Source: a virus
Taxonomy: Duplodnaviria > Caudoviricetes
DNA: 52,636 bases
Strand: one strand, 5' to 3'
IMG/VR virus record: IMGVR_UViG_3300008219_003648
Coordinates: 1-52,636 of that record
Numbering within the stretch: the stretch's first letter is position 1; the number at the start of each line of letters is the position of its first letter. The position numbers and the translations under genes were made by a program. Of this stretch, positions 1-52,636 are shown one piece after another. Under the pieces are notes generated by a model. It had not been told where the DNA came from, searched no databases, and saw only the letters and a list, made by a program, of their open reading frames with translations.

Positions 1-1245
1 GATGGTGATCATTATGTTGTTAATGGAGAAAAATTATTTATCACCAATGCGATATGTGGCCGTCTTATTTCTTTAGTATGTATGATAGATAGTAAACCAC
101 AGGTTCTTTTGGTAGAACTACCTCCGGCTGAGAATGATGAATTTCAAACCGTTAACTATGGATTGCACGCATTGAAGCGTCTTCATAATAACGGTTTAGT
201 GTTTAAAAACTTCAGAGTCCCCAAAGAAAACCTCATCCAACTTGAGCGAGGCGATGGTCTTACAATAGCATATCATGGTTTAAATTTGGGTAGAATTTCC
301 CTCTGCGCTAATGCATCAGGATGTATGAAGATGATGTTGGAATCTATGATACCGTGGGCACACTATAGAACAACATATGGGCAGCCCATAAAGAACAGAG
401 AACTGGTGCAGAATAGAATTGGAAAATTGGCCGGATATATTCTGTCATCCGATGCTTTGGTATCATGGTGCTCATCCTTAATTGATAGCGGTTATCGTGG
501 TGAGTTGGAATGTATTATAGCTAAGACCTTTGGGTCTGAATGCCAAAAAGAAGCCGCAATAGATCTATGTATGAAAACACATGGAGGTAGATCTTTTTTG
601 GAGGGTCATGTAATTGGAGATAATATTCATGAGTTTCTTGCACCTCTTATTTATGAGGGTGAGGGCGATATGTTAAACATGGCCTTTTTTAAATCTCTCG
701 TTAAAGAGCATGGTCTCCAATACTTTGAGCCCATTGGCCAAGCTATGGCTAAGTCTGGTAAAAAGAATATGTCTCCTTTAGATATTGCCAAGAATTATAA
801 AACCTTTTTACCTTATGCTAAGTGGATGCTCAAGGAGACAACATACCATAAAGGTTCGATGCGTTTGGACGGCCTTCCTCAGGCTCTTCGGGCTTATGTG
901 GCTGTTGCGGCTAAAGAACTTCAAGACACAGGAAAAGAATTAAGCGCACTAATGAGAAAATACCAATTGAAATTGGGAGATAAGCAGTGTAGAATATCTC
1001 TATTATCTAGAAAGATACAACATCTTGTAACAGTGATTACCACATGTACTTATGCTTCTATGTTTAATAATGATGTTATTACTAAAACCGCTGAAGTGGC
1101 GTGTGATAATCTATGTAATAGTATCGGGGGTAGTAATCCAACAGACGCACAAATAAAACGTAGTGTACTGCTAGGACAACAAATTACTCACTGCGCAATC
1201 ATGAATCAGGAAGCAGACTTTGATTCTATTTTAATGAAATATTAA
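1..1245 (+). CDS. Acyl-CoA dehydrogenase family protein (5' truncated by window edge)
   Basis: Frame 1 is open from base 1: DGDHYVVNGEKLFITNA (NGxKxFITN motif), then GLNLGRISL, RTTYGQPI, HGGRSF and IYEGEGDM, all typical ACAD motifs. Confidence 0.9.
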   Translation, partial: DGDHYVVNGEKLFITNAICGRLISLVCMIDSKPQVLLVELPPAENDEFQTVNYGLHALKRLHNNGLVFKNFRVPKENLIQLERGDGLTIAYHGLNLGRISLCANASGCMKMMLESMIPWAHYRTTYGQPIKNRELVQNRIGKLAGYILSSDALVSWCSSLIDSGYRGELECIIAKTFGSECQKEAAIDLCMKTHGGRSFLEGHVIGDNIHEFLAPLIYEGEGDMLNMAFFKSLVKEHGLQYFEPIGQAMAKSGKKNMSPLDIAKNYKTFLPYAKWMLKETTYHKGSMRLDGLPQALRAYVAVAAKELQDTGKELSALMRKYQLKLGDKQCRISLLSRKIQHLVTVITTCTYASMFNNDVITKTAEVACDNLCNSIGGSNPTDAQIKRSVLLGQQITHCAIMNQEADFDSILMKY

Positions 1246-1250
1246 GGTGA

Positions 1251-2132
1251 ATGGAGCGATATATTATAATGCTAGACATTACCGTTTTTATTCTTAAGAA
1301 TAAATTTCATACTGAAAAAAGAACCATCTCACATAACCATGACACTCTTATTAATTGCCATGACTCGCTCAAGATTGAGATAGATCAGTACAAAATCAAC
1401 GGTGAAATTCATGTAATAGACACAGAAGACATTCCCTGTCGTTGCCAATCTAATCTGATTTGTTTTCTAGATCAGAACATTTTTATACCATCTGATTTTC
1501 TAAATCGCGCTGTGGCTTTAAATAATCTTTTTAGAGATGGGGGGGTTTTTTGTGGACCAGTATACACTAAGTGGGAAGGTAAACCTTCTGGATTTGCTAA
1601 GTCCATAGAAAAAAATTACCATAAATATGATTTGCATTTTGGCAATAGTCAGGTTTGTGATATCACTAACGAGGAGCATAACTATCCCAGTTTGGTAGGA
1701 AGTATTGTAAGTGGAGCAGCCTACAATGAAGTAGGATATATGCCAGTATTATCCCCTCGTCACGCTTCTAGAGACAATAAGGGATTTATACAAAAAATAG
1801 CTCGAAAGTATAAAATACTATATTCTGTGGGTCTACTAAAAACTCAGTATCTTACCTCTGTCGATACAGAAATTGATATGTTATCTGACTATTATTATGA
1901 TCTTGGGTATCAGGACGGTGTTCTATTAGCCAACAAAAATATCAAAGATAAGCATAAAGAATTATGGCACAGATTTGTCAGTTCCCCGGAACTACTCGAT
2001 AATGAAATGCCTCGATGGCTATATGAAGATGATATAAAGATCAATGGACCGTATCTGGAGAAATTGGTTTTCTTAAAATGTAAATACCAAATTGGGTTGT
2101 ATGAAGGTATGATGGGACAAAAGTTAATATGA
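1251..2132 (+). CDS. Degenerate GT2/GT-A-like protein
   Basis: ICFLDQNIFIPSDFL resembles the GT2 DxD region with DxD degraded; glycan-gene context. Confidence 0.4.
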   Translation: MERYIIMLDITVFILKNKFHTEKRTISHNHDTLINCHDSLKIEIDQYKINGEIHVIDTEDIPCRCQSNLICFLDQNIFIPSDFLNRAVALNNLFRDGGVFCGPVYTKWEGKPSGFAKSIEKNYHKYDLHFGNSQVCDITNEEHNYPSLVGSIVSGAAYNEVGYMPVLSPRHASRDNKGFIQKIARKYKILYSVGLLKTQYLTSVDTEIDMLSDYYYDLGYQDGVLLANKNIKDKHKELWHRFVSSPELLDNEMPRWLYEDDIKINGPYLEKLVFLKCKYQIGLYEGMMGQKLI

Positions 2133-3094
2133 TAAGATTAGACTTATCTAGCTGTAAAGGTTTTGCGCACCACCGCTCCGGGTGGGGTTTTTGTATATCT
2201 CAATTAAAAAGCTTACATTCTAAATCTGGTATATTTGTTGATGATTTTATCGAACGGTCCTTTTCGTGGGAAGTCTCGTCTTATTACCATGGAAATAACC
2301 CCTACAATTTGCCATATCAAAAAGACTGGGTAGGTTTTATACATAATCCCCCCAATGTGCCAAATTGGTTTGATGTGTATAATTCACCTCAAGCAATTTT
2401 AAGTAGGGATGTATTTCAACAGTCACTAAAAACTTGTAAATGTTTAATTACATTATCTAAATATCTCAAAGATTGGCTTCAACCTAAAGTGAATGTTCCT
2501 GTCATCTCTATTAAACATCCCACAGAAATACCCGAGAATAAATGGACTCCTGAAAAATTCCTTTCGCAGCCTAGAATACCTCTAGTACAAGTAGGATATT
2601 GGTTGAGAAAGCTTGACGCAATTCAAAAGCTCCAATGTGGACCTCGATATCACAAGGTGTGGCTTCCAAGTAATTACGATTATGCGCTAACAATGCTGGA
2701 CACATATCAAAAAACACAAGAGTTATTTCGTGATAACCACTTTCAGTGGGGTGGTGTACAGATCCATAAGTTTCTTGATAATGAATTATTCGATGACATG
2801 ATGTGTCGATGTGTTGTGTTAATAGATTTATATGATAGTTCTGCTAACAATGCTGTAATTGAATGTATTGCTAGAAATACACCAATATTGGTAAATAAAA
2901 TTTCTCCCATAGTAGAATATCTAGGAGAAAAATATCCTTTATATTTTGAGTGTCTCACTGAAGCTTCCGAGCTTCTTACAAACACAAACAAAATATTTGA
3001 GGCTCACTCTTATCTTAAAAAGATGAATAAAACATGGATAAGTGGTAAAAGTTTTGTAGCATCCCTTCAGCAAAAATTACTGGATATAAAATGA
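2129..3094 (+). CDS. GT-B (GT4-like) glycosyltransferase
   Basis: C-terminal DLYDSSANNAVIECIARNTPILVN resembles the GT-B donor-binding motif. Confidence 0.55.
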   Translation: MIRLDLSSCKGFAHHRSGWGFCISQLKSLHSKSGIFVDDFIERSFSWEVSSYYHGNNPYNLPYQKDWVGFIHNPPNVPNWFDVYNSPQAILSRDVFQQSLKTCKCLITLSKYLKDWLQPKVNVPVISIKHPTEIPENKWTPEKFLSQPRIPLVQVGYWLRKLDAIQKLQCGPRYHKVWLPSNYDYALTMLDTYQKTQELFRDNHFQWGGVQIHKFLDNELFDDMMCRCVVLIDLYDSSANNAVIECIARNTPILVNKISPIVEYLGEKYPLYFECLTEASELLTNTNKIFEAHSYLKKMNKTWISGKSFVASLQQKLLDIK

Positions 3095-4212
3095 GCGACA
3101 TCCCAGATCTAGACCGACGCAATAAAGCATTAGATGATTCTATTAACAAGAGGCCAGATCTTTCAAATAAATTCTGTGGACATCCTTTTGATAATTTTGA
3201 ACCGAGAGAGAATGGGGATGTGGGGGTGTGCTGTTTATCATGGCTTCCTTATTTGATTGGCAATCTTAACAATAACACAATGGAAGAAGTGTATAATTCC
3301 GAAAAGGCGCAAAATATTCGTCGAAGTATTTTAGATGGTAGCTTTAAATACTGTGATCATCGAGTATGTCCCCTTATACAAAACAACAGCTTACCAGAAA
3401 AGGATAAAATAACCTATCCCAGACACAAAGATATCATAGATAATAATAAGGTTATTATCAATCACCCGACCCATATTAATTTTTTACAAGATGATTCATG
3501 TAATCTTTCATGCCCTAGTTGTCGCATTCAAAAAATAAATTTTCATACCGGCGCGATATATGAGCAACGGCTAAAGGTACATCAAAATCTTGTCGACTGT
3601 TTATTGTCTAAGGATTTAGTTGATGGTTGTTCAATTAACATAACGGGATCTGGAGATCCGTTTGCCTCCAAAATTTTTAGAGACTTTTTATTGGAATTTG
3701 ACGGCAAAAAATACCCCAATGTTATGATTGATCTACAAACAAATGGTGTTATGTTTACACCGGCCATGTGGGAAAAAATACATAAAATGCATGATAATAT
3801 ACGTATTGTAATGATCTCATTCGATGCTGCTTTACCATCAACCTATAAAGTAACACGACGAGATGGAAATTGGGATTTGTTAGTAGAAAATGTAAAATTT
3901 TTATCAAACAAACATAGAGAAGGATATATGCAAGAGCTTCGATTAGATTTTGTGGTACAAGATTTAAATTATAAAGAAATGCCACACTTTGTTACATTGG
4001 CTAAATTCTTTGGCAACATTGATCATGTAAATTTTTCTATGGTGACTGACTGGGGAACGTGGGACAATGATACTTTTAAACAAAGAGCTATTTGGGGCGC
4101 ATCACATCCAGAATTTAAGGAGTTTATGGGTGTCCTGCGGAGCGAAGAGTTGCACGATCCAATGGTGGATATGTCTAATCTTCAGGCATATTTTGATGAG
4201 GCTAATAAATGA
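3091..4212 (+). CDS. Radical SAM protein with N-terminal SPASM/twitch-like domain
   Basis: CNLSCPSC (CxxxCxxC), TGSGDPF, QTNG and ISFDA core; N-terminal FCGHPF...GDVGVCC...IGNL...C..C. Confidence 0.9.
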   Translation: MSDIPDLDRRNKALDDSINKRPDLSNKFCGHPFDNFEPRENGDVGVCCLSWLPYLIGNLNNNTMEEVYNSEKAQNIRRSILDGSFKYCDHRVCPLIQNNSLPEKDKITYPRHKDIIDNNKVIINHPTHINFLQDDSCNLSCPSCRIQKINFHTGAIYEQRLKVHQNLVDCLLSKDLVDGCSINITGSGDPFASKIFRDFLLEFDGKKYPNVMIDLQTNGVMFTPAMWEKIHKMHDNIRIVMISFDAALPSTYKVTRRDGNWDLLVENVKFLSNKHREGYMQELRLDFVVQDLNYKEMPHFVTLAKFFGNIDHVNFSMVTDWGTWDNDTFKQRAIWGASHPEFKEFMGVLRSEELHDPMVDMSNLQAYFDEANK

Positions 4213-5123
4213 AAATAGCAGTTTGTTTTGCGGGAATGCCTAGATATTATGATAAGTGCTGCGATTCACTCTTAAGCTACTTTAATCTAGATGGAATAGA
4301 GGTAGATTTTTTTATACATTCATGGACCAATATTTGGTATCACCCCAAAGTCGGAAATAACACGGTAACAAATCAAGATCAACAATTCTTGGAGACTGAA
4401 CTACATAGAATTTATACGCCCAAAAAGATGATAATTGAAGATCAACTGAGCAATATGGATATAAAATGTGCCATTGATTTAATTTCACAAATTTATTATC
4501 ATACTAGATGTTTTACGGAAATCCCACCCCCCATAATAAGCGATATAGACAATAAACATAATGAAGAATTTTTAACTAATAAGTTTCATTTTGGCCAATT
4601 GTATTCCGTGTCACGGGCTATTGAGCTAAAGTCACAATATGAACACGATGAAAATATTAAATATGATTTAGTGCTCCGGGCTCGTCTGGATAACTATATG
4701 GAACCCGTTAACCCAAGTCAATCTATACATAAAATTTGTAAGCAAGCCGCTGAACAAACATATATTCATTTTATTGGAGGAGGTTCGGCAAACTCTGAAA
4801 CTATATATTGTCAATGGATTTCTACACATGGGCAGATGCCTCATATAGGCGATAAGTTTTTTGGTGGCAGTTCTACAAGCATGGATATTTTTAGAGATAT
4901 TTTTAAATTTCAAATTGTCAGAATAATTCAACATCTTACAGGAAATAAACACGATTTCCAATTTACTCCTGAGGCCGTGATAGGAGACCTACTAAAACAC
5001 AAAAACTACATAGCGCATCATCATCTGTGGCCCGGTAATGTTGTGAGCTACAGAGACTATCATGTAGACATTGATCAAGAGTTTAATAATATGCAACTAG
5101 TATCTTGGGAAAACGAAAGATGA
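4209..5123 (+). CDS. Putative glycosyltransferase-like protein (MKIAxCxSGxxR family seen in viral glycan loci)
   Basis: MKIAVCFAGMPR, VDFFIHSW, YDLVLRARLD, D-x-FF-GG. Confidence 0.5.
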   Translation: MKIAVCFAGMPRYYDKCCDSLLSYFNLDGIEVDFFIHSWTNIWYHPKVGNNTVTNQDQQFLETELHRIYTPKKMIIEDQLSNMDIKCAIDLISQIYYHTRCFTEIPPPIISDIDNKHNEEFLTNKFHFGQLYSVSRAIELKSQYEHDENIKYDLVLRARLDNYMEPVNPSQSIHKICKQAAEQTYIHFIGGGSANSETIYCQWISTHGQMPHIGDKFFGGSSTSMDIFRDIFKFQIVRIIQHLTGNKHDFQFTPEAVIGDLLKHKNYIAHHHLWPGNVVSYRDYHVDIDQEFNNMQLVSWENER

Positions 5124-5566
5124 AATTTACTATATACGTGGGCGGAACATTTGATTTGTTTCATTATGGCCATGTACGACTATTCAGCAACATAAAGAAC
5201 GTATTCAAACACTGCAATCTTGTTGTTGCTGTCAATAGCGATAGATTTTGTCAGGAATACAAGCGGTCACCCATTATAAAAGATAAAGAAAGACTAGAGG
5301 TGGTTAAAGCTTGTAAAAACGTAGATAATGCTATTATTATACCCACTTGGGCTTCTCAGGAAAACTTTATAACTAAAGTTAATCCTGATTATATTATTTT
5401 AGGTTCTGATTGGAAAAATAAAAACTACTTCAAGCAATTGAATGTCACGCAAGAATTTTTAGACGAGATAGATTGCAATATTCTATTTATGCCTTATACA
5501 GAATCAATATCTACCACTGAAATAATAAAAAGAATCGAGACACAAAATGGGAAAAATGATTCATAA
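5120..5566 (+). CDS. Cytidylyltransferase (TagD/RfaE-C-like, HxGH family)
   Basis: GGTFDLFHYGH, VAVNSD, GSDW and ISTTEI motifs; ATG at 5120 overlaps the previous stop. Confidence 0.88.
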   Translation: MKFTIYVGGTFDLFHYGHVRLFSNIKNVFKHCNLVVAVNSDRFCQEYKRSPIIKDKERLEVVKACKNVDNAIIIPTWASQENFITKVNPDYIILGSDWKNKNYFKQLNVTQEFLDEIDCNILFMPYTESISTTEIIKRIETQNGKNDS

Positions 5567-5753
5567 GTCAACTGAACAAATGGGTAATTTATTTACTTGT
5601 AATAATGTTTATATATCCAATTCGTGCCAAGAAATATCAATAACTCAAGCCATATATGACAGTGACATTCTTATACATAAGAATAATGTTATATTACCTG
5701 TGGGTCAATTGGAACAAATTCTTAAAAAAGCCCATAACGAGGAACCTATATGA
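5547..5753 (+). CDS. Hypothetical protein
   Basis: Fills the gap between flanking genes, overlapping both. Confidence 0.5.
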   Translation: MGKMIHKSTEQMGNLFTCNNVYISNSCQEISITQAIYDSDILIHKNNVILPVGQLEQILKKAHNEEPI

Positions 5754-6853
5754 TTAACTTAATAGCCCCTATTAACAGTCTGGGATATGGTATTGCTGGT
5801 CACAATATATTAACGACGTTTTATGCGATAGATGATTCCATCGCCCTATATCCCATTGCGCCTCCTGAACCAGAATTTGAAACACCAGTAGTTAAAACGG
5901 CTATAGAAAATCAAAAAGAACCAGCATTAAATCGTCCCTGTGTGAAAATATGGCACCAGCATGATCTGCACACCAGAGTAGGGAGAGGCATATATGTGGG
6001 ATTTCCTATTTTTGAACTGAATGAATTCAATCAGGCTGAAATTACGAGCCTCCACCATTGTGATAAAATATTCGTATGTTCTGAATGGGCCAAAGAAGTA
6101 ATGGTGAATAATACCAATTTTACTGATCAGGATGTCTATGTAGTTCCTTTAGGGGTAGATCTCAATATTTTTCAGCCCAGCACCCCTTTATCGAGACCAG
6201 CTACTATATTCTTTAATTGTGGAAAATGGGAGAAACGTAAGGGCCACGACGTATTATTGGATTGTTTTAATTCTGCCTTTGGGGTAGAGGATAATGTGGA
6301 ATTATGGATGATGTGTGATAATCCCTTTATAGGAGAACAAAATCAAAAGTGGCAAAATCTATACAAAACCTCCCCACTGGGGGCCAAGATTCGCATGATT
6401 CCTAGACAGCAAACCCATAAAGATGTGTATAATATTATGACACAAACTGATTGTGGGGTATTTCCATCAAGGGGTGAAGGTTGGAATCTGGAGCTGCTTG
6501 AAATGATGGCGTGCGGCAAACATGTAATAGCTACAAACTATTCAGCTCATACGCAATTTTGTAGCGAAGACAATTGTAGGCTAGTCAATATAGATAATCT
6601 AGAAACAGCTTACGACGGAGTGTTCTTTTCTGGTAAAATTGGTTTGTGGGCTGAGATATCTGATGTGCAAAAAGAACAAATTGTTTCACATATGCGTAGC
6701 GTGCATCAAATCAAACAACAAAATGGACTCCCGATAAATTACGCGGGAGTTAAAACGGCCGAAAAATTTTCATGGGAAAATTCGGTGCGGGAGATGATTG
6801 ATGGAATTCAAAACGCCACGCCAGATACTAAAAGCATACAGAGAGGGATTTAG
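5750..6853 (+). CDS. GT4 glycosyltransferase
   Basis: VVPLGVD, GKWEKRKG, VFPSRGEGWNLELLEMMACGKHVIAT (E-x7-E). Confidence 0.92.
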   Translation: MINLIAPINSLGYGIAGHNILTTFYAIDDSIALYPIAPPEPEFETPVVKTAIENQKEPALNRPCVKIWHQHDLHTRVGRGIYVGFPIFELNEFNQAEITSLHHCDKIFVCSEWAKEVMVNNTNFTDQDVYVVPLGVDLNIFQPSTPLSRPATIFFNCGKWEKRKGHDVLLDCFNSAFGVEDNVELWMMCDNPFIGEQNQKWQNLYKTSPLGAKIRMIPRQQTHKDVYNIMTQTDCGVFPSRGEGWNLELLEMMACGKHVIATNYSAHTQFCSEDNCRLVNIDNLETAYDGVFFSGKIGLWAEISDVQKEQIVSHMRSVHQIKQQNGLPINYAGVKTAEKFSWENSVREMIDGIQNATPDTKSIQRGI

Positions 6854-7718
6854 TGGGAGCATTTGCGATCCAGATGATGTATCCAACCTATTGGGTGAAC
6901 TTCCAATGCCCGTATTTGGGGCGGCTGCACATGGACTCAGAAACACCGGAGAGTACAAGCTCTCACTCCCATTTAAATCCCTCTTAAAATTTGATGGTGG
7001 TTTTGGGTCTGAACAACAGACTACAGGTGACTGTGTCTCTCACTCAACCAGAAATGCGGTTGATATCACACGTGCAGTAGAAATCGATATCAAGGGTGAT
7101 AGAGAACAATTTATGGCTCGTGGTGCCACTGAAGCCATATATCAGTCACGAGGACACAGACGACAAGGAATGTCTTGTTCTGGAGCTGCCAGATATGTTC
7201 ACCAAAATGGTGGTATCCTTCTTAGAAAAGACTATGGTGATGTAGATTTATCTACATATAATTCTCCCCTTGGGGCTCAACACCGTATTCCTGATAGCGT
7301 TTATCTTGACGAAGCGCAGAAACATCAGGTTAAAACGGTATCTCTTATTTCCACCATAGAAGAAGCCCGAGATGCTCTAGCTAATGGATATGCCCTATCC
7401 GTATGTTCTGACTATGGTTTTTCCAGTCGTCGCGATAAATATGGCATTGCTAAAAGATCTGGATCATGGAATCACGCTTTATGCTGGTGCGCAGCTGATG
7501 ATACACGGGAAATTTATAATGAAACTTTATTTTTAATCCAGAATTCATGGGGACTTTGGAATTCAGGAAAAAAAAGACATGGGCAACCTGATGGAAGCTT
7601 TTGGGTAAGAGAAGAAGATGCTCGTGGTATGTTGGCGGCTCAAGGAGCATGGGTCTTTAGTGATGTAGAGGGATTTCCACCAAGAAAAATTGACTGGACT
7701 TTAGATGAGGTATTTTAA
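6801..7718 (+). CDS. Papain-like (C1/clan CA) cysteine peptidase
   Basis: Q...GDCVSH (oxyanion Gln, catalytic Cys), WNHAL (His), FLIQNSWG (Asn), GSFWV. Confidence 0.85.
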   Translation: MEFKTPRQILKAYREGFSGSICDPDDVSNLLGELPMPVFGAAAHGLRNTGEYKLSLPFKSLLKFDGGFGSEQQTTGDCVSHSTRNAVDITRAVEIDIKGDREQFMARGATEAIYQSRGHRRQGMSCSGAARYVHQNGGILLRKDYGDVDLSTYNSPLGAQHRIPDSVYLDEAQKHQVKTVSLISTIEEARDALANGYALSVCSDYGFSSRRDKYGIAKRSGSWNHALCWCAADDTREIYNETLFLIQNSWGLWNSGKKRHGQPDGSFWVREEDARGMLAAQGAWVFSDVEGFPPRKIDWTLDEVF

Positions 7719-8091
7719 TATGGCCACCAAACAAGACAATACTACAAAAGCAGTTATATCGGTAATTATTTTAGTAATGGGAATTTTTGGATCACGGCCT
7801 CATACATCAAGCGATAATGTAACTGATGATAACCTAGACACCATTATTAGTGAAGCCAATCAAGCCTTTGATTTAGCAGAAAAAAATATATTAAAGGTCA
7901 AACCTGATAATCCCGATGATAATATAGAGTGCTCATGTAACGGAACTGGCGTAATAGTACATGGCGACGGTCATGAAACACCATGCCCGTGTGAAAATTG
8001 CGATTGTGAAGCGCCCACAGCGCCCCCTGAAGAATGTGACGGGGTTATTATTAGGCGCGGCGGTTTTTTAAGACGTTTGCTTGGACGTTAA
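7705..8091 (+). CDS. Membrane-anchored Cys-rich protein
   Basis: N-terminal hydrophobic segment AVISVIILVMGIFG; CSCNGTG...CPCENCDC; basic tail RRGGFLRRLLGR. Confidence 0.65.
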   Translation: MRYFNMATKQDNTTKAVISVIILVMGIFGSRPHTSSDNVTDDNLDTIISEANQAFDLAEKNILKVKPDNPDDNIECSCNGTGVIVHGDGHETPCPCENCDCEAPTAPPEECDGVIIRRGGFLRRLLGR

Positions 8092-8119
8092 TTTTATTCT
8101 TTTTTATGGGAGTTGTGAG

Positions 8120-8302
8120 ATGAAGAACGCAAAAATATTGGCATTGTTGAAGTCTCGGAGGTTTTGGGTAGCTGCGGCTGGCTTGGTTACCGTTGTTGCT
8201 TCAGATACTATCGGTCTTGTTTTGGATACGGATCAGCTTGTGTCCTTGGCTACGATTGTAGTAGCGTGGATTATTGGTGATACTGTTCGTGAAACTACGT
8301 AA
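8120..8302 (+). CDS. Putative holin (2 TM)
   Basis: 60 aa; LLKSRRFW followed by two hydrophobic helices, as in small phage holins; GGAG RBS upstream of ATG 8120. Confidence 0.6.
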   Translation: MKNAKILALLKSRRFWVAAAGLVTVVASDTIGLVLDTDQLVSLATIVVAWIIGDTVRETT

Positions 8303-8320
8303 TAATGGGGAGAAGGACTT

Positions 8321-8638
8321 ATGGTGGAGTTTTTTCAAAACTTTAGTTTATTTCAGTGGTTACTCATCATTGCGGGTTCAGTAATTTTATTTCCAGTTGT
8401 TAAGGAAATGTTTACAGAATCCTCTGAAGAAAAGCCGACAGTATTAAAGGAGACTAAAAAACCCGCCGTGGAAACAGATTTAACCAAACTTGTACGACAC
8501 TGGGAACTATTGTCAAAAGCTTGTGTTGATGCTCAGTTAACCAATGCGGCACAAAAGTTGGAAGAAGTATTTCCTATGTTGATAGAGATCCACAAAACCG
8601 AACCGGAGGAGGCACATAATGAAAAACCACCGTTTTAA
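8321..8638 (+). CDS. Membrane-anchored hypothetical protein
   Basis: N-terminal TM (FQWLLIIAGSVILFPVV); RBS upstream. Confidence 0.7.
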   Translation: MVEFFQNFSLFQWLLIIAGSVILFPVVKEMFTESSEEKPTVLKETKKPAVETDLTKLVRHWELLSKACVDAQLTNAAQKLEEVFPMLIEIHKTEPEEAHNEKPPF

Positions 8639-9068
8639 TATTGTGGCTGGATTGGTTTTGATTATTATAGGTATTTTTCTTGATGGCATTCGGGAATGGA
8701 TGCCCGCTGTCAACACTACACCCCCTATTGCAATTAGTGAGCCTAGTGATAAAATACTAGAAGAAGTTCAGCCTATATGCAATTTGATTACAGATCCTGA
8801 TGATCGCTTGAAAATGTGCGCTTTTAACAAGGTGTTTGCAGACAGAGTACCCAATTACACAATCACAGCACAACAAGTCAATGACCTATATGTGGATGCC
8901 GCCAAGAATTTTTTTGGTGATTCCCTTAAAGGAAAATACAATAATTTATCAATGGAGCTAACACAACTAATTATATCAGTTACTACTAACGAGGACCATC
9001 GGCTAATCGAACCAGAAAAACGTGACCTTAATAAGAAATTTATGGGTTTAGCGTGGTGTTTGCGATAA
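8619..9068 (+). CDS. Membrane-anchored hypothetical protein
   Basis: N-terminal TM (IVAGLVLIIIGIFL) followed by a helical domain. Confidence 0.7.
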   Translation: MKNHRFNIVAGLVLIIIGIFLDGIREWMPAVNTTPPIAISEPSDKILEEVQPICNLITDPDDRLKMCAFNKVFADRVPNYTITAQQVNDLYVDAAKNFFGDSLKGKYNNLSMELTQLIISVTTNEDHRLIEPEKRDLNKKFMGLAWCLR

Positions 9069-9073
9069 TTAGC

Positions 9074-9102
9074 TTGACAATCCGGTGAGCATCTACTATA
9101 AT
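9074..9102 (+). promoter_or_regulatory. Consensus sigma70 promoter
   Basis: TTGACA (9074-9079), 17 nt spacer, TATAAT (9097-9102); intergenic, 50 nt before ATG 9153. Confidence 0.88.
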
Positions 9103-9128
9103 AAGACACTACAGTAGATGCTTTTTTT
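9088..9128 (+). terminator. Probable intrinsic terminator overlapping the promoter
   Basis: AGCATCTACT (9088-9097) / AGTAGATGCT (9113-9122) perfect 10-bp inverted repeat running into a T7 tract; the loop is long (15 nt, partly pairable). Confidence 0.6.
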
Positions 9129-9152
9129 AACTATTTATATGGAGCAAATGAT

Positions 9153-9380
9153 ATGGGTAATTTGATTCAAGCGGCAGAAAGTCACTATAAATCTTTAATG
9201 GATAAGTATGCTTTATGTTTAAATGCATGCATGGGCAGTAACCACCCTGATCTTGATAAATTTTTGGGATCAGTGGAGCAATATGAACACGCTTTGGCGC
9301 AATTTAATGTAGTGCAAAATATAAAAGCTCAAATGGTAGCAGATCCTGAAGCATCAGAAGGCTCAGTCAATGAAGGTTAA
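9153..9380 (+). CDS. Hypothetical protein
   Basis: GGAG RBS; first gene after the promoter. Confidence 0.75.
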   Translation: MGNLIQAAESHYKSLMDKYALCLNACMGSNHPDLDKFLGSVEQYEHALAQFNVVQNIKAQMVADPEASEGSVNEG

Positions 9381-9768
9381 AATCACGTTCATGGTCACTC
9401 AGTATGATAATAATCTACGCACCCATAATATCGATAACACCAGAGACCGTTTTTCATTTTTCATAACTGATAATAATAAATTACCATCTATGATGATAGC
9501 ATCAAAAAACGAACGTGAAACATTGCAATATTTATCAGATCAATATTTCTATGTTACACATGATTGGATGAATGTTGAACTGGGCGATTTCAGAAAATCG
9601 AATATTGATGAGTGTGAAGTAGTGTACATAGCCAGTATTCCAAGCGTCTCGGGGATTACTAAATCTGGGCGATTTATATCTGATACTGAAGCTAAAAGAC
9701 GAGATATAGAAATAGGCGAATATTATGAACAACTCTTATCTAAACGAAGCAGGTCCAACTTCAGATGA
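9370..9768 (+). CDS. Hypothetical protein
   Basis: Operon-coupled ORF, 132 aa. Confidence 0.7.
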   Translation: MKVKITFMVTQYDNNLRTHNIDNTRDRFSFFITDNNKLPSMMIASKNERETLQYLSDQYFYVTHDWMNVELGDFRKSNIDECEVVYIASIPSVSGITKSGRFISDTEAKRRDIEIGEYYEQLLSKRSRSNFR

Positions 9769-10084
9769 TAGTGACAATAGAGACGAAGGCGCTTCTTTGA
9801 TTATCTACGCAGACCAAGAAGGTCATATAGGTTTTGAATGCGAATGGGGAGAAGGTATTAGTTCCATAACTTCTATGGGGTTAATTTTTTACAGGCTTTT
9901 GGAAGAAAATTTAACAGATGAGATTTTAGAGTTTCTCAAGAAACAATGTGTAATACAAAACAGAATAGAAGAATATGATACTATTTTACAAGCAGTAACA
10001 CAAATGAAACTACTCAAAAAATCTAGTAGTGTTTCAGATGGTGATTCAATTGTAATATCACCGAGCGATGCAGCAAAAATGTAA
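9725..10084 (+). CDS. Hypothetical protein
   Basis: Operon-coupled ORF, 119 aa. Confidence 0.65.
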   Translation: MNNSYLNEAGPTSDDSDNRDEGASLIIYADQEGHIGFECEWGEGISSITSMGLIFYRLLEENLTDEILEFLKKQCVIQNRIEEYDTILQAVTQMKLLKKSSSVSDGDSIVISPSDAAKM

Positions 10085-10110
10085 CCTCTACTCAATATGG
10101 AGATGCTGTC

Positions 10111-10749
10111 ATGTCAACACACAAAAAAATCGCTTGGGAGAGCTGGAATGCTATGGTGCAAGATATAGAACACTCCCCTCCTCCAATGATTGATATGGGC
10201 GAGGAAGAGACACCTCCATCATTTGAGCAGCTAGAAAGATCAGCTGAGATTAACGAAATATTTATTCAGCATCCTAAATTTGTATACACTCCTCTGGGGA
10301 TATATCCAGCGGAATCAACCTTTAAGCCTTCTGATAGGTGGGATTGTTGGATTGCGTATACTAATTTTGGTATCACTACAAATATAGCCGACATACTCGA
10401 TACAAAAATAGAGGGTATAGAGGCATTAAAAATTCTAGGAAAATACTCTTTTTTTATGGGGATTGGTAAATTATTTGAAATTTCTGATGTAAGACAAAAA
10501 ATTGAAACGACGCTGTGTGCGTACACAGAAAAGGAAATTTTATCTAATGAAGAAACGCAAACTACCGTAGACTTAGTAAAAGAACAATTAAGCACTAAGA
10601 AATATTGGTCAATGCTTGTTTCTCCAGAGGGTAAAGTGGAATATGTAGTATCTGATGATATGGATAAAATGTATTTAGACGGTCTAAATAACCTATTGGA
10701 ACTAAAACAAAATATAGGTGGAATAATTCTAAGGGGACAAAATGGATAA
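10111..10749 (+). CDS. Hypothetical protein
   Basis: GGAG RBS; 212 aa; overlaps the sigma factor start. Confidence 0.75.
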   Translation: MSTHKKIAWESWNAMVQDIEHSPPPMIDMGEEETPPSFEQLERSAEINEIFIQHPKFVYTPLGIYPAESTFKPSDRWDCWIAYTNFGITTNIADILDTKIEGIEALKILGKYSFFMGIGKLFEISDVRQKIETTLCAYTEKEILSNEETQTTVDLVKEQLSTKKYWSMLVSPEGKVEYVVSDDMDKMYLDGLNNLLELKQNIGGIILRGQNG

Positions 10750-11206
10750 ATTTGATAGTTATTTGAAAGATCCTGATATTAGTGGTATTATATATAAAGT
10801 TTTGAGTAAATATAGGCACTCAATAGATGTTGACGAACTAGATTCCATTAAAATGTTGACGTTATGGAATTGCATCAAAAAGTATAACCCAGATAAAGGC
10901 GTTAAATTTACGTCATATTTGTATTCATACCTTACATATGCCTGCAAGAATGAACTCAAAAAGAAAAGACGTGAATATGGATGTGACAGATTAGAAGCTG
11001 TGGACAATCGCAACAATTGGCGAGATTTGGGTGATATCGTAGATGGGCTTCCTCCCGACATAGCCAAAGTTTTAAATCAAAGATTTGTACATAGCATGAC
11101 TATGCATGAAATTGGATGCGCCAATGGCTATAGTCGAGAAACGGCACGTAGGCGTTTAATCAGTGCGATTCAAGTATGTAGAAAAAGAAACTGTATTCAA
11201 ACGTAG
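10742..11206 (+). CDS. Small sigma70-family sigma factor (regions 2 and 4 only)
   Basis: LWNCIKKYNPDKGVKFTSYLY matches region 2.2-2.3; MTMHEIGCANGYSRETARR matches the region 4.2 HTH. Confidence 0.85.
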   Translation: MDKFDSYLKDPDISGIIYKVLSKYRHSIDVDELDSIKMLTLWNCIKKYNPDKGVKFTSYLYSYLTYACKNELKKKRREYGCDRLEAVDNRNNWRDLGDIVDGLPPDIAKVLNQRFVHSMTMHEIGCANGYSRETARRRLISAIQVCRKRNCIQT

Positions 11207-11293
11207 TTGTGTATATAGAGTGGGAACTGGACCTCTTTTTGGATAATAACGGGATATATCATATTTATTGTATCTTTATAAAGGAGGTTTGTT

Positions 11294-11962
11294 ATGGCAG
11301 TTCCTAGTGGAAATTCAGAAAAACGAAACACGACTGGTGGCGCTTTTACGGTTATCACTGAAGGTGGTACTATTTTGGGTAACACGAGTACTGGTACCGT
11401 GATTACTAAAGCTTTAGCATTAAAGGATAATGCTACCGACTTCGGCTCAGCTCCACTCCCACGGGTGTTGGCTGATGGTTTAAGTGGCAATCAGAAAATT
11501 GTGAGTGGTGGAACTTTTGCGTATTCGGTTGCTGGCCAGTATGTCATTAGAACTATTTCTACTACTCTTTCTGGCGTTTCTTCTACCAAAATGCTTATTC
11601 CGAGTAATGAAGGTCCTCATCCTCCAATCGCTCAATTCCAGCATGATTTTGGTGCTGATGTAACGAGCCTAATGAGAGCAAATCGATTCTCTCGTACTGG
11701 GTTCTTTAACAATGGCAACAAGATTAGTTCACGATACTTGTGGCTGAATGCTGCTGGTACTGCGGTTGCTAAGCCTAGTACTTTCACTACTACCAATATG
11801 TGGGATCTTGCTGATGGCAATGCGTCCAATTTGGCGGTTGATAGTGCAGCTACTCCAACCCGCGCCATCCCCGGTGAATTGGTAATGAAGGTTGATTTCG
11901 TTACTCTTACCGTTGCTAGTGGCGGTGACTTCTTTGATTACAAGGCAATTACTGGCATGTAA
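11294..11962 (+). CDS. Probable highly expressed virion structural protein
   Basis: Strong AAGGAGG RBS; T/G/A/S-rich, Cys-free; NNT-biased codons; own terminator. Confidence 0.55.
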   Translation: MAVPSGNSEKRNTTGGAFTVITEGGTILGNTSTGTVITKALALKDNATDFGSAPLPRVLADGLSGNQKIVSGGTFAYSVAGQYVIRTISTTLSGVSSTKMLIPSNEGPHPPIAQFQHDFGADVTSLMRANRFSRTGFFNNGNKISSRYLWLNAAGTAVAKPSTFTTTNMWDLADGNASNLAVDSAATPTRAIPGELVMKVDFVTLTVASGGDFFDYKAITGM

Positions 11963-11979
11963 TCCTATATTGCGTATAT

Positions 11980-12011
11980 AGGGGGGAGGGGCTTCCTCCC
12001 CCCTTTTTTTT
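11980..12011 (+). terminator. Rho-independent terminator
   Basis: GGGGGGAGG (11981-11989) / CCTCCCCCC (11995-12003) stem followed by T8. Confidence 0.92.
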
Positions 12012-12031
12012 ATCACACAAGGTAAGTTAAT

Positions 12032-12343
12032 ATGAACGATGCTTGGGATTTAATACGTAATGTGGCAGAAGTTGTCGGTATGGTTTTTATCCCTATTATG
12101 GCATGGGTTATGTTTACTATTATCACCCATGGTAAAAAAATAATTCTTCTAGAAGAAAGAGTCAGCGATTCTTTAAACCGGCGAATTACCTCTCTTGAAA
12201 AAAAGGTTATTAGCATGGAAGATAAAATAGAAGCTAAAATGGATGACCTCGAAAAAAGCGTAACGGAGTGCAAGCTTGCCATTAATGATAAGATTAACGA
12301 AAGATTTGACACGCTTATGCAAAAATTGGAGAATAATAAATGA
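12032..12343 (+). CDS. Single-TM plus coiled-coil membrane protein
   Basis: TM VVGMVFIPIMAWVMFTII then heptad-rich C-terminus. Confidence 0.7.
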   Translation: MNDAWDLIRNVAEVVGMVFIPIMAWVMFTIITHGKKIILLEERVSDSLNRRITSLEKKVISMEDKIEAKMDDLEKSVTECKLAINDKINERFDTLMQKLENNK

Positions 12344-12510
12344 GCATTGAATCCATGATCATACAAAAAGTTATGGATGAATTGGGAATTTCTCAAGAAA
12401 TGGTTGACAAAGTGAAAGGTATCATCGATAATATTGATATTCAAAGATACGGTGACAAAACTGCTATTGAGATCAACATGAAGAAAATTACCATCACCAT
12501 TGATAAGTAA
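12340..12510 (+). CDS. Small hypothetical protein (56 aa; not in ORF track)
   Basis: ATGA overlap with the previous stop; MSIESMIIQKVMDELG...ITIDK; fills the gap to nrdJ. Confidence 0.65.
   Translation: MSIESMIIQKVMDELGISQEMVDKVKGIIDNIDIQRYGDKTAIEINMKKITITIDK
12404..12432 (+). promoter_or_regulatory. Candidate sigma70 promoter for nrdJ
   Basis: TTGACA (12404-12409), 17 nt, GATAAT (12427-12432), about 100 nt upstream of nrdJ. Confidence 0.55.
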
Positions 12511-12530
12511 GACGTAGGTTGGAATAATAA

Positions 12531-14723
12531 ATGTCAATTAAATCACTTATGAATTATAGTTTTGTTTCTAAATATGCTAGATGGATACCTGAAAAAAAAA
12601 GACGTGAGACGTGGAGGGAGTCTGTTGATCGTGTTATGAACATGATGTATGAGCAATATCCTGAGACAAATGGTGATATTGCATGGGCCTACGATATGAT
12701 GTACAAAAAACGTGTTCTAGGTTCCCAGAGAGCCCTCCAGTTTGGAGGTAAGCCCATCTTTAAACATCACGCACGAATGTACAATTGCATCGCCTCTTAT
12801 ATTGATAGATTAAGATTTTTTCAGGAGTGTATGTACTTACTACTATGTGGATGTGGTACTGGATTTTCAGTACAAAAACACCATGTTGCCAAATTACCCT
12901 TTCTTGTCAAATCTAAAAAGGGTACTAAAAAATTTGTTATCCCAGACACCATCGAAGGGTGGTCTGATGCGCTTGGTGTTCTTGTTTACAGCTTCTTTGA
13001 ACAAGACGAACTGTTTACAGAATATGTTGGAAAAACAGTTGTGTTTGATTATTCCAATATTCGACCAGCAGGTTCATATCTAAGCTCTAGCGGCGGTAAA
13101 GCGCCGGGTCCTGAGCCTCTTAAAAAAGCTTTATCTAATATCAAAAAAGTTCTTGATAAAGCTCTCAAAAACTCTGACTTTTCTGCGTCAGAGGTCCGAA
13201 AATTGACACCAATAGAAGTATATGATATTGTAATGCATGCAGCCGATGCTGTGATTAGTGGTGGCGTTAGACGAAGCGCGACTATCTGCTTATTTTCTCC
13301 TGATGACGAGGAGATGGCTCAAGCTAAAACAGGTAATTGGTTTCATGATAATCCTCAACGTGGTAGATCTAATAATTCTGCATTACTACTTAGGGATAAA
13401 ACTACCAAAGAACAATTTGCTGAATTAATGCAGTCAGTTCGTGAATTTGGAGAACCGGGTTTTGTGTGGTCAGATTCTACGGAGTTGGTAGTCAATCCTT
13501 GTGTAGAAATTGGGTTGTATCCTGTGGACGTGACCACCGGTCACACTGGATGGCAAGCATGTAATCTAAGTACTATCAATTGTTCTAAAATAGAAACAGA
13601 AAAAGATTTTTATGAATCCTGTAGAGCGGCAGCAATTATTGGAACTCTACAGGCAGGTTTTAATGATTTTGCTTATTTGGGAGAGGTGACTGAACGCATT
13701 ATAGCTCGTGAAGCTTTGCTTGGTGTATCAATGACGGGTATCATGGACTGTCCCGAGATATGCCTTGATCCAACTATTCAGAGACATGGAGCTAAAATTG
13801 TTAAAACAACCAATAAAGATATAGCTCGCAAAATTGGTATAAATATTGCTGCTCGCACTACATGCATTAAACCCGAGGGAACTACTTCTTGTATATTAGG
13901 AACTAGTAGTGGTATTCATCCCCATCACGCAAAGCGATACATTAGAAGAGTACAAGCCAATAAAATGGAACCTATTTATCAATACTTTCAAGACATTAAC
14001 GAAAGAGCCTGCGAGGAATCAGTATGGTCGGCCAACGATAGCGATGCTGTGATATCTTTTTGTATAGAGGTGGCGCCCGGATCAAAAACCAAAAATCAAA
14101 TTAGCGCCTTAGAGTTGTTGGAGTATGTTAAATCTACCCAAAAAAACTGGGTGACAGGTGGCATTAACGAAAAAGCTAATGTGAAACCTTGGCTTACACA
14201 TAACGTGTCGAATACTATTAATGTTAAAAATGAGGAATGGGATGAGATAGAAAAATTTATTTATAAGAATAGAAACTTTTTTTGCGGGATTTCTCTGTTG
14301 CCTATTACAGGTGATAAAGATTATCCACAAGCACCGTTTACAGCGATTTATTTGCCCAGTGAGCAAGTGCGTCAGTATGGAGATGGCTCCTTGTGGGTAA
14401 GTGGACTTATTGAAGTGGCTTTAGATCTATGGGAAGACAATCTATGGGCAGCTTGTGATGCATTACTTGGACGTGGTAAACGCTCGAAGGGAGGTTCTAA
14501 ACGACACTGGATATTGAGATGTAAGAAGTTTACTGAAAAATATTTTAACAATGACATCAAACAACTAACCTATTGCATGAAAGATGTATATAATTGGAAA
14601 GAATGGGTAGATCTCAATCGTGAGTATTGTGATGTAGATTATACACAAGTTATAGAGGAAGTAGACAACGTAAAACCTGAGCAAGAATGGGCCTGTAGTG
14701 GCGGCGCTTGCGAATTACTTTAA
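12531..14723 (+). CDS. nrdJ: Class II (adenosylcobalamin-dependent) ribonucleotide reductase, monomeric RTPR type
   Basis: YNCI, GGVRRSA, RSNNS, NPCVEI, CNL, IKPEGTTS, C-terminal ACSGGACELL; no small subunit adjacent. Confidence 0.93.
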   Translation: MSIKSLMNYSFVSKYARWIPEKKRRETWRESVDRVMNMMYEQYPETNGDIAWAYDMMYKKRVLGSQRALQFGGKPIFKHHARMYNCIASYIDRLRFFQECMYLLLCGCGTGFSVQKHHVAKLPFLVKSKKGTKKFVIPDTIEGWSDALGVLVYSFFEQDELFTEYVGKTVVFDYSNIRPAGSYLSSSGGKAPGPEPLKKALSNIKKVLDKALKNSDFSASEVRKLTPIEVYDIVMHAADAVISGGVRRSATICLFSPDDEEMAQAKTGNWFHDNPQRGRSNNSALLLRDKTTKEQFAELMQSVREFGEPGFVWSDSTELVVNPCVEIGLYPVDVTTGHTGWQACNLSTINCSKIETEKDFYESCRAAAIIGTLQAGFNDFAYLGEVTERIIAREALLGVSMTGIMDCPEICLDPTIQRHGAKIVKTTNKDIARKIGINIAARTTCIKPEGTTSCILGTSSGIHPHHAKRYIRRVQANKMEPIYQYFQDINERACEESVWSANDSDAVISFCIEVAPGSKTKNQISALELLEYVKSTQKNWVTGGINEKANVKPWLTHNVSNTINVKNEEWDEIEKFIYKNRNFFCGISLLPITGDKDYPQAPFTAIYLPSEQVRQYGDGSLWVSGLIEVALDLWEDNLWAACDALLGRGKRSKGGSKRHWILRCKKFTEKYFNNDIKQLTYCMKDVYNWKEWVDLNREYCDVDYTQVIEEVDNVKPEQEWACSGGACELL

Positions 14724-14734
14724 GGGAAAATTAG

Positions 14735-14911
14735 ATGCAATATAAAAAGAAAACCAAGGACCAGAGGTTTATAAGTAACCTTAGGAGACGAGGAGCAAGC
14801 GAGGTTTGTAAACTACTGGACGCAAATCCTCACATGTCTAGCACAACAGCACAACAGGTTATTGAATCTGAGATAAGAAAAAAATATAGGTTAAAAAAAT
14901 TTAAACTATAA
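14735..14911 (+). CDS. Small basic hypothetical protein (58 aa; not in ORF track)
   Basis: AAGGGA upstream; MQYKKKTKDQRF...RLKKFKL; fills the intergenic gap. Confidence 0.55.
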   Translation: MQYKKKTKDQRFISNLRRRGASEVCKLLDANPHMSSTTAQQVIESEIRKKYRLKKFKL

Positions 14912-14929
14912 ATAAGAAGGAGCCTATAG

Positions 14930-15859
14930 ATGCATGACATACAGCACATTTCAGAAAAAGACATACAATCTCACCTATCTATGGGTCATATAATAGGTGT
15001 TATGGAGCAAGTATTTAAACATCCAGAAAAGGGCCAAATGCCCCCCAAGATTTATCTAGAGCTTGAAAACGACAATGATTTTCGGGCGATGCCCGCTAAA
15101 TTTGGAGATGCTGTAGGTATTAAATGGGCTTCTATTTTTCCTGCTAATGAAAAAAATAAATTTGGACCAAGCGTTTCGGCTACCATTATGTTGAATGATA
15201 TTGAAACAGGATATCCAATAGCCATGATGGACGGGATGCTCATTACTTCTTACAGAACAGCAGCGGTCACTGGAGTAGCCACAAAACATCTCGCCAAAGA
15301 TGATGCCAAAACAGCAGCTTTTGTAGGATGTGGTTTTCAAACAGCATATCAAATAGAAGCTATTTTAAACGTTAGAAACATTAGACATATAAAGTTGTTT
15401 GATTTGGACAGGACTAAATGTGAACATTTGGCGGCTATTTTTGGCAAAACTGTCATAGCATGTGAAACACTAGAAGAATGTGTACGTGGAAGTGATATAT
15501 TAACCACACTCACACCATCAAGAAAACCATTAATTAAATTAGAGTGGCTCGAACCGGGAATGCACATCAATGCTATTGGCGCCGATGCAGAAGGGAAACA
15601 AGAATTTGAAGACAATTTAGGAGATGTGTGTCAAATATGTGTTGTTGACGATAAAGCTCAGGCATTTCATTCTGGAGAATCACAGCACACAAAAAACAAA
15701 GAGCATTTTATAAATTTGTCTACAGTGGTAAATCCTCATTTCAAACAACGTGTATCTATGTTAGATTCTGATATATCTTTTTTTGATTCCACGGGATTAG
15801 CTACTGAAGATATTGCAGTTGCTAGTTATATATATAAAAATTTAACTAGCCGGAAATAG
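14930..15859 (+). CDS. Ornithine cyclodeaminase/mu-crystallin family, archaeal-type alanine dehydrogenase-like
   Basis: MPPKIYL, DFRAMPA, GIKW, TSYRTAA, GCGFQ, HINAIGADAEGKQE, FDSTGLATED. Confidence 0.9.
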   Translation: MHDIQHISEKDIQSHLSMGHIIGVMEQVFKHPEKGQMPPKIYLELENDNDFRAMPAKFGDAVGIKWASIFPANEKNKFGPSVSATIMLNDIETGYPIAMMDGMLITSYRTAAVTGVATKHLAKDDAKTAAFVGCGFQTAYQIEAILNVRNIRHIKLFDLDRTKCEHLAAIFGKTVIACETLEECVRGSDILTTLTPSRKPLIKLEWLEPGMHINAIGADAEGKQEFEDNLGDVCQICVVDDKAQAFHSGESQHTKNKEHFINLSTVVNPHFKQRVSMLDSDISFFDSTGLATEDIAVASYIYKNLTSRK

Positions 15860-15871
15860 GAGTCAGATAAT

Positions 15872-16378
15872 ATGTTTCACCCGGACCAATTAGCTAGAAT
15901 GAATCAATTGCAAACAAAACATCCCAATAAATATACAATACAGGTTAAAAAATTATCAGAAACAGCTACTATTCCTACAAAAGCCCATAATTCTGATGCT
16001 GGATGGGATTTATATGCCAATCATGAATATATGATAGGTCCTCATGAAAGGTTTACTGTGAAAACAGGTATATCCTTACAAATTCCTGATAGGTATGTGG
16101 GATTAATTTGGCCACGATCCGGCTTAGCGGTCAAGCAAGGGGCTGATGTTTTAGCAGGTGTAATTGATTCAGGTTATCGTGGAGAAATTATGGTGTGTTT
16201 GCTTAACACACAACAACCAAGTGATTTCTTTGGATATGAAGATTATATTAAAATAAAGCGTGGTGATAGAATAGCGCAAATTTTATTTCAGGAAGTGCCA
16301 CACTTTGAGTTAACTGAAATTGATAACTTACAAGATACTGACAGATCAGATTCTGGTTTTGGGAGCAGTGGCAAATGA
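15872..16378 (+). CDS. dut: Trimeric dUTPase
   Basis: AGWDL, PRSGLA, GVIDSGYRGE, RIAQ and RSDSGFGSSG (motifs I-V). Confidence 0.96.
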   Translation: MFHPDQLARMNQLQTKHPNKYTIQVKKLSETATIPTKAHNSDAGWDLYANHEYMIGPHERFTVKTGISLQIPDRYVGLIWPRSGLAVKQGADVLAGVIDSGYRGEIMVCLLNTQQPSDFFGYEDYIKIKRGDRIAQILFQEVPHFELTEIDNLQDTDRSDSGFGSSGK

Positions 16379-17691
16379 CGATACCATTCACAACCCCAAA
16401 TGACAGGATATTTTATGCTTGCGTGGGCGTCCTCGTGGGTCCTGAATTAACAGGACGTAACGACATTGATCAAATGTCTGACCCACAAGACCATAAGTAT
16501 CTTACTGGCGTAACTTCAGTGGGTATTAATGGTGATATGCCCTCTACTTCACTGTTAGACATAGGACGCTTTCAGCGCAAATTTCACTACTATGGTCAAC
16601 AAACATTTGAAATCACTATTGAAAGAAACATTGATCACAATTCACAATTCTTTTATTATGTAGACCCATCTGATTATGGCACATACACTACCTCACATGT
16701 GTTACATGCTAATAACATGCATAGCCAAGGGTATGAAGATAATAACGGTAAATGTTTAAGAAGCTATGATATCACCATACTATATGGAGGTGACGACACT
16801 TCTCGTTTAGGAAGTGGCACCAATGTATATTCTATTACATATCAAAATTGTGTGGTAACTGGTATCAGTTATTCTATATCCGTAGGTGGTACATTAACTG
16901 AATCAATAACCTTAACCACTAAACATGTTAAAAATAACAGCGCCGCTGGTGATACTCTTATTGCAAGTTATGGCGATTTACCCGGAAGCGCTCAGTCGGG
17001 TGATATGGTTAAATGGGCAGATTTTCGTCCTATGCTAGAATCAACTACGGCGGCAGGTTTACGTGCATACTGGCCCGATGAAGTAATCTCATTATTTTAT
17101 CTAGCAAAGATCGAAGGGGGCTTATCTGTATTAGGTATTCAGTCTATTGATATAGATATGACCATAGAATATGCAGAGCCTACTGATGTAGGAATTTGGA
17201 GAGGCGGTGATAAATCTACTGGAATGTTTCAACCCAAGGAATTGAATAAGTGGAAAACAGTAGTTACACCCGTTCAGGTAACTGCTTCATTTACAGGAGT
17301 AACACGACAGCCCTTTTATGATATTGGATTATCGCGAGGTGGTACTGTAGAGGGTTCGGATCAGGCGTTGGCTAACGTAGACTTTACGTTTGGTCAACCA
17401 GATAGCACTCCTGACGATTTATATCAAAATCCCACATCAGCGCCCTATGATAAATACGCAAGAACTGATAGGATTATCAAACTTGCTGCCGAAAAATATC
17501 CCAGCGGCATTAAGACTTTCTTTGTTATAGACTTGGGACAAAAAAATTATTTAACAAGTATGAGTTTTTCAGGAGGAGATACGGGAGGTGGAAATCAAGA
17601 AGCCACTTTATCATACCAAAACGATTGGAGCGATATAGTATTAGCGAAGGACACAGCCATACAGACAACCACTAATAGCGGTCCTTACTAG
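16375..17691 (+). CDS. Putative virion protein, tail-tube-like with internal duplication
   Basis: T/S/G-rich beta-strand pattern; NCVVTGISYSISVGGTLTESITL resembles tube-protein C-terminal hairpins and recurs near the C-terminus. Confidence 0.5.
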   Translation: MTIPFTTPNDRIFYACVGVLVGPELTGRNDIDQMSDPQDHKYLTGVTSVGINGDMPSTSLLDIGRFQRKFHYYGQQTFEITIERNIDHNSQFFYYVDPSDYGTYTTSHVLHANNMHSQGYEDNNGKCLRSYDITILYGGDDTSRLGSGTNVYSITYQNCVVTGISYSISVGGTLTESITLTTKHVKNNSAAGDTLIASYGDLPGSAQSGDMVKWADFRPMLESTTAAGLRAYWPDEVISLFYLAKIEGGLSVLGIQSIDIDMTIEYAEPTDVGIWRGGDKSTGMFQPKELNKWKTVVTPVQVTASFTGVTRQPFYDIGLSRGGTVEGSDQALANVDFTFGQPDSTPDDLYQNPTSAPYDKYARTDRIIKLAAEKYPSGIKTFFVIDLGQKNYLTSMSFSGGDTGGGNQEATLSYQNDWSDIVLAKDTAIQTTTNSGPY

Positions 17692-17706
17692 GAGATACAA
17701 ATACAC

Positions 17707-18384
17707 ATGGGGCGTAGAAAAACATCTAAATCATCTAAGCCATCTAGAGAAACTAGAAAAAAACTCAAACCAAAAACAACAAATCAGCAAGAATATATTA
17801 GGTCTATCGTCGAATCAGACGTAACTTTCTGCACGGGGCCAGCTGGCTCTGGTAAAACAGCGGTAGCGGTTGGTTTAGCGTGTGAATATTTACTAGAAAA
17901 AAAAGTGGAAAAAATCATTATTACACGACCAGTTGTTGAGTCGGGTGGACGAGGTTTGGGTTTTTTACCCGGCACTATGAATGAGAAAATACAACCTTGG
18001 TTAGTACCTATCATAGAAGAAATGAACTTATATCTTACTAGAGATACCGTGAATTCATTTAGATCATCAAATAGGATTGAGCTTTGTCCACTTGAATATA
18101 TGAGGGGGCGCAATTTTCACAATAGTTTTATGATTTTAGACGAAGCTCAAAACGCGACTTATGATCAGATCAAGATGTTTTTGACTAGAATTGGCCAAGA
18201 GTCAAAAGCTATTGTCAATGGTGATCTTGATCAAACTGACTTAAATAAATACGAGGGGGCGGGTTTATATGCATGCGTCGAAAAGCTTGACCAATTAGAC
18301 GGAGTATCTATTTGTAAATTGTCTTTTGAGGATATTATTAGAAATAGCATTATATCCAAAATACTTACAAGATTACAGGAATAA
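17707..18384 (+). CDS. phoH: PhoH-family ATPase
   Basis: GPAGSGKT, ITRPVVE, LGFLPG, YMRGRNF, ILDEAQN, GDLDQTD. Confidence 0.96.
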   Translation: MGRRKTSKSSKPSRETRKKLKPKTTNQQEYIRSIVESDVTFCTGPAGSGKTAVAVGLACEYLLEKKVEKIIITRPVVESGGRGLGFLPGTMNEKIQPWLVPIIEEMNLYLTRDTVNSFRSSNRIELCPLEYMRGRNFHNSFMILDEAQNATYDQIKMFLTRIGQESKAIVNGDLDQTDLNKYEGAGLYACVEKLDQLDGVSICKLSFEDIIRNSIISKILTRLQE

Positions 18385-18725
18385 TGACAATGTTGAAAAA
18401 TGGTGTGTTTTATTTGATGCTGTGTGCTATTACTATAGTAGCTGGAATCGATACATTTTGGACATCTGAAACCCGAGATATCATATTAGAAACTGAAGAA
18501 AACCCAATGTCAAAACTCCTTATACAACAATATGGAGTTAGTTTTTTTTTATCTCTTAAGTTAATTTTAACCACTTTTGTAATTACTGTGTTGCAATTAT
18601 GCTACTATCATCTAAAATACAAAAGATGGATCTTGTGGGCCGTTACCAGTGGCCTATTAGTATTTCAGGCTATTTTACTACTTCGTATAATGTCGTGGCC
18701 CCCTTTTGGTTACAGTTGGAGTTAA
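18384..18725 (+). CDS. Membrane protein, DUF5658-like
   Basis: Three TM segments; D-x-x-x-T...EENPM...LKL pattern. Confidence 0.6.
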   Translation: MTMLKNGVFYLMLCAITIVAGIDTFWTSETRDIILETEENPMSKLLIQQYGVSFFLSLKLILTTFVITVLQLCYYHLKYKRWILWAVTSGLLVFQAILLLRIMSWPPFGYSWS

Positions 18726-18728
18726 ATT

Positions 18729-19070
18729 ATGCCTCTTTATGACTTTGAATGCGCTCCATGCGCATACTATACTGAAATACGACAAAGTGTTGATGACCCA
18801 TCGACCCATAAATGCCCCCACTGTGGTACAGATACACTTGTCAAGGTGTTTATTAATTCTCCTGCGTTTTTTGTAAGAGGCGAACCAAACACCATAGGGC
18901 AATGGGCTGATAAAAATACCCGCAATATGGGCACTTACGAAAAACAAGATAGAGACCAAGAAAGTGACACAAGTAATAACAAAGAGCATCGCCAAAAACG
19001 AGAACTCAATCGTAAAATTAACGCAATGTCTAAGACACAAAAGCTAAAATGGATTAAAGAAGGAGATTAA
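18729..19070 (+). CDS. FmdB-family zinc ribbon protein
   Basis: MPLYDFECAPC...CPHCG. Confidence 0.85.
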   Translation: MPLYDFECAPCAYYTEIRQSVDDPSTHKCPHCGTDTLVKVFINSPAFFVRGEPNTIGQWADKNTRNMGTYEKQDRDQESDTSNNKEHRQKRELNRKINAMSKTQKLKWIKEGD

Positions 19071-19071
19071 T

Positions 19072-19311
19072 GTGTTTGGATCTGAAGACAGTAAAACAGA
19101 TAGGAGAGAACGTCCCCACCATGCGACGATCACAATGAAAATTGATATTCGTCAGATCAACAATGATGGGACATTAGACCATCATGTAATGGGAAATAGG
19201 CTTCTAGAAAAATATGGTATTTCAACAAAAGCTCAATTTTGTATATCGGGGAGTAACGAAGCCGCATGTATCAATAGTTTAAAGAATAAATTGGAGCAAT
19301 TGAATGGCTAG
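19072..19311 (+). CDS. Hypothetical protein
   Basis: AGGAG RBS with GTG start; operon-coupled. Confidence 0.65.
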   Translation: MFGSEDSKTDRRERPHHATITMKIDIRQINNDGTLDHHVMGNRLLEKYGISTKAQFCISGSNEAACINSLKNKLEQLNG

Positions 19312-19639
19312 ATGGGAAGACGAAGACATAAGTGATCTTAATTTACCTAACCCTGAAGCAATTATCACTAATTTTGTAGGTAAAGATGGGGCATCGGTTG
19401 AAGAAGGTAAAGCATTTGCAAAAACTGTAACATCATCTTTGGGGTGTCAATATTATATTAAGTATGGAAGAGGTGAAATCTTGGACCCCTATCAAATAGA
19501 CTCTTTGAGAATTAATGGAAAATTATTTACGTTTAAAAAAGTGTCCCAACAAGCATTTGTATTGTATAACAAATACCTTAACAATAGAAACCGTTTGTAC
19601 TTTACCCGTGCTAGAAGACTAATAATGGAGAATTCATAA
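19304..19639 (+). CDS. Hypothetical protein
   Basis: GGAG RBS; operon-coupled. Confidence 0.75.
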   Translation: MARWEDEDISDLNLPNPEAIITNFVGKDGASVEEGKAFAKTVTSSLGCQYYIKYGRGEILDPYQIDSLRINGKLFTFKKVSQQAFVLYNKYLNNRNRLYFTRARRLIMENS

Positions 19640-19935
19640 TGAAAAAAGGCCCGTTGTCAAAAAAAGACAAACAATTTATTGATGATAATATTTCAATGGA
19701 CGTAAGCTCTTTGGCGGAAAAATTGGACAGATCTCTGTCCTCTGTAGAAAAATATGTAGAAGAACATCATGACACTAGTAATATTCCATCGCATTCACTT
19801 TTCGCAAGAAAACCGGATCGAGGAGTAACGGTTATGACAGAAGCTGCTTCCATGGCCGCAGACGATAACAAAAAAAACCATACCCCCCAACCACCCAAAA
19901 GATATACAGACATTATACATAAGATTAAGGACTAA
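19639..19935 (+). CDS. Putative HTH (Myb/SANT-like) DNA-binding protein
   Basis: KKGPLSKKDKQFI...LAEKLDRSLSSVEKY. Confidence 0.55.
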   Translation: MKKGPLSKKDKQFIDDNISMDVSSLAEKLDRSLSSVEKYVEEHHDTSNIPSHSLFARKPDRGVTVMTEAASMAADDNKKNHTPQPPKRYTDIIHKIKD

Positions 19936-19936
19936 G

Positions 19937-20452
19937 ATGATTTGTACACATGTTGATGGATATATGCACCGGCTCATCACGCAAGAGCTAATGATTAGTT
20001 GGCTTATTACTTTAACGGATGGTACTAAAGTATATGGTGATTATGAACGTCCAGACTTTGAAAATCCTTGGTGTAGACTAAAGGAATATTGTAAAGAAAA
20101 TCAGGTATATCCTGCTACTGTTGAACTGTATATGTTCGGAACGCCACGTCATGTATTTTTTGAAGATCCAGACGGATTAGATGGTTTAAAAATTATGCGC
20201 GGTATAGCTAAAGAGCAATCTATGGATGGCGGACATTCTCAATCATTCCAAACTCTTACGGCTATACTTTTGAAAGACGACTGTACGGAATTCGATGTAT
20301 CAAAATATACATGGCCACATAACGAATTTGAGCAAGCTGTGTCGACCAGATTAACTACGGTAGATAATTTACAAGATGTGATTTTTAAAAATGACTCCCC
20401 CAAAAAAGAACACCCAGAAATACAAAAGTATCTCAACGGGATCTCCGTGTAA
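19937..20452 (+). CDS. Hypothetical protein
   Basis: AGGA RBS; 171 aa. Confidence 0.75.
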   Translation: MICTHVDGYMHRLITQELMISWLITLTDGTKVYGDYERPDFENPWCRLKEYCKENQVYPATVELYMFGTPRHVFFEDPDGLDGLKIMRGIAKEQSMDGGHSQSFQTLTAILLKDDCTEFDVSKYTWPHNEFEQAVSTRLTTVDNLQDVIFKNDSPKKEHPEIQKYLNGISV

Positions 20453-20879
20453 CGCTGCTCAATATGTCGCTGAAATGGTGTGCATCAGAAAGCGAGAACG
20501 AGATAATACTGGAAGTTTAGAATATAAGTTTTGGAGCAAATCTCATACCGAAGAATATCAAACACAGGTAAAAGCCGCATGGAAAATAATTAAGAAATAT
20601 GGAGAAGGTGCGCTTCTTCATTATCTAAATAGCCCTAATGGAAAAAGAGTATTTTCATTGGGGTTTTTACATCAGTCGGGAAAATTTGTATTAATCTTAG
20701 GTTTTGTTGACAAAGGTGTATCTAAATCTGCTAATGTATTAGAAAAAGAATCCAAACGAGAAAAAAAGGTGCTTGACGTACCCAAAACACTAGAGTATAA
20801 ACCAAGATCAGCCCGCAATCAGAAAACGCTTTTTTCACAAATTAGGAATATAGAAGATGGCAAAAAAAAAGACACCTGA
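20391..20879 (+). CDS. Basic hypothetical protein
   Basis: 162 aa, Lys-rich; overlaps the recA start. Confidence 0.7.
   Translation: MTPPKKNTQKYKSISTGSPCNAAQYVAEMVCIRKRERDNTGSLEYKFWSKSHTEEYQTQVKAAWKIIKKYGEGALLHYLNSPNGKRVFSLGFLHQSGKFVLILGFVDKGVSKSANVLEKESKREKKVLDVPKTLEYKPRSARNQKTLFSQIRNIEDGKKKDT
20773..20801 (+). promoter_or_regulatory. Candidate sigma70 promoter for recA
   Basis: TTGACG (20773-20778), 17 nt, TATAAA (20796-20801), 55 nt before the recA ATG; shares GCTTGAC with the 9074 promoter. Confidence 0.55.
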
Positions 20880-21939
20880 GTATCTGTCTAAGATTATCAA
20901 AGAATATGGTAATATTATAACAAACGGAACTGATGTATTAGCAAATAAAAAAAGCTATAAAGTTGTATCCCTTAGTCCGGCTATAGATATAGCTCTCGGA
21001 GGGGGTATAAAAGAGGGTTCATGGTTTATGCTAACAGGAGACCCTAAAAGCGGTAAGACTACCACAGCCATGCAGTTGGCAGCCAATTGTCAAAAAGATG
21101 GGCGTCCGGTTATTTATTTAGATGTGGAAGGGCGCATTAAGGATATGAACTTTGAGGTGCGAGATCTCGATCCTAGTAAAATGGAAATTATACACCCTGA
21201 AGATAAGCCTATACCCGCTGAAGTCTTCTTAGACGCCGCACACAAGCTCATGAGCCACCCCGACTACCATGGCGCACTTCTCATTATTGATTCCATTTCA
21301 TCCCTACTTCCAGAGAAAGAATTGGTAGGCGATATGACTCCGGGGCGAGCGGGTCTTCCAAAACTATTATCTATTTTTACTAAGAAGATGGGGCAAATAT
21401 TACCTCGACAGAGAGGTATTATAACCTGTATAACCCATTACATAGCTAATACCGCTGGGTTTGGAACTCCTAAAATGGCAGATGGGGGCAACAAAATTCA
21501 ATATCAAGCTGATACTAGGATGGAGGTGAGGAGCAATAGTGCCGATAAAATATCTGCTGTTACACCATGGTTTAACACTAATAAAGAAAGGATCGGTCAG
21601 GCTGTTAACTGGAAAATTGTGTGTTCATCAATGGGTTCTCCCGGTACACAAGCTCAAAGCTGGATTAGATATGGACATGGTATAGATAAAATACAAGAAG
21701 TTCTGATGCTGAGTCAGGATTTAGGAATGGTTATAAAAGCTGGAGCATGGTTAACGTGTGAATTTATTCTAAGCCATAAAGAGGCGGCTAAAGAAATAGA
21801 ACCAACGTTAAACATTGAGGATGATGAGGCTATACTTAAAGCATTTAAGTTTCAAGGACAAGATAAGCTTTATGCATTTTTTGCTGAAAATCCTAAACTC
21901 GTATCTATATTAGAGCATCAAATTAAGGAGATGTTGTGA
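20857..21939 (+). CDS. recA: RecA/UvsX-like recombinase
   Basis: IDIALGGGI, Walker A GDPKSGKTT, YLDVE, Walker B LIIDSIS, GGNKIQYQA, KAGAW. Confidence 0.9.
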   Translation: MAKKKTPEYLSKIIKEYGNIITNGTDVLANKKSYKVVSLSPAIDIALGGGIKEGSWFMLTGDPKSGKTTTAMQLAANCQKDGRPVIYLDVEGRIKDMNFEVRDLDPSKMEIIHPEDKPIPAEVFLDAAHKLMSHPDYHGALLIIDSISSLLPEKELVGDMTPGRAGLPKLLSIFTKKMGQILPRQRGIITCITHYIANTAGFGTPKMADGGNKIQYQADTRMEVRSNSADKISAVTPWFNTNKERIGQAVNWKIVCSSMGSPGTQAQSWIRYGHGIDKIQEVLMLSQDLGMVIKAGAWLTCEFILSHKEAAKEIEPTLNIEDDEAILKAFKFQGQDKLYAFFAENPKLVSILEHQIKEML

Positions 21940-22136
21940 TGTGTCACCATACCAAAGCGCACCTAAAAGATAACTATTATTTTTGTGATGAGTGTAATGA
22001 TAAGATTGATAGAGACATTTACGAAGCAATCAACCACATACCATCTACACGACTGACTAAAAGCGAACAAGAAAAAATACGATCTGAATCTCATAAAATA
22101 GATATATGGGAAAATGCGCCAATGGTAGAGACTTAA
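21936..22136 (+). CDS. Small hypothetical protein (possible Zn-binding)
   Basis: CxH...CxxC; AGGAG RBS. Confidence 0.55.
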   Translation: MMCHHTKAHLKDNYYFCDECNDKIDRDIYEAINHIPSTRLTKSEQEKIRSESHKIDIWENAPMVET

Positions 22137-22137
22137 T

Positions 22138-22545
22138 ATGCAAATACATGGCCTTGATGGCAAAGAATACTCATGGAACCCTGCGGTTGCACAGGCTCAA
22201 TCTACGCAACGATCTTCTTTGCATATAAAAGCTAAAGAACTACTTGACAATATTTTTCCACATGATACAATTCTGGAAGAGGTTTCCCTAGCGGGCAGCA
22301 AAACACAAATTAGACGAACTACTCTGAGGGCAGATTTTTTTATACCAAATCGCAATATAATTGTAGAGGTACATGGGGAACAGCACTATAAATTTAACAC
22401 ATTCTTTTTTAAGAATAAGCTTAGTTTTTATAAAGCTAAAATGAGGGATGTAGAAAAAAAAGAGTGGTGTGAATTGAATCAGATTACATTAATAGAATTT
22501 AATTATAATGAGGATCTTGATGACTGGCGAAGAAAAATTAAATGA
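22138..22545 (+). CDS. Vsr/DUF559-like PD-(D/E)XK endonuclease
   Basis: RADFFIP...IVEVHGEQH...RD..KKEWC. Confidence 0.8.
   Translation: MQIHGLDGKEYSWNPAVAQAQSTQRSSLHIKAKELLDNIFPHDTILEEVSLAGSKTQIRRTTLRADFFIPNRNIIVEVHGEQHYKFNTFFFKNKLSFYKAKMRDVEKKEWCELNQITLIEFNYNEDLDDWRRKIK
22244..22271 (+). promoter_or_regulatory. Candidate intragenic promoter (extended -10) upstream of the helicase/primase block
   Basis: TTGACA (22244-22249), 16 nt, TACAAT (22266-22271) with TG at 22263-22264. Confidence 0.45.
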
Positions 22546-22981
22546 GTTTTTGGAAGCGATAGAAACGTGGAAATCATCTAAACAATTACCTCCAGCAGAA
22601 CCAAACGATCACGTACAAAAGATATTAAGCTTGAAATCAGAGGAAATACAGCAGCTTCGCGCTGAAGAGTGTGCGTCCCACGCATATGAACTTTATGCAT
22701 ACGCAGAATATTTAGAAGCGGCTAGAACTAAGGAAAAAATAGTATTAGATTGGGCAGAAAACAGTATTTGGTATATAATTGCAGATAGAATGTCACAGTA
22801 TGGTGATAAGTTCACCAAATGGCAAGAGAAATATTATTCTGCTATTAAAGAAAATCCTTTAGCCTCGGAAATTTTAAAAATTAAGAACCATGCGGAAGCG
22901 CGCACAAAAACCCTAGAAGGAACGCCCAACAGAATACAACGCATGGCGGAAATATTAAACAATTTATCTAGAAGGAGATAA
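22508..22981 (+). CDS. All-helical protein, possible UvsY-like recombination mediator
   Basis: Size, coiled-coil character and position between recA and dnaB; the function is an inference. Confidence 0.4.
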   Translation: MRILMTGEEKLNEFLEAIETWKSSKQLPPAEPNDHVQKILSLKSEEIQQLRAEECASHAYELYAYAEYLEAARTKEKIVLDWAENSIWYIIADRMSQYGDKFTKWQEKYYSAIKENPLASEILKIKNHAEARTKTLEGTPNRIQRMAEILNNLSRRR

Positions 22982-22983
22982 GT

Positions 22984-23400
22984 ATGACCAAGATTGATGA
23001 AGCTAAAAAATTACTAAAGAAAGCTATGGAAATAGATGATCCTGAATTAATAGCCATGGCAAACAAACTATTGCAAGAATCTTCTCCGTCACCAACCGGA
23101 CCAAGATTGGTGAATGTAAATGACGACGATTTTCTTGCCCCAATCATGAAGGATGACAAACCTACCAAGAAGGCGGTTCCAGTAAACGAAATTAAAGGAC
23201 GTGTTAATCAATTTCATGATGATGGGACTGAAGCATCCGGTATTACTACACCTGATGCTCAACCCACAGACCGTCGTCGGAAACCATTTGAAAAAATACA
23301 ACAAAAATGTCAACAATGCGGAGAAGTGAAAGCTATTAATCCTACGCACAAACGAGAACATTACGTATGTGACATGTGCCTTAGAGCAAAGATGAGATAG
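22984..23400 (+). CDS. Hypothetical protein with C-terminal Zn finger
   Basis: CQQCG...CDMC; AGGAG RBS. Confidence 0.7.
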   Translation: MTKIDEAKKLLKKAMEIDDPELIAMANKLLQESSPSPTGPRLVNVNDDDFLAPIMKDDKPTKKAVPVNEIKGRVNQFHDDGTEASGITTPDAQPTDRRRKPFEKIQQKCQQCGEVKAINPTHKREHYVCDMCLRAKMR

Positions 23401-23405
23401 GATAT

Positions 23406-24863
23406 ATGAAACGGAAAGTATTGGAAGATTTAGCCGCTGAACGCGCTGTGTTGGCAGGTTTATGTCAATATGGTTTAGACTGTTATCTAGAAATAGACTT
23501 CGTAGATGCTGATCATTTTAGCAATGAAATGAATCAAATTATATTTCATTGTATACATAAGTCTATTTCTGAAAATGCTAAAGTAGAATTAGCTTCCATC
23601 TTATCAGCAGCCAATAATCTTGGCGTCTACGAAGCAATTCACAATAAAGATGAAATAGCATTTATTAGATCACTATTCAACTTTCCTATACATCAGGAAA
23701 ATGTCCAATCGCATGCCGCCAAAATAGCTAAAATTAAATTGGCTAGAGATCTTAAGCAAACACTTAAAGCTTGCGAAAAAGAACTCAACTCTATCACGGG
23801 TGACGAAGATCTTATTGATCTTATTTCACGAGTTGAAGAACCCATCCTTGATGCCACAGCAGATGTATACCAAGCTTCTAATAAGCACACAGAAGTGCTG
23901 GGCGAAGATATTGATGAGTATCTCACATATCTTTCTGAAAACGTATCAGACACAGTTGGAATACCAACGGGATTTGATAGATATGATTTAGCTATCGGGG
24001 GCGGCCTCCGGCGTAAATGTGTGGATCTCATCGCCGCCCGTCCTAAGATTGGTAAATCTATGTTTGGAGATGCTGTGGCGCTTAATGTGGCCACCAAACT
24101 TAATATACCCGTCTTGATGTTAGACACAGAAATGTCTAAAGAAGACCATCTCAACAGAATGTTAGCAAATTTCAGTGGTGTCGAGATAAATAAAGTTGCC
24201 ACTGGTAAATTTAATGAGAATGAAATAGAAAAAGAAAAGGTACATGATGCAGCAGAAAAATTAAAAAGCATTCCATATCACTATCTAAGTATTGCTGGTC
24301 AACCTTTTGAGCATATTCTGGGCATTATGCGTAAGTGGATTTATCAGCACGTAGGGTTTGACGGTGAAGGTAGAACTAAGGATTGTTTAATAGTTTATGA
24401 CTATCTTAAATTAATGGGGTCCGAAAGTATTACCAATGTAATGCAAGAATATCAAGTATTAGGATTTCAAATTACTAAGCTACATAATTTCTGCGTCAAG
24501 TATGACGTACCATGCTTGAGCTTTGTGCAGCTTAATAGAGATGGTATCACTAGGGAGTCTACTGATGTTGTTTCTGGATCAGATAGATTGATCTGGTTAT
24601 GTACAAGTTTCTCTATATTTAAGATGAAGTCAGATGAAGAAATAGCCGAGGATTCTATTGAACATGGTAATAGAAAATTAGTTCCCGTAGTAGCGCGACA
24701 TGGATGCGGCTTAGATGATGGAGATTATATTAGTGTAAAAATGTTTGGAAATATTGGTAAAATTGAAGAAGATGAAACCCGTAACGAAATACACCGAAAT
24801 GCAAGATCAAGATCAGAAGGATTTGAAATACAAGAAGAGCTTGACGAAGACACAGATAGTTAG
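23406..24863 (+). CDS. dnaB: Replicative DNA helicase DnaB
   Basis: AERAVLAG, GIPTGF, AARPKIGKS, DTEMS, VYDYLKLM, VQLNR; no intein insertion. Confidence 0.95.
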   Translation: MKRKVLEDLAAERAVLAGLCQYGLDCYLEIDFVDADHFSNEMNQIIFHCIHKSISENAKVELASILSAANNLGVYEAIHNKDEIAFIRSLFNFPIHQENVQSHAAKIAKIKLARDLKQTLKACEKELNSITGDEDLIDLISRVEEPILDATADVYQASNKHTEVLGEDIDEYLTYLSENVSDTVGIPTGFDRYDLAIGGGLRRKCVDLIAARPKIGKSMFGDAVALNVATKLNIPVLMLDTEMSKEDHLNRMLANFSGVEINKVATGKFNENEIEKEKVHDAAEKLKSIPYHYLSIAGQPFEHILGIMRKWIYQHVGFDGEGRTKDCLIVYDYLKLMGSESITNVMQEYQVLGFQITKLHNFCVKYDVPCLSFVQLNRDGITRESTDVVSGSDRLIWLCTSFSIFKMKSDEEIAEDSIEHGNRKLVPVVARHGCGLDDGDYISVKMFGNIGKIEEDETRNEIHRNARSRSEGFEIQEELDEDTDS

Positions 24864-25875
24864 TATGTGTAATCGCCTATTTGAAAGGCTCCCCTCGTTA
24901 TTAAAATTTCTTCAAGTAGAATATATGGAATTTCCTAACAGATATTCTTTTCCATGTCCGGTACATGGTGGTGATAATCCTGAGGGATGTAGTATCTTCA
25001 CAGATGGAGATTCTTCTAAAGGTAACTGGAGCTGTTGGACACAGCACTGTGAAGAGGATTTTACAAGTAATCTATTTGGTTTCGTAAGAGGGGTAATGGC
25101 TTATCGTGGGGGACAAAAGGTATCTTTAAATCAAACGGCTGATTTTTGTTTAAAGTTTTTAGATGTTGATATAGATAACTTAGAGGTTGCTGAACAACCC
25201 CAAAATAAAGATGTACAGTTATTGGAAATATTTGATCGTCATTTAGAGAGACGGGCCAATAACATCAACCGAGAAGACATAAGATCCAAAATAGATATTC
25301 CGGCCCCCTACTATATTAATAGGGGGTTTTGTACAGATATTCTAAATTTATTTGATATTGGGGTATGTTTGGAAAAAAATCGACCAATGTCAGGAAGAAT
25401 TGTTGTGCCAATCTATGATGAAAGCTATAATTACGTAGGATGCATGGGGCGTGCAATTCATACCGACATGCAACCAAAATGGCTACATAGCAAAGGTTTT
25501 AAAAAGGCTTTCTTGTATGGGCTAAATATAGCCAAAGATTATATACAAAAGAGCCAAACGGTTATTTTAGTGGAAGGGCAAGGAGACGTATGGCGCATGC
25601 ATGAAGCGGGATATCAAAATTGTGTTGGAATTTTTGGCTCTAGTATCAATGATGACCAATTACTATTACTAGAACAAAGTGGAGCCCTCAATCTAGTTAT
25701 ATTAACAGATTTTGATGAAGCGGGTAAAAAGGCATCCAAACAAATTATCAAAAAATGCGGCAGAAGATTTAACTATTATCGTCCCACCTTATCCACTAAA
25801 GATGTTGGTGATATGGATATTGATACTATTCATCAAGAATTAAAGCCACAATTACAAGAGGTGAATTTAATATGA
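24745..25875 (+). CDS. dnaG: DNA primase (CHC2 Zn finger plus TOPRIM); true start probably TTG 24841 or ATG 24865
   Basis: CPVHGGDNPE...CWTQHC; RIVVPI; LYGL; VEGQGD; DFDEAG. Confidence 0.92.
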   Translation: MEILVKLKKMKPVTKYTEMQDQDQKDLKYKKSLTKTQIVSMCNRLFERLPSLLKFLQVEYMEFPNRYSFPCPVHGGDNPEGCSIFTDGDSSKGNWSCWTQHCEEDFTSNLFGFVRGVMAYRGGQKVSLNQTADFCLKFLDVDIDNLEVAEQPQNKDVQLLEIFDRHLERRANNINREDIRSKIDIPAPYYINRGFCTDILNLFDIGVCLEKNRPMSGRIVVPIYDESYNYVGCMGRAIHTDMQPKWLHSKGFKKAFLYGLNIAKDYIQKSQTVILVEGQGDVWRMHEAGYQNCVGIFGSSINDDQLLLLEQSGALNLVILTDFDEAGKKASKQIIKKCGRRFNYYRPTLSTKDVGDMDIDTIHQELKPQLQEVNLI

Positions 25876-26771
25876 CAACCAGAATCTTAGCACTAGCGGG
25901 TCACAAACAATCAGGTAAAAGTACTACCTGTAATTTTTTACACGGATACCAATTACGAGCACATCATGTTATCGACGGTTTTGCTATTACTCAAGACGGA
26001 AACCTTGTGATTGATACAGCATTAATTGACTCAGAAGGTAAAGAAGAAAAAAGCCAAGCAATTCTTGACACTTCTAGAAATGACATGGAGTTTGCAGAAT
26101 GGGCCGCCTATAGCATGTGGCCTTATATCAAACGTTACTCTTTTGCAGGAACCCTTAAAGAAATCGTGACTGGTATATTTGAAATTAAACCAGAACAAGT
26201 ATATGGAAGTGATATAGAAAAAAATAGTAAAACTTGGTTTTCGTGGGATGATATGCCCGGCGTAATTACTAATTACAATCTTGCAAAAAAACCGGAAATC
26301 AAAAAACTAATCAATGATGGTACCTTAAAATACCATAAACCGGGAAAGATGTCAGCTAGAGAATTTTTGCAATTTTTCGGAACTGATGTTTGTAGAAAAA
26401 TATATGAAGATGTGTGGCAAGCTAGGCTTATGGCCGACATAGCTAGAGAAGGATCTCTTTTAGCGGTTGTGGATGATTGTAGATTTCCCAATGAAGTTCA
26501 AGCTATTCAGGATGCGGGAGGGCACGTTATTCAGCTGACACGAAGTAACCACAAAGATGTTCACGCAAGCGAGTGCGCGCTAGATACATATGAAGAATTT
26601 GATGCTATAATCGATAACCAAAATATGACCATACACGACACCAACGTTGAAATTATCAGAATTCTGGATGAATGGGGATGGTTAGGCAAAGAGTTGCCAG
26701 AAACGCTACCCGCTCAAGAAACTGAACCAACATTAGTTGGTGGTATACATAAATTTAAAGAGGACTCATGA
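25872..26771 (+). CDS. Deoxynucleoside monophosphate kinase (T4 gp1-like)
   Basis: AGHKQSGKST, SFAGTLKE, REFLQFFGTDVCR, DDCRFPNE, HASE. Confidence 0.88.
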   Translation: MTTRILALAGHKQSGKSTTCNFLHGYQLRAHHVIDGFAITQDGNLVIDTALIDSEGKEEKSQAILDTSRNDMEFAEWAAYSMWPYIKRYSFAGTLKEIVTGIFEIKPEQVYGSDIEKNSKTWFSWDDMPGVITNYNLAKKPEIKKLINDGTLKYHKPGKMSAREFLQFFGTDVCRKIYEDVWQARLMADIAREGSLLAVVDDCRFPNEVQAIQDAGGHVIQLTRSNHKDVHASECALDTYEEFDAIIDNQNMTIHDTNVEIIRILDEWGWLGKELPETLPAQETEPTLVGGIHKFKEDS

Positions 26772-27787
26772 TAGTAACATACATTAGAAGTTCATCATAT
26801 AATAATTATGATTATTGCCAGATGCAATATTTTATAACATATGTTTTGGGCCATAGATCTATTTCTGGTAAAAAGGCTCAACTTGGTACCATTGTTCATA
26901 AGGTAATGGAATGTTTGGCGTCTTGTAAAAAACGCCTTCAAGATAAAGAACAAAAGTCTATGTCTATAACCGATGATGCTATAGGAAAGGTTAACTTTAC
27001 GGCGAAAAGCTTATACACCAAAGCGTTTGTGTGTCGATTACTCAAGCGAAGTTATGAGTATTATTCAGAAAATTGTACTCATAATTATACCAATGCTGAT
27101 TTTAAGTTTTGTCAAAAATCAGTAGAGGATGCGTTGTTATACAATGACGGACAATTTGACCCCAGACTACGAACAATAGTGGCGCCAGAACCACAGTTTG
27201 ATATACCAATTGAAAAAGATTGGGCTAAGTTTAAATATAAGATGCCTAATGGGGAAATCATAAAGGGCCAATTAGCTATTAAAGGTACAATCGACCTAGT
27301 GACAGAAGTGTCCGATGGTGTCATCGAGGTTATAGATTGGAAAACCGGTCGACGATTGAACTGGGCAACAGGAGAGGAAAAAACTTACGAAAAACTTATT
27401 GAAGATCCGCAGCTATTGTTGTATAATTACGCCATATCAAAACTGTTCCCTGAATACGAACAGGCCATTATGTCGATATTTTATATTAGGGATGGTGGCC
27501 CATTTAGCATGTGCTTTGATAAAAGTGATCAGGAAAAGTTTCTAGGGATGCTAGAAAAAAGATTCAAACAAATAAAACGAAACAATTTCCCACGCCCCAT
27601 TTCACAAAATAGATCCAGTTTTAAATGTACCAAGTTGTGTCATTTCTATAAAAATAAGTGGCCCGGCACCAATCAATCAATATGTCACTATGTGGACGAT
27701 CATTTGCATGCATTGGGTGAAAATGAAACAATAGAAAAATGTACTGCCGAAGGGCACGAAATTGGTTTTTATGAGGCGCCGGGATAA
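26768..27787 (+). CDS. PD-(D/E)XK exonuclease (RecB/Cas4/AddB-like)
   Basis: GTIVH, KGTIDLV, IDWKTG, QLLLY; one N-terminal and several C-terminal Cys (possible Fe-S). Confidence 0.88.
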   Translation: MIVTYIRSSSYNNYDYCQMQYFITYVLGHRSISGKKAQLGTIVHKVMECLASCKKRLQDKEQKSMSITDDAIGKVNFTAKSLYTKAFVCRLLKRSYEYYSENCTHNYTNADFKFCQKSVEDALLYNDGQFDPRLRTIVAPEPQFDIPIEKDWAKFKYKMPNGEIIKGQLAIKGTIDLVTEVSDGVIEVIDWKTGRRLNWATGEEKTYEKLIEDPQLLLYNYAISKLFPEYEQAIMSIFYIRDGGPFSMCFDKSDQEKFLGMLEKRFKQIKRNNFPRPISQNRSSFKCTKLCHFYKNKWPGTNQSICHYVDDHLHALGENETIEKCTAEGHEIGFYEAPG

Positions 27788-27809
27788 ATAAATAAATAAA
27801 GGAATCGAT

Positions 27810-28442
27810 ATGAACCTCTTAAGATTAGATGAATTCAATCATGCAATAGTTCGCGAATTGGCCCCTTCGTTTCATAATCTTCCTAGTACCGAACACAAGG
27901 ATGGTAAATATAGATTACGACGATATTCTGTGATAGAGCTTATGTTAGAACCTAAAGCCATTAAAACCCTTCCCATCAACAGCTTTATGCAAACAGATAA
28001 ATATAATGATTTTCAAGGTAATGTGGAAAGAAAATTTGAAAATATTGAAGAAGATGTTTTATATGGGGATAGCATGAAAGAGCTTGTATATTCTTTTAGG
28101 ATGATGGCCAGTCTCCCCACCAACACGCAAGTAGATATACATCAAATGAGAGTCATTACTACTTCAGAATCCACCGAGATTTCTCCAGAAGGGGTACATA
28201 GGGATGGCTACGATGTTATATCAATGATAGGAATTACTAGACATAATATATTGGGTGGCAACTTATTGGTTTATGATAATCAAGATAGTGATCATTTTGT
28301 ATCATTACCTTTGGACGGAGGCCGAATGGTAACAATAAATGATAAAAAATTATGGCATAATGGTAGTTCTATTGTTCCCTTAGATAAGAACAATAAGGGA
28401 TACATGGATGTTTTTGTTTTTACAGCTAATTATAATCTTTGA
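27810..28442 (+). CDS. 2-oxoglutarate/Fe(II) dioxygenase (2OG-Fe_Oxy_2/BsmA-like)
   Basis: YRLRRYS, HQMRV, SPEGVHRDG (HxD), LWH. Confidence 0.85.
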   Translation: MNLLRLDEFNHAIVRELAPSFHNLPSTEHKDGKYRLRRYSVIELMLEPKAIKTLPINSFMQTDKYNDFQGNVERKFENIEEDVLYGDSMKELVYSFRMMASLPTNTQVDIHQMRVITTSESTEISPEGVHRDGYDVISMIGITRHNILGGNLLVYDNQDSDHFVSLPLDGGRMVTINDKKLWHNGSSIVPLDKNNKGYMDVFVFTANYNL

Positions 28443-28453
28443 AAGGAATGTAA

Positions 28454-28630
28454 ATGCCAACCAATAATTATGAAGCACGCCAAATATACGGTATCATCAA
28501 TGAGTTTATTGATGAAGAAACAGCAAGAGCTATCACAATACGCTTATACGAACAGGTAGGTAAATACACGGAAAATGAATCCTTAGCCACAAGCCTAAAG
28601 ATGTTAAGAGAGTTATATAGAAATGATTGA
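28454..28630 (+). CDS. Small hypothetical protein (58 aa; not in ORF track)
   Basis: AAGGA RBS; MPTNNYEARQ...LYRND; overlaps the next start. Confidence 0.6.
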   Translation: MPTNNYEARQIYGIINEFIDEETARAITIRLYEQVGKYTENESLATSLKMLRELYRND

Positions 28631-29123
28631 AATCAAAATTACAGAACAGATGAAGCAACGAGCTTGGCGTAAGGCGCGTCAAATGGGAAAACTTAAGCAA
28701 TCTATTACGAAGGGTGATGGCAATATTGCTGGGTTTTTAGGTGAAGAAGTGGCCAATGCAATAGTCAAAGGCGAAATCAGCAATACATATGATTATGATA
28801 TTACTAAGGACGGTGTTAAATATGACGTAAAAACTAAGCGGTGTACTAGCTCGCCCCGTGAACATTACGAGTGCTCTGTTGCTGCCTTTAACACAAAACA
28901 AAAATGCGATCATTATATATTTGTGAGAATTGAAAACATTAGTGGGAAGTGGGGACGCGCGTGGATATTAGGAAGTTATCCAAAACCCGAATATTTTAAA
29001 GATGCGCGTTTTCTAAAAAAGGGACAGAGAGATGGAGACAATTGGTTCAAAGTTAAGGCTGATTGTTATAATATACCAATTAGTAAATTACAGCCCTTAA
29101 AGACCAAAAAGCAAAGGAGATAG
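28623..29123 (+). CDS. Restriction-endonuclease-like PD-(D/E)XK protein
   Basis: GFLGE...YDYDI...YDVKTK...DHYIFV. Confidence 0.65.
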   Translation: MIEIKITEQMKQRAWRKARQMGKLKQSITKGDGNIAGFLGEEVANAIVKGEISNTYDYDITKDGVKYDVKTKRCTSSPREHYECSVAAFNTKQKCDHYIFVRIENISGKWGRAWILGSYPKPEYFKDARFLKKGQRDGDNWFKVKADCYNIPISKLQPLKTKKQRR

Positions 29124-29126
29124 TAT

Positions 29127-29540
29127 ATGACAAAGGTGTCTTCACACAATACGCTTATTGTAGATTGCGATGGTGTTATCGCTGATAAAGCGCACGGAGG
29201 AGAATACGGTAAAGCCGACCCTCTTCTACATGGCATAGAACAGGTAAATAAACTATATGATATGGGATATACCATTACCTTGTATACTGCTCGTTATGGT
29301 GATAGAGAAAGCGGAAATCTACATCGTCAATATGAAAGGGGGTATAAGGAGTGGACGGATTGGCTCGCTAAGCACGGCGTAAAATATCATCATGCGTTCA
29401 TGGGAAAACCAGCGGGTGTAATGTATATTGATGATAAAGCTGCCCGCGTCAAAAGTGATAGCACAGAGGGCTGGGAACAGGTATGGCATGAAGTAGCAGA
29501 ATTACAGGGCAAGGATCAATACGGAAATAAATTGAAATGA
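29127..29540 (+). CDS. Capless HAD-superfamily phosphatase (capsule-biosynthesis type)
   Basis: VDCDGVI (DxD), YTAR, GKP, YIDDKA. Confidence 0.85.
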   Translation: MTKVSSHNTLIVDCDGVIADKAHGGEYGKADPLLHGIEQVNKLYDMGYTITLYTARYGDRESGNLHRQYERGYKEWTDWLAKHGVKYHHAFMGKPAGVMYIDDKAARVKSDSTEGWEQVWHEVAELQGKDQYGNKLK

Positions 29541-30448
29541 CCGCAATAATTGAAGATCTTAATAAAGAATTTCATCTTGGTAATAAGTTTACCCTTCATG
29601 TCGCTGTGGAATTAGCAAATATTCTAGATAATAATTATAGGATTATTGTTAAATACGATGGTCAAGAATTGCCGTATTATGACGATACAAAGTTAAACGT
29701 AATAATTGCCACCTCCAGAGAAACACATGGGCCACCTAATGAATTTCATAGAGATGACGTATTTATCATATTCCAGCACTACTATATGCTTGACCAGTGG
29801 GATGATCCGTGGTATAATTCTTTAGTGTATCCACTTCCCATTGGTACATTTGTAGATGGTTTTGATGATCATATTATTAAACCAATGGCTGAAAGGAAAT
29901 ATGATTTTTCATTTGTGGGACAACTGCCACATACCGGCACTAGAGATTGTTTCAAGAGAAATTTAGATGAACTAATGAACACCAGTGGCAAAAAATTTAA
30001 ATATTTTGTAGAATACACTGATGGTTTTAAAAGGGGGTTAAGTAGCAGCGAATATTTAGAGTTACTCGGAGACACAAAGATATCTCTCTGTCCACAAGGA
30101 GCCTACAGCCAAGAAACATTTCGCTTTTTTGAGTCTATTATGATGGGTGCAATTCCCATGATTGAAAATCTGCCAAAATTATGGTATTATGAAGGCGCCC
30201 CTTTTTTGAAAAGTAAATGGGTTAAACTAGAACAATCATTGTCCGTTAGTCTCAACACTCTACAAACAGAAAAATCACGCAGTGTATTGTATCAGATAGC
30301 GCAATATGTCCAAACCATTTTACACCCACCATCTCTTGCTAAAGTGCTTAAAGACAAAATTGAACATAGACACAAAAATAAGATAGTCGATCAGCCACAT
30401 CTTGATCATTTGAGAAAGCTTTTTAACGAACATACTGACTGGGCATAG
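29537..30448 (+). CDS. Exostosin/GT47-like glycosyltransferase
   Basis: RKYDFSFVG; Y.ELL...KISLCPQG...ETFRFFESIMMGAIP. Confidence 0.75.
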   Translation: MTAIIEDLNKEFHLGNKFTLHVAVELANILDNNYRIIVKYDGQELPYYDDTKLNVIIATSRETHGPPNEFHRDDVFIIFQHYYMLDQWDDPWYNSLVYPLPIGTFVDGFDDHIIKPMAERKYDFSFVGQLPHTGTRDCFKRNLDELMNTSGKKFKYFVEYTDGFKRGLSSSEYLELLGDTKISLCPQGAYSQETFRFFESIMMGAIPMIENLPKLWYYEGAPFLKSKWVKLEQSLSVSLNTLQTEKSRSVLYQIAQYVQTILHPPSLAKVLKDKIEHRHKNKIVDQPHLDHLRKLFNEHTDWA

Positions 30449-30453
30449 CAACA

Positions 30454-32061
30454 ATGACATTGAATTGGATACCTATCAACTGTAAAACTCACTTCAGTTT
30501 GTTGAGGGGTTTTTGTAAACCGGCCGATCTTGCGGCTACATGCAAAAAGTACGGCTACCAAGCGTGTGCTATTGCAGATTTTAAAACTGTTTCTGGGGCG
30601 GTTGATTTTCATCAGGCGTGTCTCGATAATGACATCAAGCCTTTAATAGGATGTGACTTTGATGACTATGTTTTAATAGCAAAAAATAAAGATGGTTGGT
30701 TTGATTTAATTAAACTTGTTACCATACATCACCTATCTCCTGATATTGATACCTTAAAACAAATAGCCCTTAAGGGAAATTTACTTTGTGTCAGCGCGAA
30801 TGAAGTATATAAAAGTATCTTTGGAAAACACTTTGTTAAGTATGATTATAATAACTATAAAGTATATTATGTTAATCGCAAAGACGCAATTCCACATAGG
30901 GTTCTTCTGTGTTCTGGAATGAAAACCACACTCCCAAAAGTACAAACCAAAATTAAAAAAAACGAAGAGATTGATAATAAAGAATTTTTTATGTCTGATG
31001 ATTTCTATCTACCGACTCCCGAGGCATTTGACAACAATACCCAAGAAATTGAATTAGTGAATAAGATTGCTAATATGTGTGAAGATTATGAAATAACAAA
31101 AAAGCCGATGCTCCCACAGTTTAAATGTCCCGATAGTATGGATGAAAATGAATACTTAAAGAAGCTGTGTCGTCATGGATGGAGGCAAAAGCTAATGGCT
31201 TCTGGAAAAGTGGCAAACAAAGAGGACGAAGCGAATTATCTAGCTAGAGTAAAAACAGAATTTGAGGTCATCTTTAAGGCAGAATTATCTGGGTATTTTT
31301 TGATTGTTCAAGATATAGTTAATTATATTAAGGAACAAGGATGGCTTGCGGGACCGGGGCGCGGTTCAGCGGCTGGATGCCTCGTATCGTATCTTCTTGG
31401 TATTACTGAAGTTGACCCTATAGAATATGGGCTTATCTTTGAAAGATTTTACAACGAGGGACGCAATACTGAAGACTATGTTTCTTTGCCCGATATTGAT
31501 GTTGATGTACCCGCTGAACACAGGGACGAAGTAATTGACTATATTCGACAAAAATATAACCCTGAAAATGTATCACAGATGATCACGTTTGGTAGACTTC
31601 AAGGAAGGGCTGCCCTAAAAGAAGTATTACGAATTAATGAAGCTGTATCATTTGCAGAAATGAACGAAATTACTCAAAACATTCCTAACGAAGCTGATAT
31701 ATCAGATCAATTAGAAATAGCAGACGAAAAGTCAATTATTAGATGGGCTTTGATGAATGAATCTGAAAATCTAAAAAAATGGTGTAAAATAAATGAAGAT
31801 CAAACATTGGATGGCGATCTAGCTAGTATGTTTGAACAGGCTATTAACATAGAGGGAACTAATAAATCTCAGGGCAAGCATGCGGCAGGCGTTATAATAT
31901 CACAACACAAACTAAAGGATGTTTGTCCTATGGTTAAAGATAAAACTGGTAATTTAATTGCGGCTTTTGAAATGAATGATCTTGAAAGTCAAGGTCATGT
32001 CAAGTTTGATATTTTGGGTATTGATCTTTTAAGTAAGATCATGGATATAAAGCTTTCCTAA
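30454..32061 (+). CDS. dnaE: DNA polymerase III alpha, N-terminal half (degenerate PHP, palm, thumb)
   Basis: HFSLLRG, YFLIVQD, GPGRGSAAG, LIFERF, PDIDVD, GKHAAGV, ends KFDILGIDLL; all three catalytic Asp present. Confidence 0.95.
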   Translation: MTLNWIPINCKTHFSLLRGFCKPADLAATCKKYGYQACAIADFKTVSGAVDFHQACLDNDIKPLIGCDFDDYVLIAKNKDGWFDLIKLVTIHHLSPDIDTLKQIALKGNLLCVSANEVYKSIFGKHFVKYDYNNYKVYYVNRKDAIPHRVLLCSGMKTTLPKVQTKIKKNEEIDNKEFFMSDDFYLPTPEAFDNNTQEIELVNKIANMCEDYEITKKPMLPQFKCPDSMDENEYLKKLCRHGWRQKLMASGKVANKEDEANYLARVKTEFEVIFKAELSGYFLIVQDIVNYIKEQGWLAGPGRGSAAGCLVSYLLGITEVDPIEYGLIFERFYNEGRNTEDYVSLPDIDVDVPAEHRDEVIDYIRQKYNPENVSQMITFGRLQGRAALKEVLRINEAVSFAEMNEITQNIPNEADISDQLEIADEKSIIRWALMNESENLKKWCKINEDQTLDGDLASMFEQAINIEGTNKSQGKHAAGVIISQHKLKDVCPMVKDKTGNLIAAFEMNDLESQGHVKFDILGIDLLSKIMDIKLS

Positions 32062-32074
32062 ACAGGAGAAAAAA

Positions 32075-32296
32075 ATGGACGCTACAGCGGAAGATTATAA
32101 ATCAGTAATTTTTTCTGGGTGCTCAATAGAATATAAGGATATTTCTATTTGCGATTTGAGGCACCCTCTATCACAAAGTGGTCTTACTAGAGACATGGGA
32201 TATCAAGTCTGGTCTGATAAGCATCATTGTTACAATATTTACAAAAACATTGACGAGGCGGTTAAAAAGTTCATAGCTCTCAAGGGACATGTATAA
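32075..32296 (+). CDS. Small hypothetical protein between the dnaE halves
   Basis: AGGAG RBS; TAATG overlap with the next gene. Confidence 0.7.
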   Translation: MDATAEDYKSVIFSGCSIEYKDISICDLRHPLSQSGLTRDMGYQVWSDKHHCYNIYKNIDEAVKKFIALKGHV

Positions 32297-32979
32297 TGAA
32301 TTATAGAGATATTATTGTATTCGATTTTGAAACTGGTAGCGCTAATCCACATATAACACAGCCCACGCAAATTGCCGCAATAGCGATCCATGCTCGAAAA
32401 TTACAATTGCAACCGGGAGGAACATTTAATAGTGAAATGCGTCCTATTATAGATGATGATAAGGCTATTAAGGCGGGTGTAGCCCCCTTAGAAGATGAGG
32501 CCCTCAAGATCACCAGAAAAAATAGGACCGATTTAGCAAAAGCGCCATTACCAAAAACTGTATGGAAAAAATTTGCAAAATTTTGTGATAAGTATAATTT
32601 CAAAAAAACCAGTTATTATGCTCCTATCGCCGCAGGATTCAATATTAACCATTTTGATATGCCTATAGTTCAACGTATGTGTGAGCAATATGGACCATGG
32701 GATAATAAGCGAGGAGAACAAAAGATATTTAATCCTATTTTTACCATTGATGTTATGCAACATATATACTGTTGGTTTGAAAATAACCAAGATGTCAAGG
32801 GTTATAGTATGGATTATTTGAGGGATTATTTTGGTATCGGCAAGGACAATGCTCATGACGCTTTACAGGATGTAAAAGATACAGCTAATATTTTAATCAA
32901 ATTCATGCGACTTCAGAGAAGCTTATTGAAGAAAGTGAAGTTTGAAAAGTCTTTTGGAGATAAAGCTCTATATGTTTGA
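32296..32979 (+). CDS. dnaQ: DEDDh 3'-5' exonuclease (DnaQ/epsilon-like)
   Basis: ExoI FDFETG, ExoII GFNINHFD, ExoIII AHDALQDV. Confidence 0.9.
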   Translation: MNYRDIIVFDFETGSANPHITQPTQIAAIAIHARKLQLQPGGTFNSEMRPIIDDDKAIKAGVAPLEDEALKITRKNRTDLAKAPLPKTVWKKFAKFCDKYNFKKTSYYAPIAAGFNINHFDMPIVQRMCEQYGPWDNKRGEQKIFNPIFTIDVMQHIYCWFENNQDVKGYSMDYLRDYFGIGKDNAHDALQDVKDTANILIKFMRLQRSLLKKVKFEKSFGDKALYV

Positions 32980-34513
32980 TTTATCAAATTTGCATGATGA
33001 TCACGTCTGGGATTTGATATGTGAGGGTCACACCAAAGGTGTCTTTCAATTAGAATCTCAGCTAGGAAGATCATGGGCTAAAAAAGTGCGACCTAAAAAC
33101 ATCAATGAATTAGCGGCTCTTATTTCTCTAATTCGTCCCGGATGTTTGAAAGCATTTACGGACGGTAAATCTATGACTCAACATTATGTTGATCGTAAAG
33201 CTAACATCGATCCTGTAATTTATCCCGATGAATCTTTAGAACATATTCTTAAAGAAACCTATGGGGTACTTGTGTATCAGGAACAATCTATGATGATTGC
33301 TCAAGAGTTGGCTGGATTCACTCTGAAAGACGCAGATTCGCTCCGTAAGGCCATTGGAAAGAAAAAAGCTGGTTTGATGTCAGAAGTTAAAGAATCGTTT
33401 CTGAGGGGCGCTGAGAGTAAGGGGATAGTCACCAAGGAAATTGCTGAAGAAATATTTTCATGGATTGAAAAATCCAACAGATATGCCTTCAATAAATCCC
33501 ACGCTGTTAGTTACGCCATCAATGCTTATTGGAGTGCTTATTGTAAATTTCATAAAAGAGTACCATTTTACGTGTCTTACTTAAACCATTCTGATCGGAA
33601 ACCAGACCCCCAAAAAGAATTAAAAGAGTTGATTATGGACGCTAAGTTATCCGATATTGAAGTATATCCACCACGCTTACAGCATCTGCACACCAACTTT
33701 GTTGCAATAAATAATAAAATTTATTTTGGCTTGCGGCATATTAAACATATTGGTCAAAAGGAATGTGATAAAATCGAACAGTTATATAGAGATAACGATG
33801 TTTCTAATTATACGTGGATAGATGCATTAATAAATATTATATACAAAGGTAAAATTAACAAAAGGGCAGCAGTAGCCCTGATTTCAGTGGGTGCTTTTAG
33901 TGGCCCAAACAACCAACAACACAGAGAAAAAATGCTATATGAGTTTGATAGCTGGAAAGATCTTACTGCCAGAGAACAAACATATATCTCAGAAAATTAC
34001 AATAGTTCTGATAGTTTATCAGAATGTATAGGCAATATGATACAAGATACTAAAATCAATAGCCGTAGGCTAATTACCGTCCTAGATATTAAACAAATTC
34101 TAGATAATCCCCCTCATGAGGTACAGGATAACATTCCATCAATAGCTCAGCACGAGGAAAAATACATGGGATGCGCCCTTACATGTAGCAGAATGGATGC
34201 TATTAATACTAATTTTTCAACTTATATGTGTAAAGATGTGTCTCGTGGCACTATAAAAGGAAAGGTGAGTTTAATTGTTCAACTAAATTCTATTAGAACA
34301 TATAAAACTAAAAAGGGTAAAAATCCCGGCCAACTGATGGCATTTGTATCTGCGGAAGACGGAAGTGGCGTTTTAGACTCTATTACAGTATTTCCAGAAT
34401 GTTATCAACAATATCGTGACCTCCTAATTGAAGGAAATACAGTATTTATAAATGGAGAAATTTCCAAAAAGGACACTACTTCCGTTATAATAAATAAGGT
34501 GAGCCAAGTATGA
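32972..34513 (+). CDS. dnaE: DNA polymerase III alpha, C-terminal half (fingers, HhH, OB)
   Basis: DDHVW...GVFQLES, SLIRPG, ETYGVLVYQEQ, ADSLRKAIGKK, YAFNKSHA, FGLRHIKHIG, OB-fold MAFVSAEDGSG; ATG 32972 overlaps the exonuclease stop. Confidence 0.95.
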   Translation: MFDLSNLHDDHVWDLICEGHTKGVFQLESQLGRSWAKKVRPKNINELAALISLIRPGCLKAFTDGKSMTQHYVDRKANIDPVIYPDESLEHILKETYGVLVYQEQSMMIAQELAGFTLKDADSLRKAIGKKKAGLMSEVKESFLRGAESKGIVTKEIAEEIFSWIEKSNRYAFNKSHAVSYAINAYWSAYCKFHKRVPFYVSYLNHSDRKPDPQKELKELIMDAKLSDIEVYPPRLQHLHTNFVAINNKIYFGLRHIKHIGQKECDKIEQLYRDNDVSNYTWIDALINIIYKGKINKRAAVALISVGAFSGPNNQQHREKMLYEFDSWKDLTAREQTYISENYNSSDSLSECIGNMIQDTKINSRRLITVLDIKQILDNPPHEVQDNIPSIAQHEEKYMGCALTCSRMDAINTNFSTYMCKDVSRGTIKGKVSLIVQLNSIRTYKTKKGKNPGQLMAFVSAEDGSGVLDSITVFPECYQQYRDLLIEGNTVFINGEISKKDTTSVIINKVSQV

Positions 34514-34848
34514 ATAAATGTCACTTTGTAGGAATGTTGGCTGATGATCCTCACTTAGTAAATATTAATAATACATATCTAGTTACATTTACTCTAGCGA
34601 TTGAAGACCACCGCAAAGATAAGGATGGTAGTAAAAAACGTAGAGTAGATTTTTTACGGTTTGAAGCATGGGCTACAGGCGCTCAAACGATTGATAAACA
34701 TGCTCATAAAGGTGATTTTATGGCTGTTGAATCTATTGCAAGACAGTCAACATCGCACCAAGAAAAAAAATCGGACACAATCACTTTTAGGGTCACTAAT
34801 TTTAAAATCTTTAACAATAATAAGCTAAATGAAGATGACGAAAAATAA
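34510..34848 (+). CDS. ssb: Single-stranded DNA-binding protein
   Basis: MNKCHFVGMLADDP, FTLAI, DFLRFEAW, KGD, acidic tail. Confidence 0.85.
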   Translation: MNKCHFVGMLADDPHLVNINNTYLVTFTLAIEDHRKDKDGSKKRRVDFLRFEAWATGAQTIDKHAHKGDFMAVESIARQSTSHQEKKSDTITFRVTNFKIFNNNKLNEDDEK

Positions 34849-36481
34849 AAAAGTATTATTCTGTTCTGAAGCATCATGGTTGCCCACGGGATATGCCGTA
34901 TATACTAAAGAAGTTTTATCCCGACTTTGTCAGATAGACGGCATTGAAGTGGCTGAATTAGCTTGCTATGTTGATAGTAATGATGTTAATATTTCTTCTG
35001 TTCCATGGAAAGTGTATCCCAATAAACCTTTACCTAATGATCCCACACATGATTCATATAAAGGTAATATTACAGCTCAGTTTGGGGAACAAGCCTTTAA
35101 TTCTGTCTTATTAGATTTTCAACCTGATGTAGTCATGGATATTCGTGATTGGTGGATGATTGAATTTCAGCAACGGTCTCCATTTAGAGACTTTTTTCAT
35201 TGGGCTATTATGCCTACTGTAGATGCTGCCCCACAGGGTAATCAATGGATCAATACTTATGCGTCAGCTGATTCGGTGTTCGCATACTCTGAATTCGGGC
35301 GAGACATTTTGTTGCAACAATGCGATAATATAAAATTTGTGGATGTAGCATCTCCGGCTGCAAGTCAACACTTTCAACCACACCCAAACAAACAACAACA
35401 CAAAATCGATATGGGGATTTCTCCAGAGTCCCTAATTGTAGGCACAGTGATGCGTAACCAAAAACGCAAACTATATCCTGATCTTTTTCAATCTTTTCGA
35501 GCTTTTGTGGATCAAGTTAATGATCCTAATGTATTTTTATATTGTCATACCTATTACCCAGATATAGGATGGGATATTCCGGGCTTAATAAACGATAACG
35601 GTCTTTCTAATCGCGTACTCATGACTTACAAATGCAAGAATTGTCAAGATATAACTGTAGACTTTTTTCAAGATGCTATTAAATATTGCAATAAATGTCA
35701 ACATTTTAATAGCCACTTAGTAGGTATTAATAATTCAATAGGCGAACCAGATTTAGCCAGCATATATAACCTATTTGATATATATGTACAATATGCCAAC
35801 AGTGAGGGTTTTGGGATGCCGCAACTTGAGGCTGCTAATTGTGGGCTTCCCGTTATATCTACTTATTATTCTGCGATGCAGTCTGTGATTGATAAGATTG
35901 GCGGCATGGGTATTGTGCCTCTAAGCTTTTATGTGGAATGTGAAACTGGTTGTAATAGGGCAGTTCCGAATAATGAAGTATTTGTTAATACTCTTGTCGA
36001 ACTACATAAAAACAAATATAAGTTACGAGACATTGGCGCAGAAACTAAAAAGAATGCTGTGGCAAATTATAGTTGGGATAAAACGGCGGATGTGTGGGCT
36101 AAGCATATTCTACAGTTAGAACCAAAAGATCCGTCAACCACTTGGTTTTCTCAACCCCATATCCCACAGCCAGCCACAGAAGTTCCAGAAGAAATAATTT
36201 CTATAGTAGACAAGGTTGATTTTATATTTAACAATATACTACATAAACCACAGTGGATAGGGAGCTATTTGTGGAAGCGTGTGTTGCGAGATATTACATT
36301 TGGATATAAATGTGAAAACATAACTAAAGACTTTTACTTTAACGAATCACATATTCAGTCTTATACTGGAAATACTCCCTTCTCACTAGAGCAAGCATGC
36401 CAAGAAATGGTTAACTTTAGAAATCAAATAAATCAGTGGGAACAGTCGCGCGCCCAAATGATGCAACAAGAAGGATATTAA
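34829..36481 (+). CDS. GT4 glycosyltransferase with Zn-ribbon-like insertion
   Basis: TGYAVY, RNQKRK, SEGFGMPQLEAANCGLPV; CKNC...CNKC insert. Confidence 0.9.
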   Translation: MKMTKNKKVLFCSEASWLPTGYAVYTKEVLSRLCQIDGIEVAELACYVDSNDVNISSVPWKVYPNKPLPNDPTHDSYKGNITAQFGEQAFNSVLLDFQPDVVMDIRDWWMIEFQQRSPFRDFFHWAIMPTVDAAPQGNQWINTYASADSVFAYSEFGRDILLQQCDNIKFVDVASPAASQHFQPHPNKQQHKIDMGISPESLIVGTVMRNQKRKLYPDLFQSFRAFVDQVNDPNVFLYCHTYYPDIGWDIPGLINDNGLSNRVLMTYKCKNCQDITVDFFQDAIKYCNKCQHFNSHLVGINNSIGEPDLASIYNLFDIYVQYANSEGFGMPQLEAANCGLPVISTYYSAMQSVIDKIGGMGIVPLSFYVECETGCNRAVPNNEVFVNTLVELHKNKYKLRDIGAETKKNAVANYSWDKTADVWAKHILQLEPKDPSTTWFSQPHIPQPATEVPEEIISIVDKVDFIFNNILHKPQWIGSYLWKRVLRDITFGYKCENITKDFYFNESHIQSYTGNTPFSLEQACQEMVNFRNQINQWEQSRAQMMQQEGY

Positions 36482-36482
36482 T

Positions 36483-37169
36483 ATGAATCACAGTAAACAT
36501 CCAGCAATACAAAAGTCTATCGATGAGGCCCAAGGTACTATACCGGACAACTTTAATGGACAGTTATTTCAAGATGTGTTTGTGAATGAAGTATTGGATA
36601 TTGACAATGGTTTTTTTGTGGATATAGGGGCTGGCACAGATGGTGTTAGAAATATGCCTATGAGTTTCTTCAGTAATACATATAACCTTGAAAGACGAAG
36701 AAACTGGACGGGTATTGCTATAGATTATGATAAAGAATACATAGATACGGCCCAATCTCATCGCCGTTGTCAGTGTGTGTGTGCTGATTTAATGGCAACC
36801 AATATAAATGATATATTAAAAGAATCCAACTGTCCTTCTGATGTAAACTATTTATCATTTGATGTGGACGAGGCCCAACCAAAGGTTCTTAGCGAACTCG
36901 ATCTTTCAAAATACAGATTCCAAATAATTACATATGAACATAATTTGTACCAAGGCTGCGACAAAGATCAAAAAATATCGAGAAACAAATTCAAAGAAGC
37001 AGGATACGAAATCTTGTGCGGAAACGTGATACTACACGATGTCGGTGTCGTAGAAGACTGGTACGTACACTCAGAATTTTTTGATCAATACGCACACTTT
37101 CAGTACCACGACATGAATTGTTTAACTATCGTAAACAATATAATTAGAAACAAACGCAAGCCCAAATGA
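36483..37169 (+). CDS. FkbM-like methyltransferase
   Basis: GQLFQD, GFFVDIGAG, SNTYNLE...WTGIAID, YLSFDVD, ITYEH. Confidence 0.8.
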   Translation: MNHSKHPAIQKSIDEAQGTIPDNFNGQLFQDVFVNEVLDIDNGFFVDIGAGTDGVRNMPMSFFSNTYNLERRRNWTGIAIDYDKEYIDTAQSHRRCQCVCADLMATNINDILKESNCPSDVNYLSFDVDEAQPKVLSELDLSKYRFQIITYEHNLYQGCDKDQKISRNKFKEAGYEILCGNVILHDVGVVEDWYVHSEFFDQYAHFQYHDMNCLTIVNNIIRNKRKPK

Positions 37170-37188
37170 AGCAAGAAAGAGAAGTTCG

Positions 37189-38274
37189 ATGAAAGTACTT
37201 TACATAGGACATTATAAAGATGGTACCGGATGGGCCAATGCTGCCATTAATAATATACTGGCGCTCGATTCTGTAGGTGTTGAAGTAGTGCCGCGTGCTA
37301 TTACATTTGAAACCGAGCCAAAATCATATCCTAACAGAATCCAAGAACTAGAACAAGCTTCCAGTGAAGGGTGTGATATTTGTATACAACATACATTACC
37401 TCACCTATATTCTTATAATTCCAATTTTAAAAACATAGGATTTATTGCCAGCGAGACTAACCATTTCAAAGACAGCTCATGGCAGCATTATGCTAACCTA
37501 ATGGATGAAATATGGGTGCCCAGTATGCATACTAGGGTTGCATGTCGTATGAGTAATATAAAGGTTCCGGTCAATATTGCTCCTCATTCTTTGGATACTT
37601 CATCCTATAGTAAAATGTTAGAGGGAAATAAAATTCAGGAACTGGTTCACACATTCAACTTTGCTTTTGTTGGAGAGTTTATAGAAAGAAAAAATGTACA
37701 AGCATTGATACGCGCATTTCACACAGAATTTGGAGTGTCCGAACCTGTGAATCTATTTATTAAAACATCCCAACAATCCTTAGATTATGTGCAAAACTAT
37801 TGTAAGCAAATCAAGAATGGGTTAAAGCTACGAAAAAGATATAAAGAAGAAATTGTTGTATGTGGATATCTTAGTAAAGAAGATTATGTGTCAGTGTTGT
37901 CTCAGTGTCATTCTTTTGTAATGCCCAGTCGAGGAGAGGCGTTTTGTATTCCGGCTCTTGAAGCTATGGCGCTTGGTATACCAGTAATCTATACTAAAAA
38001 AACGGGGATGGACGACTTTTGCTTAGGAACGGCTGTGAAATCTATACAAGTTCCGTGTGTGGGTGCCATATCTACGCTTCCTAATCTATGTACTGCAAAC
38101 AATAAGTGGGCAGAAATAAATGTCGAAGAGTTGGCCATTGCCATGCGTAAAGTGTATATGCAATGGCAAACTGAAGCATCGCAAAAACAACGTAAGGCAT
38201 CTATTAAAAAAGCTAAATCATATAGCCACCAAAAGGTTGGAGCACAGTTAAAGGAATTATTGAATGACAGCTAA
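37189..38274 (+). CDS. GT4 glycosyltransferase
   Basis: TGWA, DEIWVPS, ERKN, PSRGEAFCIPALEAMALGIPV. Confidence 0.92.
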   Translation: MKVLYIGHYKDGTGWANAAINNILALDSVGVEVVPRAITFETEPKSYPNRIQELEQASSEGCDICIQHTLPHLYSYNSNFKNIGFIASETNHFKDSSWQHYANLMDEIWVPSMHTRVACRMSNIKVPVNIAPHSLDTSSYSKMLEGNKIQELVHTFNFAFVGEFIERKNVQALIRAFHTEFGVSEPVNLFIKTSQQSLDYVQNYCKQIKNGLKLRKRYKEEIVVCGYLSKEDYVSVLSQCHSFVMPSRGEAFCIPALEAMALGIPVIYTKKTGMDDFCLGTAVKSIQVPCVGAISTLPNLCTANNKWAEINVEELAIAMRKVYMQWQTEASQKQRKASIKKAKSYSHQKVGAQLKELLNDS

Positions 38275-39283
38275 CGCTACCCCAATGGCCGTTAGGTCTA
38301 TATTACGGCGTCAACAGCGACAAGAGCCGCTGAATATATTGACATTTTGTACCCATGAAAGATATGAACAAAAACTGTGTCAAACGGGTCACAATTTTTA
38401 TTCAATCAACTATGGTAAAGAATGGGATACTGATTATGGTGACATTCCTGAAAATTATTACGTTATAAACGAAGTACCGTCTTACATAAATTTTGATTTG
38501 ATTTTATGTCATACCGCTTGTGATAGACTTCGTGTATCACATAATATTAAAAATGATTTTAATATACCCATACTGCTCCATATGCACGTACTACCAGACA
38601 TAAGAAACGATGTGGCTACACAGGTAAATCAGTTTCAAATCGCTACTGCTAATGTAGACCAAAAGAGTTTTATTTCTGAATTTAGTATGAAGGCATGGGG
38701 ATCTACTGTACAGGATGCGACATTTATTGAACATGGCGTAGAGACAGACTTTTGGTCTGTTGACACAGAAATAGAACGTGATAATGCTTGTTTGTCGGTT
38801 GTAAATGATTGGCCTAATAGAGATTGGTGTTGTGGTTGGGAACTATGGAAAAATACAATAGGAATTAATACTCCAGAAGCGCTTCCAGTCAAGGTGTTTG
38901 GGAAAAGTCCCGGTTTTTCAGAACCCGCTCAATCAATAGAACATCTACGGCAAATTTACCAAACGTCTAAGATATTTTATAATACCTCATTACACTCCCC
39001 AGTGCCAACATCATTGCTGGAAGCCATGGCGTGCGGATGTGCAGTAGTATCAACAGCTACATGCATGATTCCCGAAATTATAGAACATGAGAAAAATGGT
39101 TTTATATCTAACGATCCCAATGAGCTACGGCAATTTCTAGAAGTGTTACTTAATGATGATAAATTGGCGCAACAGCTTGGCCAAGAAGCTAGAAATACCA
39201 TGGTAGAAAAATACAATCTACAAAGGCATATAGATAACTGGAACAAAATATTTTATGCAACAATTGCAGCCTATAAGGACTAA
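38264..39283 (+). CDS. GT4 glycosyltransferase
   Basis: IEHGVET, PTSLLEAMACGCAVVST, EIIEHEKNGF. Confidence 0.9.
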   Translation: MTANATPMAVRSILRRQQRQEPLNILTFCTHERYEQKLCQTGHNFYSINYGKEWDTDYGDIPENYYVINEVPSYINFDLILCHTACDRLRVSHNIKNDFNIPILLHMHVLPDIRNDVATQVNQFQIATANVDQKSFISEFSMKAWGSTVQDATFIEHGVETDFWSVDTEIERDNACLSVVNDWPNRDWCCGWELWKNTIGINTPEALPVKVFGKSPGFSEPAQSIEHLRQIYQTSKIFYNTSLHSPVPTSLLEAMACGCAVVSTATCMIPEIIEHEKNGFISNDPNELRQFLEVLLNDDKLAQQLGQEARNTMVEKYNLQRHIDNWNKIFYATIAAYKD

Positions 39284-39286
39284 CAA

Positions 39287-39709
39287 ATGAAAATATATCT
39301 ATCACCACACCAACCTAATGAAACATATAACGCATGGATTTCCAATATAGCGACTCTAGATGGACAGGTGCTAGATAGCGAAGCTACGCAAATTATTGCA
39401 TATCAATTTTTATCTATGTTCACTTATGATGAAGTTAGCCAAATTATACCGAAGATCGCTCAAAAAATGAGACTTAATTGTGAATTAACTATAGTTGAAC
39501 CTGATTTTAATTTACTAGCACAACAATATATTAGAGATGATTTCTCAATAGGTAATATCAATCAGATTATGTTTAATGGAAATTATATCAAGAGCGCCTT
39601 GAATCTAGAAGAAGTTGTTAGTTATCTTCCATCAAATTTAACTATTCATGAAAAGTCATTTAATGCATCATTGGCTCAAATGATAATCAAATGTAGGAGA
39701 GAGTCATGA
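39287..39709 (+). CDS. Hypothetical protein, possibly a degenerate methyltransferase fold
   Basis: L-x-I-x-E-PDF segment like class I MTase C-terminal strands; no glycine-rich SAM motif. Confidence 0.4.
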   Translation: MKIYLSPHQPNETYNAWISNIATLDGQVLDSEATQIIAYQFLSMFTYDEVSQIIPKIAQKMRLNCELTIVEPDFNLLAQQYIRDDFSIGNINQIMFNGNYIKSALNLEEVVSYLPSNLTIHEKSFNASLAQMIIKCRRES

Positions 39710-40482
39710 TAACTACATCGTGTAAAGGGTGTGTCTTTGCGACCTATACTGATAAACAACAATCAGGATGCCAATTGGGGCGCGCAGACAAGCTTACATA
39801 TGAAACTAATGAAGATGGCCATTATATGGTGCAACGATTTTGTAACACATATCGCCCCGAAGAATGGCTTAAAGAATTGTCACTAGATGAATATGAAAAC
39901 CGTCACGATGTGGTTCTTAATGAAACTGTTCCGCGTGTAGGGTTTTTTATAATATTTGACCCCACACACAATATAGAAGACCTAAGAATTACATTGGAAG
40001 ATATACAACGTCAAACCATACCCCCTCGATATGTGGCTGTTATAAATAGTAAAGTAGAATATAATATAGAAATTCAAGCAATCTTTAAAGAGATGTTTGA
40101 TTTTGATGTTACCATGCACCATATAGTACAAATGTCTTCTTTTCCAGAAGACCACAATCTTTTAGTAGATGAAGCATTTACGCATGCAAAAAATGGATGG
40201 TTATATATAACATATTCTCATGAGAAAATAGATAGAGATTTAGTTTCTAAAATGCATGCTCGCATTAACATCAACATGAAACCATTGGTTGTTGTTAAGC
40301 CGTACGAAGGTATTAAAGGGCTCCTATTTCAAACATCACTTTTTAAATTACTTAATGGCAATAAAACAAAAATGTATCACGATCAATCGGTTGACACTAG
40401 ATCATTTCTAGATAAAGTAGACGAAATGCCTAAAGATAATTCTAATACAGTTATTACGTGGAGTAAATTTAATGAAGCCTAA
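39706..40482 (+). CDS. Cys-rich N-terminus plus degenerate GT2-like domain
   Basis: CKGC...C...C; TLEDIQRQTIPP resembles a GT2 N-terminal segment. Confidence 0.45.
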   Translation: MITTSCKGCVFATYTDKQQSGCQLGRADKLTYETNEDGHYMVQRFCNTYRPEEWLKELSLDEYENRHDVVLNETVPRVGFFIIFDPTHNIEDLRITLEDIQRQTIPPRYVAVINSKVEYNIEIQAIFKEMFDFDVTMHHIVQMSSFPEDHNLLVDEAFTHAKNGWLYITYSHEKIDRDLVSKMHARININMKPLVVVKPYEGIKGLLFQTSLFKLLNGNKTKMYHDQSVDTRSFLDKVDEMPKDNSNTVITWSKFNEA

Positions 40483-41281
40483 TGTTGCGATAATTATAAG
40501 TAACTATAACTATAGTGCTTATGTTCTTGAAGCTATTCATAGTGCGCTAAATCAAACTTACGATGGCAATTTACAGGTGTATATGTTAGATGATGGCTCA
40601 TCTGATGATTCATGGGCTAAGATATCATCTATTACATGGGAAAATGAAGGGGATGCTGAGTGGGGGGCTGAGGAAATAGACACTAAATATTACAAGGGTG
40701 TAATCGAGAGACGACAAAAAAACAATTTATATGCCTATCGAATTGATAATTCAGGAGCAAGTACGGCTCGCAATGTAGCTATATGGGAGGCGTGGCAATG
40801 GGCTGATATATTTGGTATATTGGATGCAGATGATATGTATGAGCCAAACAAAGTGAAAATTCTAGTAGACAAACTGTTAGAGCATCCTGAAATAGGGGTG
40901 GCTTATGCTGACTATAGAATTCACAGACAGATGGATCATCATAATTACACTAAATATGAAATCAAACACCCGTATAGTAGAGAGTTGCTGCTACAAAAAT
41001 GTATCGTACATATTGGCTCTTTAATCAAAAAAGAATATCTTCAACAAGTCATATTACCGCTTAATAGCGAAATATTTGACAGTAGGTTACACGGCCCCGG
41101 TAGTCAATCCTTTATTGGGTGTACAGAGGATTATGATCTGTGGCTTCGGTTATCTAAGGTCTGCATGATGACTCATGTGCCAGAACCTTTATCTATTGTG
41201 CGCGAAACTGGCCAAAATCAATCATTGAAAATGACTACCGAAACCTTCCAGAGAAATGCGCAAATTTTACAAACGAGATAA
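40472..41281 (+). CDS. GT2 glycosyltransferase
   Basis: YNY...SALNQTY, DDGSSD, GASTARN, LDADD, EDYDLWLR. Confidence 0.93.
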   Translation: MKPNVAIIISNYNYSAYVLEAIHSALNQTYDGNLQVYMLDDGSSDDSWAKISSITWENEGDAEWGAEEIDTKYYKGVIERRQKNNLYAYRIDNSGASTARNVAIWEAWQWADIFGILDADDMYEPNKVKILVDKLLEHPEIGVAYADYRIHRQMDHHNYTKYEIKHPYSRELLLQKCIVHIGSLIKKEYLQQVILPLNSEIFDSRLHGPGSQSFIGCTEDYDLWLRLSKVCMMTHVPEPLSIVRETGQNQSLKMTTETFQRNAQILQTR

Positions 41282-42007
41282 ATGACTAGATTCACAAAAA
41301 AAATTACCGAACCTCCAGTTACTACTTTGCATAATAGTATAGCTATTATCATTTTGTCGGCTGGAGTTGGCAATAGAATTAAATCATACGAACCTAGAAG
41401 CTTACTAAAAATTGGACAAACCACTTTAATTGATCACCAGCTTTCTGTTTTAAATAACTCATTTCATTTTCCAGAAATAATCGGAGTGTTTGGTTATTTA
41501 GTCGAAAAAGTAGTTAAAAAGGTTCGAGGTAAAATACGCATAATAGAAAATCAAATATACCAAGAAACTAATACAGCAGAAAGCCTCAGACTAGCATTTA
41601 ACAGCACCACCAAAAATGATCTATTATTTTTTCATGGTGACCTATATTTTAACCTTGGTACATTACAAGGATTAGATTATAGTAAATCATTTTTATTGAT
41701 TGACAATAAACAGCAATTGCACGATAAAGAAGTGGGAGTCACGGTATGTGATAACAAAGCTACTATATTGTCATACGGCCTTCCTACTAAGTGGTGCCAA
41801 ATAGCATATATTACTGGTAAAGAATTTAAAATATTGAAACATATATTTCAAAAATTTAATAACAATCAAAAAAAAATGCTCGTTTTTGAAATTATAAACC
41901 AAATGATTGCAATGGGTGCGGTTTTTCATTGCTACGAACCTAAAAAGATGTCTATTGTGGAAATAGACTGCATAAAGGATATCAATTATGAAAATTTTAA
42001 TAAGTAG
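41282..42007 (+). CDS. Sugar/choline-phosphate nucleotidyltransferase-like (LicC family)
   Basis: IILSAGVGNRI, PRSLL, ETNTAESL, HGDL, EID. Confidence 0.8.
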   Translation: MTRFTKKITEPPVTTLHNSIAIIILSAGVGNRIKSYEPRSLLKIGQTTLIDHQLSVLNNSFHFPEIIGVFGYLVEKVVKKVRGKIRIIENQIYQETNTAESLRLAFNSTTKNDLLFFHGDLYFNLGTLQGLDYSKSFLLIDNKQQLHDKEVGVTVCDNKATILSYGLPTKWCQIAYITGKEFKILKHIFQKFNNNQKKMLVFEIINQMIAMGAVFHCYEPKKMSIVEIDCIKDINYENFNK

Positions 42008-43028
42008 TGACGGAAAGCATGCGCACTACTATCAAAGAATGGCGTGGGCCACAGCGCTTACCAAGGCGGATTTTCAGGTAAGTATGTGGGATTGCAAAAG
42101 CGTTCCAGCTTTTGATGTATTTGATGCATTTGAGCCCGATATATTTTTAGGACAATCATATAATCTCGATACATCGTTATTAAAATGTATATACGAACGA
42201 CCTCATATAAAAGTAGGCTTACGAGTTGGTGACTGGGGTGATCATGAAGACATGGTAGATAAAACAAAATATAACATATTGTATTGCTCTCAAAAGGAAA
42301 AAGATGTTCTCAAAAAGCTCAAAGAAGAAACCGGTAAACCAGACTTTGTACATATTCATTATGACGAAAATGCTGTTAAGATCACCCATAACCATTTTGA
42401 ATCAATAGGAATAAAACCAATCTCATTAATGATGTGTGCTGACACCACAGCTTACAGTAGTGCTCAATATGACCCTAAGCTAGAATGTGATATAGGTTTT
42501 GTGGGAGGTTATTGGCCCTATAAAGGACTTGTTATAGACCAATATCTAACACCACTTTTAGATCCCCCTAATTATAAAGTTAAGATTTTTGGTAATCAAG
42601 TGTGGCCTGTTAATCAATACTGTGGCCTCTTATCAGACAACGATGTCAAAAACCTATTTGTATCTGCTAGAATATGTCCCAATCTCAGTGAGCCTCATGC
42701 CCAAGAATTTGGTATTGATGTAAATGAACGAATTTTTAAAATATTATATGCGGGAGGTTTTTGTATTTCAGATAAGGTGGATTCTTATAAAATGTTTGGA
42801 GATGGTTTGGTAATTGTTAACAGTCCAGAAGATTTCAGAGATAAAATAGATCACTATTTAGCCAATCCATCTGAACGATACAAAATTGCAGAAGTTGGCC
42901 AAAAACATGTTACAGAAAACCACACAGGATTTCACAGGAGCGCTCAAATCATGAATGCGTTTGATTTGACTAATTTATCAGAACGCATAATGAATCAATA
43001 TGAGGAAACAGTAAATGTCACAATCTAA
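41988..43028 (+). CDS. CgeB/Glyco_trans_1_2-like GT-B glycosyltransferase
   Basis: DIGFVG, ICPN, NERIFKI...GGFCISD, ER.KIAE.G. Confidence 0.8.
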   Translation: MKILISSDGKHAHYYQRMAWATALTKADFQVSMWDCKSVPAFDVFDAFEPDIFLGQSYNLDTSLLKCIYERPHIKVGLRVGDWGDHEDMVDKTKYNILYCSQKEKDVLKKLKEETGKPDFVHIHYDENAVKITHNHFESIGIKPISLMMCADTTAYSSAQYDPKLECDIGFVGGYWPYKGLVIDQYLTPLLDPPNYKVKIFGNQVWPVNQYCGLLSDNDVKNLFVSARICPNLSEPHAQEFGIDVNERIFKILYAGGFCISDKVDSYKMFGDGLVIVNSPEDFRDKIDHYLANPSERYKIAEVGQKHVTENHTGFHRSAQIMNAFDLTNLSERIMNQYEETVNVTI

Positions 43029-43977
43029 GGTTTTAGTTACAGGTGGAAAAGGTTTTTTAGGAAAATCTTTATGCGCGCTATTGAGACAAAATCAATCCTA
43101 TAATGTAATAGCCTTATCCGGTAAATCTCAGTGGGATCTAACTAACCAACGTTATGTCGATTATATGTTACAAGAGTTTACTCCTGATGTAGTGATACAC
43201 TTAGCCGCCAGAGTAGGAGGTATTGGAGCCAACAAAAAAAATCCCGGACTCTTTATGTATGAAAATTTGGCTATGGGTATGAATCTTATTGAGTCTTGTA
43301 GAAAATATGGCAAACTAAAAAAGTTTATTATGGTTGGTACCGTTTGCGCATATCCTAAGTTTACTGAGGTGCCTTTTAAGGAAACAGATATATGGAATGG
43401 TTATCCAGAAGAAACAAATGCTCCCTATGGAATAGCTAAAAAGGCTCTTATGGAGCTATTAATAGCCTATAACAAACAATACGATTTTCAGTGTACTAAC
43501 CTTATACCAGTAAATATGTATGGACCCAACGATAATTTTGATCCCAATATAAGTCATGTAATTCCAGCACTGATTTTAAAGTTTGCTAAAGCCATACAAA
43601 ACCACCATAAGCCAGTTGAAATATGGGGTACTGGAAAAGCTAGTCGTGAATTTTTGTATGTAGATGATTGTGCTCATGCCATATCTCAGGCAATTGAACT
43701 ACACACAACACCACAACCAATTAATGTGGGTACAGGCGATGAGGTTACCATTAGAACATTAGCACACTATATTAGTAGAATAATGGAATATAAAGGTGAT
43801 ATATATTTTAACTCTCAGCACCCAGACGGGCAGCCTCGAAGATGTTTAGATACGTCGGTTGCCAAAGAGACACTTAAATTTACAGCTTCTACAGGTTTAG
43901 AAACAGGATTACAAAACACCGTAACATGGTTCAATAGAAACAAGGATAGATTCGTTGATTACTTCGATCATATTTAG
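43015..43977 (+). CDS. fcl: GDP-L-fucose synthase (Fcl/WcaG)
   Basis: TGGKGFLG, LAARVGGIGAN, GTVCAYPK, YGIAKK, NMYGPNDNF, SHVIPALI, WGTGKASREFLYVDD, PDGQPR. Confidence 0.95.
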   Translation: MSQSKVLVTGGKGFLGKSLCALLRQNQSYNVIALSGKSQWDLTNQRYVDYMLQEFTPDVVIHLAARVGGIGANKKNPGLFMYENLAMGMNLIESCRKYGKLKKFIMVGTVCAYPKFTEVPFKETDIWNGYPEETNAPYGIAKKALMELLIAYNKQYDFQCTNLIPVNMYGPNDNFDPNISHVIPALILKFAKAIQNHHKPVEIWGTGKASREFLYVDDCAHAISQAIELHTTPQPINVGTGDEVTIRTLAHYISRIMEYKGDIYFNSQHPDGQPRRCLDTSVAKETLKFTASTGLETGLQNTVTWFNRNKDRFVDYFDHI

Positions 43978-44800
43978 TAAAGACCGTCCAGCTCAGCTGG
44001 ATTTATGTCTCAATAGTATCAAAAAGAATTTTGCAGATTCTAATAGAAATATTGTGTTATACAACAACACTAAAGATTTTATAGAAGCCCATAAGATATT
44101 ACAAAGTGAACATAAGGATGTAGACTTTTGGCCACAAGGGTTATCTTTATTTAAAGATCTGTATGCCACTATTGCAAGCTCTGATAATGATTATATTTGC
44201 TTTTTTACTGACGATGATATAGTATACCAACCAGTAAAAACAATTGACTATAATTCAATTCTACAAAATGACCACATCGCTTGCCTATCTCTAAGAATGG
44301 GTTTGAATATCTCTGAAAGATCTCACGATGGTGTTGTGGGACAAGACACACCAGCAGCATATCATGAATATGATGATATTATCTTATGGTCAAAAACAGC
44401 CAACACATACGGGTCCTATTGGTCATATTCTTTATCAGTAGATGGTCATATATTTAGAAAAAATGAAATATTAGACATGATAGATGAATTATGTTGCTTA
44501 GCAGATCGCTATCATTGGGATCAAACACCTAACGCACTAGAAGGGGCGCTTCAAAGGTTTTGGACAATCTCCCCGAACACGATGGCATCATTTAAGAATA
44601 GTGTGGTAGTCAATAGCCCGAATAACCGTGTACAGGAAAGTCATCTCAATAGATCAGGTGATAAGTATAGCGCCGATAGCAATTTCCTGCTGGGGAAGTA
44701 TTTGGCAGGACAAAGGATTAAGTTGGAATATTTAAATTTTGATAATATAAAATGTCCACATACAGAAATTGATCTCATGTTAGGTTTGTATGACAAATAA
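43955..44800 (+). CDS. GT-A (GT2-like) glycosyltransferase
   Basis: IIFSKDRPAQL, FFTDDD. Confidence 0.7.
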   Translation: MITSIIFSKDRPAQLDLCLNSIKKNFADSNRNIVLYNNTKDFIEAHKILQSEHKDVDFWPQGLSLFKDLYATIASSDNDYICFFTDDDIVYQPVKTIDYNSILQNDHIACLSLRMGLNISERSHDGVVGQDTPAAYHEYDDIILWSKTANTYGSYWSYSLSVDGHIFRKNEILDMIDELCCLADRYHWDQTPNALEGALQRFWTISPNTMASFKNSVVVNSPNNRVQESHLNRSGDKYSADSNFLLGKYLAGQRIKLEYLNFDNIKCPHTEIDLMLGLYDK

Positions 44801-45773
44801 TATTTGGCATTTCAGCACACTTAGTGACCATAATTATATTATTAATGGTTTGTGTCTATATGACTCATTAGTAGAAAAGTCCTCGCAAGACTTTATGCTG
44901 CATTATTTATGTATGGATCAATATACTTATGATACGTTAAACTCATTACAGCTGTCACACTTAAAAACATATACACTAGAAGATATTGCCACTGATCCCG
45001 AATTTGTAACCCTTAAAGAAAATAATGCTTGCCGCCCTATAGATAGGCATGCTGGTGTAGAAGGATCGGATCAATCAGATTTTCACTTTGCGCTTGCGTC
45101 CTTTTTTTCTTATTTCTTATTAAATCAACAAAATCTTCCCCATATATTATATATAGATTCAGATATAATATTCTATCATGACCCTAAAAGTATATTTACC
45201 TCAGTACAAAATAAGAGTATTGGGCTCATTGCTCACCGACATATGAAGATGGACAAAGCAAACCGAAATCCGGGATATTATAATGTAGGTGTTATTTATT
45301 TTCAAAACAATGAAGTGGGTAAAAACTGTCTAAAATTTTGGAGAGACTGCTGTATATATCCTAATAATCAATACTCTCAGATTTTTGGTGCTTGTGGTGA
45401 TCAAAAATACCTAGAGCTGTTTGAGGATTTTTTTGCTAGTGATCAAATCCACATCATGGATTTTGATATAGGGCACGGTGCCCCGTGGAATTTTACCATG
45501 TTTGAATTTCTAGATAATCACAGAATTGTGTGGCATGATCCTGAAGGTAATGTATTATTATGTGGAGAAAAACGAACTCAAGACTTGATTTTTAGTCACT
45601 TTAGTCACTTTGTACCCGATTACGATAATATGAAATTTCGATTCGATAGAGCTGGCGAATGGGGTCCACAGCTACCTCATCATCCGGGTGTCATGGATAT
45701 TTATATAAAATATTTTCAAGCACTCCTCCACACAAGAAAAAAATACTCTCTTACAAAAGGATTTTCTCTATGA
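44790..45773 (+). CDS. GT-A (GT8-like) glycosyltransferase
   Basis: LYIDSDIIF, YNVGVI, GDQKYLE, APWN. Confidence 0.75.
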   Translation: MTNNIWHFSTLSDHNYIINGLCLYDSLVEKSSQDFMLHYLCMDQYTYDTLNSLQLSHLKTYTLEDIATDPEFVTLKENNACRPIDRHAGVEGSDQSDFHFALASFFSYFLLNQQNLPHILYIDSDIIFYHDPKSIFTSVQNKSIGLIAHRHMKMDKANRNPGYYNVGVIYFQNNEVGKNCLKFWRDCCIYPNNQYSQIFGACGDQKYLELFEDFFASDQIHIMDFDIGHGAPWNFTMFEFLDNHRIVWHDPEGNVLLCGEKRTQDLIFSHFSHFVPDYDNMKFRFDRAGEWGPQLPHHPGVMDIYIKYFQALLHTRKKYSLTKGFSL

Positions 45774-46564
45774 GATATGAGGCTATAGGAAGCGTACAAT
45801 GGGAAGCTAAAGATCTAATTAATTCTCTAGAAGATTTTTTGCAAATATATGCATATCGCCCCATTCGTGATAATGAGGGAGGAATGACTTCTTCTCACAT
45901 GTTTGCTACATGGTTTTTATGTAAACAACTTAATCCCCAATATATTATTGAAAGTGGTGTATGGAAAGGGCAAAGTTCTTGGTTATTGGAAACGGCGTGC
46001 CCAGATGCAAAAATTATATCCATTGATCCAGATCTTCAAATTCGACAATATATATCACCTCGCATACAATATGCAGTTACAGATTTTAATAATACGAATT
46101 GGGATTCAATAAACAAGAATGAGACACTATGTTTTTTCGATGATCATTATGGAGTCGATAGAGTAAAGCAAGCTGCGCAACACGGCTTTAAGCACATCTT
46201 GTATGAAGATAATTATCACGATGGCAGAGGTAATAGTTATCATCCCTCCTATGGGCATATTGCTAACATGGAACCTTTAACCGAAGGTGAGCGATCATAT
46301 TCCCCCAAAGCATCGTTTTTACTAAATACTAAAGATGCACAATGGCTACAAGATAACATAGAAATATATTATGAATTTCCCCCCATATATTCATCTGTAG
46401 ATTCTGATCGTGGTTATGGGTGGGCCAAAATAAGCAGAGAACAATATTTAGATATTACACCCCCTCCTTTATTTAGTACATATCATCCCCGGTTCGACAT
46501 TTATTATAAAGAAGCGCCAGATTATACATGGATAACTTATATTAAGTTAAAGGAGACTCTATGA
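45770..46564 (+). CDS. Class I SAM-methyltransferase-like protein
   Basis: IIESGVWKGQSS, IISID, FFDDH; ATG 45770 overlaps the previous stop. Confidence 0.6.
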   Translation: MRYEAIGSVQWEAKDLINSLEDFLQIYAYRPIRDNEGGMTSSHMFATWFLCKQLNPQYIIESGVWKGQSSWLLETACPDAKIISIDPDLQIRQYISPRIQYAVTDFNNTNWDSINKNETLCFFDDHYGVDRVKQAAQHGFKHILYEDNYHDGRGNSYHPSYGHIANMEPLTEGERSYSPKASFLLNTKDAQWLQDNIEIYYEFPPIYSSVDSDRGYGWAKISREQYLDITPPPLFSTYHPRFDIYYKEAPDYTWITYIKLKETL

Positions 46565-47382
46565 ATCTTCCCGTTATTTTTATGCATACTGGATATCAGG
46601 ATTACTTGGCACAAAGTATACAGCAATCTCAACTATGGGACAACAAGGTTATATTGCTGGGAGATGACTCGAATAAAAAGGCGCATGTAGAGCATCATTT
46701 TATGTCTGATTATATGGATGGTACACAAAAGTTTTCTGATAATTACCAACATATGACATCTGGAAATTTTGAATTTGAGCTTTTTTGTTACAACAGATGG
46801 TTAATATTGTCTAATTTTGCCGAACGGCACTCAATAGAAAAATTGGTATATCTTGATTCAGATGTGGCTACGTTTTGTAATTTTTCCGACAAAGAAAATC
46901 TATTAGACGAAAAAAATATTGCCAGAGTATGTATGATGGACAATCAAGCAAATTATAGATGGTGTGCAGCAGCTTGTATTTCTTACTGGAGTCTGAGGGG
47001 GCTCAATACCTTTAAACAATTTCTTTTAGAAGCATACACCAAACACGTCGACAGGCTACAAGAGAAATGGCAATATCATCAAGACCATGATAAAGCTGGA
47101 GGGGTTTGCGATATGACCGCAACTTATTTATTTGTGAAAGATAATGAACTAGAACCCCTGAATAAGGTATTAGAAGATGATAGCACATTTGACCAAAGTA
47201 TGATGAGCGCTGACAATTATTTTGATAATGAATATGCTATGGACCCTCGGGGATTTAAAAAGCTAACATTCAGAGGCAATATACCGTATGCGTATAATAC
47301 TATTTTAAACAAGGAAATCAAAATGAATGCTATTCACACAAATAACAAACAGCTTTTAACAGCCCTAATAGGGAGAAATTGA
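46561..47382 (+). CDS. GT-A-like glycosyltransferase
   Basis: FELFCYNRW, YLDSDV (DxD), VCDMT. Confidence 0.65.
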   Translation: MNLPVIFMHTGYQDYLAQSIQQSQLWDNKVILLGDDSNKKAHVEHHFMSDYMDGTQKFSDNYQHMTSGNFEFELFCYNRWLILSNFAERHSIEKLVYLDSDVATFCNFSDKENLLDEKNIARVCMMDNQANYRWCAAACISYWSLRGLNTFKQFLLEAYTKHVDRLQEKWQYHQDHDKAGGVCDMTATYLFVKDNELEPLNKVLEDDSTFDQSMMSADNYFDNEYAMDPRGFKKLTFRGNIPYAYNTILNKEIKMNAIHTNNKQLLTALIGRN

Positions 47383-47383
47383 T

Positions 47384-48274
47384 ATGAAAATAGCATTTGG
47401 TATAATAGTTTTCAATGGTAATTATGTGCTTCAAGAAACCATTGACTCTGTGTACCCCTTTGCTCACCAAATTTTAATTGCGGAGGGACCAGTTAAATTT
47501 TGGCAAGAACAAGGTTACTCATCATCTAGTGATGGCACTAATGAAATCATAGACAGCATATACGATCCAGATAATAAAATTCAAGTTATACATAGTCAGT
47601 ACGACGAAAAGGATGATCAATGTAATGCCTATATGCAATTCCTTAAGGAAGATAATGATTATATTTGGAATCTAGATTGTGACGAGGTATTCAAGCCAAG
47701 CGACATGGATACAGTTATAGGTTTATTAGAGCAAGAACAATATACTTCTGTGGGCTTCAAGAGTCTTACTTTTTATGGGGGTTTTGATAGATATCTTAGT
47801 GGATTTGAAGAAAGGGCAGAATTTTTAAGGGTTAGAAAGATATATCCGGGATCTTACTGGTCTACACATAGACCTCCTACAATTGCTCACCGTGCGCCAG
47901 ACCCATTAACTGGAGAACCATATCCAGAAAAACATCTAGATTTTAATGATCTAGCCGATAACTATGGAATAAGAATGTACCATTATTCCTATGTATTTCC
48001 TGATCAGGTATTTCAAAAGATAAAATATTACAAACAAAAAGTAAGTAAGGATAATTGTATCGACAATTATTTTGAGGAAATTTATTTGCCATGGATGCTC
48101 ACAGATGATAAAATGTTAGTAGAACAAAAATATCAGGGGGTTCATGAATTCAAGCCAGAGTGTCGTGGTGAATGTTATACGGCTCAATTTGAAGGGACTC
48201 ATCCATTTATTATAAACCATAGCCTACAGATGTTTCAAAAAAAGATTAACTCTCAACTGGAAAAATACACATGA
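47384..48274 (+). CDS. GT2-like glycosyltransferase
   Basis: IAEG...SSDGT, WNLDCDE, HYSYV. Confidence 0.75.
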   Translation: MKIAFGIIVFNGNYVLQETIDSVYPFAHQILIAEGPVKFWQEQGYSSSSDGTNEIIDSIYDPDNKIQVIHSQYDEKDDQCNAYMQFLKEDNDYIWNLDCDEVFKPSDMDTVIGLLEQEQYTSVGFKSLTFYGGFDRYLSGFEERAEFLRVRKIYPGSYWSTHRPPTIAHRAPDPLTGEPYPEKHLDFNDLADNYGIRMYHYSYVFPDQVFQKIKYYKQKVSKDNCIDNYFEEIYLPWMLTDDKMLVEQKYQGVHEFKPECRGECYTAQFEGTHPFIINHSLQMFQKKINSQLEKYT

Positions 48275-48867
48275 ATCAACACATAGACTCTTGGAAAAAT
48301 TCGTCTAGTGCTTTTGAACAGCAATTAGAGAGAAATATACAAGAGCTTAATGGCCAATTTCCACCACACTGGATTCATTTCGTTGAGCATGTTCAAAATA
48401 CCCCTATCAACAGAATTGTGGATGTGGGGTGTGGTGCTGGGGCTTATTGCCATATCTCAACACAAATGGGAATCGAATATATGGGATATGATTATTCCCA
48501 GCACGCAATAGATTTGGCAACCAAAACATGGGGAGGTAATTTTATATGTAAAAATTATAAAGAGCTGACACCTCAAGATATACAGACAGGAGATATCATC
48601 GTGGCTAATGCTCTTTGTGAAGTACTACCGGATGGAGATAAATGCTTACGTCATTTACTGCAAATTGGGGCTAATAACTTATTGATACAAAGGGTGAGGT
48701 CTACAAATACACCCAGCTTTTCTAAAGAATATGAAGCTTACGGAATAATGACCTATGAATTTTATCACAACGCAAAGCAATTATCCTTGGATATAAACAA
48801 CAGTGGCTACAAGGTTACCTATCATAGATTATATGATGATGTGTTTGATTTGGAGATTGCTAAGTGA
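48271..48867 (+). CDS. Class I SAM-dependent methyltransferase
   Basis: IVDVGCGAG, YMGYDYS...IDLA. Confidence 0.88.
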   Translation: MNQHIDSWKNSSSAFEQQLERNIQELNGQFPPHWIHFVEHVQNTPINRIVDVGCGAGAYCHISTQMGIEYMGYDYSQHAIDLATKTWGGNFICKNYKELTPQDIQTGDIIVANALCEVLPDGDKCLRHLLQIGANNLLIQRVRSTNTPSFSKEYEAYGIMTYEFYHNAKQLSLDINNSGYKVTYHRLYDDVFDLEIAK

Positions 48868-49472
48868 ATGAATTAAAATTGATCAGCCCACAACTTATGG
48901 TAAATTCAAATATTGCTCTTGTGGCTTCTAGCTCTAATTTACTTGAAAGGGAATATGGTAAAACTATAGATAGCTTTGACGAAGTAGTTAGATTTAACAG
49001 AGCCCCCACTAAGGGGTATGAAAAGTACGTGGGGTCTAAAACTACTATTCGTATAGCTAATAATCATGTATTTGGAAATGTTCTTCATAGCGGATGGGAC
49101 ACAGACGCTCAGCCTACCTTTTTTATTAAAGAACAAAAAAATATCAACATTGTTCACTTAGGGCCAGAAGCAGTTCATTGGGGAGACAGAAGCCAACATA
49201 TAGATCCGTCTTCTCGGGCATTTTTAGTTGACTGTAATGCCATCCAGCGAGATATATTTTCCTTAACCAACGAAAGGCCAAGTGCTGGCTTTGGGTTTTT
49301 ATTCATATGTCTTATCAGTGATTTACATCCACACATCTTTGGATATGGGTTTGGGGAAGAGGGGTGTCCCCATTATTACGAAAAAAATTCTATTAGTAGC
49401 CATCAATTTGTTAAAGAAAGAGAAGTAATGAAAATTTGGATACAGAAAGGATATGTAACTGCGCATCTATGA
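48864..49472 (+). CDS. GT29 sialyltransferase-like protein
   Basis: Sialylmotif L (IALVASS..L...YGKTIDSFDEVVRFNRAPTKGYEKYVGSKTT), S (PSAG...IFGYGF), III (HYYE), VS (HQFVKE). Confidence 0.9.
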   Translation: MNELKLISPQLMVNSNIALVASSSNLLEREYGKTIDSFDEVVRFNRAPTKGYEKYVGSKTTIRIANNHVFGNVLHSGWDTDAQPTFFIKEQKNINIVHLGPEAVHWGDRSQHIDPSSRAFLVDCNAIQRDIFSLTNERPSAGFGFLFICLISDLHPHIFGYGFGEEGCPHYYEKNSISSHQFVKEREVMKIWIQKGYVTAHL

Positions 49473-50107
49473 TATACTATATAATACCAGCGAGAAAAGG
49501 ATCTAAAGGGCTCCCTTTTAAAAACAGAAAACTGTTTCATTTTACCGCTGACACTATACCTAGCAATTTAAGTAGTGCCACTATAGTATCTACTGATGAT
49601 GATTATATTTCTAATTTGGCTTCAGGGTATGGATTTAAGTCACACAACAGAAGCCCACATGTGTCTATGGATACTACAAACACACGAGAGCTTTTAAGAG
49701 AGGTAGCTCGTGATCAGAATATGCACACAGATGATGAAATTGTAATGATGTATCTTACATATCCCCAAAGAACATTTTCAGATGTAGAAAAAATATACCA
49801 ATTTTACAAAAACAATAATGGAAACACACTGTTGTGTAAACAAGAGGCCACCACTCATCCATATATGTGTTATTATGAACTATCGAACCATAAAGGAAAA
49901 AGAGTTATTGATCACGATTTATACCGAAGGCAGGATTATCCTGATTGTTTTTTTGTTAGTTACTTTGTGGTCATTCTAAAGGTTGAATATTTACAAGTGG
50001 TCAATAAAAATCTACATCATCCACAAACATTGTTTTATCAACTAGACTACAATAGTATTGATATTGACACAATACAAGATCTTGATAACTTTGCTAAAAG
50101 GGATTAA
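49469..50107 (+). CDS. neuA: CMP-nonulosonate (CMP-sialic acid) synthetase
   Basis: IIPARKGSKGLPFKN, VSTDD, TYPQR, RRQD, SIDIDT. Confidence 0.9.
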   Translation: MIYYIIPARKGSKGLPFKNRKLFHFTADTIPSNLSSATIVSTDDDYISNLASGYGFKSHNRSPHVSMDTTNTRELLREVARDQNMHTDDEIVMMYLTYPQRTFSDVEKIYQFYKNNNGNTLLCKQEATTHPYMCYYELSNHKGKRVIDHDLYRRQDYPDCFFVSYFVVILKVEYLQVVNKNLHHPQTLFYQLDYNSIDIDTIQDLDNFAKRD

Positions 50108-50108
50108 T

Positions 50109-51581
50109 ATGTTTTATATACTCGAAATGGCTAATAATCATATGGGCAACGTAGCGCATGGAAAGTTGATTATAGATCAATTTGCTGATATATGTTCCGA
50201 GTATAATATTAATGCTTCGATTAAATTTCAATTTAGACAGCTAGATACCTTTATCCACAAGGATTTTATAGACTCAAATCTCAAATATGTAAAAAGGTTT
50301 AAAGAAACAAGGCTATCTAAAGAACAGTTTGGGGAACTAATACAATATACCCTGTCTAAGGGATTAAAAACTTGTTGCACCGCATTCGACAATGAGTCAA
50401 TAGCTTGGTTAAAGGAGTTAGATATATCTGTGATCAAAGTTGCAAGCTGTTCAGTAGATGATTGGCCGTTACTTAAACAAATTAGTGATATCAGTAAGAG
50501 GGTTATCATTTCAACAGCTGCTGCCGATATGGGCACTCTTCATAAAGTGTATGATTTATTCAAATCTAAATGTCGTGACTTTGCATTTATGCACTGCGTT
50601 GCAGACTATCCCACACCACATGATAGGTCAAATTTAGAAAGAATCAAAATACTACAGCAAGAATTTCCAGATATTGAGATAGGCTATTCTACACATGAGC
50701 CTCCTAATGCTAAGACTACAAGTATATATTCGATAGCCATGGGTTGTACTATTTTAGAAAAGCATATAGGCGTTCCAACAGACAATATAAGCCTCAATAC
50801 ATACTCATTGTCTCCCCTTCATTTTAAACTATTGCTTGACGAAATAGAATATTTTCAAAAATCTTATTCTGGACAATCGGAAATACAAAAGGAAGCCCTT
50901 AGGGCATTAAAAAGGGGGGTGTACTTTTCTAAAGATATGCTAAAAGGTGCCCAGATTTTAGAAGAAAATATTTATTTCTGTATGCCCGTACAGCAGCTAG
51001 AAAATGATTTTCATTTTGATGCCTCAGGTGTGGACGACATCATTGGAAAAATCATTAGACAAAACGTAACAAAAAATTCCACCGTCAAGCTGTCCGATAT
51101 ATCTAAGGACGCCGAAGAAGATTCTCTTGAATTAATAAGATCAAAAATTGCTACAATTCTACAAATGGCAAATATTCCATACGGCGACGAAGAGTTAGAG
51201 ATATCCTGTCATTTTGGATTGGATAATTTTGAACAAACAGGCTGTAGTATTATAAATAGGATTAATAGAGAGTATTGTAAAAAACTCATTATTGTTCTTC
51301 CCGGTCAATCCCACCCAACCCACAAACACATTCAAAAGGAAGAATGTTTTGAGCTTTTGTATGGAGACTGCGCAGTTCAACTAGGAGGTGAAACTATATC
51401 ATTACAAAAAGGTAAGCCCTTATTGGTCCCAAGGGGGATTGGTCATTCCTTCAAAAGTAATCATGGCTGTGTAGTAGAAGAGATTTCCACTACTCACATT
51501 AAGGGTGATTCTATATATGATGATCCCACCATCAATCAATTACCTTTAGATAAACGAAAGATATTTACGGTATTCAAATAA
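50109..51581 (+). CDS. neuB: Nonulosonate synthase NeuB/SpsE fused to SAF and a D-lyxose-isomerase-like cupin
   Basis: EMANNHMG, KFQ, IKVAS, HCVADYP, GYSTHE, LEKH; C-terminal INREYCKKL...PTHKH..KEECF...HSF...EEIST. Confidence 0.9.
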   Translation: MFYILEMANNHMGNVAHGKLIIDQFADICSEYNINASIKFQFRQLDTFIHKDFIDSNLKYVKRFKETRLSKEQFGELIQYTLSKGLKTCCTAFDNESIAWLKELDISVIKVASCSVDDWPLLKQISDISKRVIISTAAADMGTLHKVYDLFKSKCRDFAFMHCVADYPTPHDRSNLERIKILQQEFPDIEIGYSTHEPPNAKTTSIYSIAMGCTILEKHIGVPTDNISLNTYSLSPLHFKLLLDEIEYFQKSYSGQSEIQKEALRALKRGVYFSKDMLKGAQILEENIYFCMPVQQLENDFHFDASGVDDIIGKIIRQNVTKNSTVKLSDISKDAEEDSLELIRSKIATILQMANIPYGDEELEISCHFGLDNFEQTGCSIINRINREYCKKLIIVLPGQSHPTHKHIQKEECFELLYGDCAVQLGGETISLQKGKPLLVPRGIGHSFKSNHGCVVEEISTTHIKGDSIYDDPTINQLPLDKRKIFTVFK

Positions 51582-52633
51582 TGGCACATATATTTAAACA
51601 TCCATCAGACAACCAACACGGTATTGTAGTTATATCTCACCAAGAAGCCTATAGAGGTATAGATCAATACGGAGATATAATTGATCAAATCAAAAATAAA
51701 AGATATTTCATCGGAGTACATTATGGGGGTTTTTCTAATGGGGCACCTTATCCAGATTTCGCAGACTTCTTTATGGGAAGACGGTCTGTTACAGATATAT
51801 CTAACAGGTATCCTCACGCATTTGAAATACCAATAGTAAGCTCAAACTTTACTTCAACTGTATTTAAGAAGGACCCAGCAGTAAAAAAATACTGGGACAT
51901 TATTAACGTTTCAAGAGCGGGTAATGTAAAAAGGCTCGACATTTTTTTTGAGCAGATAAAGCACATATATAACCAAGGGCACCCATACAAGGTGCTCCTG
52001 ATTTGCCCCAAGAGGCATGAAGAGACCCCGCAAGATCATTTTATTAATATTGAAGATGTCTATTATAATATGTTTACAAAAGACGAAAGGCAGTTATTTA
52101 CATTAATGCGGTTGGACGAAAACCTTGAATTCAAGGGGCTAAGCAAAACACAGCTGTCTTATTTCTATCAAGCTTCTAAGGTGTCTACCTTGTTTTCCAT
52201 GTGTGAAGGGAGTCCCGGTGTTATTGGAGAGTCTTTACTGTGTCAAGTTCCTGTAGTGGTACATGGGTCACAAATGGGAAGCGGTAGGGATTTTTGCAAC
52301 GATCACAATTCAGTTTATTGGCATCAAGACCACTTAGCTCATCAGGCGCTCATTAATGCCGTTGAGAATTATGACAAATTTGTGTTCGATATGGGTGTTA
52401 TAAGTGATAACTATAGAGAAGATTATGGGCTTACAAAATTAAAGGATTATTTTTCCGCCCTGTATCAAAAACATGGGCAAACATTTGATGGAGAGCTAAT
52501 TAATACAGACGATCTTGTTAGTCGGCTTCCCTCTCATTATACAGATTTACCTTGGGTTGATACAAGATTATATAACGGGCACATGGTAACACGGGAACAG
52601 TTTGAAACATTTGCGCGAGAGGCAGTAGCATGA
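51581..52633 (+). CDS. GT-B (GT4-like) glycosyltransferase
   Basis: VSR...KR, FSMCEGSPGVIGESLLCQVPV (E-x7-E). Confidence 0.75.
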   Translation: MAHIFKHPSDNQHGIVVISHQEAYRGIDQYGDIIDQIKNKRYFIGVHYGGFSNGAPYPDFADFFMGRRSVTDISNRYPHAFEIPIVSSNFTSTVFKKDPAVKKYWDIINVSRAGNVKRLDIFFEQIKHIYNQGHPYKVLLICPKRHEETPQDHFINIEDVYYNMFTKDERQLFTLMRLDENLEFKGLSKTQLSYFYQASKVSTLFSMCEGSPGVIGESLLCQVPVVVHGSQMGSGRDFCNDHNSVYWHQDHLAHQALINAVENYDKFVFDMGVISDNYREDYGLTKLKDYFSALYQKHGQTFDGELINTDDLVSRLPSHYTDLPWVDTRLYNGHMVTREQFETFAREAVA

Positions 52634-52636
52634 ACA

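Follow-up and report, generated by a model that had tools for sequence, protein, structure and literature searches.

The DNA of an uncultured marine phage analysed here (hereafter the window: all 52,636 nt of IMG/VR record IMGVR_UViG_3300008219_003648) very probably encodes a C-family replicative polymerase as an intein-less 'gene in pieces', whose two halves would reassemble non-covalently with a separately encoded exonuclease as their proofreading subunit. Textbooks present the alpha subunit of DNA polymerase III (Pol III), which catalyses bacterial replication, as a single chain, and to our knowledge the only well-known split version of it needs a split intein. Instead of a single polypeptide with all DnaE domains, the window has two ORFs, the N-half and the C-half of dnaE (Table 1). 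The first-pass annotation had described them as two intact ORFs, each with its own start, that enclose a 73-aa ORF and a DEDDh exonuclease coupled by overlapping stop and start codons, and this description is borne out by the Pfam matches and the gene borders. Most likely, the arrangement represents a two-chain Pol III alpha that lacks a rejoining element and has been kept in a very large group of aquatic phages; we found no published description of this two-piece layout in the literature.

We propose that the N-half and the C-half would be made as separate polypeptides, from a single cassette whose genes run in one direction and are coupled in translation, and which would also yield the DnaQ-like proofreading exonuclease, the 73-aa protein and SSB. 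The halves would reassociate non-covalently over the normal palm/fingers interface, and the exonuclease would join them as the proofreading subunit. The halves are expected to bind each other and to polymerise together as one enzyme.

Table 1. Features of the split dnaE cassette, with positions given on the window
Feature	Position	Strand	Content	Basis
dnaE N-half, 535 aa	30454..32061	+	short PHP, palm, thumb	Pfam, phrog_405
Spacer, 13 nt	32062..32074	+	AGGAG (32064-32068), ribosome-binding site of the 73-aa ORF	sequence
73-aa ORF 's73', unassigned family	32075..32296	+	start ATG at 32075	ORF
DnaQ-like DEDDh 3'-5' exonuclease, 227 aa	32296..32979	+		Pfam RNase_T, phrog_192
Coupling signal, exonuclease/C-half	32956..32979	+	GGAG + ATG + ATGTTTGA overlap	
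dnaE C-half, 513 aa	32972..34513	+	fingers, HhH, putative C-terminal OB fold	Pfam, phrog_405
SSB, 112 aa	34510..34848	+	start overlaps C-half stop	Pfam/PHROG match

The stop codon of the N-half (TAA, 32059-32061) is followed by the AGGAG of the spacer and then by the ATG of the 73-aa ORF, whose own stop overlaps the exonuclease start as TAATG (32294-32298). The exonuclease stop (TGA, 32977-32979) overlaps the start of the C-half within ATGTTTGA (32972-32979), and a GGAG (32956-32959) inside the 3' end of the exonuclease gene lies 12 nt upstream of that start, while the C-half stop is overlapped in turn by the SSB start (34510-34513). Each half is served by a separate start codon and ribosome-binding site. 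The two ORFs are in different reading frames and 910 nt apart, and the difference in frame means that read-through cannot fuse them.

Both halves are intact and keep the conserved residues of the family. The N-half has an N-terminal PHP match in Pfam (aa 10-97, E 3.6e-15), spans DNA_pol3_alpha in full (positions 1-260 of 260, E 9e-73) and corresponds to positions 245-609 of the 1190 in phrog_405. Its palm carries the three catalytic Asp residues in PDIDVDVP (aa 346-353) and KFDILG (aa 517-522), and the matching columns are invariant (n = 26 sequences). The first His of the PHP HxH motif is replaced by Lys in the window (INCKTHFS), which makes nuclease activity of this domain doubtful. The C-half begins with MFDLSNLHDDHVWDLICEGHTKGVFQLES when read from the ATG at 32972; the open frame also offers an upstream TTG (32942), but the start used by the relatives corresponds to the ATG. 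Its fingers match DNA_pol3_finger (positions 26-165 of 166, E 2e-44) and its HhH domain matches HHH_6 (E 4e-11); the C-half aligns to residues 646-946 of Taq alpha and occupies positions 627-1069 of phrog_405, with the YAFNKSHA motif of the fingers unbroken (aa 171-178), as noted earlier. The putative OB fold of the C-half scores below the curated cut-off of the tRNA_anti-codon model (21.2 against 27 bits), and in the AF2 model of a contiguous relative, P0001, the C-terminal residues 970-1051 form an all-beta unit. A search for PolA and PolB domains found neither in the window, a metagenomic contig that comprises about 36% of the phage genome as estimated by CheckV; another polymerase could be encoded elsewhere in that genome.

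The position of the break can be traced by comparison with single-chain polymerases. Residue 527 of the N-half falls on Taq alpha 626 and on E. coli alpha 563, and residues 3 and 7 of the C-half align to Taq 646 and E. coli 591, respectively. In the P0001 model a helix at 521-532 is followed by a coil at 533-542 and a second helix at 543-551; the end of the N-half (...KFDILGIDLLSKIMDIKLS, then stop) corresponds to residue 532, the last of the first helix. Judged by this model, the break is at the palm/fingers junction, where the last palm helix ends in a short coil. The N-half runs on for 13 aa past the Pfam palm model, 5 aa of the C-half precede the fingers match, and between ...SKI and W... 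there are 18 residues in the window against 19 in P0001. By this alignment the two pieces together total one residue fewer than the contiguous protein and almost nothing is lost across the junction, in agreement with the first-pass annotation.

The layout is widely distributed among related phages. The order N-half, exonuclease, C-half was found in 51 of the 69 loci of a first IMG/VR scan, where another seven loci with N-half and exonuclease were cut by the contig end, 11 were too short to judge and none had a contiguous dnaE. A second, wider scan gave the same order in 68 of 80 loci, with five more ended by the contig end after the exonuclease. Across the two independent scans, 119 complete loci share the break point, with N-halves only 40-82% identical to that of the window. 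Among the loci that reach 400 nt past the C-half, SSB lies within this distance on its 3' side in 32/40 and 58/62 cases, and the cassette order proposed earlier (N-half, small ORF, exonuclease, C-half, SSB) is conserved. The distance matrices of the two halves are strongly correlated (r = 0.945, Mantel p = 0.001; 79 distinct loci), showing that the halves are co-inherited.

It could be argued that the halves are functional but form no joint enzyme, the C-half serving for instance as a DNA- or clamp-binding factor and the N-half pairing with another protein. This seems improbable, though less so than the other alternatives. The minimal Pol III alpha predicted for jumbo phages consists of two distantly encoded proteins (excerpted text of PMC7824862), and the halves can be more than 6 kb apart in the present group: one N-half (L077) is followed by at least 6 kb of metabolic genes on its 3' side, and neither there nor in L078 was a C-half found within 6 kb of the N-half, so that a partner is not proven for every N-half. 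Against separate functions stand the catalytic Asp residues in the palm, the conserved motifs of the fingers that align to solved alpha subunits, the co-variation of N- and C-half distances, and the contiguous sister forms, which differ by a single residue at the junction. Moreover, we know of no palm part or fingers part of a C-family polymerase that polymerises alone.

Strong purifying selection acts on both halves, with dN/dS of 0.040-0.056 for the N-half and 0.034-0.063 for the C-half in every informative pair, within the range of the exonuclease and neighbouring genes. A broken and decaying dnaE, with replication taken over by the host or by another phage polymerase, is therefore very unlikely. 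Such decay might be suspected because only 36% of the genome is available and contiguous relatives exist, but the low dN/dS (about 0.04-0.06), the retained catalytic residues, the identical break point in the 119 complete loci and the co-inheritance of the halves all argue against it. The first-pass annotation had named contiguous dnaE in close relatives, combined with relaxed selection on the halves, as evidence that would speak against two functional pieces. Its first part was found, since contiguous genes 60-61% identical exist (P0001-P0003), whereas relaxed selection was not (dN/dS 0.03-0.06); hence the two-piece reading is not refuted.

That the translated halves are rejoined by a split intein, or by protein ligation of another kind, as in cyanobacterial DnaE and the 'fractured genes', has scarcely any probability left. 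Split inteins do occur in the same gene of relatives: Hint or Intein_splicing signals were detected at the broken ends in L059, L075 and L092, at other sites of the gene and with an endonuclease ORF (NUMOD3/DUF559 or TnsA-like) between the ends, and the excerpted text of PMC2677866 reports three fractured DnaE loci of the split-intein kind. These relatives, in which inteins were seen by the same method, are a positive control for the null results of the window, where no intein was found in the four ORFs (Pfam, E<=0.01) and neither Intein_splicing nor Hint in a six-frame search of the whole window (E<=1). Nor is there room for intein parts, as the pieces are shorter than the contiguous relative at the junction and their ends lie close to the domain models. 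The absence of an intein block, claimed at first from the letters alone, is thereby upheld, and the gap of the window contains nothing besides the 73-aa ORF and the DEDDh exonuclease, and so has no free-standing homing endonuclease either.

Joining at the level of RNA or translation, by a self- or trans-splicing intron or by ribosomal bypassing, is equally hard to credit. Group I introns are known from phage genes, and gene 60 of T4 is known for translational bypass. However, a permissive Rfam scan of positions 29500-35500 returned no match to an intron or other RNA family (E<=1), and so none of the self-splicing signatures that the first-pass annotation had named as counter-evidence, and the 910 nt between the halves are taken up by two ORFs under purifying selection. 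In relatives the gap can be as short as about 0.7 kb or exceed 6 kb, with varying gene content that includes Endonuclease VII, HNH, methyltransferases, formyltransferase and glycosyltransferases; such unrelated cargo fits independent translation of the halves, each with its own start codon and ribosome-binding site, and argues against cis-splicing.

An assembly chimera, which might be feared in a metagenomic contig, is refuted for practical purposes and has a negligible probability: 20 DNA runs from 19 studies each hold at least 73% of the sampled words of the window, the N-half/73-aa/exonuclease and the exonuclease/C-half junctions are both spanned, at 98-100% identity with no indels, by contigs of three runs that belong to different studies (X13 records 4, 5; X17 records 21, 22; X15 records 13, 15), and the 119 independent contigs share the order. 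The layout is neither chance nor an assembly artefact. No RNA run was listed among those that hold the locus.

The nested exonuclease matches Pfam RNase_T (E 6e-13) and phrog_192, 'DNA polymerase exonuclease subunit' (E 8e-22). Its Exo I (FDFETG, aa 9-14), Exo II (NHFDMP, aa 118-123) and Exo III (HDALQD, aa 187-192) motifs are all present, and D10, E12, D121, H187 and D192 are invariant (n = 37 sequences). In the loci examined it always adjoins or nests within dnaE, and this linkage suggests that it may serve as the proofreading subunit and dock onto the polymerase. The best PDB sequence match of its profile is the exonuclease domain of PolC (2p1j, E 8e-6), although the similarity is weak. The 73-aa ORF is conserved as well, with 40 distinct homologues across related loci and dN/dS of 0.02-0.16. 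Its AF2 model (pLDDT 79.7) consists of a helix, three strands and a helix, and searches of Pfam, PHROG and PDB folds gave no match.

Several known systems resemble the split dnaE in part. The single-chain DnaE of Taq (2HPI/3E0D), E. coli (2HNH/5FKU) and M. tuberculosis (5LEW), and the uncultured contiguous relatives P0001-P0003, have the same motifs and domain order (PHP, palm, thumb, fingers, HhH and, putatively in the window, OB), whereas the phage chain is cut after the last palm helix and has two genes in the gap. In PolC of Firmicutes, a DEDDh exonuclease is fused in-frame inside the PHP domain of a single chain; here too such an exonuclease lies inside the coding order of the polymerase, but as a separate gene between palm and fingers. 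The comparisons that follow draw on excerpts of PMC2677866, PMC2988022 and PMC7824862. Cyanobacterial dnaE-n and dnaE-c also make Pol III alpha from two genes, yet these are found at different loci, and their products bear the parts of a split intein and are joined by trans-splicing (PMC2677866), unlike the phage halves, which lack an intein, are adjacent and flank the exonuclease, and are broken at another site that leaves YAFNKSHA intact. The 'fractured genes' of marine metagenomes, which combine a split intein with a free-standing homing endonuclease and include three DnaE loci (Dassa et al. 2009, PMC2677866), come from the same habitat and probably the same phage group, and L059, L075 and L092 show their arrangement. 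The palm/fingers break differs in having no intein parts and in its conserved gap occupant, a DEDDh proofreading-type exonuclease rather than a homing endonuclease, and the excerpts of that article make no mention of it.

Also comparable are the intein-less family B polymerase gp43 of Aeromonas phages 25 and 44RR, split into 43A and 43B, and the split but functional NrdA of phage Aeh1 (PMC2988022), which are likewise phage replication enzymes in two cistrons without a splicing element. The 43A/43B pieces of phage 25 co-purify and are active (PMC2988022), and thus provide a working model for the split DnaE by analogy, not by sequence family. Those cases are sporadic, the polymerase is of family B and not C, and a homing endonuclease or untranslated spacer separates the pieces, whereas the phages studied here have the gene of a probable functional partner nested in the gap and retain the layout over a very large clade. 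Group 2.2 jumbo phages have a minimal split Pol III alpha of two proteins predicted to reconstitute (Iyer et al. 2021, PMC7824862); it is a core without PHP or other domains, encoded by distant genes alongside a family B polymerase, in contrast to the full DnaE architecture found here, cut once and held in one cassette.

P0001 has 61% identity to the N-half and 55.5% identity to the C-half; its genome is syntenic with the window. In other contiguous loci the exonuclease lies directly upstream of dnaE (L071, L072, L074 and L092) or upstream with one ORF between (L075). The existence of such relatives (P0001-P0003, L071, L074, L075 and L092) implies that the split is unnecessary for function. 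The split and contiguous states switch at least three times on the tree. Tentatively, the palm/fingers linker may be a recurrent and possibly reversible point of fission and fusion, at which the exonuclease cassette, with or without the micro-ORF, moved at least three times between a place upstream of an intact gene and a nested one; nesting might then be kept because it fixes in what order and stoichiometry the three or four subunits of the polymerase core (N-half, micro-protein, exonuclease and C-half) assemble during translation. If so, the layout would be a gene-level counterpart of the domain insertion in PolC, and the linker a natural, portable split site for C-family polymerases.

If the halves do reconstitute, the linker is a permissive split site of use in engineering and in structural work on the closing of the fingers, the contiguous sisters (P0001 type, 55-61% identical) form a natural pair for weighing what the split costs and gains, and the repeated change of state offers datable gene fission and fusion in an essential enzyme. 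Annotation pipelines are liable to call the halves partial genes or pseudogenes, or to list 'DNA polymerase III alpha' twice, and may overlook the nested exonuclease as part of the same enzyme.

The region 30454-34848 of the window is occupied by five tightly packed, co-directional ORFs, in which DnaE is encoded as two pieces on either side of a small ORF and an exonuclease (see the table). The N-half ends with a TAA stop, followed by AGGAG and, 13 nt beyond the N-half, by the ATG of the 73-aa ORF. This ORF overlaps the exonuclease in TAATG, the exonuclease overlaps the C-half in ATGTTTGA with a GGAG 12 nt upstream, and the C-half and SSB genes overlap by 4 nt. The two halves lie in different reading frames, and all three catalytic aspartates are within the N-half. 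The termini of both pieces quoted in the first-pass annotation are identical in the window sequence. By every domain test except that of a single polypeptide the cassette is a DnaE-type polymerase, with the OB-fold test of the C-half giving a weak match. Consensus scans of 29000-36000 returned promoters (32 found, 29.4 expected) and terminators (5 found, 4.1 expected) at chance level.

Positions of the polymerase cassette, associated window features and informative related loci
Feature	Locus	Position	Content
DnaE N-half, 535 aa	window (+ strand)	30454-32061	PHP and complete Pol III alpha palm (Pfam DNA_pol3_alpha positions 1-260 of 260)
73-aa ORF	window	32075-32296	between N-half and exonuclease; without family match
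Exonuclease, 227 aa	window	32296-32979	RNase_T/DEDDh
Exonuclease tail	window	32941-32976	(K)FEKxFxxGxxYV
DnaE C-half, 513 aa	window (+ strand)	32972-34513	Pol III alpha fingers (model positions 26-165 of 166), HHH_6, weak OB fold
MLYEFDSW	window	33932-33955	C-half aa 321-328
SSB	window	34510-34848	final ORF of the five-ORF cassette
Glycan-synthesis island	window	34829-52636	GT1/GT4, GT2 and GT8 families
NeuB-cupin fusion	window	50058-51581	
Split-intein relative	L059	5776-8047 and 9303-11300	
Split-intein relative	L075	5992-8383	
Split-intein relative	L092	6001-10687	
N-half followed by metabolic genes	L077	5992-13881	
Contiguous palm and fingers	L083	6019-11719	
N-half fragment	L156	5001-5441	

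The break was previously placed at the palm/fingers junction, and several comparisons bear this out. In alignments to solved structures, N-half residue 527 corresponds to position 626 of Taq alpha and 563 of E. coli alpha; in the C-half, residue 3 corresponds to Taq 646 and residue 7 to E. coli 591. The profile of PHROG family 405 matches the N-half at 245-609 and the C-half at 627-1069; no PHROG family ends at the junction, phrog_405, 11165 and 21652 all spanning it. The same site emerges from contiguous 1052-aa proteins of ocean metagenomes (P0001-P0003), which align with 99% of the N-half at 60-61% identity. P0001 reads ...KFDILGIDLLSKILKISSDTDINLNDFDDCDTW... across the junction, while the window reads ...KFDILGIDLLSKIMDIKLS(stop) and then MFDLSNLHDDHVW.... 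Between SKI and W there are 18 residues in the window and 19 in P0001 (the new initiator Met counted); the window is therefore one residue shorter, in line with the earlier suggestion that almost nothing was lost. In the AlphaFold2 model of P0001 (mean pLDDT 88.8), a helix (521-532) is followed by a ten-residue coil (533-542) and another helix (543-551), with mean pLDDT of 95, 89 and 95 in successive 10-residue blocks over 521-550. The N-half of the window ends at the equivalent of P0001 residue 532, where the last palm helix finishes.

Our searches agree with the claim that no intein is involved. Pfam detected no Hint or intein families at E<=0.01 in the four ORFs, neither Intein_splicing nor Hint appeared at E<=1 in a six-frame search of the whole window, and a permissive Rfam scan of 29500-35500 gave no family at E<=1. 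The YAFNKSHA motif is unbroken in the C-half, as had been noted. Relatives with extra breaks served as a positive control, and Hint/Intein_splicing matches at the broken ends of L059, L075 and L092 indicate that the method is able to pick up inteins in genes of this family. In L059, a 394-aa ORF comprises PHP, palm positions 1-65 and an intein; the palm continues from position 66 in a following 281-aa ORF, and the break site within the palm is GRG|SAAGC. L075 shares this site and has a TnsA-like endonuclease ORF separating the pieces. L092 has an 894-aa ORF, unbroken over palm and fingers, with a C-terminal Hint segment, and this is followed by a NUMOD3/DUF559 ORF and the remaining protein. 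The split-intein site of L092 lies at or beside the YAFNKSH motif, and an additional in-frame intein was observed near this motif in the L059 C-half (these placements, like that of the palm site, are approximate). In all three loci an endonuclease ORF separates the split-intein parts. These three sets of breaks are 'fractured genes' in the sense of Dassa et al. 2009. In PMC2677866, split inteins accompanied by free-standing endonucleases are described for three DnaE loci, one endonuclease family being Vsr-like. The palm/fingers break differs from such fractured genes in kind, and the window cassette is not a split-intein system.

The breakpoint and gene order are shared by many related phage contigs, as a survey proposed with the initial annotation now demonstrates. 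A first IMG/VR scan with the N-half as query recovered 69 loci with N-halves 41-82% identical to that of the window. The order N-half, exonuclease, C-half was found in 51 of these; in 7 the contig end cuts off everything after the exonuclease, 5 reach the end of the N-half with neither an exonuclease nor a C-half matched on their stored DNA, and 6 lack the N end. None of the 69 carries a contiguous dnaE. A second scan, with an alignment of contiguous relatives as query, matched at least 589 stretches, at least 557 of them confirmed relatives, and layouts were counted on the best 80 of the latter. Here 68 have the split order, 5 are cut by the contig end after the exonuclease, 3 are contiguous at the junction with the exonuclease upstream (L074, L075 and L092), one, L083, is contiguous and has its exonuclease elsewhere, and for three others (L077, L078 and L087) the N end is all that is seen. 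Among loci extending far enough, SSB follows the C-half in 32/40 (first scan) and 58/62 (second scan).

A nucleotide search of GenBank phages with 30454-34513 gave no match, and a protein search of the same phages returned contiguous DnaE alone (<=36% identity). IMG/VR scans with the contiguous proteins P0001 and P0016 found nothing; contigs encoding P0001 were recovered by a metagenome scan. The locus is present in 20 DNA runs from 19 studies, no RNA run being among those listed for it. Contigs from three runs of different studies span both junctions without indels, which speaks against assembly chimerism, a possibility raised at the outset. Mapped-read joints were disregarded, as all had <30 letters on the shorter side, a kind that often comes from other organisms. 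An N-half fragment with 54% identity to window aa 5-154, cut at the contig end, was also seen on L156, a contig binned in an uncultured Flavobacteriales MAG; this is at most a weak hint to the host of a related phage.

The content of the gap between the halves varies among lineages. Within the clade of the window, a homologue of the 73-aa ORF always comes first in the gap (52 hits, 40 distinct sequences), while a sister clade of 12 tree rows (the L044 to L068 group) has a gap without any small ORF. Distant relatives (L085-L153) have in the same slot a ~60-aa ORF with a conserved VSCC(K/R)S.NA motif, for which 63 distinct sequences were pooled in the alignment, and six loci (L097, L103, L120, L122, L127 and L137) have a ~90-aa ORF. 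Homology of the 73-aa and ~60-aa families was rejected, since the hhalign profile-profile probability is 0.3% and the two are thus unrelated. The position of the slot is conserved, and the micro-proteins occupying it are not homologous. Other genes have also been added in relatives: glycosyltransferases between small ORF and exonuclease, and Endonuclease VII, HNH, FkbM-type and class 24 methyltransferases and a formyltransferase between exonuclease and C-half. In L077, metabolic genes (glyoxalase-like, aldehyde dehydrogenase, DDAH-like, class III aminotransferase and UDP-glucose dehydrogenase-like) take up at least 6 kb after a 639-aa N-half with the usual end point, and neither exonuclease nor C-half occurs on the stored DNA of L077 (at least 6 kb past the N-half) or L078. 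The N-half of L078 is likewise followed by metabolic genes. Because of these additions, including that in L077, the gap behaves as an ordinary intergenic insertion hot spot, which fits independent translation of the halves.

The 73-aa protein itself matches neither Pfam nor PHROG. Its AF2 model (pLDDT 79.7) consists of a helix, three strands and a helix, and Foldseek gave no significant fold match in the PDB (best E 1.9). YQ is invariant in the family, and G, C, V, F and L positions are conserved. A role as theta-like partner of the exonuclease finds no support in these Pfam, PHROG and Foldseek searches, and complex prediction of exonuclease and 73-aa protein, run without controls, gave no call either way (score 0.00).

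Intact dnaE does exist in fairly close relatives (P0001-P0003), an arrangement that had been considered earlier together with relaxed selection on the halves; the latter is not seen, as dN/dS of the halves is 0.034-0.063. Nei-Gojobori estimates, with dS saturated in many pairs, range from 0.040 to 0.056 in the N-half and from 0.034 to 0.063 in the C-half; the exonuclease gives 0.013-0.053 and the 73-aa ORF 0.019-0.156. The best-behaved pairs (L019/L026 and L044/L054; dS 0.9-1.8) give 0.034-0.048 for the halves. Pairwise distances of N and C are strongly correlated (r=0.945, Mantel p=0.001; 79 distinct loci out of 85 with single-piece matches).

The contigs encoding P0001 (L071 and L072) are syntenic with the window (flanking genes 29-71% identical) and have the exonuclease (69% identical) directly upstream of the intact dnaE, with stop and start overlapping; neither the 73-aa ORF nor SSB is present on them. 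In L092 the order is 73-aa homologue, exonuclease, dnaE. L083 has an 849-aa ORF unbroken over palm and fingers to about C-half residue 343, with an exonuclease ~1 kb downstream and then the remainder (C residues 348-499). The exonuclease of L083 is thus nested at a different break point, as protein remains beyond it; the branch of this locus is very long (1.08).

A maximum-likelihood tree of N+C with 67 rows places the P0001 group as sister of the window's split clade, with a second split clade outside both (SH-aLRT 93-95); a single split clade is not rejected by the AU test (p 0.304). A 126-row FastTree (93 split and 33 contiguous rows) shows 4 changes of state, at least 3 of them forced by well-supported branches; loci lacking complete N and C were excluded from it, as were duplicates, the copy of the window (L070), L072 (the same as L071) and the bacterial-like L073. 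Two histories would account for this: repeated entry of the exonuclease cassette into the same linker, or repeated re-fusion of split genes with the exonuclease coming to lie upstream.

From the sequence comparisons we consider it quite probable that each half is translated as its own chain from a translationally coupled message, that the two then come together again at the native palm/fingers interface, and that the exonuclease would serve as proofreader of the reassembled polymerase. Reassembly is suggested by the anatomy of the cassette, the clean break, its conservation, the selection on the halves and the precedent of gp43 and NrdA. PMC2988022 reports that the two pieces of the intein-less split gp43 of Aeromonas phage 25 (43A/43B) co-purify and have activity, and that phage Aeh1 has a split NrdA that functions. 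We would class the window cassette with these phage replication enzymes, as a non-covalent 'gene in pieces'. The split Pol III alpha described by Iyer et al. 2021 (PMC7824862) has a minimal core and distant genes and occurs alongside PolB; it is of a different type from the split in the window. An intein-less palm/fingers split of DnaE with a nested exonuclease was not found described in open-access full texts or bioRxiv.

Two short motifs are also conserved. The exonuclease tail is retained across relatives, and because its coding DNA overlaps the GGAG ribosome-binding site and the C-half start, its conservation may reflect a coupling signal, a docking peptide, or both. MLYEFDSW, in the C-half, belongs to a motif just past the HhH domain, (R/N)xMLYE(F/Y)DxW, conserved in the alignment consensus of split and contiguous relatives. 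It lies in roughly the same region as the internal clamp-binding motif of E. coli alpha; no sliding-clamp gene was detected among 30 window ORFs scanned with Pfam.

The cassette is surrounded by genes for class II ribonucleotide reductase, RecA, DnaB-type helicase, Toprim primase, dNMP kinase, PD-(D/E)XK nuclease, dUTPase and PhoH. No PolA or PolB domains occur in the window, which represents an estimated 36% of the genome (IMG/VR virus record). Downstream of SSB, a long co-directional run of glycosyltransferases forms a glycan-synthesis island, large for a phage, and within it a NeuB-family (nonulosonic acid synthase-like) protein is fused to a cupin domain.
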